A stretch of DNA of 64,000 nt, taken from assembly GCA_032718475.1 (NCBI GenBank), contig JAUCBJ010007168.1:1-64000 (forward strand). Direction: 5' to 3'. The position numbers and the translations under genes were made by a program. This document shows, piece by piece, positions 1 to 64,000 of the stretch. Source of the DNA: Nemertoderma westbladi. Taxonomy: Eukaryota > Animalia > Xenacoelomorpha. Numbering within the stretch: position 1 is the stretch's first letter; every line of letters starts with the position of its first letter. The notes under the pieces were generated by a model that was not told the DNA's origin, searched no databases, and worked only from the letters and a program-made list of their open reading frames with translations.

Positions 1-2102
1 TGGGAATTCAGGAGCACCGAATGCAGACTGGACAGACTGATGAGTTGGCGACTCACCCTCGCATCAGCAGATGATAGTGGCAATGGTGGAATTGGTCTAT
101 TGATGAATCCAACTGCACATGCAGCATTGGACAAAATAGACCAAGTCTCTAACCGCATCATCCGTTGCCACTTCTCATGTTCTGGAAGACTGGCTAAGAA
201 GTTTCCTAAGGTGGTTCTGATTGTGTGCTACTCTCCAACTAGTGTTGTCCCTATAGAGGAGGTGGAAAATTTCTACCACAATCTACAAGCAGCTACTGAT
301 GGAGTGGATCAGCATGTATTCTTAACATTCCTGGGAGACTTTAATGCAAGTCTGCATCAATCAACTACATCGCCCTGGGTCTATAGCGATAGTGTTAACC
401 GAAATTCCGTCCATCTTCAGGAATTTATCTCTGCAAATGGATTGTTTTCGGCTGGAACCCAGTTCAAGAAGCGAACTGGAAAGCTATGGACTCATAGTGG
501 ACCCAGTGGTCACAAGTCCCAGATAGACCATATTCTGTTTCGTAGGAAATACAGGAGCTCTATACAAGACTGTAATGCTTTTACACTTCGACCCTTCTCC
601 AGTGATCACTGCCTTATTGTGGCCAAGGTAAGACTTAGTCTTCGTGCTAGCAGAACAACGAAATCTGCCTTGACGCGGCATGACTGGTCGATCAACTTGC
701 TTACTGGGCGGAAAAGCCAGCCAACCACCAAGGTTAAGGCAGAATCACCAGCCGATCGCCTCAATGGTTGGAAGGCCCACTTTGAAAAGCTCCTCAATAA
801 TGACAGGGTATTGCCTGATAACTTTATAGAAGTAAAAGTGTGTGAGTCTGTACTCCCAGATATTCCCATTGGCGATATCTCCTTTGCAGAAGTGAAGGCT
901 GCTGCAAAGAGCATTAAGACAAATCGTGCCAGTGGAGTAGATGGTGTTCCCCCTGAGGTCTTTAAAATACCTGAGTGTTTAAAGCTCATCTATCCCATCA
1001 TAGTAGACATGTACAGAACAACAAGAGTCCCACAAGAAATGAAAACAAATAAGTTGGTGCCAGTACCCAAGAAGGGCAACCTAACGTTCTATGGTTCTTT
1101 TCGGGGAATCTCATTAATCTCGATTGCTGCAAAGCTATACAATAGAATTCTATTAAATCGCATCGGGGATCCCATTGAGAGACTGCTCCGTGGAATTCAG
1201 AATGGGTTCCGTAAAGGTCGTGGGACCATGGAGCCCATTTTGGCACTTAAAAGGATAATTGAAGAGTTATCAAAAAAGCTTTCATTATATGGGATTCCTG
1301 ATGAAATTATTGCAGCAATCAGATCAGTATACGATGGTTCGACAACATTTGTGTCTACTGTTGATGGTGATACAGAACCATTTGAAGAAATATGGGGAGT
1401 CCTCCAAGGAGACACACTTGCGCCATTCTTGTTCATAATTGAGGTTAACTATGTTCTACGCATATCCTTAGATCATCATAATGATGATGGGGTGATGGTA
1501 ACTCCGCCTACTGGCTCCAGAAGTCGAGGAAATCTTGCCAAGTACCTAACTGATCTAGACTTTGCTGATGACTTAGGAGTACTCTCAGAATCACTCGAGG
1601 GAGCCCAACTGCTCCTCAGCTCATTAGAACAGGCTGCTTCTAGTGTTGGTCTTTTAATTAACTCCAAAAAGACCAAAATTTTGACAGTTAACTTTAAAGT
1701 CCTCAGCAAGTCTCTGACCGGATGAGCATAAGCTCAAAGGATGGTATGCTTGAGCATGTGGACGACTTCTGTTACCTGGGATCATGGATCCGGAAGTCAG
1801 ATGAGGACCTTCGAATACGTAAGGGAAAGGCATGGGCAGCCTTGAATAGGCTTTCCAGGATTTGGAAGTCACCGAGAATTAATCGGAAACTTAAGGTCCG
1901 ATTATTTAGAGCAGCAGTAGTTCCAGTACTCCTCTATGGGAGTCCATGCTGGGCTCTAACTGCTGAGGACACCAAATCTTTGGATGGCACATTCACAAGA
2001 ATGCTACGCCGGGTTCATTGTGTCATGTACAATGCACATATCTCCAACCAGACACTATATAACATTGGAGGTGTCTCATTGGTTCCCCCAAATTTAAATT
2101 AG
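1..2102 (+). mobile_element. RTE-clade non-LTR retrotransposon (APE endonuclease + RT), internally deleted and frameshifted
   Basis: ORF 40..1725 has APE motifs (YSPT, GDFNA, QIDHIL, SDH) and RT motifs (PKKG, RGISL, QNGFRKGRG, GVLQGDTLAPFLF, FADD). The C-terminus (FCYLGS, LLYGS..W) continues in another frame at 1722..2102. The RT DxxKAFD block is absent after IIEELSK, indicating a deletion. Confidence 0.9.
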
Positions 2103-3445
2103 TACTTTAAATATTAGGTTTATCTTTTCATTGTAGTATTATGTAATATTTCATTTATTATATTATTTGCCTGAAGAAGGGGCTTAGTGCCAGAAATCGA
2201 TCGGAAACCAAGCGTTTTTATTAGTACAAGGGAACGTAGACCCCAGAATTTACAATAACATTCATTATGAAACTCCACTCCCTGAAGACGGCGTGTCAGC
2301 TCATTAGTAATTTACAAAAAATTATGTTATTTTAGAAATTTTTCCAATTTTAAATTTGCTACTTTTGACGATTTTGACATAATAGTATAAAATATTGCGG
2401 CCTGTATATGAGTTACAGTTAAACCGGTCTGACTTGATTTCAACTCACATATGAGTTTCGGCTATACATTTGTTTATCAGCTACCAGGAAGGTAGCATTG
2501 ACTTTTCTGTCAACGTCAACAGGCCCATTGTATTGGGCTGTTGATGAGCTTTACAACAGTAGTTGAATCAGAGCCAGACGATCAGTATAGGCTAAACAAC
2601 ACGGTAGTAAAGCGTGGGAAAAGTGTCAAATTTCACCTAATGGCCGTTTCATTGTTATAAGTCACAGACAAACTCTATGCACCAGGTTGAAGGTGAGTTT
2701 CTCCTCTTTCAGATGATATATATACCGGTACCCGCCTCTGAAGTTGAAAATTACACAATCCATCGCTAATTTACTAATTCGCAGCTATTTTAAAATAATT
2801 AATCTTATTCGATAAAAAAAAAATTTCAACACTTAGAATTTTACATTCATAGAATGTTACGAATAATTTTCAAGCCATTCTTTTTATGAATTCCTAACTG
2901 ACATAATCCCGCATTCAATTCTTAAATTAACATAAACTTTTTTAACTTTATAAATACAAGAAAAACTCTCACCAAGGAGGAATAGCACAAAAATATAATC
3001 TCTACCAAGTCCAAACGTTGGATAATAAACTCATTTATGAGTTTTCACCAAGTCAACTAATTCTTCTTATAAAAGCCCCACCAAGAGGGAATAGACTTGA
3101 GAGAACTCAAATATGAGTACTCACCAAGTCAGATACATCCATTAGAAAAATTCCCACCAAGTGGAATTGGCCCTCCCGATTTTCACCAGTTTAAGGGTTA
3201 ATATATATAAATAGTCTGTTTTTTTATATTATGTGCGATAGATATTCCGTATGTTTTGCAATTAAATAGTGAAATTCAGTATATAAATTATATAACTAAT
3301 ATTAATTAATTAATTATAATTCAACATTTATTAGTTGAAAGTGTTAAGCATAATATATTAATATACATAAAATAATTTAATGATATTTTGTAGGCATTTC
3401 TTTCATAAGACATCATTTTCGCATATTTAACAATAAGTTTAGTGT

Positions 3446-5224
3446 CTATGTCTCCGTCTCGAGTTTGAAATGTTCTATGAAGTCATCCCTCAGCATAAAC
3501 TTTTTTACTTTGCCAACTACGGTAACGGGAAATTCATCTACAAACATAACATACTCTGGGACTTTATATAACGCTAAACGTTCTTTCACAAAATTCTTAA
3601 CTTCCTCTTCTGTCATATCCTCTCCATCTTTCAGTTGCACTGCTACTGCGACCTTCTCACCCAAACGTTTATCAGGTACGCCCACCGCACTAGCTTGATG
3701 GATTTTTTCATGTCCCAACAGGACATCTTCGATATCCAATGAATATACATTAGCACCTCCTCTGTTAATAACGTCTTTTATCCGACCCGATATCGAAACA
3801 TACCCATTTTCATCAAGTGACCCAAGATCACCCGTTCTCCACCATCCATTACAATCAAGAGATTCTTTCGTTTTCGCATCATCTCCCCAATAACCAGGGA
3901 AGAGAGTATAACCACGGGAACAAATTTCACCGATAGAATTAATCGGTAGGATTTGGCCTTCTTTGTCAACAATCTTAATTTCCATTCCTTCCAAAGGATA
4001 ACCATCATTCTTCATTCTCGTTTCGAAAGTGTCGTCGAAGTGTCCAATTGAGATTATGGGAGACTCGCTCATTCCATAACCGCGGACGGCTTTCTGTATG
4101 TGCAATTTTTCGACGGCATCTCTAAAAAATTGTTCGGCGATTGGAGCGGTTCCTATGATGGCGCCGATTAGAGAGGATACGTCGTAGTCCCGGTAGTGCT
4201 GCAGCATATCGACGTACATCGCGGGCGCCGCAAGTATCATGGTGCATCGTTCGTCCTGCACAGCTTGTAACGAGGCTTTGGGTTCGAATAACGCGGAGGG
4301 GACCACTATACGGTGTCCAGTGAGTGGAGGCAACACCATGCCGCCCATGTACGCCGAAGCGTGGAAAAACTGTACTGGAAGCAGTGACGAGTGTCTGATC
4401 TCGTCGCCACCAATAGCATGAGATAGACTATATAATCCTTGGAGTAGATTCTGGTGGGTTGTAGGAATGACTTTAGGGTCTCCTGTTGTACCCGAGCTGA
4501 ACATCACGACTACATGGTCTTCTGGGTCAATAAATTTCTGCATTTCTTGAACTCTATCTCGAGATGTTGATCCTCCAATGTTCTTTATCTCTTCATACAA
4601 GAAGCACCCTTTCCGTTTCTCATTGTCCATGAAGATAACGTTTTTTAAACTGGGGATATTTTCTGATTGTAATTCTCCCGGTTTGCATTCCGGAAGTTCT
4701 GGACACACCATACACAACAAATCGTAATAATTGATAATTTTAACACCTGTGTCAACTAGAAGGGCCTTCAAGTTGACCTTACTGAGTGTTTGTTTGAGTT
4801 CCAATGGCTTGAACCCCGGGTTTACATTGACAGAGACTAACCCAGCTCTCGTAGCTGCATATGATCCCACCATCCATTGCCGCGAGTTCACCCCGTATAT
4901 TCCGATTCTATCTCCTCGCTGCAGTCCGAGTTCTACGAAACCACTAGCTAGTCTGTCCGCTTCCTCTAAGACTTCTCCAAATGTGACTCGGTCGCCGGTA
5001 TGACAGAAAACGAATGCTTCAACATCCCGATCTTCTATAGCTCGGCTTTCCAAAACGCTCCCCAGCGTCTGCCTGAGGTAGGGTGTCGCTTGCGGTCTGT
5101 GAATGTAACTCAATTTTAAGGGATTTTCTTTATGAAATTTTGGAAGAACAGATTTTTCAGAGCTGTAAAACCTTCTGTAATGATGGACGTGGAGGTTTTT
5201 AAATAAAGGCAAGAAATTAGCCAT
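3446..5224 (-). CDS. ACSF2: Medium-chain acyl-CoA synthetase, ACSF2-like (AMP-binding family), intronless
   Basis: 592-aa ORF with adenylate-forming motifs FSSGTTGDPK, GYGMSE, WRTGDLG, GRIKD and C-terminal GKVKK. The basic N-terminus resembles a mitochondrial transit peptide. Confidence 0.85.
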   Translation of the reverse strand: MANFLPLFKNLHVHHYRRFYSSEKSVLPKFHKENPLKLSYIHRPQATPYLRQTLGSVLESRAIEDRDVEAFVFCHTGDRVTFGEVLEEADRLASGFVELGLQRGDRIGIYGVNSRQWMVGSYAATRAGLVSVNVNPGFKPLELKQTLSKVNLKALLVDTGVKIINYYDLLCMVCPELPECKPGELQSENIPSLKNVIFMDNEKRKGCFLYEEIKNIGGSTSRDRVQEMQKFIDPEDHVVVMFSSGTTGDPKVIPTTHQNLLQGLYSLSHAIGGDEIRHSSLLPVQFFHASAYMGGMVLPPLTGHRIVVPSALFEPKASLQAVQDERCTMILAAPAMYVDMLQHYRDYDVSSLIGAIIGTAPIAEQFFRDAVEKLHIQKAVRGYGMSESPIISIGHFDDTFETRMKNDGYPLEGMEIKIVDKEGQILPINSIGEICSRGYTLFPGYWGDDAKTKESLDCNGWWRTGDLGSLDENGYVSISGRIKDVINRGGANVYSLDIEDVLLGHEKIHQASAVGVPDKRLGEKVAVAVQLKDGEDMTEEEVKNFVKERLALYKVPEYVMFVDEFPVTVVGKVKKFMLRDDFIEHFKLETET

Positions 5225-6099
5225 GTAGTTCTTGAAATTATTAGGCGGATTAGTGATTTTACTAAATTTATTTTAATAATTATTTGCTTTAAACTGGATA
5301 TTGGTTATGACATTTTCAAGAAATTATCTTATATATTTTGATTGATATTGATGTTGTTGGTCAAAGTTCGATTTATATAAATAATCCTATGTTATTACCT
5401 ACATTGTATGTCATTCATTAATAATAATTTGCTATTTACCAACATTTTGATAAGCCCATCACCCCGTGCCATATAGGTATCACCTGCTATATAGTTACAA
5501 CGCCTAGTGGGTAGCGTTTCACCTTGCTGGTTCCTGGTTGTTCTCTTTTGTCTTTCAAACCAATGTAACACAACACGAGTGGGGCCTTCGTGCAGCAAAA
5601 GCTGCAAACCATCTTGCGAACAATTATAATTATACTATGGCTAGTTATATAGGTCTATTCTGATATTGGCTTCCGACAATATTATGGCTTCCGACACACA
5701 CAGACTTTTGGAAAATGGCCGTAGTATATTTATAACAGTTCGCTGTTGACTCGCAGTTTTGACTCGCCCCACATTGTCAGACAATCTAACTACTTAGCTT
5801 CAACTCTCTAGCTCTAAAAAAACAAATAATATAAATAATATTTTGTTGAATGAATGTACGGCCCCCTAATAATTCTAGACCGTTAAGGTTATGAATTCGT
5901 CGCTTTTTATTTAGTCCGCTAACTAAATATATTCTCATACTAGAAATATCCGCCAAGTAAAAAAAAAACACATGATTTCATATCCTCTTTGGAGCACCCG
6001 TATGAATGGGTCGTTAATAATGTTGTTATATTTGTAGTAAAATAATATATAAAATGGTTTAGTTTATAAGTCACTGAAAAAATTCCAAACGCGCCGAGT

Positions 6100-6530
6100 C
6101 GTGCATTGTGCCTGGTTTGGGACACTGGTCTGGGTTCTTAAAAGCCACCAACCCCTGTCACCTGGGGTCGTGCTTGGCAAACATTGGTTGTCTACCACAC
6201 TACTACCGGGTGATCCTGGCGGCGAAAACAGTGAACAGAAAGCTTCACCCGCCGTCTCTGTAGGGTGAAGCTGGGTCTTGGCTCTTGGCAGTGAGATGTT
6301 TCCTTTTGTTGTATAAAACCCCATTGCTTACCGTATGTGTGCATCATATACAATGTTGTGCACACTTCGCAGCATCCTGTTATATGTACCATCCAGAGAC
6401 CTGGTGTCTTTAGCAGTTAGAGCCCTGCATGGGCTGCCACATAGGGCAGCGCAAATACCATAGCTACACGGAAAAGGCGTTAAAGAGCAAGAGATATCAC
6501 AGCGCTTCCAGATCCTGGATAACTTGTAGA
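6100..6530 (-). mobile_element. 3' fragment of the same RTE LINE family
   Basis: Translation (GSPCRALTAKDTRSLDGTYNRMLR) matches ORF 1722..2102 (GSPCWALTAEDTKSLDGTFTRMLR). Confidence 0.75.
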
Positions 6531-6899
6531 TTGAAGACCAAAAACAACAAAAGGACAATATTAGTTTAAATCTACTTGATGTTTCAATAATCAACAAAAT
6601 TGTTCTATCATTAAATAACTTTACATTACATTGACGATATACACAACGGCATATATTGCATTACAATTACAAACAACACCCATTGCAAAGTTATATTATC
6701 ATAACTATTATAATTAATAACTTAATTATAGTTGGTGTTTGTTTACTGCCCCTTAAAACAATAACAAGCACAATATTACTATATATGGAGGACGTACCAA
6801 ACTCATATAGATACTTTAGATAAAGGGGACCAGTATCCTTCAATATGTCATTAGCCAACCCATAGATATTATACATACACGGATGGAATTCATTCCGAG

Positions 6900-7619
6900 C
6901 TACCCTTCTGTTATAGGTGGCGTTAACCATCCATGCTTATTATGTGTTTTAACAAGGTTTTCGAAAGCAAGCTCAGCATCTTCTTTGCAAAAGAATATCG
7001 GAGTTTCCCCTTTTTTAAAAGTTTTAATTCTCGCTTTCCCCTTTACGAGTGTTGCCCGGAACTGGTGAATGAGGGCCTCTATAGTGTAGGAACTGGACCA
7101 TCCTTTAGGGGTCAATATCTCCATGCATATCGCTCCCCCGTCCAGGACATAACCATCCTCTAACACAGGTTGCTGAACGCGCATAAAAGGTGGGGAAAAT
7201 GGGAAATTATCCGGGAAAACAATGTTTACGAGTATAAAAGGAGTCCCGGTAGCGACCATATCTTTGTGTAGCTCTGAATCTGCGTCTACTCTATATATTT
7301 TCAGATTCCATTCGAATATGTTATTATCTAACAAGTCCACAGTGAATGTGCCTTCCAATTCACTGCTGGTTTTAATATCCTTAAGCTCTTTCATTAATCT
7401 CGTTGTTCTAACGTGTCGAGCGTGTTGTTTGTAACTGAGTGGGGCGGGCGTCTCTTTGATATGAGTTGTAGACGGTTTATCTTTGCGAGTTTTCGAAATG
7501 TTTCGTTGGTTTGGTGTCTGAATTCCCTGGGAAACTCCGAATTCTCGTTTCGTTGTGGATTCCGGGACGAAACCGGTTTCGTCTCTTGCGAGACAACTGC
7601 GAACGAGAATCATTCCCAT
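6900..7619 (-). CDS. UBE2QL1: Ubiquitin-conjugating enzyme E2 Q-family (UBE2QL1-like)
   Basis: RLMKEL, FPDNFPFSPPFMRV, GYVLDGGAICMEILTPKGWSSSYTIEA (catalytic Cys) and LVKTHNKHGW are diagnostic of the UBE2Q family. A poly-T + CAG splice acceptor at ~7640-7650 implies an upstream exon. Confidence 0.85.
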   Translation of the reverse strand: MGMILVRSCLARDETGFVPESTTKREFGVSQGIQTPNQRNISKTRKDKPSTTHIKETPAPLSYKQHARHVRTTRLMKELKDIKTSSELEGTFTVDLLDNNIFEWNLKIYRVDADSELHKDMVATGTPFILVNIVFPDNFPFSPPFMRVQQPVLEDGYVLDGGAICMEILTPKGWSSSYTIEALIHQFRATLVKGKARIKTFKKGETPIFFCKEDAELAFENLVKTHNKHGWLTPPITEG

Positions 7620-8276
7620 GCTAACAGCAGCATTACAAACTGAAAAAAAAATAATGTAATGCTGTAATTATTATTTATATCACTTATACTGTAATTGACT
7701 TTACCATAACGGTAATAAAATTATTTAATAATGATTTAGATTATAAAATACTGTGCGATAAAATTAATGTCCTGGTCCCAGGCACTAGTCTCTATGGCAT
7801 GCCTATATGCAGACGCAGAACAAACGCAGAGAGAGTCGGTAGAGGGTGTAGGCGGTAGGACTACAGCACAGTTTGTTTGTGGTTTCAATATGTTAGTTTA
7901 TTTTGATTTTATTCGGTGGGTATAATTAGGCCCTTTACTGTAATCATATAGAAATTTTGTGTCATAATTGAAACGGAGAGATGCCAAAGGGGGTAAATTG
8001 TTTTTTCATCAATTTAAAATTTTCTATGTCACACAATTTTTATCATATATTATACATCACCCATTAAATTCGTTTAAAAATAGTAATTTTTCTAAACACT
8101 AATAACCATGGTAAACAAGGCAATTCCGCATTAGTTATGGTAAAAAGAAAACCCGTATCTTCAAGGATCAATTCGCGTCGGATGTTACTGTAGATTGCAA
8201 AGGTGGTTGGGGCGTCGGCGAGTGGTTATCCAGGGGTAAGTGATGAATTCCAACCCTGAAATACTCCATTTCCAAG

Positions 8277-9041
8277 ATGAAATCCTGAAGATGGACGGAA
8301 TTTCGGTTAACACTATTGCTATAGACCCAGGGCGATGTAGGTGATTGATGCAGACTTGCATTAAAGTCTCCCAGGAATGTTAAGAATGCATGCTGATCCA
8401 CTCCATCAGTAGATGCTTGTAGATTCTGGTAGAAATTTTCCACCTCATCTACAGGGACAACAATAGTGGGAGAGTAGCACACAATCAGAACCACCTTAGG
8501 AAACTTCTTAGCCAGTCTTCCAGAACATGAGAAGTGGCAACGGATGATGCGGTTAGAGATTTGGTCTATTTTGTCCAATGCTGCATGTGCAGTTGGATTC
8601 ATCAATAGACCAAATCCACCATTGCCATTATTACTCTGCTAATGCGTGGGCGAGTCGCCAACCGCCCCCAGGTCCTTAATCAGAACCTCATCAGTCTGTC
8701 CAGTCTGCATTCGGTGCTCTGGAATACCCACTGCACTAAGAGAATGCTTATCTGCCAGGCAGTCAGCTCGCCATGTCGCATTTGGGACGTGTTAGGGTAT
8801 TAACTGATGCTAGTCTAGTGACTTTCTCAGGTTCACCAATGGCTTGGTTGGTCGGTGTGGAACATGAACATGAGAGTAGCCTAGCCTCCAAGTTCAGAAT
8901 CCCTCTCCCCCTCGCAATCTGGCCTTCCTGGTGTCCAGAAAAGTCACCAAGAAAGGGACTCACAGAATCTGCGTAACTAATGTAATCCATACTACTACTA
9001 CTATAATCGGCCTGCTGCATTGAAACTGCACATTGAGATGC
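8277..9041 (-). mobile_element. 5' part (endonuclease) of RTE LINE, truncated
   Basis: ORF 8168..8605 is nearly identical to the N-terminus of ORF 40..1725 (NPTAHAALDKIDQ...GDFNASLHQS). Confidence 0.85.
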
Positions 9042-9049
9042 TATGCCGG

Positions 9050-9343
9050 CAGGGCTGGATTAACCTATAGGCAAACTAGGCACGTGCCTAGGGCTAGGGG
9101 CCTCCCAAAAAAATTTATATCATTAAAATTTAGAATTAAAATTATTTTATTTTTGATGCAATTGCTATCATGTTTTTTAGCAACATTATTTTATAAAGAA
9201 CAAATTGAGCGCAAATATTTTATGCTAAATAAATACAAAAATACCACCCCCCCCCCCCCCCACCCCCTTCACCTGAAAAAGTTTTGGGGTGGGGCCTCAA
9301 ATTTGTCTATGCCTAGGGACCACACATGCGTAATCCTGCTCTG
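9050..9343. mobile_element. hAT-type MITE
   Basis: TIRs CAGGGCTGGATTA / TAATCCTGCTCTG (11/13 match). Perfect 8-bp TSD TATGCCGG at 9042-9049 and 9344-9351. Confidence 0.85.
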
Positions 9344-9351
9344 TATGCCGG

Positions 9352-10030
9352 CTTAACAAAAAAATGTTGTCGCCACCATGCAATCCACAATTGGCAAGCC
9401 CAACAATGCAGCATGCATTAAGAATGCTATGGTGGCTTGTCAACAAAGTTGCACCGCCACAACTCCATATCCGCAATGACCCCATGACTTTTGCAAGACT
9501 ATCCGCATCTTCAAGGCGCCAGTGCCAGTGTCCTTTAAGATGCGTCGTTGGGCTGTCCACCTTGCTTATTTTCTCCATGGCGCTGCCAAAGCACACAATT
9601 GTGCTGGTCCTCTATATGTTATATAGTGTCTGGTTGGGGATGTGTGCAGTGCATTCTTGTGAATGTGCCATCCAGAGATTTGGTGTCCTCAGCAGTTAGA
9701 GCCCAGCATGGACTCCCATAGAGGAGTACTGGAACTACTGCCGCTCCAAATAATCGTACCTTAAGTTTCCGAAGAATTCTATGTGACTTCCAAATCCTGG
9801 AAAGCCCATTTAATGCTGCCTTTGTCTTTCCCTTACATTTTCGAAGGTCCTCACCTGATTTCCGGAACCATCCACATCCTCATCCACATCCGGAACCGTA
9901 ACAGAAATCGTCCACATCCTCAAGAATACCATCCTTTAAGATTATGCTCATCCGATCATAGATTTGATGAGGACTTTCAAAGTTAACTGTCGAATTTTTG
10001 GTCTTTTTGGAATTAACAAAAAGACCAAAA
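9352..10030 (-). mobile_element. 3' part (RT C-terminus and tail) of RTE LINE, degraded
   Basis: Reverse complement of ~9610-10030 aligns by eye to ~1650-2065. Confidence 0.8.
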
Positions 10031-12149
10031 CTTTTTTTACCCCCACTCCATAGTGGGGGTTGGGGGGTGCTTTTTTGCCGAGTCAGCTCTCGGGGCTATT
10101 ACCACACCCTGGTTTGCCATTCCACATGGTGGGTGTCGTAGTGGAGTCATATATGAGGCCCATCACCCATACTCTGATGCACATTACCCTCCAATGGCTA
10201 TGTAGATCATCTGCTGGGACATGTCCTGCACCCCTGCTGCCTGTGCAGGTCGCATTGAAGAGCACTCAAATTGGAGATGAGAGCATTCAACACCCGACCC
10301 GAGCCATTGGTAGATTACCATCTACCTCGTCATGCCATATGACCCTACATCCGATCCTACGGCTTAATCCAGGACCAAGAGCGTCCCTATCCCTGCTCAG
10401 TACGGACGGGGTCCTAGATAAACAGCTACAGCACCACACTATACCCTTAGTAAGAGGGTCTATGCAGCAAAGCCGAAGGTGGCACCTCCTTTATGCTGCA
10501 TGGAGGTGGCAAGTTTTCTAGATCAATGAACCAGAATACGTGACCTGACCTGGCATATGAACGTAGGCGGGCTTTGACAGTACGAGCCAAGTTAATCAAA
10601 TTGTTGTTAATGAATAAGGGGTCGGTTAATAAATTAATAATTCTAACCCTTCAATTGACGATATTATTCTTCAAATATGGTATATATTAAATTAAATGTA
10701 TTATTGTCTCGTCAGACTCCAATTATCCAGTGAAATAAAGTATGAACTCTATTGTTGATAATGATTATTTATGTTTTTGTCAATGGAATACAATAATAAA
10801 AGTTCGTTGTACTCAGTATTCTTAAAAATAAGCATTAATAATTATTATAATGCCTTCTGAAACATATACAAAGTTACTTATTTTAACTACAAATATTTAG
10901 GAAAAATATTTTTAAAGCAATAAATATCAGTATATTTATTTTTGCACCTACTGTATTACCTACTACTACTCTATTATTTATTATTATTTTGTATATTTTA
11001 ATAAATTTAAATAATTCATTTAAAAAATTCACAGTATTACGCTACTCTTCACATAGTTAGTAAAACAGTACCGGTAACAACGTTACTCAGAGTAAATAAA
11101 ATACGGAATAAAAAAGTAAATAGATTAATAGAGAATTACAATAATTGTTGAGACTATCACCACGTGTATTTTTATAGACAGATTTCCTGGGGATAAAACA
11201 ACTTGAAAACTGACTGACTGATTCCTATTGGGATGACAATCCCATATGATTGACATATAACAATTCAATTTTCTGAGAATCCACCAATCAATACCAATGG
11301 ATGGGAATATTAATGGAAATAAGAAAAGAGTTAAAGTACATGTAGGCCTATATTAAAAGAAATAGTTATAATTTCAAGAAAAAATTCATTACCACAAAAA
11401 AGTAATTGCCCAATCAGTGATTTAGAATAATAATTTTATAAAAATCTTATTCGATTAATTTTTTGAGAGCAGTAATTACCTTGGCAATGGTGAATATAAT
11501 TAATTTCGTATATTTATTTATGAAGTTTTATTACCGGGCATGCGCTCAAATCGGCAGATGTTGATAGAGCCTAGCTATTTCCATGTGTTTGCACTGTAGA
11601 CCATTCAATATATTGTTATAACAGTGAGAGTCGGAAAACAACAAGTTCTCAATTGGTTAATCGTTTAACTTTTATGTAACACTCGTCTGACCTAATTCAC
11701 TAAACCATATGTGAACAATGTGAGAAGAATTGTATGGTATGGGTGCTGCCTATGGTGTCTGGACAAATTTTTGAAGGTCAGAGTTCTCTACAGACTTCTA
11801 TAGCAGACCTAATATAACTGTCTAGACAATTTCACATTATGCAATTTTGATGAACCAATAAAAATCCAAAATAACGTTCAGTAATAATTAATTATTAGTT
11901 TTGAATTTTAACTTGTCAACAAGAATGTTAATTGAAACTCCTTATTACTTGTAAATGGTTACTGTATGTATGTGTGCAGTGTGGCATTGGATTATTACAA
12001 AATAAAAACTTAATTACAGCTACGACAGATTTTTGCCTCACATACTTTTTTTAACCTCGTCGACCTTTTCTATCGCTTCTAACTAAATAATACCAATTGT
12101 AACGATTTTTCAACTTTCTAAAATATAATATATATTATTGTGATAGGTT

Positions 12150-12440
12150 CAGGCTGTCGCTGTCAAGGTATTTAGAGCGACGATCTTCCAAATGTAAGGT
12201 CGTGAGTTCGAGCCCCAGTAAAGAAAGAGACCAGTTTTCGTTAAGTTGTTAACCCTAAGGAACTAGCCTCAGTCCATCCAGCTGTATGAGGAGTAAAGAA
12301 AAGGGTCGGGTAGTGAGAGTATTCGACCTTGGGAGTTAGTGTGGCGCCCTCCATGCCTTATAAGTAACAGCCAAGAGAGAGGAGCTATCGGGTAGTCTAC
12401 GGTGGTTCGTGTTTCACACGTTCATAAATAACTTGAGAAC
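12150..12440 (+). mobile_element. tRNA-derived SINE
   Basis: Degenerate A box, B box GAGTTCGAGCC at ~12204, then a CTCAGTCCATCCAGCTGT core. Confidence 0.5.
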
Positions 12441-12687
12441 TTGACTTTTAGAATATAATACTACATTCACTATACAATAATTATAAATGATTGTCTATAT
12501 AGTCAGTCATAATTGGTATTTTGAGTGAATTGTTTTCATATTAATATAATTATCGTTGTTCACAGCTTATAAAAGTCATAAGTTAGAAGCAGAAAGGGCC
12601 AGGCGCTCCCCAGTATGGAAGTCTGACGCTCTAACCAACCAGCTAGCGGCTCAGGTAAAAACGGTAAACCTGGAAATACAACCTGAT

Positions 12688-13914
12688 GGTGTTCGGACAC
12701 TTCCCCCCCGGACACTTCCCCCCCGGACAGTTCCCCCCCGCTCAAGTAGGACACTTCCCCCCCGGACACTTCCCCCCCGGACACTTCCCCCCCGGACACT
12801 TCCCCCCCCCAGACACTTCCCCCCCGCGGACACTTCCCCCCCGCGGACACTCCCCCCCGACTGTTCTTAACTTCGCACATTCGTATTTTTTATTTTGTAA
12901 GGTAAACAGACCGCTTGTATCCAGATAAGTTGTATCCAATTTTCCTTTCGTAGCTCAGAAAGTAATCTTTTGCATCCCGATTTTACATTTTATATCCAAG
13001 TTTTATTTATGGGTTTTATCAATGCAATTACATCGTATTGTTTGCTAATCTTTAAACAATTAATTATATTAGATGACCTATAAATTCCATCCCCCGAATG
13101 ATATACTGTTTTTATTAACTATAGAATTATAATAATTAATTGTTTTAATTATAGGTATTATTATGTAATAGTCTTCTTCAAATTGTAGCAGATGGGGATG
13201 AATATTATTGTTGCAATCAAAATTATACCTCTCCAGGGTAAAATCGACATGCGTCGACCTGTATTCTGTGTTCAGCATTACATATTGATATACATATTAC
13301 TACTATACATACTATATAGATATTATACACACTACATATTAAATTTCCTGGTTACTTGAAATATTTTTAATAGGATTTTGTTGAATTATATAATATTGTA
13401 GTAATTTATATATTAAATTGGTTAACATTCAATACAGCTCCTACTTTAGGCTTAGTCAATTTATTATCTGATGATACAAACATGAATTAATTATTTCAAA
13501 GTGGTCTTAAGTCTTTCACCACGGGCACTCAGAGAAATGCCGGGGTCTGGGGGCGATAAAAAAAAAAGAAGCGGGGGTTTGGGGGCGGTAGCCCCCAACA
13601 AAAGAAGTGGGGGTTTGGGGGCGGCAGCCCCCAATTAAAAGAATTTAAAAGAATTAAAGGAATTAAAAGAAAAACAAACAAAATTTGACTATAAAAATGT
13701 TTCTTTTATAATTTTGAAAAAACTTGTCTAGATACAACTTGTCCTGTAACCATCTTTAACTTTTGTTTATTGCTTTGATGCACCCAGATTAATTTCAACA
13801 CTTTAACTGGGGGGGAAGTGTCCGGGGGGCAAGTGTCCGGGGGGGAAGTGTGCGGGGGGGAAGTGTCCTACTTTGGCGGGGGGGAAGTGCCCTGGGGGGA
13901 AGTGTCCTAGATCC
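12688..13914. mobile_element. Non-autonomous MULE-like element, copy 1, with TIRs built from GGACACTTCCCCCCC repeats
   Basis: GG...CC termini (GGTGTTCGGACAC / GTGTCCTAGATCC), inverted arrays of a ~15-bp unit, TSD AACCTGAT (12680-12687, 13915-13922). Nearly identical to 35984..37215. Confidence 0.8.
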
Positions 13915-14269
13915 AACCTGATATCCTGCAATTTAAGTACTCATGGCCTCCCATCTGTCAATACCAAGCATAGTGCAGGCTACAGAGCCACACTGTGATC
14001 AACATTACCTTATAAGACCGTCTTATCCGATCGCTACAAGGAAAGGCTAGAGCAACTATAATTCATTATATAATGTGAACAACAAAATATGGCATATGGG
14101 GTCTACCGCCATTCAATCTACCTTGAATGGCGTTGTTTAAAACGATAATCCCTCAAGGTCGTGGTTGTCACAACAAATAATTACGTTGAAAATAATTAGG
14201 TCTTTGGTAGATGGTATTGACAGACGGGACGGGAGACATGGTAGTATTTCAAGGTCTACCATTTATCTC

Positions 14270-14340
14270 AGCCGCTATCGGAATGATCAGAGCGCCGGAC
14301 TTCCAACCTGTAGGTGATCAGTTCGATTCCAAATGGCCGT
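14270..14340 (+). mobile_element. tRNA-like SINE head
   Basis: GCCGCTATCGGAATGATCAGAGCGCCGGACTTCCAA...GTTCGATTCC with a B box. A related head lies on the minus strand at ~12595-12652. Confidence 0.45.
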
Positions 14341-15356
14341 CAATGGCAATACCGACTTTGCTAAGAACATGTGTCTATACAGTGGTACGGCACGTCACAA
14401 TGCATTAGTACTTTAATACACTTGACAAAATAGAAATATAAGTAAGAAAGTGTATAATAATTTTCAAGCTAAAAAAATAATTGCATATATTCTTTACGAG
14501 AACATTTCTTTATGAGAACATTTTACTAATCTGCGTACAGGTACACTACAATTTAATTGAGGGTTTTCAACTCAACGCAATATTTTAATGTTTATACGAG
14601 CCTAATTATGTAGTATAAACTATAAATAAATTTAGAATTGTTTTGTAAGTCAGTAAAATCCCTTTACAATTAGGCTGGAGGAATAACAACAAACTCGTCA
14701 TTATTGTTGAGGAACGCCATCCCTCCACTAACTTCGGGAGTGATGTTGTGTTACCGGGGCAACGTGTTGCTTAACTGGCTGCTGGAGATGGCTGCACTGG
14801 CGGCACATGAGGCCCACTGAGTTCCTTCTTCATACCGGGAGGGTAGGGGGCTCAGCTGTTGACTGTCAGTTCGGTTCGCAAATGTTGAATGAGGGAGGGA
14901 GGCAGGGAAGTTCTTGGTTTGTTAACTAATGGTAGAGGATATGCAATTGAGTAGTTAGCAATTAATATATGAATCCTGTTTGAGCATAAAACCGTGTTCT
15001 TTTACCTGGGAGCAAAAATAATCATCTCGTTGCCCGTAAAACAATCATGACATTTCTTTGATGTAATTTTAATCATAATGTTCAATCAGGACCTTTACTA
15101 ATAATTTTTTCTCCACTTTTCGTTCTAAATACTTAGTAAACCGCCCATGTGAAGTTTCCCAGGATTGCCATTCCCAGCGAAAAGAATACACATCGGAAAG
15201 GGATTTAGACCATTCACTATCATTAGACAACTTTAGTATTTTCGACCATCTTCCCAAACAGTCTGGGAAACTTCACATTGGGGGTATTTTTGTATTCACG
15301 TGCTGCGCGAAGTCCTCTTTTTTGAGGGGGGGTGGTCTGTTGATCAGTCGGTCGGA

Positions 15357-16225
15357 TGGTGAGTGAGAAGGTGGGTGGCTGGGAAGGTGGGTGGATGGGA
15401 ATGTGGGAAGATGGGAATGTGGGAAGATGGGGATGTGGGAAGATGGATGGGAATGTGGGAAGATTGAAATGTAGAAAGATGGGAAGATGGGAATATGGAA
15501 GATGGGAATGTGGGAAGATTGGAATGTGGGAAGGTGGGTGGGAATGTGGAAAGATGGGAATGTAGGAAGATGGTGATGGGAACATAGGAATGTGGGAAGA
15601 TGGGTGGGAATGTGGGAAGATGGAAATGTAGGAAGATGGGAATGTGGGAAGATTGGAATGCGGGAAGGTGGATGGGAATGTGGGAAGATGGAAATTTAGG
15701 AAGATGGGAATGTGGGAAGATTGGAATGCGGGAAGGTGGATGGGAATGTGGGAAGATGGGAATGTGGGAAGATGGGAATGTAGGAATGTGGGAAGGTGAC
15801 TGGATAGGCATGTGTGAAGATGGGTGGGAATGTAGGTAGGTGGATGGGAATTTGGGAAGGTGGGTGGATAGAAATGTGCGAATGTGGCCATATGGTTGTT
15901 TATTGTTTTGGTTAGAAAAGACAGCATTGGTAACATGCTCCCTTCCCTCAATTGGTAGATAACAACATTGTTAATTGTTTTGGTTAGAAAAGCCCGCCTA
16001 TGTAACCTGCTCCTTTCCTTAACTTGTTGGTAACAACAGCGTTTATTGATTCCCATCCCCTTTCCCACATTACCATCCCGCACCTTCAAACATTCTCATC
16101 CAGCCACCTTCCCACATTCCCAGCCACCTTCCCACATTCCGATCCACTTTCCCACATTCCCAGCCACCTTCCCACATTCCCATTCACCTTCCCATCTTCC
16201 CACTTTCACATCCACCTTTTCACAT
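15357..16225. repeat. Purine-rich (GGGAATGTGGGAAGAT)n array with an inverted copy
   Basis: GA-rich array ~15357-15870 and complementary TTCCCACATTCC array ~16050-16225, separated by units of the 68-bp satellite motif. Confidence 0.8.
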
Positions 16226-16626
16226 TTTCAATTCAATTCAATTATGTTTAATTCCTTGTTGTAAATATAGCAAATTATTGTACAATATAGCACCCAACAC
16301 CACTTTATTTAGTCAGTAAAATATTGACAATGGGGATCGAGTGTTAGGGTGGGAATAGGTAAGGATAAGGAAACGGTAAGCTAGCTAATAGCAAAGCTAG
16401 TAAACGCTAGCTACCGGAGGTGGGGGGAGGGGAGAGGGGAGTGGGGGGGGGGGGGGATGGTTGTGTCACAATTATGTACTCAGAATTTCTCAAATTTACT
16501 TGTATAGATTTGTAGTGTTTTGCATCGCGGAGTTCATTTATTATGTGTTATAACAAACATTCAGTAGGACGTAAGTTGGATAATAAGTTGGAAGTTGATA
16601 CTTTAAATGACTGTTTATGAGGTTTA

Positions 16627-16730
16627 GGCGGGGTAGCTCAGTTGGTTGAGCGCCGGGCCTGCCATCTATTGGTTGTAGGTTCAGCCCCGCCAGGGTCCAC
16701 TCAGCCTTTCAACCACTGGGGTCGATAAAA
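16627..16730 (+). mobile_element. tRNA-derived SINE with Meta/Sauria-like core, truncated
   Basis: A box TAGCTCAGTTGG, degenerate B box GGTTCAGCCCC, then GGGTCCACTCAGCCTTTCAACC...GGGGTCGATAAAAT. The core family assignment is from memory. Confidence 0.6.
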
Positions 16731-16924
16731 TTTTTGAAAAAGTTGATTTAGATTTTTTGTTGCGCAAATCACACGGGACAGTATTCCAGATGAGACGGAC
16801 GGGCCTTGGAAACACATGGATCTTTGGGAGGAGGTTAGACGAAGTAGCGGTAAATACAAATTGCCTAATGAGGAAGAACGGGTGGAGTAATTAATGATGT
16901 TGACTGATGAAGTTTTAGTAAATA

Positions 16925-17944
16925 ACTAGCAAGCCAGGCGCGCTTCGCGCGCTACACAAACATACATACACATATACACGATTTGAGCTTTAGATATAGA
17001 AGTATCTGAGGAAATTTCCCTCAGGTTTAGAATAGCCAATGAGCAGCTTTGTGTAAGATATACTACAGTACTGGCACTCCCTCCATAGACTAAACGAACG
17101 GATGAAGTGGTGGACATTCACCGGGGGTAACAATGTGTATGGAGTGGTGGACATTCACCAGGGGTAACAATGTGTATGGAGTGGTGGACATTCACCAGGG
17201 GTAACAATGTGTATGGAGTGGTGGACATTCACCAGGGGTAACAATGTGTATGGAGTGGTGGACATTCACCAGGGGTAACAATGTGTATGGAGTGGTGGAC
17301 ATTCACCAGGGGTAACAATGTGTATGGAGTGGTGGACATTCACCAGGGGTAACAATGTGTATGGAGTGGTGGACATTCACCAGGGGTAACAATGTGTATG
17401 GAGTGGTGGACATTCACAGAGGGGTAACAATGTGTATGGAGTGGTGGACATTCACCAGGGGTAACAATGTGTATGGAGTGGTGGACATTCACCAGGGGTA
17501 ACAATGTGTATGGAGTGGTGGACATTCACAGAGGGGTAACAATGTGTATGGAGTGGTGGACATTCACCAGGGGTAACAATGTGTATGGAGGATAGAAATC
17601 TCTATAAAATTATGAACGTCTGATCGTAATTATGAACGTAAAATAAAATATTGAGGGTCGTTAGCTGGTTATATTATATTAATGTGTATGAAGTGGTGGA
17701 CATTCACCAGCGGTAACGGTATCACTAGCTAAAGACCCTCAATATTTTATTTTATTTCTATCTCCAATAGACTGACTATACATTCTTATTCTTAGCTGGT
17801 TAATAATATTTGTTGTTGATGTAAATTGTCATGGGGTGTTGCTTTGCTTTACACTTGGGTCTGCCTACAACCATTAAAAGCCAATTATTACGGCATAACA
17901 CATAGCCGCATAGCCATAACGCTTCGCGCACCTGGCTTGCTAGT
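16925..17944. mobile_element. Helentron/HINE-like non-autonomous element containing a 37-bp minisatellite
   Basis: Ends ACTAGCAAGCCAGG / CCTGGCTTGCTAGT, each next to a GCGCTTCGCGC-type hairpin. No TSD seen. Confidence 0.6.
17104..17590. repeat. 37-bp minisatellite (~13 copies)
   Basis: Unit GGAGTGGTGGACATTCACCAGGGGTAACAATGTGTAT; period 37 (17141, 17178). Confidence 0.95.
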
Positions 17945-17989
17945 AGTTAGCAAGTCGTTAGACTTGATTACTGTAAGAATTGACAGGGG

Positions 17990-19238
17990 AATACTTACTG
18001 TAAAAATCTCAGGATATATAGCACTGACTGACTGACTGACTGATAATTATCCAGGTTCAGGCACTTCCTGCCTGGCGATTTTGATGAAATTTCGCAAGTA
18101 CATTGCTTTCGTGGTTCATAATCGCGTTACAAAATTTCAGATCGATTCTATGTGTGGTATTCCATATATTTAGTTTTTTGACATTATTTTGTCGGGAAAT
18201 TAAAAGCTATGGTAAAATAACAGGTTCATGATGAAATATAGCTTAATAATGCCAGAATCAGTGTTATACACAGTCATAGTGAAACGTGTTGGTTGCCAAG
18301 TTTTACTAGTAGGCTATAAGGAAAGGCAAGATTATTGTACTTAGTACACCCATACTGTTTGTTTAGGCCCTACCACTCTTTGGCAAAGCAAACATTAACT
18401 GGTTGGTTTAGTTTGTGGTTCTAAACAGGCTTAGTATAAATCAATGAGGCTGCCAACTGGTTGGTTTAGTTGGCAATCTATTACCGCCTCAGCTGAATAA
18501 CTCTTCCCAATGCATCCTATGGAAAATCTACAAGTTACTCACTTCTTCTAATTTACTGCTGAATGACTGTTAGGTACACAGTGGGTTGGCTACATTAATG
18601 CGACGCCAACATTAATACTGTGGAGACTGCATGTTTATAAAAGTGTATGTTTAATCAGCCACATAATATGATTCTCCATAGGCTAACATTATAGTTTGAA
18701 TAGTTTACTCTACTGTGCCATTCAAGAGAATGGATTTGAGCAATTGCCAAATTACAGAGTGGGATCTCTCTCTGACCATAGGTAAAAAACACTTCCCTTC
18801 TGACCATAGGTAAACATTGTTGATGGAATTTACATTTGATTCATAACTTCCTACTTGCTTAATGGCGTCTTGACGCCATCTCTAGTTAGGAGCCCGCTCG
18901 ACAGCAGGATACTTACTGTAAAAATCTCAGGTTATATAACACTGACTGACTAATAATAATCCTGGTTAAGGCACTTCGTGCCTGGCAATTTTGACGAAAT
19001 TTTGCAATTATACATTGCTTTGGTGGTTCATAATCGCGTTACAAAATTTCAGATCGATTCTATGTGTGGTATTCGATATATTTCGTTTTTTGACATTATT
19101 TTGTCGCGAAATTAAAAGCAATGGTAAAATAATAGCTGGTGTTCACGATGAAATATGGCTTGATATGTCAGAGTTATACACAGTCATAGTAAAACGTGTT
19201 GGTTGCCAAGTTTTACTAGTAGGCTATAAGGAAAGGCA
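17990..19238 (+). repeat. Two diverged copies of a ~330-bp interspersed repeat (17990-18328, 18908-19238)
   Basis: Both run ATACTTACTGTAAAAATCTCAGG...(GACT)n...GGCTATAAGGAAAGGCAA; Helitron-like internal signature. Confidence 0.7.
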
Positions 19239-19799
19239 ATGTTTACTCACAAATAAGCTGTTGGTTTCTAATATATTACGCCATAAGCTGATTGCTCTCC
19301 CAGTGCTTCCTAAGGGTAGATCTACAACGCAATAATTTTTATTGTCCATTTTTATCCTTTTTTTGTCAATTTTTTTTGATTTTTTATGTCATCCAAAAGT
19401 CTAATGTTAGGTTCCATGCTACCGGTTTCTCTACTGCTGTTCTCTCAGGCTATCAGTACCGGTTAGTATATATATAGCACTATTTTGCTGTATTGTATGT
19501 ACAGATGTAGGTATAAAGCAGGTATTTCTGTATTTTAGTACCGGTACCGGCACTGGTACTGCTATAGGCCTACTGTGTAGCCTACCATTTAAATACGGTA
19601 ATGGTAGGCCTAGGGCCTACCGGTTGTGCTAATAAATTTTAAATAATTGATAGGCGAAACTGGATTGCAGGATTGTGGAAAATGTGGATATACCTTTCAC
19701 ATAATTTAGGCCTTACTGTATTAGTTTTATAATCAATAATGGATCATGACTACGTCTGAGTAGTGTTACGGATAGCGGCTCCACTACTTCCAACAGCAC

Positions 19800-20385
19800 A
19801 GAAGGCCCGCCTCTGTAACCTGCCCCTTTCCCTCAATTAGTTAAATGATCGTTTATTGTTTTGGTTAGAAAATCCCGTCCCTGTAACCTGCTCCTTTCCC
19901 TCAATTAGTTAAATGATCGTTTATTGTTTTGGTTAGAAAATCCCGTCTCTGTAACCTGCTCCTTTCCCTGATTTGGTAAAGTGACTGTTTATTGTTTTGG
20001 TTAGAAAATCCCGCCTCTGTAACCTGCTCCTTTCCCTCAATTAGTTTAAGTGATCGTTTATTGTTTTGGTTAGGAAATCCCGCCTCTGTAACCTGCTCCT
20101 TTCCCTCAATTGGTAATGTTATCGTTTATTGTTTTGGTTAGAAAATCCCGCCTCTGTAACCTGCTCCTTTCTCTCAATTGGTAATGTTATCGTTTATTGT
20201 TTTGGTTAGAAAATCCCGTCTCTGTAACCTGCTCCTTTCCCTCAATTAGTTAAATGATCGTTTATTGTTTTGGTTAGAAAATCCCGTCTCTGTAACCTGC
20301 TCCTTTCCCTGATTTGGTAAAGTGACTGTTTATTGTTTTGGTTAGAAAACTCGGCCTTAACCTGCTCCTTTCCATCAATTGGTAA
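19800..20385. repeat. 68-bp tandem satellite (~8.5 copies)
   Basis: Unit GTTTATTGTTTTGGTTAGAAAATCCCGYCTCTGTAACCTGCTCCTTTCCC...; period 68 (19851, 19919). Confidence 0.9.
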
Positions 20386-20859
20386 TTGTTATTGGCTATA
20401 AAATGAGTGTTTTGCTACGTCATGTGGTAATCGATTATCGACAACAACCACAAACTATTAAATATAGAGTCTTTTTACCACAGGCGCATATGGAAATCTA
20501 TCTCATAGTCTATAAATCATGGAATCATGGAATGTTTTGGCACAGGCATAGTGAAATCAACTGTCTGACAGTCCAGAAATCAGCAGTCTGACAGTTTGAA
20601 GAAATACATACATAAAAAGTGACAATAAAAGTCATTAAATGGACAACAAAAGTCATTATGCATAATTCGTAAAAAAAACGTGACAAAAAAAGTCAAATAA
20701 ATTGACATAAAAAATCACTGCCGATCTACAATAAGGAAACTAAATGTATTATTTGGCTCTAATCGTTGTTTTTTATCTGGTTGTGCATCATGGGCATTTG
20801 TTATAAATATTCGGTAATGTTATATCTTGTAAAGGTGTTGTCGCGTTTCGACAACTGAT

Positions 20860-21365
20860 ATTAGCGATAGAGACGCGTTTCGGCAACTCATAGTCGCGTT
20901 TCGGCAACTCATAGTTGCAATTCAGCAACTCATAGTTGCATTTCGGCAACTGTTAACAGGATGCGCGCGCATAGGCAAACTGATAGATGCGTTTCGGCAA
21001 CTCATAGTTTCGTTTCGGCATCTCATAGTTGCATTTCGGCAACTGTTAACAGGATGCGCATAGGCAAACTGATAGATGCGTTTCGGCAACTCATAGTTTC
21101 GTTTCGGCATCTCATAGTTGCATTTCGGCAACTGTTAACAGGATGCTCATAGGCAAACTGATAGATGCGTTTCGGCAACTCATAGTTTCGTTTCGGCATC
21201 TCATAGTTGCATTTCGGCAACTGTTAACAGGATGCGCATAGGCAAACTGATAGATGCGTTTCGGCAACTCATAGTTTCGTTTCGGCATCTTATAGATAGT
21301 TGTATTTCGGCAACTGTTAACAGGATGCGCATAGGCAAACTGATAGATGCGTTTCGGCAACTCGT
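20860..21365. repeat. 89-bp tandem repeat built from TTTCGGCAAC subunits
   Basis: Period 89 (21031, 21120); about five copies plus degenerate ~21-bp subunits. Confidence 0.9.
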
Positions 21366-23639
21366 AAACAAAGGACAACTGGATACTGTATAGAGTCTAC
21401 AGTATAGAGATAGGTGGAATCTCAACGTCACCATCGCATTGTATCAACATATAGGGTAGAGCAAATCAGTATTATTTATTACCTTTGCCTCATTACGTTT
21501 CCCATTATTCATTTTCATTCTACATTATTTTACCCACGCCTACTCCAACACTAACTTCGAGTTTTATAGAAACTGATGTTATTAATTCCATATATTGTCT
21601 ACATATTATTCGATATTATTATAAATCGATTAATTCAACCTGATATTATAATTCAATCTGATATTAATTCACACAGTACTGTTTATCTATTCCCCTTTTC
21701 AGTTTTGGTTTTTCATATCGCGTTCGACTCAGTTGTAGATAGAGTCATTTTATTTAGAATCCGACATATCTCAGGATCAGTTTGAGCCCAAAATGGAGAG
21801 CGTACAATGATTAGTGTATCCTTATCCTGCTTCCACATGATAGAGTTAGGTACTGTACATACTTTCTCAACAGTTACAATATTTAAAGCTAGTTCTGTAC
21901 ATAGAAGTTGTTTCTTTACCGTTAGTTCTGTAAATAATGTTACTTTCTTTCCCTACCGTATATGCCCTAGAGCGGTAGAACAGGGAGAGCAAAAATATAG
22001 AAAAAAATATCTTATTTTTGTAAAATAATAACAATCGAAAGATCTGTTTTAATTTTCCAACACAGAAATGCAAAAGTAATTCGAAATTATATGTCAAAAC
22101 CATGGTATAAAAAATTTCTACATTTCAGCACAATCTATCTCTCCAATACCACCTGTAACTCGAAAAGTAAGATAAGATATGGATAAACTAGTTTCAGATT
22201 CAGATGCGGGATCAAATTTGACACTAGAATCGGTAAAGAAAAAATTCAAGTTTTTGTAACTTGGTGGAGCCAAGACTTGGTGTAACTTGGTGGAACTTGC
22301 CCTACAGTATGCAATGTTGCCACCATACAAGTTTGTTGTCTCTAACAGTTGTAGTACAATGCATGCATGCACAGTCGCACAGGTAAATAATCAGACTGAC
22401 TTTTAGTTTCCCCCTTGCAGGCTTAATTCCTCATAAAAAATATATTAAAATAAGACAAAGAAGACCACCTAAACCTTAGTACAAATACCCCAAAGCTAAA
22501 TTCATATTTGTTGTATTACTTTTTTTTACGTTCTTCGAAAAAATATTTAATTGTCTGCTGTGTACTTTACTTTATAGCCCTATAAAATCTGGATTTCGGA
22601 CGCATTAGTGCTCACTGTTTAGGGTAGACTTGTGTAGATACAAAAATATTGAAACGTTTTATACTGTAGATTATATTTTTATTAGGATTATACATTGTAA
22701 TTATACTGTATTTAAATTACATACAATATGCAATGTGTTATTGTAAACCGGTTTATGGGCAATTGGTACTGATTTTAATACTACTAATACACAAAATATA
22801 GCCATGCTATGTTCGACATAGCATAGCTATAAATGCTAAGATACAAAGCTGTTGCTATGTTCCAGCCTAAATAACCGAACATATCAGAACCAGTCTACCT
22901 AATTACAACTATTTTGAATGTCCAGAATTTATATTATTTTAATTTTGATATTATGCTATGATAAATGCTATATATAGCATAATTTATGATGCTATGCTGT
23001 CAAATTAATGCTATGGTTAACTAAAATACCATAATTAGGACTAAATACATTGTGACTAACCTTTTAACTGCAATTATGGGGGTCTGGTATTGGTAGATTG
23101 GTAGGTTTTGCGTATAGCCAATATGCTACATTGTGCTATGTATAGCATAATCGATCATGCAATACCGCAAATATGTTGTTATGACTCATATTAGGCTCAA
23201 CTGAGCTGCTGAGGTTTGGGAGCAATGTTGTGAATAATATGGCTCGAATAGACAACAACTGGGGCTAATTTAAACTGAATAACGGTATGTGTCAAAATTG
23301 ACACCCACGGCCTTCCTAGGGGTATTCAATGTCTTGCCTTTCTAGTGTTAACCATTTTCGAAATTTTTAAATATTTCATTTGAACCCCATTGGCTGTAGA
23401 CTGCCGCCTAAATTGAAATTACTGTAATTTGCATAAATTATGTAATTTAAATTCCCTCAAACCAATAGGAATCCCTTCAAGCAATATTAAATTAACTTTT
23501 CTAGACCAGTTTTCCTGCCCAACACTAATACCGTAGGCCCCTATGAACTCCATTTTTCCGTCCCAATAGTTATAAGAAAGTTATAAGAATTCAGAGTATG
23601 AATAGTAGCGCAAGTGCAACAGGAAAAATCATCGTATTA

Positions 23640-26170
23640 AATTGAACCAGACGTTTCGATATATTACTTATATAATTTTCAATGGAATATATGTAAAACA
23701 AAATACAAATTATTCTAAATACTAAAGTACACTAGACCGGTACACGGTATAACAAGTAAGCTGAATTAGTAAATATAGAGGTAGGTACATTACAATATAC
23801 ACCAGCAGTACAAATAGAACCATACAAAAATATAACAGGCTAGACGTAGAGTAAAACTCTATTTAGACAAAACCTACAGTATGAATCTACAATACAGGAA
23901 TTATTCTAAAACAAATAAAGTGGAAAAGATGTATCCTGTATGTTAAGTGTCGGTCTGGTTTCTGTTATTAACAGACTCTCTTTGATTAGTAAGTGAAGTC
24001 AGATGCAGCTCTACCTATTGGTTTAAAGTCAGTGTAGCAGAATGGTTGATCCGTTTCTATAGAGTGATCGCAGGACCGCGGAATGTGATTGGGGTTTGAC
24101 AGGTTTCTCTGTCCGGACCGACTTGGCCAAGTGCTCATACACTCTCACCTTAAAGTGGCGTTTTGACTTACCAATGTAGGTAGCGGAACAGCTACCGCAC
24201 GTGAATTTATAAAGGGTGAGTGAGCGTAATGACACTGGCAGTCGGTCTTTAAAAGAAAACATGTCAGACAACCTACAATCAGGCTTAAAATGAATTTAAA
24301 ATCGCACTGTGAAAGGCACTTGTTAAAATTTTTAATCGCTTTTGAAGTAAAGTAGAAGTGGCTCCTAAGAAGGGTAGGACTACGTATACTGGTTTTTTAC
24401 TTACTGTGTATGTACTACAGACGGTTTGGGACGAACAAGTTTAACAATTAGTTTATCTGTCAGCCATGATAATAGTTCTCGAGGGTACCCATTTTTAGCT
24501 AATAATTCGTGTAATTGTCCTAAGTCACTGTTAAATTTTGTCCAAGATGAGCAGATCATAAAGGTACGATGTAACAAGGTGACTACTAATCCTATTTTAA
24601 ATTTGAGCGGTGTAAATGAATCAAATTTTGAGTATAAACCTGTGCACGTAGGCTTCCGGTAAACGGAGGTTGAGAGGCCTGAACAAGTTTTAGTTATAAG
24701 AATATCTAAAAAAGGCAATGTCCCATTGCTTTCAAGTTCCGAGGTAAATTCCAAGCAACGATGTTGTGTATTTAAAAATTGCAAAAATAGATCGGCTTGG
24801 CTGCGTTCTTTAAATAATAAGAAAATGTCATCCACATATCTTCGGTACAGAATTGGTTTTATACTTGAAGGACAATTTTCAAGCCAACGTTCCTCGTGGT
24901 GACTAAGAAAAATGTTAGCTAGGAGAGGACCAAGAGGGCTACCCATAGCTACGTCTACCTGTTTATATTTGACCCCATTAAAAATAAATTCAGATTCCTT
25001 AATGGCTAGTTTTAGTAGGCTCTTAAACTGCTTACGGTTTAGACCATCGACCTTGTCTGTGTTACGGAACAAATGAGTAAGAATAATGACGATAGTCTCG
25101 TCCAGTGGAATATTAGTAAACAGCGATTTGATATCGAAGCTTACCATGTACATGGTATTGTCATTTGGAATGTCAGTTATTTCCCTCACAAAGGAGAATG
25201 TGTCTCTTACAGTATATTTGTTTTTGTTAGTACCCAGTGACCCTAACCTTTTTAACAAAAATTTTGCCAGATTATAACCAGGCGTGCCGATGGCGGATAA
25301 GATTGGGCGAATGGGGCAATCCTTTTTATGCACCTTCGGTAGGCCATATAAAATCCCTGGATGTGTTCCTACTGGCAGAAGAGTTTCGAGTTCCTTGTTT
25401 GAAATGTCCCAAGTTTTATGTAAACCTTTGAGGAGTTTCTTAAAACGTTCCTCTAACCGAATTGCTTCCCCAACCCACTTTTCTGGACAGTCGGATACAC
25501 GTTTAAATTTACTTTTATCGTTTAAAATTCCTAGTACCTTATCTATGTATGTGGTCCTGTTTAAAATTACTACACCATTTCCTTTATCAGGTTTTAGGAT
25601 TAGTATGGACTTATCTTCTACTACTGATTTCCGTGCCAAAAGTTCCTGTTTAGTAAGGTTGGGCTGTCGTTTGTCTGAGTTATAGCTGTAAAAGGAGGTG
25701 AACGCTGTATCCCGAATGCGATTCTTCACCAGATCCCGTGGGATTCCGCCGTTGGTTGGGAGATTGCGCAGTATGCGGTACAGTTTTTCGAAAGGTAACA
25801 TAAAGTCTGCAAACCGTAAACTTCGAGGTTCAGTAGCAAATCGAAGCCCCCTGGATAGTAAAGACTTCTCAGTTGCCGTTAACGTCCTAGATGAGTAGTT
25901 GAAGATTACTGAGTCCGGGTTTATCGAGTTTAAACTGTGTTCTCTAGTAAGGTTTCGGAGTTTCTTTGCATGTATTACATCGTGCCGAGAACAGCGACGA
26001 GTAATATCTCGTTCACATTCTCGTGTAACAAACATGTAATCCAGATAGGATAAGACAGATTGGAGGCCATCTCGCCGTTTAATCAAAGAGCGTTCAAGGC
26101 GACTAATCTGCAACCGTTTGCCTGCGATCTCTGCTTCCAGGAGTTTGCGTTGATGGGTGCGATAGTCATA
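23640..26170 (-). mobile_element. Penelope-like retroelement (RT + GIY-YIG endonuclease), frameshifted
   Basis: ORF 24401..26113 has KPDKGNGVV, LYGLPKVHK, PIRPI, SFDIKSLFTNIP, AMGSPL, YRRYVDD, PFLDI and VYRKPT. ORF 24029..24271 has the GIY-YIG segment YKFTCGSCSATYIGKSKR. Confidence 0.92.
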
Positions 26171-27276
26171 ACTACAGTAACAGTAACTATAATACAGTAA
26201 CTCAACAGTACACCACTACACCACTACGGTATACCACCAACAGTACATCAATGTGCGTACTATTTACAAGTTACCCTTCACAGCCACTGCTTCATACTAG
26301 AAGGTTTAAATAAATTTCCTCATGTGTGATGACTATGTTATGTAGTCCATTCGTTACTTTCGCGAACGCAATGTTGCGTAATGATACACTTTGCCTCAGA
26401 TTTCTGGTCAACGTTGTCTTATCTGATTGTCGCTCGATAGTCGGCCGAAATTTAAGAAGAATTGCCACTAAAGTTTCTTAACAAGATCTCCGTGATGTAT
26501 ATTGGCGTCCCATGTGAAAAGCCCTGGTATTTAACTCCTGCTGATCAAGTGTGGTGCGTTGATGTTAGCATTTGCAAGTACAGTTTAAAGCTATTTATTA
26601 ATTTAAATTAATTTATTTATTTATTATTTATTTATTTTAGATTTCCGCCTTATGTTGATTTAGTGAGTGCTGTCCCAGTCATTTCTCATTACCAGTTATA
26701 TTTATTCATTCTGTGAGTATTTACATAATTTTGTGCTTTCTATACCGGTGAATTTATTTACTTGTTTGTATATATTACTCTCTGTACCCATATATTTCGT
26801 ATATAGGAGTAATAATATACAGTAATAAATAATAATATATAGATTTAAGATACATTACATAGTATAATGTACCCCAGTAACATACCGAATATACACCATG
26901 TCCTGGAATATAGAGTCGTTATTGAGGCGTCACCAACCTCCTAAATTTTTACACAATGCCTTTTTTTTGCAGAATCGCACCTTTTGCCGAAACGCAACGA
27001 CACCGATCTATAACACATCTATTAATTATCTTTATCTATAACCGAAGCTCAACTTCACTTTTACTTTCTGTTCAAAGGCGCAATATGCGATAGTTAAAAA
27101 ACAATACAGATATCATCATTCAAATAAAACAGACCAAAACAAAACAATACCAATAAAATAATTTAGGCTATTACAATGTACAGTATTTAGCTATTTACAA
27201 AATGTGTAATAAAATTCAAGCTAAATTGCTCGTTAAATAATTAAGTAATTAATAAAAAAAAAATCGCCATTATCGT

Positions 27277-27630
27277 TCATCCATAATGTAGTTTAAAGAG
27301 GTGTGTCTTCATTAAAACTCGCAACAGTGGGCGCACTGCGGACTTTGAGTGGAAGAGAATTCTAAATATTGGGCGAGTTACAGCGAAAGATCGCTTACCG
27401 TAGTTCTCTAAGTTATGTCGTGGGAGGACGAGGAGACCCTGGTCACTGGAGCGCAGTAGGCGGGTTAGAGAGTGTGGATGCAAGAGATCAGTAAGATAGG
27501 CCGGACCAATATTATTAATGCACTTATATGTCAAATGTGCAATTTTATTATCAATACGGCGCAGAATAGGCAGCCAAATGAAGATCACGCAAAACTGGTG
27601 TAATGTGCTCTGTTTTACAGAAAAGTAACT
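27277..27630 (-). mobile_element. CR1/L2-group LINE 3' fragment
   Basis: HITPVLRDLH / WLP..RRIDNKIAHLTYKC...PAYLTDLL...RLLRS...GKRSFAV, typical of L2/CR1 ORF2 C-termini. Confidence 0.75.
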
Positions 27631-27699
27631 TTATTGCCGAAATACGACTCTTGCCGAAACGCGATGTAACCGCTGCGCTGCGACGTACCTTTATGTAAG

Positions 27700-28620
27700 T
27701 GGTCGCCAGGCGCCCACAGTCTGTCTGTAACTGGTATCTAGACGCCCGCAGTATGTATGTAACTGGTATCCAGACGCCCGCAGTCTGTCTATAACTGGTA
27801 GCCCGGCGCCAGAAGTCTGTCTGTAACTGAGAGCCAGGCGCCAGCAGTCTGCCTGTAACTGGTAGCCAGTAGCGAGCATTCTGCCTGTAACTGGTAGCCA
27901 GGCGCCAACCGTCTGTCTGTAACTGGTAGCCAGGCGCCAGCAGTCTTCTGTAACTGGTAGCCAGGAGTCTGTCTGTCATTGGTAGCCAGGTGCTAGGAGT
28001 CTGTCTGTAACTGGTAGCCAGGCGCCAGCAGTCTGCCGCCTGTAACTGGTAGCCAGGCGCCAGCAGTCTGTCTGTAACTGGTAGCCAGGTGCCAGAAGTC
28101 TGTCTGTAACTGATAGACAGCTGCCAGCAGTCTGTCTGTAACTGGTAGCCAGGCGCCAGTAGTCTGCCTGTAACTGATAGCCAGGAGCCAGCAGTCTGCC
28201 TGTAACTGGTAGCCAGGCGCCAGCCGTCTGCCTGTAACTGGTAGCCAGATGCCAGCAGTCTGTCTGTAACTGGTAGCCAGGAGCCAGGGGTCTGTCTGTC
28301 ACTGGTAGCCAGGTGCCAGGAGTCTGCCTGTAACTGGTAGCCAGGCGCCAGCAGTCTGTCTGTAAATGGTAGCCAGGTGCCAGGAGTCTGTCTGTAACTG
28401 CTAGCCAGGCGCCAGCAGTCTGCCTGTAACTGGTAGCCAGGCGCCAGCTACTGCCTGTAACTGGTAGCCAGGCGCCAGCAGTCTGTTTGTAACTGGTAGC
28501 CATGCGCCATGAGTCTGTCTGTAACTTTCAGCCAGGCGCCAGCAGTCTGTCTGTAACTGGTAGCCAGGCGCCAGCAGTCTGTCTGTAACTAGTAGCCAGG
28601 CGCCGCCAGCCCAGCAGACT
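27700..28620. repeat. 32-bp minisatellite (~28 copies)
   Basis: Unit GTCTGTCTGTAACTGGTAGCCAGGCGCCAGCA; period 32 (28545, 28577). Confidence 0.95.
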
Positions 28621-28886
28621 GTCTCTATCTGTTAACCATAAGAATGTAATTTAAAGTGATAAATTAACATACAATGGTATCTACACTAAGGTAGTTACTA
28701 ATAATTGTTCTATAATAGGTTTTAATAATTGCCTCCTTTGATTGCCTTTATGAGACTTTATTCATTGCATAAGTAATTGCCTTTGTCAAAAGTGTATAAA
28801 TAGGAGGAGTTTTAGGCATTAAAACCATTCTCTATCATAAAATTATCTTAACTTTAGTTACAAAGTTATTTACAATTACTGTAAAA

Positions 28887-31207
28887 ATGTTACCCGTAAG
28901 TCTTAAACTATTTTCTCTGCTGTCAGCTCTTTTCCTACTCCAGGTAAGTTTATTTAATACATAAAGTATTCAGTTAGCGTTGTTATCTGAATTATTCATT
29001 TAATAATTTGCTCACGTGAATAAAGAAACCCTTTATTAAGGATGTTAGATTTATTCATCAAAACAAAAAAAATGTTTTCTCACAGAATTTTTCCACAAAC
29101 AGAAATTGTATTTAAACGGTTAGCATCCCAAAGAGAGTGACAACGCATACATGACTGTAGCCAACAGCCAGTTCCTCACAAACTGTCTGTTAGTTATTCA
29201 GTTCACATTTATTTTGGTTTTTGTCGAGTATTGCAGACTGGTTTGCTATTATTATGGCCTCCCCCAGTCTGATGTGTCCGGATATCCATATTGGTTGTCC
29301 AGTTGTCCTTTTAGTTGTCTAGTTGTCTGTATAGGTTATCCCCGTCACCACCATTTGGTGTCACCTTGTCCACAACAGATGTCCCCGTGTCGCGTTGGAT
29401 ATCCGTCTGTCCACGTCTTATTCCCATATCCACATTTGCTGTCCCATTATCCCCACACCAATTATCTTCAGTTAACACCAGTTGTTCCCCAACTCATATC
29501 AGTTTTCTTGTAATTTTGTAATATGTGGTGGATTTTTTCTGACAGGCCCCCTTTTTGGAGTTTGTTGGTTTAAAATGTCCGTAAATTACTAATTTTTTAT
29601 AACCCTACGCAATTGGGGGTGGGAAATTTTTCTACGTGATTATTTTTCACTTTCCATTAATTGACGTCAGAGTTATTTTTTGTACTTACGGTATTTTTGC
29701 ATTGTAAAACCTATATGTACAGTAAATACATATTTCAAGATACATTTCAATAAAATCGTATGTGCGTTTTCTTATTATCTATGCAATGACAGCACGGCAG
29801 AGCTATTTATAATTTATTTATTATTACAGGCAAATGAAGGACAATGTGAAGCCATTAATGTAAGTTTATTAGTTATATTAAATTATTATTTTAAATTTAA
29901 TTTCATGCGAATTCATAGATATTGTAAGTGGTGACAAGTTGATTTGAATTCATAAAATTTATAAAAATATTTCCTAACAGGTTACAGAGCTGGAAGAACA
30001 TAATATTACAGAGTTGAAAGAAAATAGTAATGGGTTGAGTGACCAAGTAAAAGATTTAATTATAACCCTAACTAACCAAGTCGATGAGCTAAATAACGTT
30101 GTTAGTTTCTTTTAACCAGTAATCATTTGTAACATAATTAGTTGCTAAATTTAAATTTATGCGATTTCATAGATATTGTAAATGTGACTTTTAAGTTGAG
30201 TTGCATTAATAAAAATTTATAAAAATATTTCCTAACAGGTTACAGAGCTGGAAGAACATAATATTACAGAGTTGAAAGAAAATATTAATGGGTTGAGTGA
30301 CCAAGTAAAAGATTTAAATACAAACCTAACTAACCAAGTCGATGAGCTAAATAACGATGTTAGTTTCTTAACCAGTAATCATTTGTAACATAATTCGTTG
30401 CTAAATTTAAATTTATGCGATTTCATAGATATTGTAAATGTGACTTTTAAGTTGAGTTGCATTAATAAAAATTTATAAAAATATTTCCTAACAGGTTACA
30501 GAGTTGGAACAACAGAATACAGAGTTGAAAGAAAATATTAATGGGTTGAGTGACCAAGTAAAAGATTTAAATACGAACCTAATTAACCAAGTCGTGTTAT
30601 GAGCTAAATAACGATGTTAGTTTCTTAACCAAAACCTTGCTTGGACAGGGAATAATGATTCAACAAAGAGTTGATGGATCTGTTGACTTCTATCGAAACT
30701 GGGATGAATATGTTGAAGGATTTGGCGACCCGAATACCAATATTTGGTTAGGATTGGAGACGATCCACAAGCTGAGTAAAGGCGGGGTGAAGTTGAGAGT
30801 CGACTTGTGGTTCACTGGATGGGGGTTTAAATATCCCAATGATTTTGATGACAATAACAATTATGGAAAGAATTACAACAACGAACACAAATACGCGGAA
30901 TACAACAACTTCTCCATCGGATCAGCTGCAACTAATTACAACCTAAATGTATCCGGTTACCATGGCACTGCTGGTGACTCATTGGAGTATTCCAACGGTT
31001 TCCCATTCACCACCAAGGACCGCGATAATGACAAGAAGGACTCCGTCAACTGCGCCGTAGAACGTACTGCGGCGTGGTGGTACAACGAGCTGCGCGTGCA
31101 GTAACTTGAACGGAGAATATGGTGGGAAGGATAGGAAAGGAACTCGTTGGCATTTTTTTACTGGATTTAATCCGGCTTCTCGAGTTGAAATGAAGATTTG
31201 GATTTAG
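28887..31207 (+). pseudogene. Secreted fibrinogen-related-domain (FReD; ficolin/angiopoietin/MFAP4-like) gene, probably pseudogenised
   Basis: TATA at ~28795. Exon 1 28887-28943 encodes a signal peptide (MLPVSLKLFSLLSALFLLQ|GT); exon 2 29830-29859. Coiled-coil exon starts at 29981, 30239 and 30495. FReD motifs IQQRVDGSVDFYRNW, WLGLE, GTAGDSL, FTTKDRDND and WWY. Frameshifts at ~30595 (+4) and ~31087 (+1; corrected frame reads WWYNSCACSNLNGEY...EMKIWI*). Confidence 0.8.
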
Positions 31208-32159
31208 TAAAACTGTAAGTTTTATATAAAATTACTAAATAATTTCAATGGAGTTACGTTGGAAACTTTCACAAAATTCCTAATGACCTCCATCACCATC
31301 TCTATGAAATATGCTGCTACATGGTTGCTTTAAAGTATTTCGTATAACATTATCTATGGTAAATAAATACAAAACCTGATTAATACTACTGTAGTTCCTG
31401 AATAAATATGTTAACGTTTTTTTTTTTACTATAAAATTATTTACTTTATCGTTTTTATTATTTATTTTGCAGTTTGAATTCCCAATAAGTTCTAGAAGAG
31501 ACTGAACCTTGGCTATTCTGCTATATGTTACCAGTTTATTTGTGTGATGGTTATCACAACGTTAGATGGTTATGGGTTATTGGTTTATGTTTGGTTAATG
31601 TTTACAATATATTAATAAATTAGTTGCAATGACTTAACTTTATTTACTTGACTTGATTAGACCAGGAGGGGCCTGTTGCATATAAATTAACCTTAGCTAA
31701 GGTGCTCAGCACCTTAAGTCCTAACAAAATATTGCCTTAAATATTTCAACATCCGTATCAGTTGTCTGCATAATAGTACCAAATATATTTTATAGAAACA
31801 TTTTGAGAACATCAGAGGAGGTCTGAAAGAAAAATTTGGACTTTTCCAAATCAGCTGATACAACTAAACTAATTAAATGTAATTAAAATTCTTTATTACC
31901 TAATAATATACAAATAAATACTATTATATTTTAACGTCTCTGTTTGAATATCGCCAGTTATTGGGTTTCTGGAACGGTTCCTGTGCCAAAGCTAGGGAGC
32001 GAAGAGGAGTCCTAAATGAACCGGAATCAGGAGCTGTCATACCAACTCGGATATATTCAAAAACATATTCATATATATCTCTACGTCTAACGTACAAAAT
32101 TAGTATAAAGTAATTCAATATCACACTCGAGATAGAGTCGTACTTTATAAATAAAAACA

Positions 32160-32900
32160 TACAACATAAAATATACCGGTAGTTGGAGCTGGGTGCAAGC
32201 ACAGTTTTTGCACAGCGACATGACATGGCAACTATATTTTAATATAAGAAATGTCATGTTGTCTCCTTGCAATCTCCTTTATCGGAGTGCATTCCTTTGT
32301 ACTCTATCAACGGCGTCACCATTGCCAATAAACCTTCCTGTCCCGACCTCGGTATTGAAGTATCAGCCGACTTACGGTTCAGTGAACACATTCAAATGAT
32401 CTCCTGTAAGGCCAGAAAGATATGTTTTCAAATACGTCGAGCTTTTGGTCACCGTAACGCAAATTTTCAATTCAATTTATTCAACGTTTTCGCAAGACCT
32501 ATTCTGTAATTCAAATCTCCAATATGGAATCCTTCTATTGATCGTGACATCAACATTCTAGAACGAGTTCAAGGAGATTTTGATAGACATTTACCTGGTA
32601 TGAAAAATTATTCATATAACGATCGCTAATGTTACATTTAAATGAATAACTACTGGAAATTCGTAGAATTAAAGCTGAACTAACTGAATAATGCACAAAA
32701 TAATTACGATTAATAACAACACAAATGAAATTTAGTCTGTCTCAAAATCGTTGCACAAGAGGTCACTCAAAAAAATTTACTATCACAAGATCAATTAGTT
32801 GTTTGTTAGTTGTTTTTTTGTGCGCCCTATAAATATCTGAAACAACCTACCAAACAATTTAATTATATCTTCCACTACTAACATATTTAGAATTAGAACC
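32160..32900 (+). mobile_element. Degraded CR1/Jockey-type LINE RT C-terminus
   Basis: DLGIEVSADLRFSEHIQMISCKA, ARPIL, SPIWNP, LERVQ and TRGH motifs, with in-frame stops. Confidence 0.7.
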
Positions 32901-33498
32901 ACAATATTGTAAGGCTTCGTGGAAAACGTCTATGTACATTGTTCACGATTAGGACTATAGTTGATTGACAAATTGCAGTTGGTTCATTTATTTGAACTAT
33001 CCTCTATGCCAACGTATGTAGTCATTTATATCCCACAGGAACTACTAATTACACTTATATTGAATCTTACATTAATTTAATTTATGTAGTTCCTTATATA
33101 TTTGCATTCTGTGGTGCCTCGAGGGCCACTGAGTGCCACTAATATATTTATGATACAGACGTGCTATCCTTCTGTTTTTGCGCAGCTCTGCTTTGCAAAT
33201 ATAAAACAACCGTTTAACGGGTGAAAGTGCTTTCTAAGGAAGGCATACATTTTAAAAGGGTGAGGGTATATGGACCCAGCATTGAAATGAGAAATTTCGA
33301 TTACCCCATTTTTATGATTAAATTAATCCCGTATAATCCCGTATATATATATATGTTTATTGACAGATATTTTGAGTGAAATAACCAGGTACAAATACAA
33401 ATACAAATAATCCTGAGAAGGGTAATTACATACAATGTAAACAAAACAATAAATGTCCATTAAGAATAATAATACAGGCACTTAATGAAAAGAAAATT

Positions 33499-35601
33499 TA
33501 ATACAGCTTTGGTGAACTAAAGCAATTTATTGGGAAGGAATACTCCACATCATTGGGTGTTGGGACAGTACAATAAATGCCTTAGTTTATCTGTCAAATT
33601 GAGAAGATTATAAATTATTGGAATGTCAGTGAAATATCTTAGGCTGCCTGCATACTAGCTTAATAACAGTCAAGAGTAGTGATTGGCCAGGTGTTCTTTC
33701 CTACTGGCAAGGGAGATACAGCAGCTCTGATTTACCTGGCTTACTGGATATTCTACACCACAATCCAATATTGGAGGCAGCAGGTCATACCTATTTGCAG
33801 GGAAATTGGCTAAATTACAAAATCGGTTATTTGTTGTATTTATATCTATGTGTATTCATATTTAATTGTCCTAATTCATAAATGGTCACTCAGAAGTTAA
33901 AATAGTCTTATATTACTTTCATTTGTTTATAAACGACTGGCAATTCAGCAATTGCAATTTCTTAGTTCATTAATTCAGTAATTAACAATTACAGAATTAT
34001 TCGCATTTTTTATGAATTGATTAATAGGCCTAATTTTGATAATAGTTTACATTTTGTATGTATAGCACCCACTGTACATAACTAACATAATACATAGTGC
34101 AGTAGTGGGTGCCAAGGTCCAGCGCAGCGCAGAGGCAACAGCGGTGCCTGCGATTTAATCATTCGATTGCGCAGCTTGGGCAGTATTACAAGAATTATAA
34201 GTGTTACTTCCCTTAGCACTTAGAGCAGAGCAGTCAATCACCAAGGGCACTGGTTGCTGTGGCTGCAGCCAGAAGTTCAGAGCAGAGAGGGCAAAGGGAG
34301 TGGCTGTGGCCGTGCTAGAGACTTGTTTCTAGAGAAGTACCTAAATTGTAGATGACGTGGCCATCCTAGAGACTTGCTTCTAGAGAAGTGCCTAAATTGC
34401 AGATGGCGTGGCCATCCTAGAGACTTATTTCTAGAGAAGTGCCTAAATTGCAGATGACGTGGCCGTGCTAGAGACTTGTTTCTAGAGAAGTGCCTAAATT
34501 GCAGATGACGTGGCCGTCCTAGAGACTTGTTTCTAGAGAAGTGCCTAAATTGCAGATGACGTGGCCGTCCTAGAGACTTGTTTCTAGAGAAGTGCCTAAA
34601 TTGCAGATGACGTGGCCGTCCTAGAGACTTGTTTCTAGAGAAGTGCCTAAATTGCAGATGACGTGGCCGTCCTAGAGACTTGTTTCTAGAGAAGTGCCTA
34701 AATTGCAGATGACGTGGCCATCCTAGAGACTTATTTCTAGAGAAGTGCCTAAATTGCAGAGGACGTGGCTGTCCTAGAGACTTGTTTCTAGAGAAGTGCC
34801 TAAATTGCAGATGACGTGGCCGTCCTAGAGACTTGTTTCTAGAGAAGTGCCTAAATTGCAGATGACGTGGCCGTCCTAGAGACTTGTTTCTAGAGAAGTG
34901 CCTAAATTGCAGATGACGTGACCATCCTAGAGACTTATTTCTAGAGAAGTGCCTAAATTGCAGATGACGTGGCCGTTTATTTGGGGATTTGGGGGTTATT
35001 TTGAACCATGATAAGGGTAACCACATTTCAGGGTATCAACTTTTCCCCAAAAATACAACGAGATTGGATGGCGATAATTAGATAAGGTATATGACGAACA
35101 CAATAATACAGCTTTGGTGAACTAAAGCAATTTATTGGGAAGGAATACTCCACATCATTGGGTGTTGGGACAGTACAATAAATGCCTTAGTTTATCTGTC
35201 AAATTGAGAAGATTATAAATTATTGGAATGTCAGTGAAATATCTTAGGCTGCCTGCATACTAGCTTAATAACAGTCAAGAGTAGTGATTGGCCAGGTGTT
35301 CTTTCCTACTGGCAAGGGAGATACAGCAGCTCTGATTTACCTGGCTTACTGGATATTCTACACCACAATCCAATATTGGAGGCAGCAGGTCATACCTATT
35401 TGCAGGGAAATTGGCTAAATTACGAAATCGCCCACCCACCCATCCCTCGTTTATCATGGTATTCCTGACAGTGGTCTTACCTCTTGGGGGTTATTTTGAA
35501 CCATGATAAGGGTAACCACATTTCAGGGTATCAACTTTTCCCCAAAAATACAACGAGATTGGATGGCGATAATTAGATAAGGTATATGACGAACACAATA
35601 A
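33499..35601. mobile_element. Non-autonomous element with split direct repeats (A1...B1-A2-B2), Ngaro/PAT/TOC1-like
   Basis: A = 33499-33825 and 35104-35430 (327 bp); B = 34989-35106 and 35484-35601 (118 bp). The B1/A2 junction equals the joined termini. No TSD and no coding domains seen. Confidence 0.7.
34315..34976. repeat. 51-bp minisatellite (~13 copies)
   Basis: Unit CTAGAGACTTGTTTCTAGAGAAGTGCCTAAATTGCAGATGACGTGGCCGTC. Confidence 0.95.
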
Positions 35602-35645
35602 ATACTATGTAAGATAGAGATATAGATAATAAAGCATTTCCTAAT

Positions 35646-37612
35646 TTAACTAAACATCTCTTGAATCTTGTAACAATAAGCACATAAGCTAGCCAATTTC
35701 ACTTTAGGGCAACTAAATAGATCATGGATATAGTTATAATTATCAAAACCAAAATTAGACCTTAAAATAGCAGTATACCGACAACGAAGCAAAACATGTT
35801 CTTCATTTTGCACTGAGCTTAAATCACACGAACATACTCGGTCTTCGGATGGGATACGAGCCCATCTTCCTTTCTCACTAGCTAAGTTATGTGAGAAGGT
35901 GCGATATCGAGTAAATGCAGTGCGATGAAAGTCGGGAATATAGGCGGTACTACTTAAATAAATATCATGCACACCTAGTTTAGGGTGTTCGGACACTTCC
36001 CCCCCCGGACACTTCCCCCCCGGACAGTTCCCCCCCGCTCAAGTAGGACACTTCCCCCCCGGACACTTCCCCCCCAGACACTTCCCCCCCGCGGACACTT
36101 CCCCCCCGACTGTTCTTAACTTCGCACATTTGTATTTTTCATTTTGTAAGGTAAACGGACCGCTTGTATCCAGATAAGTTGTATCCAATTTTCCTTACGT
36201 AGCTCAGAAAGTGATCTTTTGCATCCCGATTTTACATTTTATATCCAAGTTTTATTTATGGGTTTTATCAATGCAATTACATCGTATTGTTTGCTAATCT
36301 TTAAACAATTAATTATATTAGATGACCTATAAATTCCATCCCCCGAATGATATACTGTATTTATTAACTATAGAATTATAATAATTAATTGTTTTAATTA
36401 TAGGTATTATTATGTAATAGTCTTCTTCAAATTGTAGCAGATGGGGATCAATATTATTGTTGCAATCAAAATTATACCTCTCCAGGGTAAAATCGACATG
36501 CGTCTACCTGTATTCTGTTTTCAGCATTACATATTGATATACATATTATTACTATACATACTATATAGATATTATACACACTACATATTAAATTTCCTGG
36601 TTACTTGCAATATTTTTAATAGGATTTTGTTGAATTATATAATATTGTAGTAATTTATATATTAAATTGGTTAACATTCAATACAGCTCCTACTTTAGGC
36701 TTAGTCAATTTATTATCTGATGATACAAACATGAATTAATTATTTCAAAGTGGTCTTAAGTCTTTCACCACGGGCACTCAGGGAAATGCCGGGGTCTGGG
36801 GGCGATAACCCCCGAGAAAAGAAGCGGGGGTTTGGGGGCGGCAGCCCCCAAGAAAAGAAGCGGGGGTTTGGGGGCGGTAGCCCCCAATAAAAGAAGCGGG
36901 GGTTTGGGGGCGGCAGCCCCCAATTAAAATTAAAAGAATTAAAGGAATTAAAAGGAAAACAAACAAAATTTGACTATAAAAATGTTTCTTTTATAATTTT
37001 GAAAAAACTTGTCTAGATACAACTTGTCCTGTACCCATCTTTAACTTTTGTTTATTGCTTTGATGCACCAAGATTAATTTTAACACTTTAACTGGGGGGG
37101 GAAGTGTCCGGGGGGCAAGTGTCCGGGGGGGAAGTGTCCGGGGGGGAAGTGTCCTACTTGGGCGGGGGGGAAGTGTCCGGGGGGGAAGTGTCCGGGGCGG
37201 AAGTGTCCTAGATCCCTAGTTTAGGATTTAGTATACTACGATATAACTGAAACTTAGTAGCTGTAATTGGTTTAGCTAAAACTTTTAATCTTACTGCACT
37301 TAGAGATACTGAGGAAAAGTCAATATTGGTTGATTCACTTAGTAAGTTGTACATGCTGATATTTGAATCCGAACATAATTTAAATACTTGTTTAATAGGT
37401 AATGAGTCATTGGCTGTGATCGAATATTTTTTAAAGAATCTGACCCGGGCTTTCAAAATCAAAACAGCTAGGGGTTCGAACCCACCCTCCAAAAGACAGA
37501 TATCGTTCGGTGTGGTGACTCGTACCCCCAGCAAAGACTTTATTGCCTTCATATATAATCCTTCAATTACTTTAAAATTCTTGGTTAGCCACGATTCACA
37601 ACCATAAATTAT
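35646..37612 (-). mobile_element. LINE 3' end (C-terminal CCHC domain) split by a MULE-like insertion
   Basis: ORF 37208..37552 ends ...SILNPKLG and ORF 35646..35996 resumes PKLGVHDIY...SHNLASEKGRW...CSC...EEHVLLRC. The duplicated PKLG corresponds to the TSD. Confidence 0.8.
35984..37215. mobile_element. Non-autonomous MULE-like element, copy 2
   Basis: Same termini and internal sequence as 12688..13914; 9-bp TSD CTAGTTTAG (35975-35983, 37216-37224). Confidence 0.85.
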
Positions 37613-37878
37613 TCACAACTACAATTATAAATTAAACACAACATTATAAATTCACAACCGTACATAACTAAAATTAATAGTAATTAATATTAATATAAAC
37701 ACCCAAGAGTTGCATATTTCTAGTAGTGACGGCTGAATGAATAGAGTTTGTAAAGTGTACATCTAATATTCCTCCTCTCCCTCCTCATCTTCGGCTCCAC
37801 CACTATCAACTCCAACCTCCTCGTAATCCTACTCCAGAGCAGCAAGATCCTCACGAGCCTCGCTGAATTATCCCTCTT

Positions 37879-38150
37879 CTAACGCACAGCCCACATCCCT
37901 GCGCCATCGTCAAGCCCTATTGGCCGCCACGACCTCCGCCCACCCCTCAAACAAAGACCCACTGCCCGGACCAAGGCGATAGAAATCCGCGCCCTCACCC
38001 ACCCCAATACCGAACCACTAGGCTTAAAAATGAGTGAACGCTTCACGATTTTGCGTGTCATCCTTGCGCCGCGCGGGCGCCATGCTAATCTTAGCCAAGA
38101 GGCCCTACGAGAGGAAGACGGAGCCCCCCCTCAAACCCCAGACCAATCGC
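37879..38150 (-). mobile_element. CRE-like (RLE) non-LTR retrotransposon 3' fragment
   Basis: GWVRARISIALVRAVGLCLRGGR resembles the terminal W.R.R.S.AL.R....C.RG.R motif of CRE-clade ORFs (recalled, not searched). Confidence 0.5.
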
Positions 38151-38487
38151 GTAAGGGGTTTTGTGTCGCCGAGCAACGACTGTAAATACCTATGTAACGA
38201 TACAATTCTGATGTATTTCCAACCTTAATATACCTTTTCAACATTTCTAACCCGTATCAGTGTTCTTTCGTGATCTTTTTGGCCCCAGATGGCCATTTTC
38301 GACGACTGGTTACTCATGCGTTTTGGGCCGCTGAGCAATGACTGTAAATACATAAGAAACGGTACAACTCTTATGTATTCCCAACTATAATATGCTTTTC
38401 CATCAATTTTAACCCGTTTCAGTGTATTTTCGTGATGTTTTTGGCCCCATTATTTTTGACGAACATTACTCATATCGCAGCCTTATT

Positions 38488-39902
38488 CAGCCCTCCCAGC
38501 CAAAAAAATCGAGAAAAAAAAGGAAAAAAGGATTTAATATTTTCAAAAAAAAAGGAAAAAAAGGATCGGATGCAGTTAAAAAAAAGGAAAAAAGATAGGA
38601 TGCAGTTCAAAAAAAAAGGAAAAAAAGGATCGGATACAGTTCAAAAAAAAGGGGAAAACTGAATAGATATTATCTTTACAAAAGTAATAGTAAACATTGT
38701 GTCTTTCGCTTAGTGCTGTTTCTTGATTCTATCTCATTAACCTTACTGTTTATACTATGAAGAATCCCATAAAGAAACGTCCTGTTTTAAATGACAGGAA
38801 GATATCAAAGAAAGTTAAAAAATGTAAACACGCAGGAAAGAGAACAACGGCAATGGCAATATAATTAATATTAATTATAGTTAATATATTAATATTATTA
38901 TACAGATATTTTCACCTTTTTTGCCTAGTTATCAGAGATGGTCGAGTTCCGCCGATTGATGGTCATTGATAGAGGTTTATCAAATGATTGTAAATATAAC
39001 TTTAGTTTGAAAGTGATATAAAACCTTTGGAATGGATTTCCGGTCGTGGCTACATTTATATAAATAACAAAAATGCTTTTAGACGCAATCAAAATTCAAC
39101 CATATCCAGGGGAAAATGGACGCAAATAACAGCCGATTGCGAGCAAAAATGAAACTGTAACAGTGTTATAGGCTTTCATTTATTGTTTTGGTTAGAATAG
39201 ACTGCCACTGCAACCTGTTCCTTTCCCTAAATTGAAATCATCATTGTTGATTCACCAAGGCGGTTTTGCGTCAATTATAATAAATCACACGCTAAAAATG
39301 TAGCTGCGGAGAGAACTTTAATATACATATTTTCTGAGACAGAGACAGCCTCTGTCTCAGAAATAAATATATTAAAGTTCTCTCCACAGCTACATTTTTA
39401 TGGTAGCTTAGCTTGTGATTTTTGTCAAAAAAATATCTAATCAAAATATAATAGGCATATGCCCTGCCCGTCAATCTCTGTTATAACCTTGTCAATATCA
39501 GCAGCAAGCTGAAATTTCAGTTTATCTGCCAATGATTGCTGGGATCTAATGGTTTCCATTGGTACCGGTACCGTTAAGTATGATTGCAGGAAAATAACTT
39601 GTCCTGTACATTGTTATTAGTTTACTACCAAGCCAAGGACAACTATACTGATAGTATATAGTAAGTACTGAAATCGTCATATATGGAACTACAGTCAGAC
39701 AGTGGTACAGTACCGGTAATTGATTAAACTGCACGACCAGTCCATCTGTCTCCCGCTGCCTTGTACTGAATAGATGTTACAACTTACAGCAGGCTATTTT
39801 CTGAACTAAAAAAAGGAAAAAAAGGTGTGAAAATGGACAAAATAAAAGGAAAAAAGGGAAAATTCTAAAAAAAAGGAAAAAAAGGAAACTCTGGGAGGCC
39901 TG
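38488..39902. mobile_element. hAT/P-like non-autonomous DNA transposon
   Basis: TIRs CAGCCCTCCCAG / CTGGGAGGCCTG, A-rich AAAAAAGG subterminal repeats, and a partial flanking duplication CTTATT. Confidence 0.55.
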
Positions 39903-42900
39903 CTTATTACTACATTATTAACGACATTTAATTTCTCTTACCCGACTGCTACTTTCAAGAAATATTAATTGAATTGTTTTGCGCCTTTCTATGGGCTGCT
40001 TTCTTTCGTTTTTTTTTTCTGGAGGAAAGATTTATTTCAAGCAGATATTCAATTATACTTCAGGGCTCCGCAATTCTTCTTGTGCGTCAGTAGCGAGTAG
40101 GAATCCTTGCTGTTGTTTCGAGTTTTATTAGGTTGCAGTTTTCTTTGTTATTTCAAATAAAAAATAAAACAAACAACGTATTTATACTCCTCGATTATGA
40201 GGGAAAATGAAAATAAATAAATGTAATAATTATAATATTCACATTTATAATTCCAATGAACCTTATAGCATGTATTATGATATGTATAAATCACACAACA
40301 ATTAAACACATTATAATCTCAAATTATGGGGAGTTTATAAATATATTACTAGGATATTTTTAATTAATATCGTTCATATTATTATAATTCTTTGTCAACT
40401 GGTTTACCAGGTTCCATATTGTTACGTCGACCCACGATACCTATAAGTCTCAAGACGCCCTGTAAGCGTCGTCCCTTCATCGTAGCTACAATGCACCTGT
40501 AAGATAAGATTATATGAAATTAGCATTTGTGTCGATAGAACGCGAGCTGTACAGAGTAGATCTACAGCAAATAAACCAATAATAATAATAATAACAGAAA
40601 ATAATATCATTAGTGTTATGTTAAGTTATTATTAGTATAGCAGGTGTTGTTAGTAGTATTATTATTACGTAGTATTCGTCTCCAAACTTCGTCGGGAGAT
40701 TGTTAATCCGCCGTCTCTTAATTCACACATCGATGGTTGGGACTCATAATCCCTCGGATTAATAGATTGCAAATTCTCACGAAAATCAATAGATATAGAC
40801 AGACAGTTAATAGAAACAAAGTTCAACTTCAAACCACGATAGGGAAGGGAGGGGGGGATATTGCAAGGGGCCGGTTCTTCAAATACTAAAGTACCGGTAC
40901 TCACGGCAGTACCGATGCCGTAATCGAACGACCGTCGCGTCCACTTCGTTGGATCCGCCGTATATCACATCGCACGTCCATGAGCACACTCGCCAACATC
41001 TCACCCGTTGGTAGGCCGGCGAACTGGTTCACTCGTGTAGGTGCGGATCCGACTTATCTAACAAAGAAAACCAACAGTTTAATATGAAGTTCCTCGAATA
41101 CACTTCCTACCGGTAACGCAGTAACAGTAGCTGACAATCATACAAACAACCAGCTAACTACCGTACTGCCGTATTCGGAAAATTAAACTCACCGATTTCA
41201 TCGAGGTTGCTCCTGTTTATCATTCGACGTCAGATTATACTCAGTAGAGGCATCCAATAGGCCTACAGCAATATGACCAAAAACCATCCAAAACCCACAG
41301 AAAGTCCGTAGTCTGAAAAAGCAATTGGTTTTGACAACTTTAAAGTCAAGGAATCCTACGCGAAATCGTTTCGAGTTTAATTCTTTCGATGATTCTACGT
41401 CGTCTCATCGTCTGATACTCCACAGATTGTGCATACTGCGTCGAGATAGAACGGGGAACACATTTAGAGTAACATTTAAGGAGTTCCAGACCGACAAAGT
41501 CCGTGAAAAGCGACCGTAATCGCATATAACCGTCGGAACGGAGCTGTCATCCGCTGCCGAATGCGGTACCGGTACTAAATCGTCGCCAGCTGCTGGCTGC
41601 CAGCGGCCGGTGCGGTGGTCGGATTCAAAGACCGCGATTCTTTTACATTTTGTAGACAGTGCCAAGGGCTTCAAATTGACAGAAGCAGAATTTCGAAAAG
41701 AGCAAAAAAAATGACCCAAAATAACAGATTTAACACCGCGCACACGCAAATTAGCGGTAACTGCAAGTAGGCCTACATATAAATATTTTGAATTATTACA
41801 AACTAACGTTCTCATTGCAGCATTGGTTAGTTGAATTCTGTATCGTTAATCCAGGGCTTGTCATAGGCTTAAGCAATTCTGTATCGTTAGGAATCCTGGC
41901 CAGTGATTCGCTGAGAAGGCTGTTCGCGCTTTTAGACCATTAACAGTTTAACCTGCTAATTTAAGTGTATCCTGAATCGACTATTGCCCTTACTAATTGA
42001 CATCAGTTGAAACCAGTCTAAGCGCGGCGTATGACCCACGGGTGTGGGAGACTGGATTCGGTTCTAGAGAAAGTTATTGCAGTAGGCTACTTTGTATTAT
42101 TCGATTGATCGCTACTATATAATCTCCGACAACTATATTTACTTTCGGGGAAATATTAACAGTTCCTTTGGGACGTGGCGCTTTAAGTATCAAACAGAGT
42201 TATGACTTACACTAATCACAACTAGAGGCAATAAGGTGTCGCAAATGGCGCATTCTTTAGGAATGCTTTATTAACCGTCATACTACTTCACATTAATATT
42301 CACACTAATGCACACTGATATGCCATATGCCGACCGTCACTGATTTGGTAATATATAAGGAGGATTGCAACTCACGTACGTTGGGATTATGAAATAGCAT
42401 TTAATTCACACTCACACAAAACCACTATAAATTGAGCCACAAGTGCTACTGATACACCCTTCTGCTTACCTCAGTAATTAAGAAAGTTGAGGGTGATTTA
42501 CGATTATTTATCAGTATTCTCCAAATATAACATCCATTAATATAAACAGCAATTGACAACAATATAAAACAGTATATTAGAAAACAGTGCGGTGAAATCA
42601 GTCAGTGTTATGCTCGGTAGTGCAATATTACGAATCGGTGCTTTGGTGAATTATTGGTGAATTGGTGAATTATGTTAATAGATTTGCGTTCCTATAACTC
42701 TAGCCTCTGATGTTAGGGCAAAAGTCCGAAAGTCAGAACGTCAGAATATGAATCCTGAATGAAGTAGGATTCTAGGAAAACTGCCGCATTGCGTCAGATC
42801 TCATAGGCCGCTGTAAACAGAGAAAAAGAGATAGCTCTGATTGGCTAAAATATATCAACAAAGGAACATTTCTCATACAAACACAGCTGGTAGATTTCGT

Positions 42901-42945
42901 CATCCCAACTCGGTGTTTCTTGACAGACACGTAGTTGCACAATTC

Positions 42946-44111
42946 GGGTAAATCTTTTCGACCTACGCGTAGGCCTACGCGTAGCTACGCGTAGTTCGCA
43001 ACATTGGGTCATATATCACCAGTTTCAGAGTTTTAACAATAACTACGCGTAGGTGCTACGCGTAGCTACGCGTAGGTGCTACGCGTAGCTACGCGTAGGT
43101 CCTACGCGACCTACGCATAGGTGCTACCCATAACTATGCCTATACGTCAGTACGTCGTTTATCATTAGTAGGCTTACGTATTCCAAGCGAGTCAGTACTA
43201 AAATAAGACACAATACGGTATGTTCAATAAACAACCCACAACCATCAAATGCTTTCAACAGTAATGTATCCTATACCTGTATACTCTATATAGAGGAATA
43301 CGCGAAAACTACATATTCTTCACTTCATGCGTTGCGGGCGGTAAAATGTGTTAATAATTAATGTTTAGAGTTCAAAAATAGTTTACAAAGGAAATAGGCC
43401 GATGGTTCTTATCGATTCTCTATGCTTTTTATTGCCTTTGTTCACGATAGGGCAAGGATATACTGTATTTAATATGTTAACCCCTTGACAAGGGAAGGGG
43501 GAGACTAAATTGTCTACCATGATTGGTTGCACTTGTCATTTGACCAAACAATTTGATTATATGCAGTATTTATCAGCTTTCGCTTAACCTCTTCACCGGT
43601 AGACTGGTCGCTTTATTTACTACTGTTCAATATTTAAATAATCCAATGGAAACAAAGATACTTGAATCATGAGACGTGAATTTCAAGTTTATTTTTTATT
43701 CATCCTCTGTGTTTGTATGTGAAAGAGCCGAATATTATTTATTACCAGTGCTGTATGTAGAGATATGAGTTTCCGATTCTGTTATTACATTTGTCTGATA
43801 ATCAGATACCTGACATATACCGATACTTGCCTAACAACTCAACCCTACCGGACCTGAAATGAAAAATCATTGTTATCAGGACTGCTACGCGTAGCACCTA
43901 CGCGTAGCTACGCGTAGCACCTACGCGTAGTTTCAAAATACCTACGCGTAGTTCCAAAATAACTACGCGTAGTTTTAAAACACCTACGCGTAGTTGTTAA
44001 AAAGGCAGTAAGTCTGGCCCTACCGGTAAATGACAGGAATGGAAGTTACAAACTACGCGTAGCTACGCGTAGCTACGCGTAGGCCTACGCTTAGGTCGAA
44101 AAGATTTACCC
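42946..44111. mobile_element. Non-autonomous MULE-like element with CTACGCGTAG subterminal repeats, copy 1
   Basis: TIR GGGTAAATCTTTTCGACCTA / TAGGTCGAAAAGATTTACCC; 9-bp TSD GCACAATTC (42937-42945, 44112-44120). Confidence 0.9.
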
Positions 44112-45129
44112 GCACAATTCTTAGCCCTTTTAGAGTATTTAGCGCATTGCACAAAATGACTTATTTTGTCCGCAAAAGCTTTTACAAAGGCCTAACGATA
44201 GAGAAATATTTAGCAGGGGGTGCGTCCAATTGCTACAAACTGCGACATTTTCAGAGACACTTTTTCAAAATATTTCTTATTTCCTTATTAGTTAGACCTT
44301 TATAGAAATATTCGGAAATAAGTAAATCCTCTCCCTCCATAATATCATACACAGTAAGTACACGGGTGGGGTCTTCGTGCAGCAGAATTACAAGTCATAT
44401 AAGCAAATAATTATCATTATACTATCATATTACACCATGCCCCGGAATAGTGTCGTAATTCAGGTACCTGCCCCCCCCCCCCAAATTTTTATAAATCTCA
44501 ATAAGATGGCATGAAATTTGAAATAGAGATACTGTAGTTTCATCTCACTCCTCCAGCACCCCCTGCCGCCCCCCCCCCCCTCAAATTTTTCTACAAATCT
44601 TAATAAGATTGCATAAAATTTGAAATAGAGATACTGTAGTTTCATCTCACTCCTCCCCGCTGGGTGAGCCAGAATTTTTATTTTCGCTCTTATTCTTATA
44701 ATCTATTATATAAATCTATTCTTAAAAAAGGTGTCTCCGACGATATTGAATATTGAACAGATATATCATTTTACCAGCCTGTTTTCGCTGAAGACATTTT
44801 TTAAACTACTGAATGGGGAGCATGAATTTAAAAAGAAAAATGCGACACCCCACCCTAACCCTACACACACCAAGACTTTTGAAAACAGTCATAATATAAT
44901 TATAACATTTCGCTGATGGCTCGCAGTTGTTCTGACTCGTCCCACAGCAAGAGGCTTTCAAGCACCTAACAGTAATCCAGGACCGGTCAGCCCATACCAG
45001 AACCCAGTACCAGTACTGCAGTAGTACTGTAGTATAGGCATAGTCAGATAGTCCAGTAGTCTACACTCTACAGGTACCTTCAGTCAGTATGGTACCTTTC
45101 AATGTTCAATGTCAATCTGTCGGTTTGTG

Positions 45130-45604
45130 GGGCGAGCCACGAAGTTGGCGGAGCCTTAGCGAATTGACACTGTTAGGGGGTGGGTCAATTTATGCAAATA
45201 GTTGTCGTCGTCGTTGTCGTCGTCGTCGTCGTCGTTACGATTTTGACATGCTAATAACTTTGTCGGATTTAAAGCTGCCAAGTTGAAAATTTGTAGGTAT
45301 CAATATGAGCAAAAGTTGAGATTTTTGAGAGACTTTCAGACACCATCAGTGCAATGGTCTCCCGCTAGAGGGCCACATGTCTAAACATTAAATGCCCTCC
45401 CATTTCTTTGCTTTTAATCCGTTTAAGCTGAAACTTGGCAGATATGTATTAGACCATTAGCTGTGACTTTCAAAGGAGGCGAATCCATCTGCAGTTCTCC
45501 AGTCTGCCGCTAGAGGGCCAACGTGACTATTTGCATAAATTGACCTACCCCCTAACAGTGTCAATTCGCTAAGGCTCTGCCAACTTCGTGCTGCGCGAAG
45601 TCCC
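45130..45604. mobile_element. HINE/MITE-like element with ~65-bp inverted repeats and a (GTC)n tract
   Basis: IR CACGAAGTTGGC...TTTATGCAAATAGT at ~45138-45203 and ~45526-45590 (2 mismatches). Terminal GTGCTGCGCGAAGTCC is shared with ~15300. Confidence 0.65.
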
Positions 45605-46360
45605 CACTTCGTGTCCATAATGTGGGTGATAAAATATCACTAATCAAATATCCCTATTATTACAGTTATTCTGTTACTTGAATGATGAATAAAGTCAATA
45701 AGAGTAGGGCGTATTACAGTCAGACAGTAGGCATTAGACAGTAGGTAATTTAGAAAATCCGCTATTAAGAATTAATATGATAAAATCATAGTTATAAAGT
45801 AAGTTACTGAAATTACAAATGAAATTGAATTAATAAATTAAATTAATATTATAATTAAACTGAGGGGACTGTTTTACATACGGTCATTTAATTTAGCTTA
45901 ATTGGAAAGATTAAAAATAATACTTTATTAATTATAACAGAAAGTTTTTATGTTTCAAGAAACTGCTATTCGCGTGTCATTTATCCCCCTGTCATTTAGC
46001 TTTAAATCATTTACGTAATGATGTGTCATTTAAACTCATTAACATAATCACGTTCACGTTGGTCAGTGTACCCAGAAAAAATTACATAATTCATTATATT
46101 ACATCAGAGTCAAAGTGCCTATCTTATTTATGCTATCTTTCATTGGTATATATTGAACCCTGCTTGACAGGCAAGGCACAGTGACGTCGTCTAATCAAAG
46201 CACAGAAACCTAGGCAGGAGCCAGTGGGCGCCCCCCTGCAGTGGTCAATTGGGCTCCATTTCATTGCTTTACATTACAGACTATTAAACTGGTTGAGAAA
46301 TTATATAATATAGGCCTAAGTAATAAGCTGGCTTTCTAAGAACATTGTATGATATTTTTT

Positions 46361-46624
46361 TTTTATTCTTTAATTGTCAAGCTGAAGTAAAAAACCTTAC
46401 CGGTAGGTATGCAAGTACAGTACGATACAAATACTAAAATAAAAAAGCAACTGACCATTAGACGTTGCATGCAATCAGTAATCAGCTGACGGCTGTCAGC
46501 TGATTACTTATTGCATGCAACGTCTAATGGTCAGTTGCTTTTTTATTTTAGTATTTGTATCGTACTGTACTTGCATACCTACCGGTAAGGTTTTTTACTT
46601 CAGCTTGACAATTAAAGAATAAAA
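46361..46624. repeat. 264-bp near-perfect palindrome
   Basis: Arms of ~130 bp mirror around 46492/46493 with one mismatch seen. Confidence 0.95.
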
Positions 46625-47382
46625 TAATTGTATTAACTCAAGCATTTAATTATTATTGTATGATATTATGATGCCTTATCATGGGGGCGGGGGGGGGGGG
46701 ACCCCCCCCCCCCCCCCGCCCCCATGATAAGGCATCAGCCTGAGGGAATTATTGGTAGTGTGGCTGGAGGCCTGGCTACAACACTTTGATGGGGTATATG
46801 GTCTCCTTTCTACTACTTATTTTCTTTGGCAACCTGCCTGGTATAATGTGGATTGTATCTGGTCTGGGGTCGGGCTCCTTTCCAAAGCAACTTCAACTTT
46901 GAATATTTTCTAATATTTGGTTTATTGCACTTCTCATTATATTTTTTTTAAATTTAACGGAACTTGACGATGGCAAAATGCTCTCAGAGTTAGTGTAAGT
47001 TGGAATCTCCACGGTAGGGTCCCGGGACCCTGGGACCCTACCCTCGCTACGCTAGTGGGCATACGTATAATACACAAGCGTGAGCGAAGCGAGTGAAAAT
47101 TTTTAAGGCTAGGGCTAACTCTTTTTAAAAATAGGCTCTACTGGCTGACTGGTAGAATTTCAAGATGCTCTACCGACTGACCGAGCATCACCACCCTGTC
47201 CCATAATAACCTCGCAGCGGTTTTGGGTCGACGGGCCAAAAGGGCTTTTTTCCTGACCTTCATCCTGGAACCCCACGAACTGACGAAGCCAGGTACTGTA
47301 CACCGGCTTTCATTGCAGTAAAGAAAAGTGTAGGCGCCGTATAACCGCGGTATAATCAGTTTTTTCAATTAAAGGGATATTG

Positions 47383-48592
47383 GGGTAAATCTTTTCGACC
47401 TACGCGTAGTTCGACCTATTGGGGCATATATCACCAGTTTCAGAGTTTTAACATTAATTACGCGTAGGTACTACGCGTAGGTCCTACACAAACTACGTGT
47501 AGGTGATACCCAGAACTTTGCGTATAGCGATGTTACTGTAGTAGGCCTACATATTGCAATCGGTTCAGTACTAAAATAAGACAATACTGTATATTCAATA
47601 GTATTGAATATATTGCTATTGACAGTACACCCATCACCCATCAAGCGCTTTCAAAAGAAATGTCTCATATACTGATATACCTGTAAACTCCATATACTGA
47701 TATAGTTGTATTTGCTACTACTGTATATATTCTTTAGCTTCACTTAATGTCAATGTGATGCGCGCACAATAATGTGTTATAATGTTTAGAGTTCAAGAAA
47801 GGTTTATAAGGAAATACAGTCGGTCGACGGTTCTATTGATTCTCATTGCCAATTATTGCCTTTCTTCACGAGAGGGAGGATATATTTAATGTGCTACCCG
47901 TTTGACAAGTGGGAGGGGAAGAATAATTGTCTACCACGATTTTATGTTGTACTTGTTTTTATGAAACCGATCCGATCCCGTTATTCCGTTTGTCTGATAA
48001 TCAGATACCTGATATACCGATACTTGCCTAACAATAGTTTTACCTACGCTTAGTTTTAAAACACCTACGCGTAGTTGTTAAAAAGGCAGTAAGTCTGGCC
48101 CTACCGGTAAATGCAGCCAGGAACACTGGTCACAATTTGTCCAATTTACAGCCAGAATGTGTCCGCGGAAAACGCTCTCAGAGTGAAATTTCTCCATAGA
48201 AAACAATGCTAAATTTCATTTGGAAACTGGCAGTGAAATTTTAACATTGGCATTCTAAAAATTATGCCATTAGAATCGCCATAAAATTATGTATAAATTA
48301 ATTTGAGAATTAGAATATCATCATTGGGATAACTATCATTAATATTAAAAATAAAAATTGTCACATTATGTGCCCAGCTTCTGCTTTGAGTACTAGTGGA
48401 GGTACAGCCAAAATATGTCCGGAAATATAATCGCAGCCTGTTGAAGGACAAATAGTGGCTTCTCGGACACTTTCTGGCTTTAAATATGTGGACAATTTTT
48501 GGCTGAGCTCCAGCCAGAAAGTGACCAGTGTTCCTAACTGAAATGGCAGGAATGGAAATTACAAACTACGCGTAGGTCGAAAAGATTTACCC
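47383..48592. mobile_element. MULE-like element copy 2 (same family as 42946..44111)
   Basis: Same TIRs; 8-bp TSD GGATATTG (47375-47382, 48593-48600). Confidence 0.88.
48114..48540. mobile_element. Nested 427-bp MITE with 5-bp TSD
   Basis: TIR CAGCCAGGAACACTGGTCAC / GTGACCAGTGTTCCTAACTG (18/20). TSD AAATG, confirmed by the empty site in copy 1 (~44025-44040). Confidence 0.85.
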
Positions 48593-49239
48593 GGATATTG
48601 TGTGTTGAGAAACTGTGATAGGCAAAACAGAAGTAGGCCTAAGCAGCTAGGCTTGTACTGTCCAGCTGTCTGCAGTCTGACAGTTTGTAGCTAGAATAAT
48701 TGCTGAATTGCATCGGATCGGATCGGATCGGACGGCATCTGACATATAATTCTACCTCTAAATAAGCTCTACACTACTGACACTGAGTGGCCTGAATGTC
48801 CAATAGATGCGCTCTAATCACCCCCAATGTGCTCTCCTACCCACCATTGCTGCATTGGCTTAACATGATTAATTGTCACCTCGCCACTCCCTGTCACCTG
48901 TTGCCACTATCCCACGTGCTAGCCTGACTAGCCTGTTTGTCCCTCTGAGGTGGTTTGACCTCTCAACTCTCCCTGTCTGTGGCTTACGGCGTGTATCGCC
49001 TTAGTTGGTTGTGAGGTGACATTATTATTGCTAATGTCACCTCGCCAACTATAATTGGTAAAATGCCACTAATCCCATTTTCGGTGGGTAGTACAGGGAA
49101 TTGAATCCGCTTACATCACCTCTTCTTTATCAGGGTCATTAACATATGGAACATGCTGGACCTGGAACACAGTAGAAACATCATCATCATCATCATTTGA
49201 TCAACACAAATCGTTTTGAAATTCCACCAAAAATATTTT

Positions 49240-49503
49240 GGCACTTGTGTCAAATCAAATAGGTGACCCTCCTAATCTGCTAATCCTGAAATCACCAGCT
49301 AATCCTGAAATTTAGTGCAGGTGATATCAATATTCCTAACTCTTGTTTATTGTTTTTTGGTTACTTTTAACTCACCTCTGTAACCTGCTCCGTTGACCTT
49401 TGCTAACCCTGTAACCGGGCACTAGTGAAAGTGACTTTAGTTTAGGTGATTTCAGGATTAGCAGATTAGGAGCTAGGAGGGTCCACTATTTGACACAGTT
49501 GCC
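49240..49503. mobile_element. Short MITE-like inverted-repeat element
   Basis: GGCACTTGTGTCAAAT...CTCCTAATCTGCTAATCCTGAAATCACC is mirrored by GGTGATTTCAGGATTAGCAGATTAGGAG...ATTTGACACAGTTGCC. Confidence 0.6.
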
Positions 49504-50507
49504 AATGTTTTATTTTACTTTTTTTACCGGGAGAAAAAGTAAAATCAATGCAAAATTATGGCTCTATGGTACATTATTATGTGGCAATATTATTCAATAT
49601 TATTGCAGGTTGCAGTGTTGCCGACTTTGCAAAAGCTGTGCCCAACAATAAGTTACAATATTCAGATATTATGGCAGTCTGGCAGTACCGGTATGGGGAC
49701 AACTTTTTCCCTACCAGTCAGCCAGTAGGGAAAAAAAGTAGGCCTACTACTTTTTCTCCCGATTTTAGGGCATATTCAAGCAAAAAAAGTACCGGTAACA
49801 ATATAAAAATATAAGTTCTTTAAGCTCTGTCTGTACTATGTCTACCATCTGATCATACCATTTGCCATTTAGGATTATAATACTGTAATATTCAAAGTCA
49901 TCTATTAGCATCTGTAAAAATAATTTTTGAACAACATTAACCCAAAGTCAGATAGTGTCAAAATATATTTTGACATTGAAAAAAGTGAGTTTTTGAAAAA
50001 TGCATTTTTGGCTCTACCGGTAGTGATCACAAATGCGAAGCAATGACAAAATTTATTTTAATATTTGACAGACAATTTATTGTTATTCAGACATCTTCTA
50101 ATATTTCAATTTTTATCATAACATCACGCAATCACCCACAATTAAAGAAAAAAGTATAACTTGCTGTATCAAGTCACCTCAATGTATCAAGTCACCCCGA
50201 ATTACGGTACTGCTGTAGGCATAGTGCAGTAGTGTAATATGTTGCATTGGCATACCACATACGGACCGGAATTTAATAGAGTTATCGGTACCGTTCGCGG
50301 TCAGCACGGGGGGCATTTAGGGTATAGGGGGTACCGGTACATAATATATATTTCCATTTTAAAATAAAAACTTTTTTCGACCTTTCGTAGGCCTATTCGC
50401 GTTCGGTTGATTGGCCTACCCTACAGGCCTACGTCCTACGCTACAGCCTACATGTCACTCATCTGCTCACACTCAATTCAATACTGCAATAACAGAATAC
50501 ATTGATA

Positions 50508-51293
50508 ATGGCTGCTGTTTTAAAGCATATCGAGGTTCAAGATTTTAAATCCTATCTTGGGAAGCAGGTTATTGGTCCCTTTAAACAATTTACTGCAATT
50601 ATTGGACCAAATGGAGCAGGTAAGTTTAATTATCTGATTATGTAGGCCTACCTGTAACCTTAAATGTAATCTGATAATTATTACTGTATTAAGAAAAAAT
50701 CTACGAACGTCAGGAACGTATGTTTACGAATTAAGGGAAAGGCGTCTGTATTATAATGTGGTCGCTTCATATTTTCTTTGTTTGTAGGTAAGTCCAATCT
50801 AATGGACGCAATTAGTTTTGTGTTGGGGGAGGATACTAAACTACTCCGATGTACCCGGGTCAAGGATCTCATACACGGGGCCCCTATAGGTAAACCTGTG
50901 GCCACTAGAGCCCATGTCACAGCCGTGATTGAGCAAGAAGATGATTCCGAGTTGCGGTTCACTAGAACCATCGCCGGTGAGTCGCGGGAAAGTATTTGTG
51001 TAATGCTGAAAGGTAAATATCAGCATCTAACACAGCCAGACAGCACATTAAAATGAAAAAAAAATGGACAATCGAACAGACATAATTTAATTGCGATTGG
51101 GCTGTTTATGCTTACCCAAAATATTGTCTGCATTTTCCTACTCGGTAGGCCTAGTCTCTTACATGGTACCTTTTTTTCAGGCCAGGGAACAGAATACCGA
51201 ATCAATAAACGTATCGTTTCGTATCAGGATTACAGCAAGGAGTTGGAAAGATTGGGAATTCTCGTCAAAGCAAAGAACTTCTTGGTGTTTCAG
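50508..51293 (+). CDS. SMC1: Structural maintenance of chromosomes protein 1 (cohesin), exons 1-3; the gene continues beyond the window
   Basis: Exons 50508-50619, 50788-50976 and 51181-51293 with GT-AG introns splice in frame: [52 protein letters not shown]...DLIHGA...[14 protein letters not shown] (Walker A GPNGAGKS). Confidence 0.95.
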
Positions 51294-51415
51294 GTAGGAA
51301 TCATTTGGAATATTAATACCGGTATCAATTAATTATGTCTTTGGATGATCAACTCCATAACAAATGGGAGAGAAAAGTGAATTCGTGAATTTGAGTTCTA
51401 AAAAATGTTTGATTG

Positions 51416-51870
51416 TACAGGGTGTTCATAAAAATTTGATACTTTTTAATTTTGGAATATCAGCCTTAATGAAAATTATAATTAAGGCTGTTGGTATCAT
51501 CTGAAAGCTAAAACCCTAACTTAGAGTAGTTTTAAATTATATAGTTGCTATAAAAACTCCAACATTCACTTTGAGATCACAAGGCTGTATTTGTAGAAAT
51601 TAATTATTAGTGTAACCAAGTGTGATAGTCACCTTGGCAACTCTAATGTGCGATGCAATTATTTTGATTTCCTTCGAATATAGTAAGCCAATAATGACAA
51701 ATATTTATTGGAATTTTTAACAGTTTTTATCGAGTTTCTATGGCAACTACGTAATTTAAAAACAAGTTAGGTTTTTGTCTTTCAGATGATATGAAAAATT
51801 GTAATTTTCATTAGAGTAAAACGCTGTTATTCAAAAATGAAAAAGTAACAAGATGTATTATTCATTGTAT
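51416..51870. mobile_element. Tc1/mariner-type MITE remnant
   Basis: Starts TA|CAGGGTG with degenerate internal inverted symmetry; the right end is unclear. Confidence 0.4.
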
Positions 51871-52200
51871 CTTTCAAAAATAATAATTTTTATTATTAAA
51901 TTGTTACTTTATCGCTCGAATATACCCCAAAATCGGGAGAAAAAGTTTCACTATTTTCCCTAGGGAAAAAAAGTAACCCATATGATTCATTGATTTCACA
52001 TTTTTTTCCGGCGAAAAAAGTGAAATAAAATATTTTTCGTGGAATTTCTTAAATTTTATTAAATATGTTGAAACAGCACCGAAGTAGAAAAGGTTTGCAC
52101 GAGATTTGAGCAAAATCCATTCACACACTTAAAAGTTATTGCAAATTTAATGTCTGCAAGGCGAACTCCAAAACAGAACTCAATATCCAATATTGGTTTA

Positions 52201-53667
52201 TGTTGTTAAGCGGTTCTCTAGTTACGTAATAAATATTCCAGAACACTATATTATTTTAACATTGAGTAAGGCAGCATAGCATCAAGAGTTGAAGAGTACA
52301 ATATAATTACAATAGCAGTAACTATGGAAGCAATATAGTAAAATACTGCAGTTCAATTTATTTTGTAACAATATATCGCTTTATATTTTATTAACGAATT
52401 AAGCAACAAAAAAGTACCAATTTAAGAATAATAATTGAAGAGACAGCAACAATACCTGCAATATCCTACTGTAAAGTTTGTGAATCAAATCATAAATCCG
52501 ACCTTCTCACCAAAACAGTAAACTCCAAGTAAGCGAATATATTGCAGTATCGATCTCTTATGACCGGTGAGGCAGAAAACAGTCTACGAGCAGACAAACT
52601 TCGATAAAACAAAATCCCGCGCAGCGAATCCTAAAATCAGGCTGACTCGCTGACGGACTAAGGGGCTCGTATACTTTGCCGCGGTGTGATTTATATGGTT
52701 TGGTCAAAGGGACGCTAGCTAGGTACAGAGGCAGAGATTTGGAGATGTCTAACTAGCGAGCAAAGTGCAGTAAGGACGAAAGTTAATTTTATATATTTTG
52801 AGGTGTAAATAATTTCTAACGCGCGTGTGTTAATTCTGAACGGTCAAAAGCAGTTTTGCTCCTTCACATATATAATTACTGGGTACGGTGTGCATTTTAC
52901 GAATATTCTAATTTTGTAACTTGTAGGTCCAATACTCACGAATGATAAGGTTCCTTCCCCTCTTGCGTATTTCCAGGACTCAAATTCAGGCATAAGGTTA
53001 ATACTACACCCAGAATTCGGCAATTTTAGGTACCAGGTCCCTGATACTAAGAAGAGATGTGTTAGTTTACTACTGTAGGCGTACGGGTACTAATAGCTAT
53101 CCTGGCTCCTATCTAGAATTTTAGTCACCCAGGTAGTCCGGGTAACTTCCTATTAGGGCGTTGGCGGGGACACGGTAGATGTTAGTATATCCCTGATAGC
53201 CTCAATTTATTTGCGCCTAGTACGTAAACTGCCCTACCGCCTGAACGGTACAATCCTAATTCAGGTGAAAACACAATAACCCTCCTAGCCTACAAGTTCT
53301 GATGTAATGGACACCGTTGTACGGCAAATAGTCACAGACGCACCTGTACTTAGCAAGAGTTAAGCGTACAGTTTGCTGCACCCTAACCAATTTGTATGCC
53401 TTGTACCGGTGTGCCTACGTCCTATCTGCGTACTAGTATCTGCTCTCTCTCCCTCCCCCCGTAGGAATATGAAGGTCTACTGCGGTTTTTCCTGAATCAA
53501 GACAGTACAGTCCCTTTTTGATGTAATTTTAGGCTTACAGCGTGTCACTACGTCTACCTTTTGATCTTTTGGTCTTACACTTAGGTAGCAAGGATCGAAC
53601 GCTGTCTAACCTTTCAGGCGATGGGCGAATAACTCTAGATAGTATTGCGGGTTGTCTCTCGTCTACA
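52201..53667 (-). repeat. Putative 3' LTR of a second LTR retrotransposon, with adjacent PPT remnant
   Basis: Minus strand reads GGGGGAA|TGTAGAC...TAACAACA, with TATAAA at ~52691-52696 and AATAAA at ~52390 and ~52360. The partner LTR is not in the window. Confidence 0.5.
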
Positions 53668-53676
53668 TTCCCCCGA

Positions 53677-55195
53677 TGTTCCCGTTCATTGCTGCGGCCC
53701 GATCTCTAGCTGGCCATCCTGTCCCTTAAGTTTGTTCACCGTAGTGAATCCATAGTAAAACAGATAGAAAAGCTGAGAGAATATTCTGACTTTATTACAG
53801 AAGATACAATTATAATACAATGTAATCTGAGAATAAACTAAGCACGACAGAATATTGATAAGATAATCTGAGAAAGATTGAGATATAAGATATAGTGTTG
53901 ATAACAAATGAACAAATCGCACCTTTATATACTAAATTTGTGCCGCAATCAATCGAGAAAATTCTCGATTGTTCTATAGATTCTAACAAGGTTTTAAAGA
54001 TAGCTATTGGTCCAGCTAATATATAACTTGCACGACATTGGTTACAATCAAATAACTACAGCCTCATTGGTACAGACAAATGCAATTAATTTGTAGCGGT
54101 TAATTTAAATGAGTTGAAATTCTGCACAAAAAATAATTCGCACTTACTAGGATTCGAACTCAATACCTACTACACATATAATTTCCAACGCTCTACCGAC
54201 TGAGCTACTGAACCACTTGACCGATAGATGTACAATATGATAGTACCAATACGAATGAGGACTCAAAGCAATCTTTACAAAGTTAATCCGAATAAAATAT
54301 AAATTTTGAAAATCCACGGCATTTAGGGAATATAATTCTATACCGCTCCATGAAAACAGGATATTATCGTGCATAAAATATACGGTTTTCACCAATAATC
54401 AATCAAACTATAGAATACTTAGGGCGTACTTACATATTTACAATTAAATTTCAAACAATACTTCCTTTCTACGTAATGATTCGATACAAAAATAATTACA
54501 AATTTAAACTTTACGTATTTTAGGCTTTACTAAGTAAGTACAATATAAATCTAAATTAAATTCACCAATATAAATCTATTGCATCTCAATATTGCATAAA
54601 TTCAAACAATTACAAATACAAATAAATGAAAACAATAAGAAAGGCTCGCGAGTCTTCCATCTACTATTGCATCTCAAATATTGCATAAATTCAAATAATT
54701 ACAAATACTTTCGTACCTAAATGTAGATTGCATAAGTTTGGAATAATTACAAATATGAGTCTTTCTGAGCACAAAATTTTCTATCTATAAAACTTTCTAA
54801 ATACAAAATATAACACTTTACAAATGAAACTATAAGAAAGGCCCACGAGTCTTCCATCTACTCTTACTTTCTATTTCACTGTAAATACAAATACTGCTTA
54901 TAAGATATAAATTGCATAATATTCGGAACAATATAAATTGCATAAGTTCGGAATAATATAAATTGCATAAGTTTTGGATAATTACAAATATAAAATATAA
55001 ATTCTTACTAAATATAAGTCGTACTAAATACAGATATAAGCTGCTTTCTAAATTTCATAAATTCGGAACAATACAAATTGCATAAGTTCGGAATAAGCAC
55101 AAATATAAAATATAAGTTTTACTAAATTTTCTAAACATAAAACATATAATTCAAAATAAATCACAAATTCACAAGAAAGGCTCACGAGTCTTACG
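53677..55195 (-). repeat. Putative 3' LTR of the BEL/Pao element
   Basis: Purine tract AAAAGGGAGGGCAAGGGTGGA just after the extra ORF, then CGTAAG (TG mutated to CG?). Three CCAAT boxes (54006-54010, 54037-54041, 54066-54070), TATATAAAG 53923-53931, AATAAA 53791-53796, and a GGGAACA end at 53677. Confidence 0.6.
54128..54214 (-). ncRNA. tRNA-like RNA polymerase III unit inside the LTR
   Basis: A box TAGCTCAGTCGGTAGAGC, B box GTTCGAATCC and a T6 terminator ~17 nt downstream. There is no proper acceptor or anticodon stem. Confidence 0.55.
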
Positions 55196-55274
55196 TCCAC
55201 CCTTGCCCTCCCTTTTATCGCTTAGTTGATCGAGCCCTGCCGCGTCCTCGAAAACTGCGCACAGGTGACTTTGC

Positions 55275-58200
55275 TCACGATATGGGACTAATGGGGCGAA
55301 TCACTGGTTTACTTGGGACGTTGAGAGACGGTGCTACTATTTCCTCGCAAATTCGTCTATTTAGCATCCCAAAACCTCGACCGATTCCTCGTGACCGATC
55401 AGTTGTCACTACAGTTGGTAGAACGTCTGGGAACGCGCGAAAGGCGGACGACGCAGACCCAAGAGTAGCTTGCGCCCCCTGTTGATCAGCTGGTGTATGT
55501 CCCGATCCTCCTACTGGTTCTCTTGGAAGTGATACCGTATCCCGAGTAACTCGAATAGTCGGCTCAACTCCCTTGCGTTCTTCTACATTAATAATTTTCT
55601 TTAATTGTTGGCCCACCTTCTGGACCCGTATGATCCTACCCTGCCCGTCCTCCCGAGGGTGACGTGCAGACGGCGCAACCGGAGTGGCTGGTATATTTGT
55701 CGCCTCTAGGACCTCCTCTTCCTCGAATACGCTCGCTCGTATACGTTTATGGTAAAACGCGGCTCGGTACGCCCATGCGACGGTTAACCAAGCTCCTTTA
55801 TTCCGCTTTTCAGTTCGGAAACGATCGAATTCACCATACGTAATGCGATTAACGACTTTCTGAAAATTCCACGTGTTTTTGTTATCCGGGTGAATCTGTA
55901 GTAGATACTCGCGCACCACTCGGAATCCGCTGTCGTGGGGCAAAATATCAACAACCTCGATAAGTTCGTCATATTGGGGCATAGCGGAGATATATCCTTC
56001 CGACATCATCGTCTGGGGATTTACCGCCCAAAATCCGAGATGCGCTCTCATCGGAAACCGTCTTCTCTGTGCCGATACATGTTCGTCGGCCAAATCCTCC
56101 CACTCATCAAATAACTTCCTCACGAGTTTTACAGATTCGTGTTCATAAGGTATGTCTCTTAGTTGGCATTCAGATGCTCGATGTCCCTTTATATTGCAAT
56201 AAGTACATTGGGCCATAAATCTCCAGCAAGTATAAAAGGTATGAGACCCTTGATCCCCACACCATCCACAGATTAGCTGAGTCGTAGTAATGTGCTTTCC
56301 ACTGCACTTTGCCATATGATGTCCAGCGACGCCACATTTACTACACATCGTATTGGCAGGGTACCACACTCGTTCGTATATAAGATCTCCAATCGGTCGA
56401 GCGCTTCCTCCCATACTATAATCGTAATCATCTGGGTCTATGGGTTGGTAGGTTTCTGAAGGTTGTATACAAACTATAGCATCTGTTGCTTCAAGTTGTC
56501 GAATCTCCGTCTGAGATTTCTTCGGGAGGTTCCTTTCTATCTCAAGAAGTTCCTCTAAAGGATCGTCAGTGATCGTAGTAGTTACTTCGAATTCATCACC
56601 AAGGTGACCGATAGGCGCGCGCGTCTGCCGTGATTCATCCGTAATTTCCACGATACGTTCTCCTTCATAGGGTAACAATGTAAACATAGATGGTCTTTCG
56701 ATAAGAGATCCCGCACAGCGAAGATACACGTCTCGAAATATACTAAATCCTGCTCGAGTAAAGGCATTACACTGAGCGTCGGAGTTGTAGAAGGGTTCAA
56801 GGAATCGTCTAAACACGTCGGTACGAATTCTCCCTTCCATGTAGAACGTATGATCTTCTCCGAGACAAAGTGGATGTCTTTTGAGAGTCCGAGACACAAT
56901 GTCGGCGATTAGGCAAACATTCACTGACGACTCTATTGCTAAATAATATTGTAAGACCGCTCTTGGAGGTGACGTAATAGCCCAATACACGCATCCTCTC
57001 CATTTAAGCTGTGATTCAAACTCACTCATATCTGGAGTATCACCTTCTCCATAAGTTTCAATATACTTGTTTCTCTTGCCTTCCTTATAATCCCAATTGA
57101 ATAACAGGTAGGAAATGTATCCAGTTCCAGTCTTCTGAGTATTATACTCACGAAAATATCCCTGTTCTATAGACCACAGGATAAGAGGTCGAGTGTCGAC
57201 GTATGGTGTCGGTAGTCGGTCATCGCTGTCCGTCATGCCGGCGAAGTCGCTAATTAAATCCTCCCTTACTCCTGATCCAACCTTTACAACAGTTTTATCT
57301 AAAATCATGTTTCTTACCATCTTCGGTAGCATTCTAGCGTCGATATTACAAGCTTGGTCCATCTTCTTTACTATATCGGTGATAAGATGGTGTCGCTTTG
57401 TATTCGCTGGAGGTATCGGCATTCGTTTGTCGCTCCTCTGTCTACTGAAAACGTGCAGGACTCCGTCCGCCGCTCTAATCTGTATAGTCTTAGAAGTCAA
57501 ACTCTGCTGATGACTGCCGCCCTCGTTATCGTAAAACATGTAACCGTTTTCCTGAAACGATCTAAACGTCCTATTCCATTCATCCAACAATTCTTCCGAA
57601 GGTTGCCAAATCTTCTCTATATCCTTATCCTCATCGAAACGAATAACCTTACCTCGCCAATCTGCGGCAATATCTGTATCCGACTCGAAGGTTCCGGTTC
57701 CAATCCATAAACGAATCGTCTTGGTCAGATATCCTTTCAGATTACTCGGAGCTATATCGGCACCAGCTCTATCCAGTTCCTTGAAATCTTGAATATGAGG
57801 TGGAACGTTGTACACGACCTTTTGAGTAATATGTCTACGTAAATCATATATCTTACTCATATCGCTGAAAACAACTGCAGGAAGAAACTCCAAGTTTGAA
57901 ATGATTTCTGGATGATCCACGATGGGTATTTCGTACGTCGTATCCTGTCGGACTGGTATACTAATAGGGAAATTGAGTGTCGTACTCAATGGTTTCGTAG
58001 CTGAAGTACTATACGGTTGCATTTCTCTTGGCCTCTCCGGGGATGCAATCTGTAGTCTCTGAATAACGTTTTGAGCAAAGTTTATGCTCTCGAAAACTTC
58101 CGGTGTCATCTCCTTAGCTGAAGTTTGATCGTGTGACGTCCAATGGCAAGGTAGGCTCGCGAGTCTTCCACCCCATTCTTCCATCTCACCTTTCTCGAAA

Positions 58201-58940
58201 GCCTTGTAGGCTCTGTATAGGCTAAGAGCTTCTTTCTTTTCGCGGGTTGACTGATTCGCCTCGTCCAGCGTAAGTTCAAATACATCGGGTTCAACAACCT
58301 TAGGTGGGTAAATGACAGTTTCTCCCGCCTTTGGTCCGGTCATAGCAAATGAATGATATGGATTCGATAAAGGATACCCTCCTTCCTGGTAGCGTAGTTG
58401 TTGATGATTCGAACACCTCGCCAATATCGGTTCGGGATTTTCCTTATTCAAACGCATCGGAATCGCATTTCGTTGTTCGCGCATACAAGAACCGCATTGA
58501 TAATAAAGTTTATAAACTGAAAATGCTTCCTTGGTTTCTCTATCGTCCCCTCGAGTTCGTCTGTAAAGATGCATTCCATTGAATTCATCGCGTACCGCGG
58601 GCATAGGTTCGTGCGCCTTTAGGTATTGCATGGTATGATACAAACGACTAATTTCAGTATCGGGGTCTTCGCTAATGTCTCCCGTATCACACAAAGCATC
58701 GTACGGGTAAAGTTCATTGAAGGTTTGGCGCAAACTTTCGATTCTTTCGTTTAATGCGTTTTGCCTTCTCTTTAATACATTCGAGTCATATTTAGTTCTC
58801 GCGAGTTTCGCTGTACTTTCCGATAATTCTTTTATACCAAATATAGTATAATCCTTGGCTCCAAATCTTTCGAATGGCGCTGCTGCCTCCTCTTGGATAT
58901 CATATCCCCATCTCGGCTCTCCTTGTATCCCTTTCTCCAT
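55275..58940 (-). CDS. Extra ORF of the BEL/Pao element: DEDDy (WRN/RNase D-like) 3'-5' exonuclease domain plus three zinc knuckles
   Basis: 1221 aa, uninterrupted. ExoI FYDNE followed by TIQI, ExoII LDKTVVKVGSGVRED, VDT, and ExoIII-like W...QYYLAIE. Knuckles CSKCGVAGHHMAKC, CGWCGDQGSHTFYTC and CTYCNIKGHRASEC. No signal peptide or TM segment seen. Confidence 0.75.
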   Translation of the reverse strand: MEKGIQGEPRWGYDIQEEAAAPFERFGAKDYTIFGIKELSESTAKLARTKYDSNVLKRRQNALNERIESLRQTFNELYPYDALCDTGDISEDPDTEISRLYHTMQYLKAHEPMPAVRDEFNGMHLYRRTRGDDRETKEAFSVYKLYYQCGSCMREQRNAIPMRLNKENPEPILARCSNHQQLRYQEGGYPLSNPYHSFAMTGPKAGETVIYPPKVVEPDVFELTLDEANQSTREKKEALSLYRAYKAFEKGEMEEWGGRLASLPCHWTSHDQTSAKEMTPEVFESINFAQNVIQRLQIASPERPREMQPYSTSATKPLSTTLNFPISIPVRQDTTYEIPIVDHPEIISNLEFLPAVVFSDMSKIYDLRRHITQKVVYNVPPHIQDFKELDRAGADIAPSNLKGYLTKTIRLWIGTGTFESDTDIAADWRGKVIRFDEDKDIEKIWQPSEELLDEWNRTFRSFQENGYMFYDNEGGSHQQSLTSKTIQIRAADGVLHVFSRQRSDKRMPIPPANTKRHHLITDIVKKMDQACNIDARMLPKMVRNMILDKTVVKVGSGVREDLISDFAGMTDSDDRLPTPYVDTRPLILWSIEQGYFREYNTQKTGTGYISYLLFNWDYKEGKRNKYIETYGEGDTPDMSEFESQLKWRGCVYWAITSPPRAVLQYYLAIESSVNVCLIADIVSRTLKRHPLCLGEDHTFYMEGRIRTDVFRRFLEPFYNSDAQCNAFTRAGFSIFRDVYLRCAGSLIERPSMFTLLPYEGERIVEITDESRQTRAPIGHLGDEFEVTTTITDDPLEELLEIERNLPKKSQTEIRQLEATDAIVCIQPSETYQPIDPDDYDYSMGGSARPIGDLIYERVWYPANTMCSKCGVAGHHMAKCSGKHITTTQLICGWCGDQGSHTFYTCWRFMAQCTYCNIKGHRASECQLRDIPYEHESVKLVRKLFDEWEDLADEHVSAQRRRFPMRAHLGFWAVNPQTMMSEGYISAMPQYDELIEVVDILPHDSGFRVVREYLLQIHPDNKNTWNFQKVVNRITYGEFDRFRTEKRNKGAWLTVAWAYRAAFYHKRIRASVFEEEEVLEATNIPATPVAPSARHPREDGQGRIIRVQKVGQQLKKIINVEERKGVEPTIRVTRDTVSLPREPVGGSGHTPADQQGAQATLGSASSAFRAFPDVLPTVVTTDRSRGIGRGFGMLNRRICEEIVAPSLNVPSKPVIRPISPIS

Positions 58941-59600
58941 AATTAGGGTGTAGTTACATAATCATTACTACTAGAGGGAATACAACAGAGTTTGTAGTTA
59001 GTTGTGAGGAGACGTGAGAGTTTCGTCTGCCCTTTGGGCTCGACAACGCTCTAACCTCCTACCCATAGCCTAAGATCTAGGGTTTCTTTAATGACACGCT
59101 GCTTCTTATCTAAAATTTTTTGCCGAAATAAAAACGAATTTTGGGCTAAACTGGCCGTGAGTCTAAAATACTCACTTTTTGATCCCAAACTATTATCAGA
59201 AAATAAGCAGTCAAGAATTAGTAATAAATATAGGGGAGTCTATTTTGACGTAACTTATTGAAACAAGACCGTGTAAAATTTAATTAAAATTTTAAGAAAG
59301 GCTCGCAAGTCTTCCTCTCTTGTTTCTCTAATTTTAAGTTCCACCCGACTGTACCCTGAAATCTATTCACTGGAGAAAATTTTTAAAAATTTTTCAAATC
59401 CAAATGGATTGTCTAAAATTTCGAAAATGTCTCAATATTGTGAGTTCCAAGTAGAATTCCATTTCTTATACCTACAAATCCCGCTCCTATGTGACACATA
59501 AGGGTACTACCCTCAATGTTCACATATAAAGACAATGGAATTCTACCGCTGTCCTTACTACGGTGTACAGGTACGTGGAAATCTATTTGTAAACTCCTAA

Positions 59601-62600
59601 TTATTTACTAATACTAGTTGGAGATTTGTAGTCTCCAGACTCATTACGAGTCTCTTCAAGAAGTACGAGACGTTGAGTCGGTCTGTCTACTGTACGACCG
59701 TCAATTGTCCGTACCGTCACAGTTCTTGTCACTCCATCCATAGATGGATGTGTGGCTAAAATTACACCTGTTATCCAGAAGCGTCTTTTTAGATTCACTT
59801 CCGCTAACAGCACGTGATCTCCCGGCTTTAATGCGCGGGTGTTATTGTACCAGTTTGTTCTGGCAGAAATAGAGGGCAAATAATGGTTTTGCCATATTTC
59901 CCAGAATTTGTTAGCCAGTAGTTTCGTGATTTTCCACGCTTTTCTACCGTAGCTGTCGCTTTCTATTGGAATAGAAATCGGCGTCAAAGTGGTCGGTGCC
60001 TGCATTAGCAGGTGTGCCGGTGTCAAAGCGAACTGAGATTGTTTGTCATCGGGTACTAATACTATTGGTCTAGTATTTAGTATTGCCTCGATTTCAACAA
60101 ACAATGTTGTCAGTTGGTCGTCTGTTAATATGTGGTTTACTGGAATGACCTTTGCCATGGCTGTCTTTATAGATCTAATCAATCTCTCCCAGACTCCGCC
60201 TCTCCAAGGACTATCTGGAGGGTTGAACTTCCAAACAATCTTGTGAGGTTGTAGTTCGTTCGAGATTTGATCATGATCTAATTTCTTAAAGGCTCTAGCA
60301 ATCTCATTCCGAGCACCAACAAAGTTTGTCCCTTGGTCTGAATACAAGCATTTTACTAGTCCGCGTCTAGCGATAAATCGCCTCAGTGCTAGTATAAACG
60401 CGTTGGTGGAAAGATCCATCACACGTTCAATATGAACTGCCCTACTGGACATACATGTGAAAATCAGTCCCCAGCGTTTTACTAGTATACGTCCACGTTT
60501 CGTATGTATGGGACCAAAGCAATCAATTCCAGTCTCTGTAAAAGGTGGTCTGAATGCTTGAAGTCGTGCTTGTGGTAGTTCACTCATTTCTTGGGTACCT
60601 ATTCTAGAATGTACCTTTTTACAAATAATACACGTACGTGTCACTGAACTTAACGCTTTACTGGGTCTAATTAATACAAATCTTGTACGTAAGTAGGAAA
60701 GACAGTGGTGTCTTCCAGCGTGTTTCAGATGTAAATGTGCGTCCAGTATCATTGCACGTTGTAGTTCGTGGTGTTGCGGTATTATTATTGGGTACCTAAA
60801 GTTTGTGTTAAAGTCAATGTTTTGAAGCCGAGATTTATGACAAAGTAAGCCATTATAAATAATCGGACTCCAACTCAGTATTGGTGACGACTTGATTGGT
60901 TGACCTTGATTTATGGATGTGAATTCGCGCGCGAAATATCGCAGTTGGTAATGGCGAATTAATTTAATCTCACATCTGTCAATCTCAGCCAATGTAAGTC
61001 GACGTGTAAAGTCACGTTTGCCTTTAACGTATTGTACAAAACGTACAATCCACGCTAATTTTCGGCAAACGTTTGTCCAAGAATCTGTTATGTTTACAAT
61101 ACGGTCGACATGAGTATTTGTGACGTCATCAGGTAAGTCAATTGAGATTTTGGAAGGTTTTGAATTACTAGAAGGGCCCACGGGTCCGCCGGTAGGTATT
61201 CCCTTGTTGACTGTTGATCCGTCCGGGTCTACAAGTAATTTGTCCTTCTTTGTCTTCTTACCTTGATTGTCGGTACTTTGTAAGTCGATCGTTAATGGTG
61301 GTTTGAACTCTATGGGATCAGTGGGTTTCGGTAAACTAATTTTTCTGCCGATATTAATCCCAGGTTTCACCATAGGTTGCAAGTTCGGTATGTCTCTTGA
61401 GCGCAAAGTAACACCTGTATTTACATTAGCGTAGGTACTACCCACATCTGTAATACATGAGGTTTCACCGTGGTTGCTCAAGTGTGTCAAAATTGATAGT
61501 TTGTCAATACAAGGCCGCTCCAATAGGGAAACTGCGGCTTTACTGTTAGTCGATAAATTACTAATGTCCGGTAGAACATTTTGTGATGTTTCTGACAAAA
61601 TGTCTAGTCGACTGTCTAGTAATGTGTCTGGCGATACGTCTGGTAACGTATCTGGTTGTTTGTCAATAGAAGGCCGCTCCAATAGGGAAACTGCGGCTTT
61701 ACTGTTTGTCAATACATTACTAATGTCCGGTAGAACATTTTGTGATGTTTTTGACAAAATGTCTAGTCGACTGTCTAGTAATGTGTCTGGCGATACGTCT
61801 GGTAACGTATCTGGTTGTATGTCAATAGAAGGCCGCTCCAATAGGGAAACTGCGGCTTTACTGTTTGTCAGTACGTTACTAGTGTCTAGTAGAATGTCTG
61901 GTTGACCGTCTGGTAACGTGTCTGGTTGACCGTCTGGCAATATGTCTGGTGTAGAAAGGCTCGCAAGTCTTCCTCTCTTGACCTTTGAAGTTATATCTTT
62001 CCATTTCGCCTTCGGTTTTTTCTTGAGTTTTGCCGCCGTCGTCCTTTTCTTTGTCTTCCCCTTTTTTGGTTTCTTGATTTCGGCGTCCTTGGGGATGGTG
62101 TTAGATTTGTTGTCGTATAGTGGCGGCCAATGTAGTGTTGAACCTTGTAAGAATTGTGGTCCGTGTTGCCAAAATTCTTTGTTCTCCGGTTTACAGAATT
62201 CCTCAGGCATCATTCCTCGCGACGCAATATCAGCTGGGTTTTGTGGTCCGGGACAATGTCGCCAATCCCCTTTTATTGAACGGTCTAGAATTTCCGCGCG
62301 ACGGTTAGCAACGAATGTCTTGAATTCGAGTGTGTCGTTGTTTATGTAAAATAAAACCAACGTCGCGTCAGTCCAATAAAATATCTGTAAACTCGACTGT
62401 AGTTCTGTCTGTATGAGGTTCACGATGGTGGTTGACAGGGTTGCGGCTTGTAGCTCGGCTCGTGGTGTCGTCATATACTTAGTAGGCATGGTCTTAGCCT
62501 TAGAAGTAATGAGCGAAACATCGAACTCGTCTGAGTCTACTTGTCTGCGCAAGTACGCTGCCACACCAAAACCGTTGTCACTGGCGTCAGAAAAACAGTG

Positions 62601-63287
62601 TAGTTCCAAGTTGTCAGGAAATGTACTTTGTAATGGAAAGTAAACCCTGGGTATGGAATAATCCTCTAGCGAAGATAATTCCGCCTCCCAGGTCTTCCAT
62701 AAGTCCACTTGGTCTGATGAGATCGGCTCGTCCCATGTTAGTCCATCCTTCCATATACTACGCATATAAATGCGGGCTTGCAGTATCACTGGACTGATGA
62801 ATCCTAACGGATCGAACAATCGGCTCAACTTTGACAAGCATGATCTCTTTGTCAGTGTGTTCTCTTGACTGTCCAGTCTCACTTTCACTCGAAAGTTGTC
62901 TGTGTTTGGGTCCCAAAAGAGCCCTAACACCTTAGTCGTCGGTAGTGGTTCGAACTCTAGGTCTATGTCACCACCTCCACGCTCAGTCGTCCCGAATGAG
63001 TCTACTAATTCGGCACTGTTTGAGGCGAATTTGGTGAGGTTAAAACCTCCGCCCGCTAAGCAGTCCCGTAATTGATGTGCTACTGTTGTAGCACGTTCTA
63101 CTGTGTCGCAACTCTGTAAACCGTCGTCTACATAAAAGTCACGCTCCACAATCCTAATTATCTCTGGGTCATACAGGTGTTTCTGATCCCTAGCGGCCTG
63201 CTTTAGGGCGTACATCGTGCAATTTGGGCTGTCTCTGGCACCGAAAACGCGAACTTGCATTTGGTAAGTCGCCGGTGGTAGACTTAA
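59601..63287 (-). CDS. BEL/Pao pol (RT C-half, RNase H/Pao A17 region, integrase); 5' part cut off by an insertion
   Basis: FYVDD, KVLGLFW, LFDPLG, LHCFSDAS, TPRAELQAA, FVANR, NPADIASRG, HH-CC zinc finger, GIDCFGP, SRAVHIE, FIARRG, SDQGTNF, WRGGVWERLIRSIK and LTPAHLL. Confidence 0.95.
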   Translation of the reverse strand, partial: LSLPPATYQMQVRVFGARDSPNCTMYALKQAARDQKHLYDPEIIRIVERDFYVDDGLQSCDTVERATTVAHQLRDCLAGGGFNLTKFASNSAELVDSFGTTERGGGDIDLEFEPLPTTKVLGLFWDPNTDNFRVKVRLDSQENTLTKRSCLSKLSRLFDPLGFISPVILQARIYMRSIWKDGLTWDEPISSDQVDLWKTWEAELSSLEDYSIPRVYFPLQSTFPDNLELHCFSDASDNGFGVAAYLRRQVDSDEFDVSLITSKAKTMPTKYMTTPRAELQAATLSTTIVNLIQTELQSSLQIFYWTDATLVLFYINNDTLEFKTFVANRRAEILDRSIKGDWRHCPGPQNPADIASRGMMPEEFCKPENKEFWQHGPQFLQGSTLHWPPLYDNKSNTIPKDAEIKKPKKGKTKKRTTAAKLKKKPKAKWKDITSKVKRGRLASLSTPDILPDGQPDTLPDGQPDILLDTSNVLTNSKAAVSLLERPSIDIQPDTLPDVSPDTLLDSRLDILSKTSQNVLPDISNVLTNSKAAVSLLERPSIDKQPDTLPDVSPDTLLDSRLDILSETSQNVLPDISNLSTNSKAAVSLLERPCIDKLSILTHLSNHGETSCITDVGSTYANVNTGVTLRSRDIPNLQPMVKPGINIGRKISLPKPTDPIEFKPPLTIDLQSTDNQGKKTKKDKLLVDPDGSTVNKGIPTGGPVGPSSNSKPSKISIDLPDDVTNTHVDRIVNITDSWTNVCRKLAWIVRFVQYVKGKRDFTRRLTLAEIDRCEIKLIRHYQLRYFAREFTSINQGQPIKSSPILSWSPIIYNGLLCHKSRLQNIDFNTNFRYPIIIPQHHELQRAMILDAHLHLKHAGRHHCLSYLRTRFVLIRPSKALSSVTRTCIICKKVHSRIGTQEMSELPQARLQAFRPPFTETGIDCFGPIHTKRGRILVKRWGLIFTCMSSRAVHIERVMDLSTNAFILALRRFIARRGLVKCLYSDQGTNFVGARNEIARAFKKLDHDQISNELQPHKIVWKFNPPDSPWRGGVWERLIRSIKTAMAKVIPVNHILTDDQLTTLFVEIEAILNTRPIVLVPDDKQSQFALTPAHLLMQAPTTLTPISIPIESDSYGRKAWKITKLLANKFWEIWQNHYLPSISARTNWYNNTRALKPGDHVLLAEVNLKRRFWITGVILATHPSMDGVTRTVTVRTIDGRTVDRPTQRLVLLEETRNESGDYKSPTSISK
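61500..61950 (-). repeat. In-frame 159-bp (53-aa) tandem repeat within pol
   Basis: AATAGGGAAACTGCGGC recurs at 61522, 61681 and 61840; the protein repeats SKAAVSLLERPSID... Confidence 0.9.
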
Positions 63288-64000
63288 CCCTATTAAACCC
63301 GGGGGGGGGTCAATATGACCCCCCCGTGGTTTTTTTATTATAATTCTGAAACAAACGCAGTTGGGAATCTGAAACTTTCTGACTTTTCCTAAAAATCTAT
63401 TATCTTCCTAGTAGTGAAAACCGTTTTCAAAAATATTGCGTACTTTTTGAGTTATAGCACCATTTTTTAACCCTACTTTTGGCACTTTTTTTGAGACGTT
63501 TTTTGAAAATTACATTTCATTAAATATGAATTGTAACATCTCTATTTTTGATTTACACCGGTTTTTTGGTGTTAGAAATTGGATGGAATTCATATAAATT
63601 GATTTAGAAATTTCAAACTTGTTTTTTTCGGTGGGTGCCAAATTTTGGTGCCAGCACCAAATTTTGAAATATGTCAATTTTGTAAATTGATTATTTGAAA
63701 CTTGTTTTTTACGCAATTGGGGTTTTTTGTGGTTCTGGATTCGATGAAATATATACGAGTTGCACTAAGCGTATCAAACTTGTATTTTTCGGTGCTGTGT
63801 GCAAATTTTGGTGCTAGCACGAAATTTTGAAAATCCATTCAATAGATAAAATTGCTTGTGACAATTTATTTCTTGCGTTTTAGAGGTTTATGGCTGTTCT
63901 GAATTCAATGGAATATATAATTATCGAACTAGACATCTCAAACTTGTATTTTTCGGATGTGGGTGCAAAATGTGGTGCCAGCACCAAATTTTGAAAACCA
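63288..64000. mobile_element. TTAA-inserted (piggyBac-like) non-autonomous element interrupting pol
   Basis: The pol frame is interrupted at TTAA (63284-63287), followed by CCCTATTAAACCCGGGGGGGGGTCAATATGACCCCCC and ~165-bp internal repeats (GGTGCCAGCACCAAATTTTGAAA). Confidence 0.7.

Follow-up and report, generated by a model that had tools for sequence, protein, structure and literature searches.

Dispersed copies of a candidate RNA hairpin in a BEL/Pao retrotransposon that carries an exonuclease-like, zinc-knuckle ORF3

The Host Element and Its Boundaries

The window, a 64,000-nucleotide stretch of Nemertoderma westbladi DNA, holds on its minus strand a retrotransposon whose 5´ half, including gag and the leader, falls outside it, with pol interrupted near 63285 and the window ending at 64000. 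The pol gene (59601..63284, minus strand) covers the distal part of RT, RNase H and integrase. Both its Pao-type RNase H region (PF05380, E 1.5e-42) and the DUF5641 that follows the integrase (E 2e-20) score above the cut-off, which places this multi-copy element among the BEL/Pao LTR retrotransposons. There are 557 relatives at E ≤ 1e-20, the best of them 40% identical. The interruption, at a TTAA site, is caused by an unrelated repeat (63285..64000, no strand assigned) whose sequence suggests a piggyBac-like end. The CpG observed/expected ratio is 1.12 in the element versus 0.77 in host DNA.

Beyond pol lies a third open reading frame, ORF3 (55275..58940, minus strand, 1221 aa), for which a splice acceptor is predicted at 58971..59002 (minus strand) from a branch-point-like CTAAC, a pyrimidine tract and TAG. 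At the far end of the element, a likely polypurine tract (53668..53674, minus strand) stands directly before the TGT of a likely 3´ LTR (52437..53667, minus strand), which reads TGT...TCA between its putative boundaries, with the TCA end near 52437. It contains no copy of the hairpin described below, and the window holds no second LTR. The hairpin copy at 55174, previously taken as the start of the LTR, is probably not so, as the BEL-type purine tract and TGT sit at 53668/53667. Given this placement, copies 1–3 most likely belong to the 3´ UTR. Many joints are seen in this likely 3´ UTR, and a 197-bp duplication contains copies 1 and 2. The likely 3´ UTR also includes a tRNA-like sequence with A- and B-box-like motifs (54140..54215, minus strand), at which ARAGORN called no tRNA at its default threshold.

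The ORF3 Protein

Judged from its sequence, ORF3 likely encodes a DEDDy-type 3´–5´ exonuclease domain (about 56900–57620) together with three CCHC knuckles (56166–56345). A search of 1.84 billion representatives returned three matches to ORF3, and the exonuclease-like part is common to only one of them, P0122, whose cluster has a single member. In the alignment of the two proteins, DNE at residues 471–473 of ORF3 faces DTE, and the KVGSGVREDL motif of ORF3 also aligns; the D-x-E of ExoI and the D of ExoII are both present. The Y-x-x-x-D of ExoIII is absent from ORF3, which reads Y-L-A-I-E against Y-L-R-G-D in P0122. With E for D in this last motif, the domain may be inactive or a variant.

Other comparisons were less informative. 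A DnaQ match over ExoI is weak (E 0.03, far below the cut-off), and the Pfam search for the exonuclease-like fold gave no match. Atlas features of 0.84 and 0.87 point to PF01612 as a lead only, and the Atlas model of P0122 reached a TM of up to 0.73 by target against PF01612 clusters, under the bar of the tool. The structure predictions for ORF3 itself have pLDDT values of 31 and 29, too low to be used for the fold. No ORF3 homologue was found among 7,996 and 6,152 candidates; a PDB sequence search retrieved NC knuckles only, below threshold, and a PHROGs search retrieved no match.

Number and Distribution of the Hairpin Copies

Six copies of a short hairpin motif had been proposed (at 54638, 54835, 55174, 58149, 59295 and 61953). 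They are real, and all lie on one strand. Their number is far above chance, as shuffled sequences hold 0.16 copies on average and two at most, none of 100 reaching six. However, six is not the full number, as two more diverged copies bring it to eight. Numbered by position, copies 1 (54639..54658, loop CGCG, closing pair U-A) and 2 (54836..54855, loop CGUG, closing U·G) are in the likely 3´ UTR, and copy 3 (55175..55194, loop CGUG, closing U-A) lies 80 nt past the ORF3 stop. Copy 4 (56610..56629, loop CGCG, closing G-C), newly found and diverged, is in the linker that joins the exonuclease-like domain of ORF3 to its knuckles. Copy 5 (58150..58169, loop CGCG) encodes residues 258–263 of ORF3, ahead of the region that this protein has in common with P0122, and copy 6 (59296..59315, loop UGCG) falls in the spacer between pol and ORF3. 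The other new and diverged one, copy 7 (61171..61190, loop CGUG, closing C-G, with one A-U to G-C switch), is in the linker between RNase H and integrase, and copy 8 (61954..61973, loop UGCG) is also in the pol linker. All eight share one orientation, on the minus strand of the window, which is the sense strand of the element. The 28 identical base pairs reported for copies 6 and 8 were confirmed. A ninth copy (60697..60716, minus strand, loop CCAC, closing A-U), inside the zinc-binding motif of the integrase, is doubtful: its arms match at 13 of 14 bases with all eight pairs formed (expected 0.001), but its PWM score is 5.9 bits (expected 1.4) and its E value 0.82.

In leave-one-out scoring, the six first copies obtain 29–37 bits, whereas the highest value at any of 104,872 host positions is 9.5; copies 4 and 7 score 18.8 and 17.7 bits, with 0.003 and 0.006 such matches expected in the element. 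The claim that the motif is absent outside the element holds for the 64-kb window, in which about 52 kb of host DNA contain none. The descriptor GAC-N-YGYG-N-GCC, drawn up after the copies had been seen, has eight matches in the 64 kb, all of them within the element and in its sense orientation, while 300 shuffles of the element give a mean of 0.017 and a maximum of one. In 3.0 Mb of unrelated loci it matches ten times, twice with a standard closing pair.

Searches further afield gave no relative of the motif. The Rfam 15 covariance models, run over 52000–64000, produced a single match (E 4.1), outside the motif. A metagenome scan for the motif (35 of 64 parts) found 117 loci with one match each, showing neither pol or ORF3 homology nor a second copy. 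The scan of viral sequences with the arms only (24 of 64 parts) found 120 loci and no retroelement, and was used as a control. No related locus carrying the same ORF was present among the viral contigs or metagenomes searched.

The coding copies sit in protein linkers that are peculiar to this element, and their reading is not uniform. The earlier observation that coding copies read GRLASL is right for the two then noted (copies 5 and 8), but the added coding copies 4 and 7 read RQTRAPI and GGPVGPS. The pol copies, at residues 438 and 699, bracket an RNase H–integrase linker of about 330 aa that includes a 159-bp tandem repeat; the linker holding them has a median of 327 aa versus a median of 22 aa in 110 relatives. 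Because this linker is element-specific and GRLASL occurs in none of 123 stored proteins, protein sequence does not explain the pol copies.

Two other roles were considered and discarded. A peptide cleavage site at GRLASL was rejected, since half of the eight copies do not code for protein and copies 4 and 7 encode other peptides. Priming from internal purine tracts, for which the 20 nt upstream have a purine fraction of 0.55–0.85, would leave the covarying pair unexplained.

Fold, Covariation and Strand

On the sense strand, the motif would form a short stem capped by a Y-G-Y-G tetraloop, in which positions 2 and 4 are G in all eight copies. The pair closing the loop is standard in all of them (U-A in five, U·G, G-C and C-G in one each) but in only 44 of 104 unrelated sequences matched by their arms alone. 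A permutation test gives p 0.036. In addition, one stem pair switches from A-U to G-C. The covariation score is 0.223, above all six slid controls and above shuffles (0.096 ± 0.032; 2 of 500 reach it), and derives from three cells, all of them in the two diverged copies; with the ninth copy included and one of the two identical copies left out, 0 of 500 shuffles reach the score. As the copies are related, these shuffle counts are not probabilities. Since eight copies facing the same way keep their closing pair by compensatory change, a hairpin on the sense RNA is likely.

The proposal of a reiterated cis-acting hairpin thus stands on firmer ground than before, because copies 4 and 7 supply compensatory changes. 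It had also been stated that most variation falls in the loop or keeps pairing. This applies to six of the eight differences among the first six copies, the other two breaking a pair. Five loop variants occur, all C-to-U on the sense strand, and the G residues are never touched.

The kept closing pair and the switching stem pair favour a single-strand hairpin over a site in double-stranded DNA, of which a version with a TCGCGA-like core had been suggested. Such a site would consist of inverted G-R-A-A-G-R-C half-sites six bases apart around a CpG-rich core, bound by a dimeric protein of host or element, and could act as an enhancer distributed over the element or as an anti-silencing mark, in the manner of the repeats of Sireviruses. 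The motif is indeed a near-palindrome with CpGs in an element of raised CpG ratio, and one copy precedes ORF3, much as Sirevirus boxes precede env (PMC2829016). These RM boxes are likewise palindromic, CpG-rich repeats of an LTR element with copies before a third ORF, but they are concentrated in the LTR, close to the promoter, and have a CGG-CCG core (PMC2829016). Here the core differs, none of the copies lies in the likely LTR (52437–53667), coding sequence is used, and a single orientation is kept in eight of eight. Moreover, TCGCGA is present in only two of the eight, and the two bases that adjoin the core change in concert as a pair, for which a duplex site would have no need. A DNA site is therefore distinctly unlikely.

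Which strand folds is a harder question. Sense RNA is favoured by covariation and by the fixed loop guanines, and six G·U pairs, like the U·G pair that closes the loop of copy 2, form on this strand only. However, an A·C mismatch, invariant in all eight copies and unmentioned in the initial annotation, weakens the sense fold, and the antisense folds better. Per copy, the sense fold has an energy of 0 to −3.2 kcal/mol, with one stem column unpaired in three of the eight copies and another in all eight; the mean pairing probability in context is 0.00–0.16 in six copies and about 0.5 in two, versus 0.20–0.95 on the antisense. The consensus energy is −0.77 kcal/mol for sense and −4.88 for antisense.

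A hairpin on the opposite strand, with a C-R-C-R loop on a continuous stem of 5–6 bp, would form in an antisense transcript or in minus-strand cDNA and serve as a pause, processing or protein-binding site. It is the more stable fold in every test, the A·C mismatch becomes G·U in it, and the compensatory changes count for it too. Nevertheless, we consider it unlikely, as the closing pair of copy 2 would break (C·A), the second stem column would be unpaired in seven of the eight copies, the covariation term is lower (−0.34, against −0.66 for sense), and folding with DNA parameters yields only 0 to −1.7 kcal/mol.

Origin of the Copies

The copies would have spread by copying inside the element and then been kept by selection. 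We infer the spreading from the 28-bp identity of copies 6 and 8, from an AT-rich flank common to copies 1 and 6 (81% over 42 bp) and from the 197-bp duplication of copies 1 and 2. The same features, together with the joints in the 3´ UTR and the fact that every loop variant is a CpG transition, would also suit copies left behind, without selection, when templates were recently switched and stretches of the element duplicated locally. This is very unlikely in our view, because the diverged copies changed in a pair-keeping manner, the CpG changes occur on one strand only, and in most pairs of copies the flanks match at the background level (4–17 of 30 positions) beside a motif that matches at 13–21 of 21. 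The population data are too sparse to discriminate selection: within 59200–59420, only three sites have substitutions at 1% or more. One of these falls inside the loop of the motif and is explained in part by cross-mapped 3´ UTR copies, and the sequence on either side varies as little as the motif itself.

It could further be argued that the hairpins mark recombination junctions, where reverse transcriptase pauses or switches and modules (the pol linker, ORF3, the exonuclease domain) are gained or dropped. The copies do bracket the pol linker, the exonuclease-like domain and the ORF3 cassette, and a loose end at 59282 carries letters of the 3´ UTR flank. However, that loose end could equally be a cross-mapped 3´ UTR copy, both large ORF3 deletions end away from motifs, the 15 joints shown out of 171 include none that connects one motif to another, and linkers simply tolerate insertion. 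Such a role is the least probable of those weighed here and highly doubtful.

Candidate Function

The explanation that we prefer, giving it an even chance of being right, is that the hairpins are candidate tags dispersed along the sense RNA, with the Y-G-Y-G loop read by CCHC knuckles, most likely those of ORF3 itself; Gag would be the alternative reader. By likeness to retroviral NC, loop guanines 2 and 4 may enter the pockets of the knuckles, and the invariant A·C mismatch may be a second recognition feature. The tags would identify as belonging to the element both its genomic RNA and the spliced mRNA predicted for ORF3. Bound every 0.2–1.9 kb, the ORF3 protein might coat the RNA, build an RNP and protect or route it. 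Forms of the element in which a deletion has removed copy 5 together with the exonuclease-like domain occur in three of four sequencing runs and speak against this explanation. No RNA run was among the sequencing runs listed for the element, a result that has no bearing on expression. Because five of the eight copies are downstream of the predicted ORF3 splice acceptor, genome-selective packaging or export is doubtful. A Psi-type signal would sit in the 5´ leader and select unspliced RNA, whereas all eight copies in the window, which does not reach the leader, are in pol or beyond it.

A more specific version, which we hold only tentatively and consider rather unlikely, is an element-borne pair of reader and tag. 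In it, a captured exonuclease-knuckle protein would be matched to a cognate hairpin placed every 1.2–1.5 kb and clustered in the 3´ UTR of the mRNA that encodes the reader, and would tell the element's RNA from host RNA like an MS2 operator. If true, this would provide a compact orthogonal RNA tag, the candidate ligand (20 nt) and the candidate reader (60 residues) both being carried by one element. To our knowledge, no RNA recognition signal has been described for BEL/Pao elements, and none came up in the literature searched.

Comparison with Known Systems

In MS2 and STNV, dispersed packaging signals consist of many small hairpins with the same loop throughout coding RNA. The present case differs in having only eight copies, of near-identical sequence, in an LTR retrotransposon.

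The loops most similar to this one are those bound by retroviral NC. HIV NC is described as binding G at loop positions 2 and 4 (PMC7599994), and RSV NC as binding a UGCG tetraloop, although changing UGCG to GAGA did not reduce specific Gag binding in vitro in that account (PMC5035970). RSV SL-C (UGCG) and HIV-1 SL3 (GGAG) and SL2 (GGUG) share with the present motif a short stem and the fixed G2 and G4; the SL-C loop is that of two copies here, and in both systems the element that carries the hairpin also encodes the CCHC knuckles. On the other hand, the retroviral hairpins as described occur once, in the 5´ leader, and have Gag NC as their reader. The eight repeats here extend through pol, spacer, ORF3 and 3´ UTR, have an invariant A·C, are also on the predicted spliced mRNA, and have only a candidate reader.

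An LTR-element accessory protein acting on the element's own RNA has been described in CERV of C. elegans Cer1 (PMC10309623); the main text of that article does not use the terms ‘stem-loop’, ‘cis-acting’ or ‘response element’. The bdelloid LTR elements Juno and Vesta have, as here, DEDDy-like exonuclease motifs in an additional ORF downstream of pol, no activity being shown in the main report (Rodriguez, Kenefick, Arkhipova 2017; PMC5408684), from whose main text ‘stem-loop’ and ‘hairpin’ are absent. Unlike them, the present element is of BEL/Pao type, and its ORF3 has 1221 aa, three knuckles and E for D in the last motif. The hairpin, if it is their ligand, would be a first concrete substrate for the DEDDy ORF3 proteins of retrotransposons.

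Finally, the exonuclease-homology domain of Egalitarian is reported to take part in the binding of imperfect stem-loops, that of the I-factor (ILS) included, with two per RNA raising specificity (PMC13186709). Egalitarian is a host protein that reads long bent stems with no shared sequence, whereas here the motif is short and conserved and the candidate reader is encoded by the element itself.

Copies of the Motif and Their Host Element

The whole window was searched with the pattern AGAAAGGCT-N4-AGTCTTCC, allowing up to three mismatches. Six matches were found (54638, 54835, 55174, 58149, 59295 and 61953), all on the window plus strand, against a chance level of 0.16 on average and 2 at most (100 shuffles). 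Scored with a leave-one-out matrix, these copies reach 29.3–37.0 bits, as high as none of 104,872 host positions. Both results bear out the six same-strand copies of the initial annotation, and the repeated motif is a real feature. The 28-bp identity between the copies at 59295 and 61953 and the reading GRLASL of both coding copies of the six, also claimed there, were confirmed in the sequence. The claim that the element holds all copies stands for the window, where the six-copy matrix scores at most 8.0 outside it.

The same matrix picks up two more copies within the element and in the same orientation, at 56609 (18.8 bits, expected number 0.003) and 61170 (17.7 bits, 0.006). An arms-only scan also found 60697–60716, where 13 of the 14 arm bases match (0.001 expected); with a different loop, and with matrix and model scores no better than chance, it is a doubtful ninth copy.

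The host is a BEL/Pao element with pol on the minus strand (PF05380, E 1.5e-42; DUF5641, E 2e-20; closest relatives 40% identical). A different repeat breaks into pol near 63285, which leaves gag and the 5' LTR out of view. The interrupting repeat (63285–64000) starts at a TTAA site, has internal units of about 163 bp and is presumably a piggyBac-like end. A 660-nt spacer separates pol from ORF3 (55275–58940, minus strand), which encodes 1221 aa and has a predicted splice acceptor ahead of it. The 3' LTR likely begins at 53668/53667, where TGT follows a purine tract, and would end near 52437; a second LTR is absent from the window. Judged by this putative boundary, the three left-hand copies would lie in a 1.6-kb 3' UTR, outside the LTR, including that at 55174, which had been placed at the LTR start.

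A stretch of the likely 3' UTR (54140–54235, minus strand) resembles a tRNA and has A-box-like and B-box-like motifs. Because an 81%-alike contig (53945–54235) spans it in two sequencing runs, this stretch may belong to the family as a fixed component instead of being a one-off SINE insertion.

Contigs from four public runs cover the element, and 2,061 of the 17,438 in run X1 are less than 90% alike, so the element belongs to a family of multiple copies that includes diverged subfamilies. The depth profile of run X4 is unlike those of X1 and X3, with an at least 10-fold excess over the 3' part of ORF3 and the UTR (53585–56750) that drops before the LTR, near AATAAA at 53796; one X4 contig has a 15-T loose end at 59390. 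The listing of X4 as DNA is a guess; the run may instead come from an RNA library and reveal internal poly(A) sites. Elsewhere (1–2102, 24401–26215, 3446–5272 and 50757–51332), the window carries LINE-type and Penelope-type RT remnants, an intronless acyl-CoA synthetase-like ORF (this and the RT remnants named by eye) and SMC exons, within whose locus the element appears to sit.

Placement and Variation

The two pol copies (aa 438 and 699) stand at both edges of a linker with a median of 327 aa, the matching linker in 110 relatives having both domains being 22 aa (median). One ORF3 copy precedes the exonuclease-like domain, and the other lies between that domain and the zinc knuckles. The motif is therefore written where proteins tolerate insertion. 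The pol RNase H–integrase linker also holds an in-frame 159-bp tandem repeat (61494–61970; 2.5–3 copies).

Copies in the 3' UTR cluster are spaced by 197 and 339 nt, and those elsewhere by 1435, 1540, 1146, 1875 and 783 nt; the ninth would divide the 1875-nt gap into 1401 and 474. The copies probably spread by copying inside the element, as some share flanks. That they are recombination junctions is very improbable, and no motif-to-motif joint was found among the 15 listed of 171.

No DNA of a related element turned up in the viral contigs and metagenomes searched. We consider it improbable that the copies are an unselected residue. The spacer has three substitution sites at 1% or more, one of them at the loop pyrimidine and partly an effect of cross-placed contigs; the motif and its flanks vary equally little there, so this comparison does not set the motif apart. 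A diverged contig at 59249–59414 shows 8 substitutions in 166 nt of non-coding spacer. Diverged coding contigs differ at 16–19% and may belong to another subfamily than this one, and an 81%-alike contig terminates at 58163, inside the ORF3 copy at 58149. The quiet spacer contig and this contig end hint at local conservation, the contigs being perhaps of different subfamilies. GTCTTCC, the plus-strand 3' end of the motif, has 8 of its 11 occurrences inside the element. It matches the miR-7 seed site, though probably by coincidence, since the match falls on the antisense strand and 3' pairing is lacking.

Pairing and Strand

All eight copies share, on the sense strand, G1, G5-A6-C7, loop G's 2 and 4, G14-C15-C16 and C20. 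The loop-closing pair, left unconstrained in the descriptor scan, is standard in all eight (U-A five times, U·G, G-C and C-G) and A-U in the ninth, against 44 of 104 unrelated arms-only matches; the copy at 61170 has an additional A-U to G-C switch. Covariation is 0.223 against 0.096 ± 0.032 (reached in 2 of 500 shuffles), above all six slid controls, and with the ninth copy included it is matched in none of 500. The evidence for pairing within one strand is good but thin, since the signal comes from three cells in copies that are related; a site in duplex DNA is improbable, if slightly less so than an unselected residue. The hairpin proposed initially is thus backed as single-strand pairing, but its sense fold is weak.

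An unlikely alternative, though the strongest, is that the hairpin acts in antisense RNA or cDNA. The consensus folds at -4.88 kcal/mol on that strand and at -0.77 on the sense, where A6·C15 is mismatched in eight of eight copies and the hairpin has an in-context probability of at most 0.16 in six. However, the covariation term is larger on the sense (-0.66 versus -0.34), and the U·G that closes one loop, like six G·U pairs, becomes a mismatch on the opposite strand. Read on the sense, each of the five loop variants is a C-to-U change that spares both G's; CpG decay, however, could strike either strand. The knuckles of HIV NC bind G at the second and fourth loop positions (PMC7599994), and RSV NC binds a UGCG loop, which the same study found dispensable in vitro for Gag specificity (PMC5035970). 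Sense is preferred among single-strand readings.

ORF3 as a Candidate Reader

ORF3 carries three CCHC knuckles (aa 866–925; the Pfam zf-CCHC match is under the cut-off). Among 1.84 billion representatives it has one homologue (P0122; pairwise E 6e-10), a 558-aa protein from a 7.5-kb contig that has three knuckles and a full set of DEDDy-like motifs. The alignment spans the D-x-E motif, the KVGSG-x3-D motif, and the knuckles with the C-terminal tail; the last D of the homologue is E in the window's ORF3. Together with Atlas features (0.84 and 0.87, taken as leads only) that point toward knuckle-bearing exonucleases of PF01612 and a weak DnaQ match over the first motif (NCBIfam, E 0.03), this makes ORF3 a likely DEDDy-type exonuclease or pseudo-nuclease with knuckles. 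Such an ORF3 class is already described for bdelloid elements (PMC5408684), and Egalitarian has an exonuclease-homology domain capable of reading imperfect stem-loops (PMC13186709). Two 2-kb deletion forms in other element copies (56656–58781 and 56768–58801) lack the exonuclease-like domain and the motif copy at 58149, and retain the knuckles.

The most likely reading, to which we give an even chance, is that the copies are dispersed docking sites for CCHC knuckles on the element's sense RNAs, with ORF3 the first candidate reader and Gag the second. A bound knuckle protein would steady the weak stem and tag the RNA to be assembled into RNP, protected or routed. Because five of the eight copies are located 3' of the predicted acceptor, ORF3 mRNA would carry them too; this speaks against a signal that selects unspliced RNA.

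Comparison with Known Systems

As proposed, the motif would resemble retroviral NC tetraloop sites in its working, with the sites repeated along the RNA as dispersed viral packaging signals are. It differs from Sirevirus RM boxes (PMC2829016) in its relation to the LTR and in its core, and from a Psi signal in its location. It matches no Rfam family, and literature searches brought up no such motif in a BEL/Pao element.

Follow-up and report, generated by a model that had tools for sequence, protein, structure and literature searches.

The window, the whole 64-kb stretch of DNA analysed, contains an open reading frame of 1221 codons, ORF3, which shares its strand with a pol frame ending at 59601 and is separated from it by 660 bp. 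The features of the locus are listed in Table 1. Pfam matched the pol frame with Peptidase_A17 (E 1.5e-42) and DUF5641 (E 2e-20). Among the 120 homologs of the integrase region listed out of 1642, nearly all possessed PF05380 and PF18701, with identities of 34-41%. By the content and order of its pol domains, the host element is a BEL/Pao LTR retrotransposon. The RT is cut at TTAA 63284-63287 by another repeat, which contains repeats of about 164 bp. The end of this insertion reads ...GGG-TTAA, which we take to be piggyBac-like. Because the RT is interrupted, the copy of the element in the window is broken; gag, protease and the 5′ LTR are absent from the 64-kb window.

Table 1. Features of the BEL/Pao element and ORF3 in the window
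Feature	Position	Strand	Basis or remark
BEL/Pao pol, 3′ part: RT end (YVDD), RNase H region, integrase, DUF5641	59601..63287	minus	Pfam and homologs
Insertion interrupting RT at TTAA site	63284..64000	.	continues past window end
Three in-frame 159-bp repeats in pol, between RNase H and integrase	61494..61970	minus	
pol-ORF3 spacer	58941..59600	minus	six upstream ATGs
ORF3 (P0001), 1221 aa	55275..58940	minus	ATG at 58940, stop at 55275
Cys/His cluster C149, C152, C176, H179	58404..58496	minus	ORF3 N-terminal ~425 aa
Predicted DEDDy-like 3′-5′ exonuclease domain, ~aa 426-690, WRN/EXD2/Nibbler type	56871..57665	minus	profiles, language model, seeded model
ExoI D471-N-E473	57522..57530	minus	motif reading and alignment
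ExoII region K553-D561 (KVGSGVRED)	57258..57284	minus	motif reading and profile alignment
ExoIII Y666-x3-E670, Glu replacing family Asp	56931..56945	minus	alignment with P0123
Three zinc knuckles	56166..56345	minus	motif reading of ORF3
Candidate polypurine tract	54461..54470	minus	3 nt before TGTT
Candidate 3′ LTR, 725 bp, TGTT...AACA	53733..54457	minus	end motifs and purine tract
More multi-copy non-coding DNA	52350..53732	minus	contig depth
Hairpin copy 1 (pol)	61954..61973	minus	
Hairpin copy 2 (pol)	61171..61190	minus	two pairs altered in both stem arms
Hairpin copy 3 (spacer)	59296..59315	minus	
Hairpin copy 4 (ORF3)	58150..58169	minus	
Hairpin copy 5 (ORF3)	56610..56629	minus	found by structure descriptor
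Hairpin copy 6 (3′ UTR)	55175..55194	minus	
Hairpin copy 7 (3′ UTR)	54836..54855	minus	U-G wobble at closing pair
Hairpin copy 8 (3′ UTR)	54639..54658	minus	

The ORF3 stop codon (55275-55277) is private to the window copy; the contigs of all four sequencing runs differ there. Without it, the frame is open for 19 more codons (to 55215), eight of which encode Arg or Lys. The spacer holds candidate splice acceptors, the nearest at about 58968. The candidate 3′ LTR carries three CCAAT motifs (54010-54070), TATAAA at 53929 and AATAAA at 53796, and the summed contig depth rises about 2.5-fold in its bin (X1, X2 and X4). It also includes a tRNA-like A/B-box stretch (about 54140-54215), in which ARAGORN found nothing credible. 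Since self-BLAST detected neither a second LTR nor a target-site duplication in the window, the polypurine tract and the LTR limits are candidates only. An earlier note on this DNA described an intact ORF between pol and a polypurine tract and LTR. The co-oriented 1221-aa ORF stands; its boundaries do not stand as firmly, given the private stop, the candidate LTR and the broken element. Another run of purines, at 53443-53460, lacks a following TG and was therefore discarded as a polypurine tract candidate. The multi-copy DNA at 52350..53732 may be either a long U5 or, if a tandem copy shares the LTR, the leader of that copy; no primer binding site was recognised there.

ORF3 has no transmembrane stretch. 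Its highest 19-residue Kyte-Doolittle mean was 1.38, at residue 661 within the nuclease domain, and the scan gave no hydrophobic N-terminal stretch. No env family match appeared in the Pfam search. Thus, ORF3 is not an envelope glycoprotein, as the earlier note had argued from the lack of a transmembrane helix and signal peptide. The three CCHC-type knuckles that it described were located as CX2CX4HX4C (56304-56345), CX2CX5HX4C (56226-56270) and CX2CX4HX4C (56166-56207); Pfam zf-CCHC matched them only at E 0.003-0.024, under the family cut-off. Its N-terminal CxxC...CxxH cluster was found as C149-x2-C152...C176-x2-H179. The N-terminus, described earlier as about 460 unrecognised residues, had zero matches over 425-430 aa in Pfam, NCBIfam and the atlas. 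A LOTUS-like domain was not detected in ORF3 by the Pfam or atlas search.

The exonuclease motifs read in the earlier note, ExoI, TIQI (residues 485-488), ExoII and ExoIII with Glu670, were recovered at the same residues. D471, E473 and D561 were invariant columns in the alignment with 59 bacterial rows and P0123, a distant homolog of ORF3. The E670 motif aligned with Y247-x3-D251 of P0123. MAFFT set the bacterial ExoIII against an earlier stretch of ORF3, not against Y666-x3-E670. Support for placing ExoIII at Y666-x3-E670 thus comes from P0123, from the Trp-Tyr spacing and from a low-confidence model. Insertions of about 30-40 aa each occur after beta-3 and before ExoIII. Since the fourth acid is Glu and ExoIII departs from the canonical Y-x3-D, the domain reads as DEDDy-like, not canonical DEDDy. 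Because Glu is the fourth acid in the majority of copies, enzymatic activity may be low or absent.

No nuclease, PF01612 included, was matched on ORF3 in Pfam even at E 10, and HRDC was likewise absent at E 10. The domain alone gave no PDB match. The sole match among 18950 NCBIfam models was DnaQ (Pol III epsilon), at E 0.02 over ExoI. In the language-model atlas, 24 of the 30 neighbours of the domain were in clusters with PF01612 (best 0.92). The profile of ORF3 and P0123 placed EXD2 at the top of the PDB (E 1.2, over ExoII). Profile-profile comparison with seven bacterial WRN-type enzymes gave P 1.6e-4 over 129 columns, compared with P 0.12 for RNase D, with a profile of three rows only, and P 0.041 for PolA. 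The HMM score of the domain exceeded all of its 500 shuffles, and a 60-sequence profile scored 4.5 bits on full ORF3 against a shuffle maximum of 4.3. The single-sequence structure model had a pLDDT of 31. The usable model (pLDDT 60; residues from 621 onwards are under 50) had 59 bacterial exonucleases as its seed, so its fold matches are partly circular. Its structural neighbours were EXD2 (Z 10.3, rmsd 3.0, 107 residues), NrnC, Egl, WRN and Nibbler, and Egalitarian-BicD-RNA complexes were second in the Foldseek ranking. This evidence is weak but concordant, and ORF3 very probably has an exonuclease domain from the WRN/EXD2/Mut-7 side, in line with the earlier proposal. Like the WRN/EXD2/Mut-7/Nibbler/EXD1 group (PF01612), it shows ExoI D-x-E, an LQ/IQ strand, LP..KVG..D in ExoII and W..Y in ExoIII, and EXD2 was its best PDB match both by profile and by seeded model. 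Unlike this group, ORF3 falls below the curated cut-offs, has the ExoIII Glu, the two insertions and the knuckle fusion, and is mobile.

The representative search, among 1.84 billion, returned three proteins, and P0123 was identified as a distant homolog (E 2e-5). P0122 (plant) and P0124 (copia-type gag-pol) were set aside as homologs since they match over the knuckles only. P0123, which may or may not lie in a retrotransposon, comes from a 7460-bp ENA contig. It shares the exonuclease-knuckle layout of ORF3 and has the canonical tetrad D-E-D-D (D71-x-E73, D140 and Y247-x3-D251). Its Trp-to-Tyr spacing is 11, as in all 60 bacterial enzymes. PF01612 gave no Pfam match on P0123. The exonuclease region of ORF3 scored 128 against P0123, with a maximum of 56 in 300 shuffles. 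Taken by itself, the likeness past the knuckles was not significant, with 47 of 300 shuffles reaching its score, and P0123 has no counterpart of the N-terminal 425 aa (92 of 300). The word-indexed search gave no homolog among 7042 candidates or, at E 10, among 5238 shorter ones. Metagenome and viral contigs yielded no relatives in locus scans, nor did phage genomes in tblastn at E 1; PHROGs gave only rows with E>0.1. The bdelloid retroelement DEDDy sequences were returned by none of the ORF3 homolog searches.

The earlier note proposed checking linkage to BEL pol and selection among copies, and both checks were run. Overlapping contigs span the pol-spacer-ORF3 junctions, which ties ORF3 to pol in multi-copy contigs. 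The X1 contig depth was 8134 at 57078 and 28 for the flank contig; summed contig depth is not copy number and was taken to show multi-copy status only. A 1887-bp contig of depth 290 had 19 differences and zero gaps, and copies of the stretch with about 82% identity were also present. One sequencing run may be the window's own sample. Forty of 86 ORF3 variants were listed; 30 of these were silent, against 21-30% expected (ratio 0.09-0.14), and none was an indel. Among the listed variants, N472, E473 and D561 changed silently only and D471 had none. E670 was kept in the majority contigs of X1 and X4, which match the window. These results show that ORF3 is multi-copy, pol-linked and under purifying selection. 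Contigs of copies without the exonuclease stretch were also found (joints 56768-58801 and 56656-58781), which is compatible with ORF3 acting in trans. Run X5 (organism B; RNA only as a guess), in which short pieces of 95-99% identity occur at depth 2-9, was kept out of the evidence.

Eight same-strand 20-nt predicted RNA hairpins with an A-C mismatch and a YGYG loop are distributed across pol, the spacer, ORF3 and the 3′ UTR. The structure descriptor found them on the sense strand only and inside the element only (eight, against a null mean of 0.04 and a maximum of 1 in 300 shuffles). Loop positions 2 and 4 are invariant G. The SL2 and SL3 tetraloops of HIV-1 also have G at these positions, and NC binds SL2 through knuckle contacts with these two residues (PMC7599994). 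The HIV-1 hairpins are grouped within the 5′ leader, where Gag is their partner (PMC7599994); the present hairpins spread over the 3′ two-thirds. Hairpin stability does not exceed that of shuffles (z -1.3 to +1.2 for six copies), and Rfam gave nothing credible. Since six of the eight are downstream of the pol stop, most would be in ORF3 mRNA. We infer that this placement fits regulation better than genome-selective packaging. The hairpins could also be Gag sites.

The bdelloid elements Juno and Vesta are gypsy-like. A DEDDy exonuclease ORF3 has been published for these LTR retrotransposons and for Athena/Terminon (PMC5408684, PMC6431247), which bears out the precedent named in the earlier note. 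The published record thus already includes DEDDy ORF3s of LTR retrotransposons, and the BEL/Pao host extends the known arrangement. In both cases, a DEDDy-like gene without transmembrane or signal features lies downstream of pol at the env position, and one acid of the tetrad has changed from Asp to Glu; the tetrad reads D-E-D-E in ORF3 and D-E-E-D in Juno/Vesta (PMC5408684). The pol is BEL/Pao here, whereas Juno/Vesta belong to a lineage with a GPY/F-type integrase (PMC5408684). ORF3 runs to 1.2 kaa and includes three knuckles as well as an N-terminus of no assigned family; the available sections of PMC5408684 describe no knuckles in the bdelloid ORF3s. By published description, the bdelloid elements are low copy (PMC5408684), whereas the ORF3 family is abundant; ORF3 is also under purifying selection. 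In the literature covered (mostly open papers, outside Repbase/Dfam and supplements), we found no BEL/Pao element with a DEDDy third ORF, and PMC13524379 mentions neither an exonuclease nor Belpaoviridae.

What DEDDy third ORFs do has been a question ever since the rotifer description, and the activity of the bdelloid proteins was yet to be demonstrated according to the available part of PMC5408684. The BEL/Pao case adds a superfamily and evidence of selection on the active-site region. It also provides a soluble domain, a candidate RNA ligand and, in P0123, a homolog whose tetrad is canonical. It makes testable whether animal retrotransposons encode small-RNA countermeasures or their own RNA-handling factors. 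As a whole, we tentatively favour the explanation that ORF3 is an RNA-binding nuclease shielding element RNA from host small-RNA silencing. Either a spliced or an internal mRNA would encode ORF3, which is separate from Gag-Pol and would work in trans. It is probably catalytically active despite the Glu at the fourth position. The knuckles would attach it to RNA, with the YGYG hairpins of the element as one possible site. There, ORF3 might trim piRNA/siRNA guides, or the precursors of these, too far or degrade them altogether. It might then imitate trimmers of the Nibbler/Mut-7 type while escaping regulation; Nibbler itself shortens piRNAs at their 3′ ends (PMC11599104). A specific form, in which the knuckles of a Nibbler/Mut-7-like nuclease read the tetraloop hairpins as tags and guides on or near tagged transcripts are destroyed, appears rather improbable. 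If true, such self-recognising counter-silencing would be a transposon-encoded enzymatic suppressor of animal small-RNA defence.

It is possible, if doubtful, that ORF3 is instead an Egalitarian-like or Rev-like RNA adaptor, with the exonuclease fold as a binding surface and catalysis dispensable. Egalitarian (ExoHD) is an exonuclease-fold protein tied to stem-loop RNA signals, including the I-factor retrotransposon stem-loop, and its catalytic residues are dispensable, so the fold can act as a non-catalytic RNA-binding surface (PMC13186709). An adaptor of this kind might recognise the eight hairpins for export, localisation, stabilisation or translational control of element RNA, its own mRNA included, a role that we would not expect but can conceive. 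The restriction of the hairpins to the sense strand and element interior, with six past the pol stop, agrees with this, as do the family-wide ExoIII Glu and the Foldseek rank of the Egalitarian complexes, although these ranks derive from the seeded model. The hairpins measure only 20 nt, whereas Egl targets carry a pair of helices of 6 bp or longer (PMC13186709). Egalitarian is also a host adaptor with LOTUS-like domains, BicD binding and larger stem-loops (PMC13186709), and these features were not detected in ORF3. Moreover, D561 and E473 vary silently only among the listed variants, and all four canonical acids are retained in P0123, which counts against an adaptor.

Zinc knuckles bind single-stranded DNA too, and EXD2 and WRN are among the top neighbours of the seeded model. 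These points would suit a replication-cycle nuclease, packaged in the particle or nearby, that trims the 3′ ends of primer tRNA, genomic RNA or cDNA, or clears faulty cDNA. DEDDy enzymes have structured RNA or ssDNA as substrates, and such a function has been suggested for the bdelloid ORF3s (PMC5408684). We consider it unlikely here, since few BEL/Pao elements have a third gene and most replicate with gag-pol alone (PMC11599104, available part), ORF3 is unfused with no particle-targeting signal recognised, and copies without the domain exist, though trans complementation is possible. The nearest host proteins by fold, Nibbler, Mut-7 and EXD1, promote small-RNA pathways (PMC5408684), and ORF3 might similarly feed a host silencing or antiviral pathway, self-limiting or to the benefit of the host, for example by trimming precursors to mature small RNAs. 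This is very unlikely, because the ORF3 family is abundant in three DNA runs and self-limiting elements are expected to lose in competition (PMC5408684). It is extremely improbable, and already largely refuted, that ORF3 is carried along neutrally, represents a displaced gag from some other element or is no exonuclease. This reading would accord with the lack of a significant family match, the knuckle match to the copia-type P0124 and the fact that P0123 is known without its context. However, purifying selection, the gap-free contig together with the diverged copies, the hairpin common to pol, spacer, ORF3 and 3′ UTR, and a score against P0123 far above shuffles all contradict it.

A DEDDy domain is also contained in the Dada transposases of Laccaria and Ectocarpus, where it was proposed to process DNA ends (PMC3706591). 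Dada resembles the ORF3 element in being a mobile element with a DEDDy exonuclease, but it is a DNA transposon and the domain lies inside the transposase (PMC3706591).

ORF3, the third gene of the BEL/Pao retrotransposon copy, is encoded on the minus strand from an ATG at 58940 to a stop at 55275 (1221 codons). It begins 660 bp downstream of the 1268-codon open frame of pol in the same element. In pol, Peptidase_A17 (E 1.5e-42), the H2C2 finger of an integrase and DUF5641 (E 2e-20) were detected. Of 1642 homologs of the integrase region, the top 120 were BEL/Pao polyproteins (34-41% identity); those that carry a name come from fish and marine invertebrates. Only metazoans are described as hosts of BEL/Pao elements (PMC2774666). 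The RNase H-integrase linker of pol is enlarged by several hundred residues, with three 159-bp in-frame repeats (61494-61970) and a Lys-rich stretch. All motifs named in the earlier note, among them ExoI (D471-N-E473), ExoII (D561), ExoIII (Y666-x3-E670) and the knuckles, were found at the positions given there. The highest 19-residue hydropathy mean of ORF3 was only 1.38, within the nuclease region. Thus, ORF3 possesses neither a transmembrane anchor nor a hydrophobic N-terminus, in agreement with the proposed lack of a signal peptide and transmembrane helix.

The exonuclease domain was analyzed by profile searches. ORF3 gave no PF01612 match in Pfam at E 10, its exonuclease region gave no PDB match, and the sole NCBIfam row was DnaQ (E 0.02) over ExoI. 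Among 30 feature matches of aa 425-740 to the ESM atlas, 24 were PF01612 clusters and the other six had no family. The best scored 0.92 (167/256 features), with PF01612 on 50% of the members of the cluster listed; of 100 shuffled proteins, 4-10 attain 0.9. HMMER against 1.84 billion proteins gave three matches, one of which was P0123 (558 aa, E 2e-5), a distant homolog aligned across the exonuclease and knuckles at 29-30% identity. Its tetrad is canonical (D71-T-E73, D140, Y247-x3-D251). P0123 is an unannotated ENA entry on a 7460-bp contig, with knuckles and a Cys cluster in an insertion after beta-3. The alignment of the two exonuclease regions scored 128 (shuffle maximum 56, n=300). In the PDB, the top match of a two-sequence profile of ORF3 and P0123 was EXD2 (E 1.2). 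Across 129 columns, this profile matched seven bacterial WRN-type enzymes (P 1.6e-4), and their ExoI and ExoII motifs lined up; the values were P 0.12 for RNase D (3 rows) and P 0.041 for PolA (12 rows). With a 7-sequence HMM, the ORF3 domain scored 6.5 bits, above all 500 shuffles (maximum 1.5), and a 60-sequence HMM was marginal for full ORF3 (4.5 versus 4.3 for shuffles).

AlphaFold gave a pLDDT of 31 for the single sequence and, in a partly circular model, 60 when seeded with 59 bacterial sequences that had been trimmed ahead of ExoIII. This model, with the same circularity, matched EXD2 (Foldseek E 1e-5, TM 0.29; Z 10.3, rmsd 3.0, 107 residues) and also Egalitarian, NrnC, WRN and Nibbler. 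Many structural alignments extended to model residue 260 (aa 685). Since the seed rows end before ExoIII, the predicted placement of the Y666/E670 helix near the ExoIII helix was unguided; it is the sole non-circular point of the model, at low confidence. Two MAFFT runs put the bacterial ExoIII on an earlier ORF3 stretch, which counts against Y666/E670. However, we prefer Y666/E670 because of the P0123 alignment and the Trp-Tyr spacing, which is 11 in 60/60 bacterial enzymes and in P0123, and 12 in ORF3. Independent weak signals thus converge on a predicted exonuclease domain, for which curated libraries give no call.

ORF3 was present in five of nine listed sequencing runs, four of them with 67-70% of its words. 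Contigs span pol, spacer, ORF3 and the 3′ region without a break, at depths far above that of a unique flank contig (in run X1, 8134 at 57078 versus 28; summed depth is not a copy count). Overlapping contigs (58919-59383, 59145-59504 and 59390-59951) join ORF3 to pol in multi-copy DNA, which supports the linkage proposed earlier. In run X4, a single contig of 1887 bp reached from 56995 to 58881 and showed 19 differences and 0 gaps. Diverged copies, about 82% identical, were also found (981 bp, 179 differences). Of 637 variant rows and 407 joints, the comparison listed 40 and 15, respectively; among the listed joints, 56768-58801 and 56656-58781 mark derivatives without the exonuclease stretch. 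Joint 59906-62148 likewise marks an internally deleted derivative. Depth in X4 is ~10x higher over the RT/RNase H part and over the 3′ part of ORF3 than over the middle.

Between 56800 and 57620 there were 86 variants, of which 40 were listed; 30 of these 40 were silent, against 21-30% expected, which points to purifying selection. The binomial p was 4e-13 to 5e-9 (ratio 0.09-0.14), values that are indicative only since the rows are non-independent and the best-supported ones. Among these 40, the variants at E473 and D561 were silent, and there was none at D471 and no indel row. The majority contigs also carry E670, both in X4 and in X1, where such a contig has depth 7012 and does not differ from the window across 56800-57018. 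Thus, D-E-D-E is the family state. For pol, 11 of 19 listed variants were silent.

Beyond the features of the earlier note, a 21-nt imperfect palindrome occurs in six copies on the sense strand, with 0 expected, and a relaxed pattern added a seventh with two base pairs altered on both sides. The hairpin was then described by its structure, a 5-bp stem, an A-C mismatch, 2 bp and a YGYG loop. This descriptor was made after seven copies had been seen and selects for pairing. A search with it over the two strands of the whole window detected eight hairpins, all on the element sense strand (54639-61973; null mean 0.04, maximum 1 in 300 shuffles). In the seven distinct copies, 92% of cells are paired; the pair that closes the loop is U-A, U-G, C-G or G-C, and the covariation score was reached by 3 of 500 shuffles. 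Partly independent evidence comes only from the covariation of the seventh copy and the existence of the eighth. The stability of the hairpins is low. Pol and ORF3 contain two each (those of ORF3 in different codon phases), the spacer contains one and the 3′ UTR three. A 28-nt stretch is the same at 61953-61980 and 59295-59322, and G-R-L-A-S-L is encoded by two of the coding copies. The U-G wobble and strand bias favor RNA over a DNA palindrome. Since six of the eight lie downstream of the pol stop, a signal selecting genomic over subgenomic RNA would be argued against. The loop Gs are at positions 2 and 4, as are those bound by HIV-1 knuckles in SL2 (PMC7599994). The hairpins might be bound by Gag, by ORF3 or by a host protein.

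DEDDy ORF3s have been published for bdelloid Juno and Vesta, with D-E-E-D, low copy number and unknown function (PMC5408684), and are cited as a known accessory domain (PMC6338049). We found no BEL/Pao element with a DEDDy ORF3 in the literature searched. The ORF3 observation is real. The BEL/Pao superfamily, the predicted WRN/EXD2-type domain with D-E-D-E instead of D-E-E-D, and the triple knuckle in a 1.2-kaa protein are new, as are the signs of selection and the presence of a candidate RNA ligand within the same element.

ORF3 would probably be expressed from a spliced or internal mRNA and act in trans. Its spacer has six upstream ATGs and candidate splice acceptors, and ORF3s are typically expressed in this way (PMC5408684). 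The conserved acids and the canonical homolog favor an active enzyme, and the knuckles favor RNA. Nibbler, a small-RNA trimmer (PMC11599104), is among the nearest host folds. Selection that maintains a gene in an abundant selfish element suggests that the gene aids the element; on this ground we rank first, tentatively, a counter-silencing nuclease that would over-trim small-RNA guides or precursors. The next reading, an Egalitarian-like adaptor for the hairpins, would fit the Egalitarian match, and we consider it somewhat doubtful.

ORF3 might instead process cDNA or primers; we place this third, as unlikely. A host-benefit role appears improbable. Last, a passenger ORF3 would sit poorly with the excess of silent variants and is the least probable. 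Counter-silencing remains our preferred reading.

The RT of this copy is interrupted at TTAA 63284-63287 by another repeat, which extends past the window edge and whose GGG-TTAA end we take to be piggyBac-like. This high-copy repeat (63284-64000) contains ~164-bp internal repeats. Gag, protease and a 5′ LTR are absent from the window. ORF3 was proposed to lie between pol and a PPT/LTR; pol is upstream, and a purine tract and a 725-bp stretch follow, but the LTR is only a candidate, and self-BLAST of the window gave no second one. Summed contig depth rises ~2.5-fold over this stretch in three DNA runs. The tRNA-like stretch had no ARAGORN or Rfam call. Multi-copy non-coding DNA runs past the candidate LTR (53732 to about 52350), with an 18-nt purine run at 53443-53460, and may be the leader of a tandem copy or a long U5. 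The stop codon that ends ORF3 is peculiar to the window copy and is followed by 19 further open codons, 8 of them basic.

Features at the 3′ end of the element and elsewhere in the window
Feature	Position	Strand	Remarks
Purine tract	54461-54470	-	TGTT begins 3 nt after tract
Candidate 3′ LTR, 725 bp	53733-54457	-	TGTT start, AACA end at 53733; CCAAT x3, TATAAA, AATAAA inside
tRNA-like stretch	54140-54215	-	A-box and B-box look; inside candidate LTR
Related MITE-like elements	42942-44112 and 47377-48598		~1.2 kb each; terminal inverted repeats and CTACGCGTAG arrays
Inverted repeat	46358-46627		133 bp, 98% complementary, spacer 4 nt
AMP-binding enzyme frame	3446-5272	-	single-exon, 608 aa
Ubiquitin-conjugating-enzyme-like frame	6900-7667	-	255 aa
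LINE-type RT frame	1-1725	+	
LINE-type RT frame	24401-26215	-	

In run X5, labelled as a second organism, short 95-99% identical pieces were found across the element (52777-64000) at depth 2-12, and these may derive from a close relative, a mixed sample or transfer.
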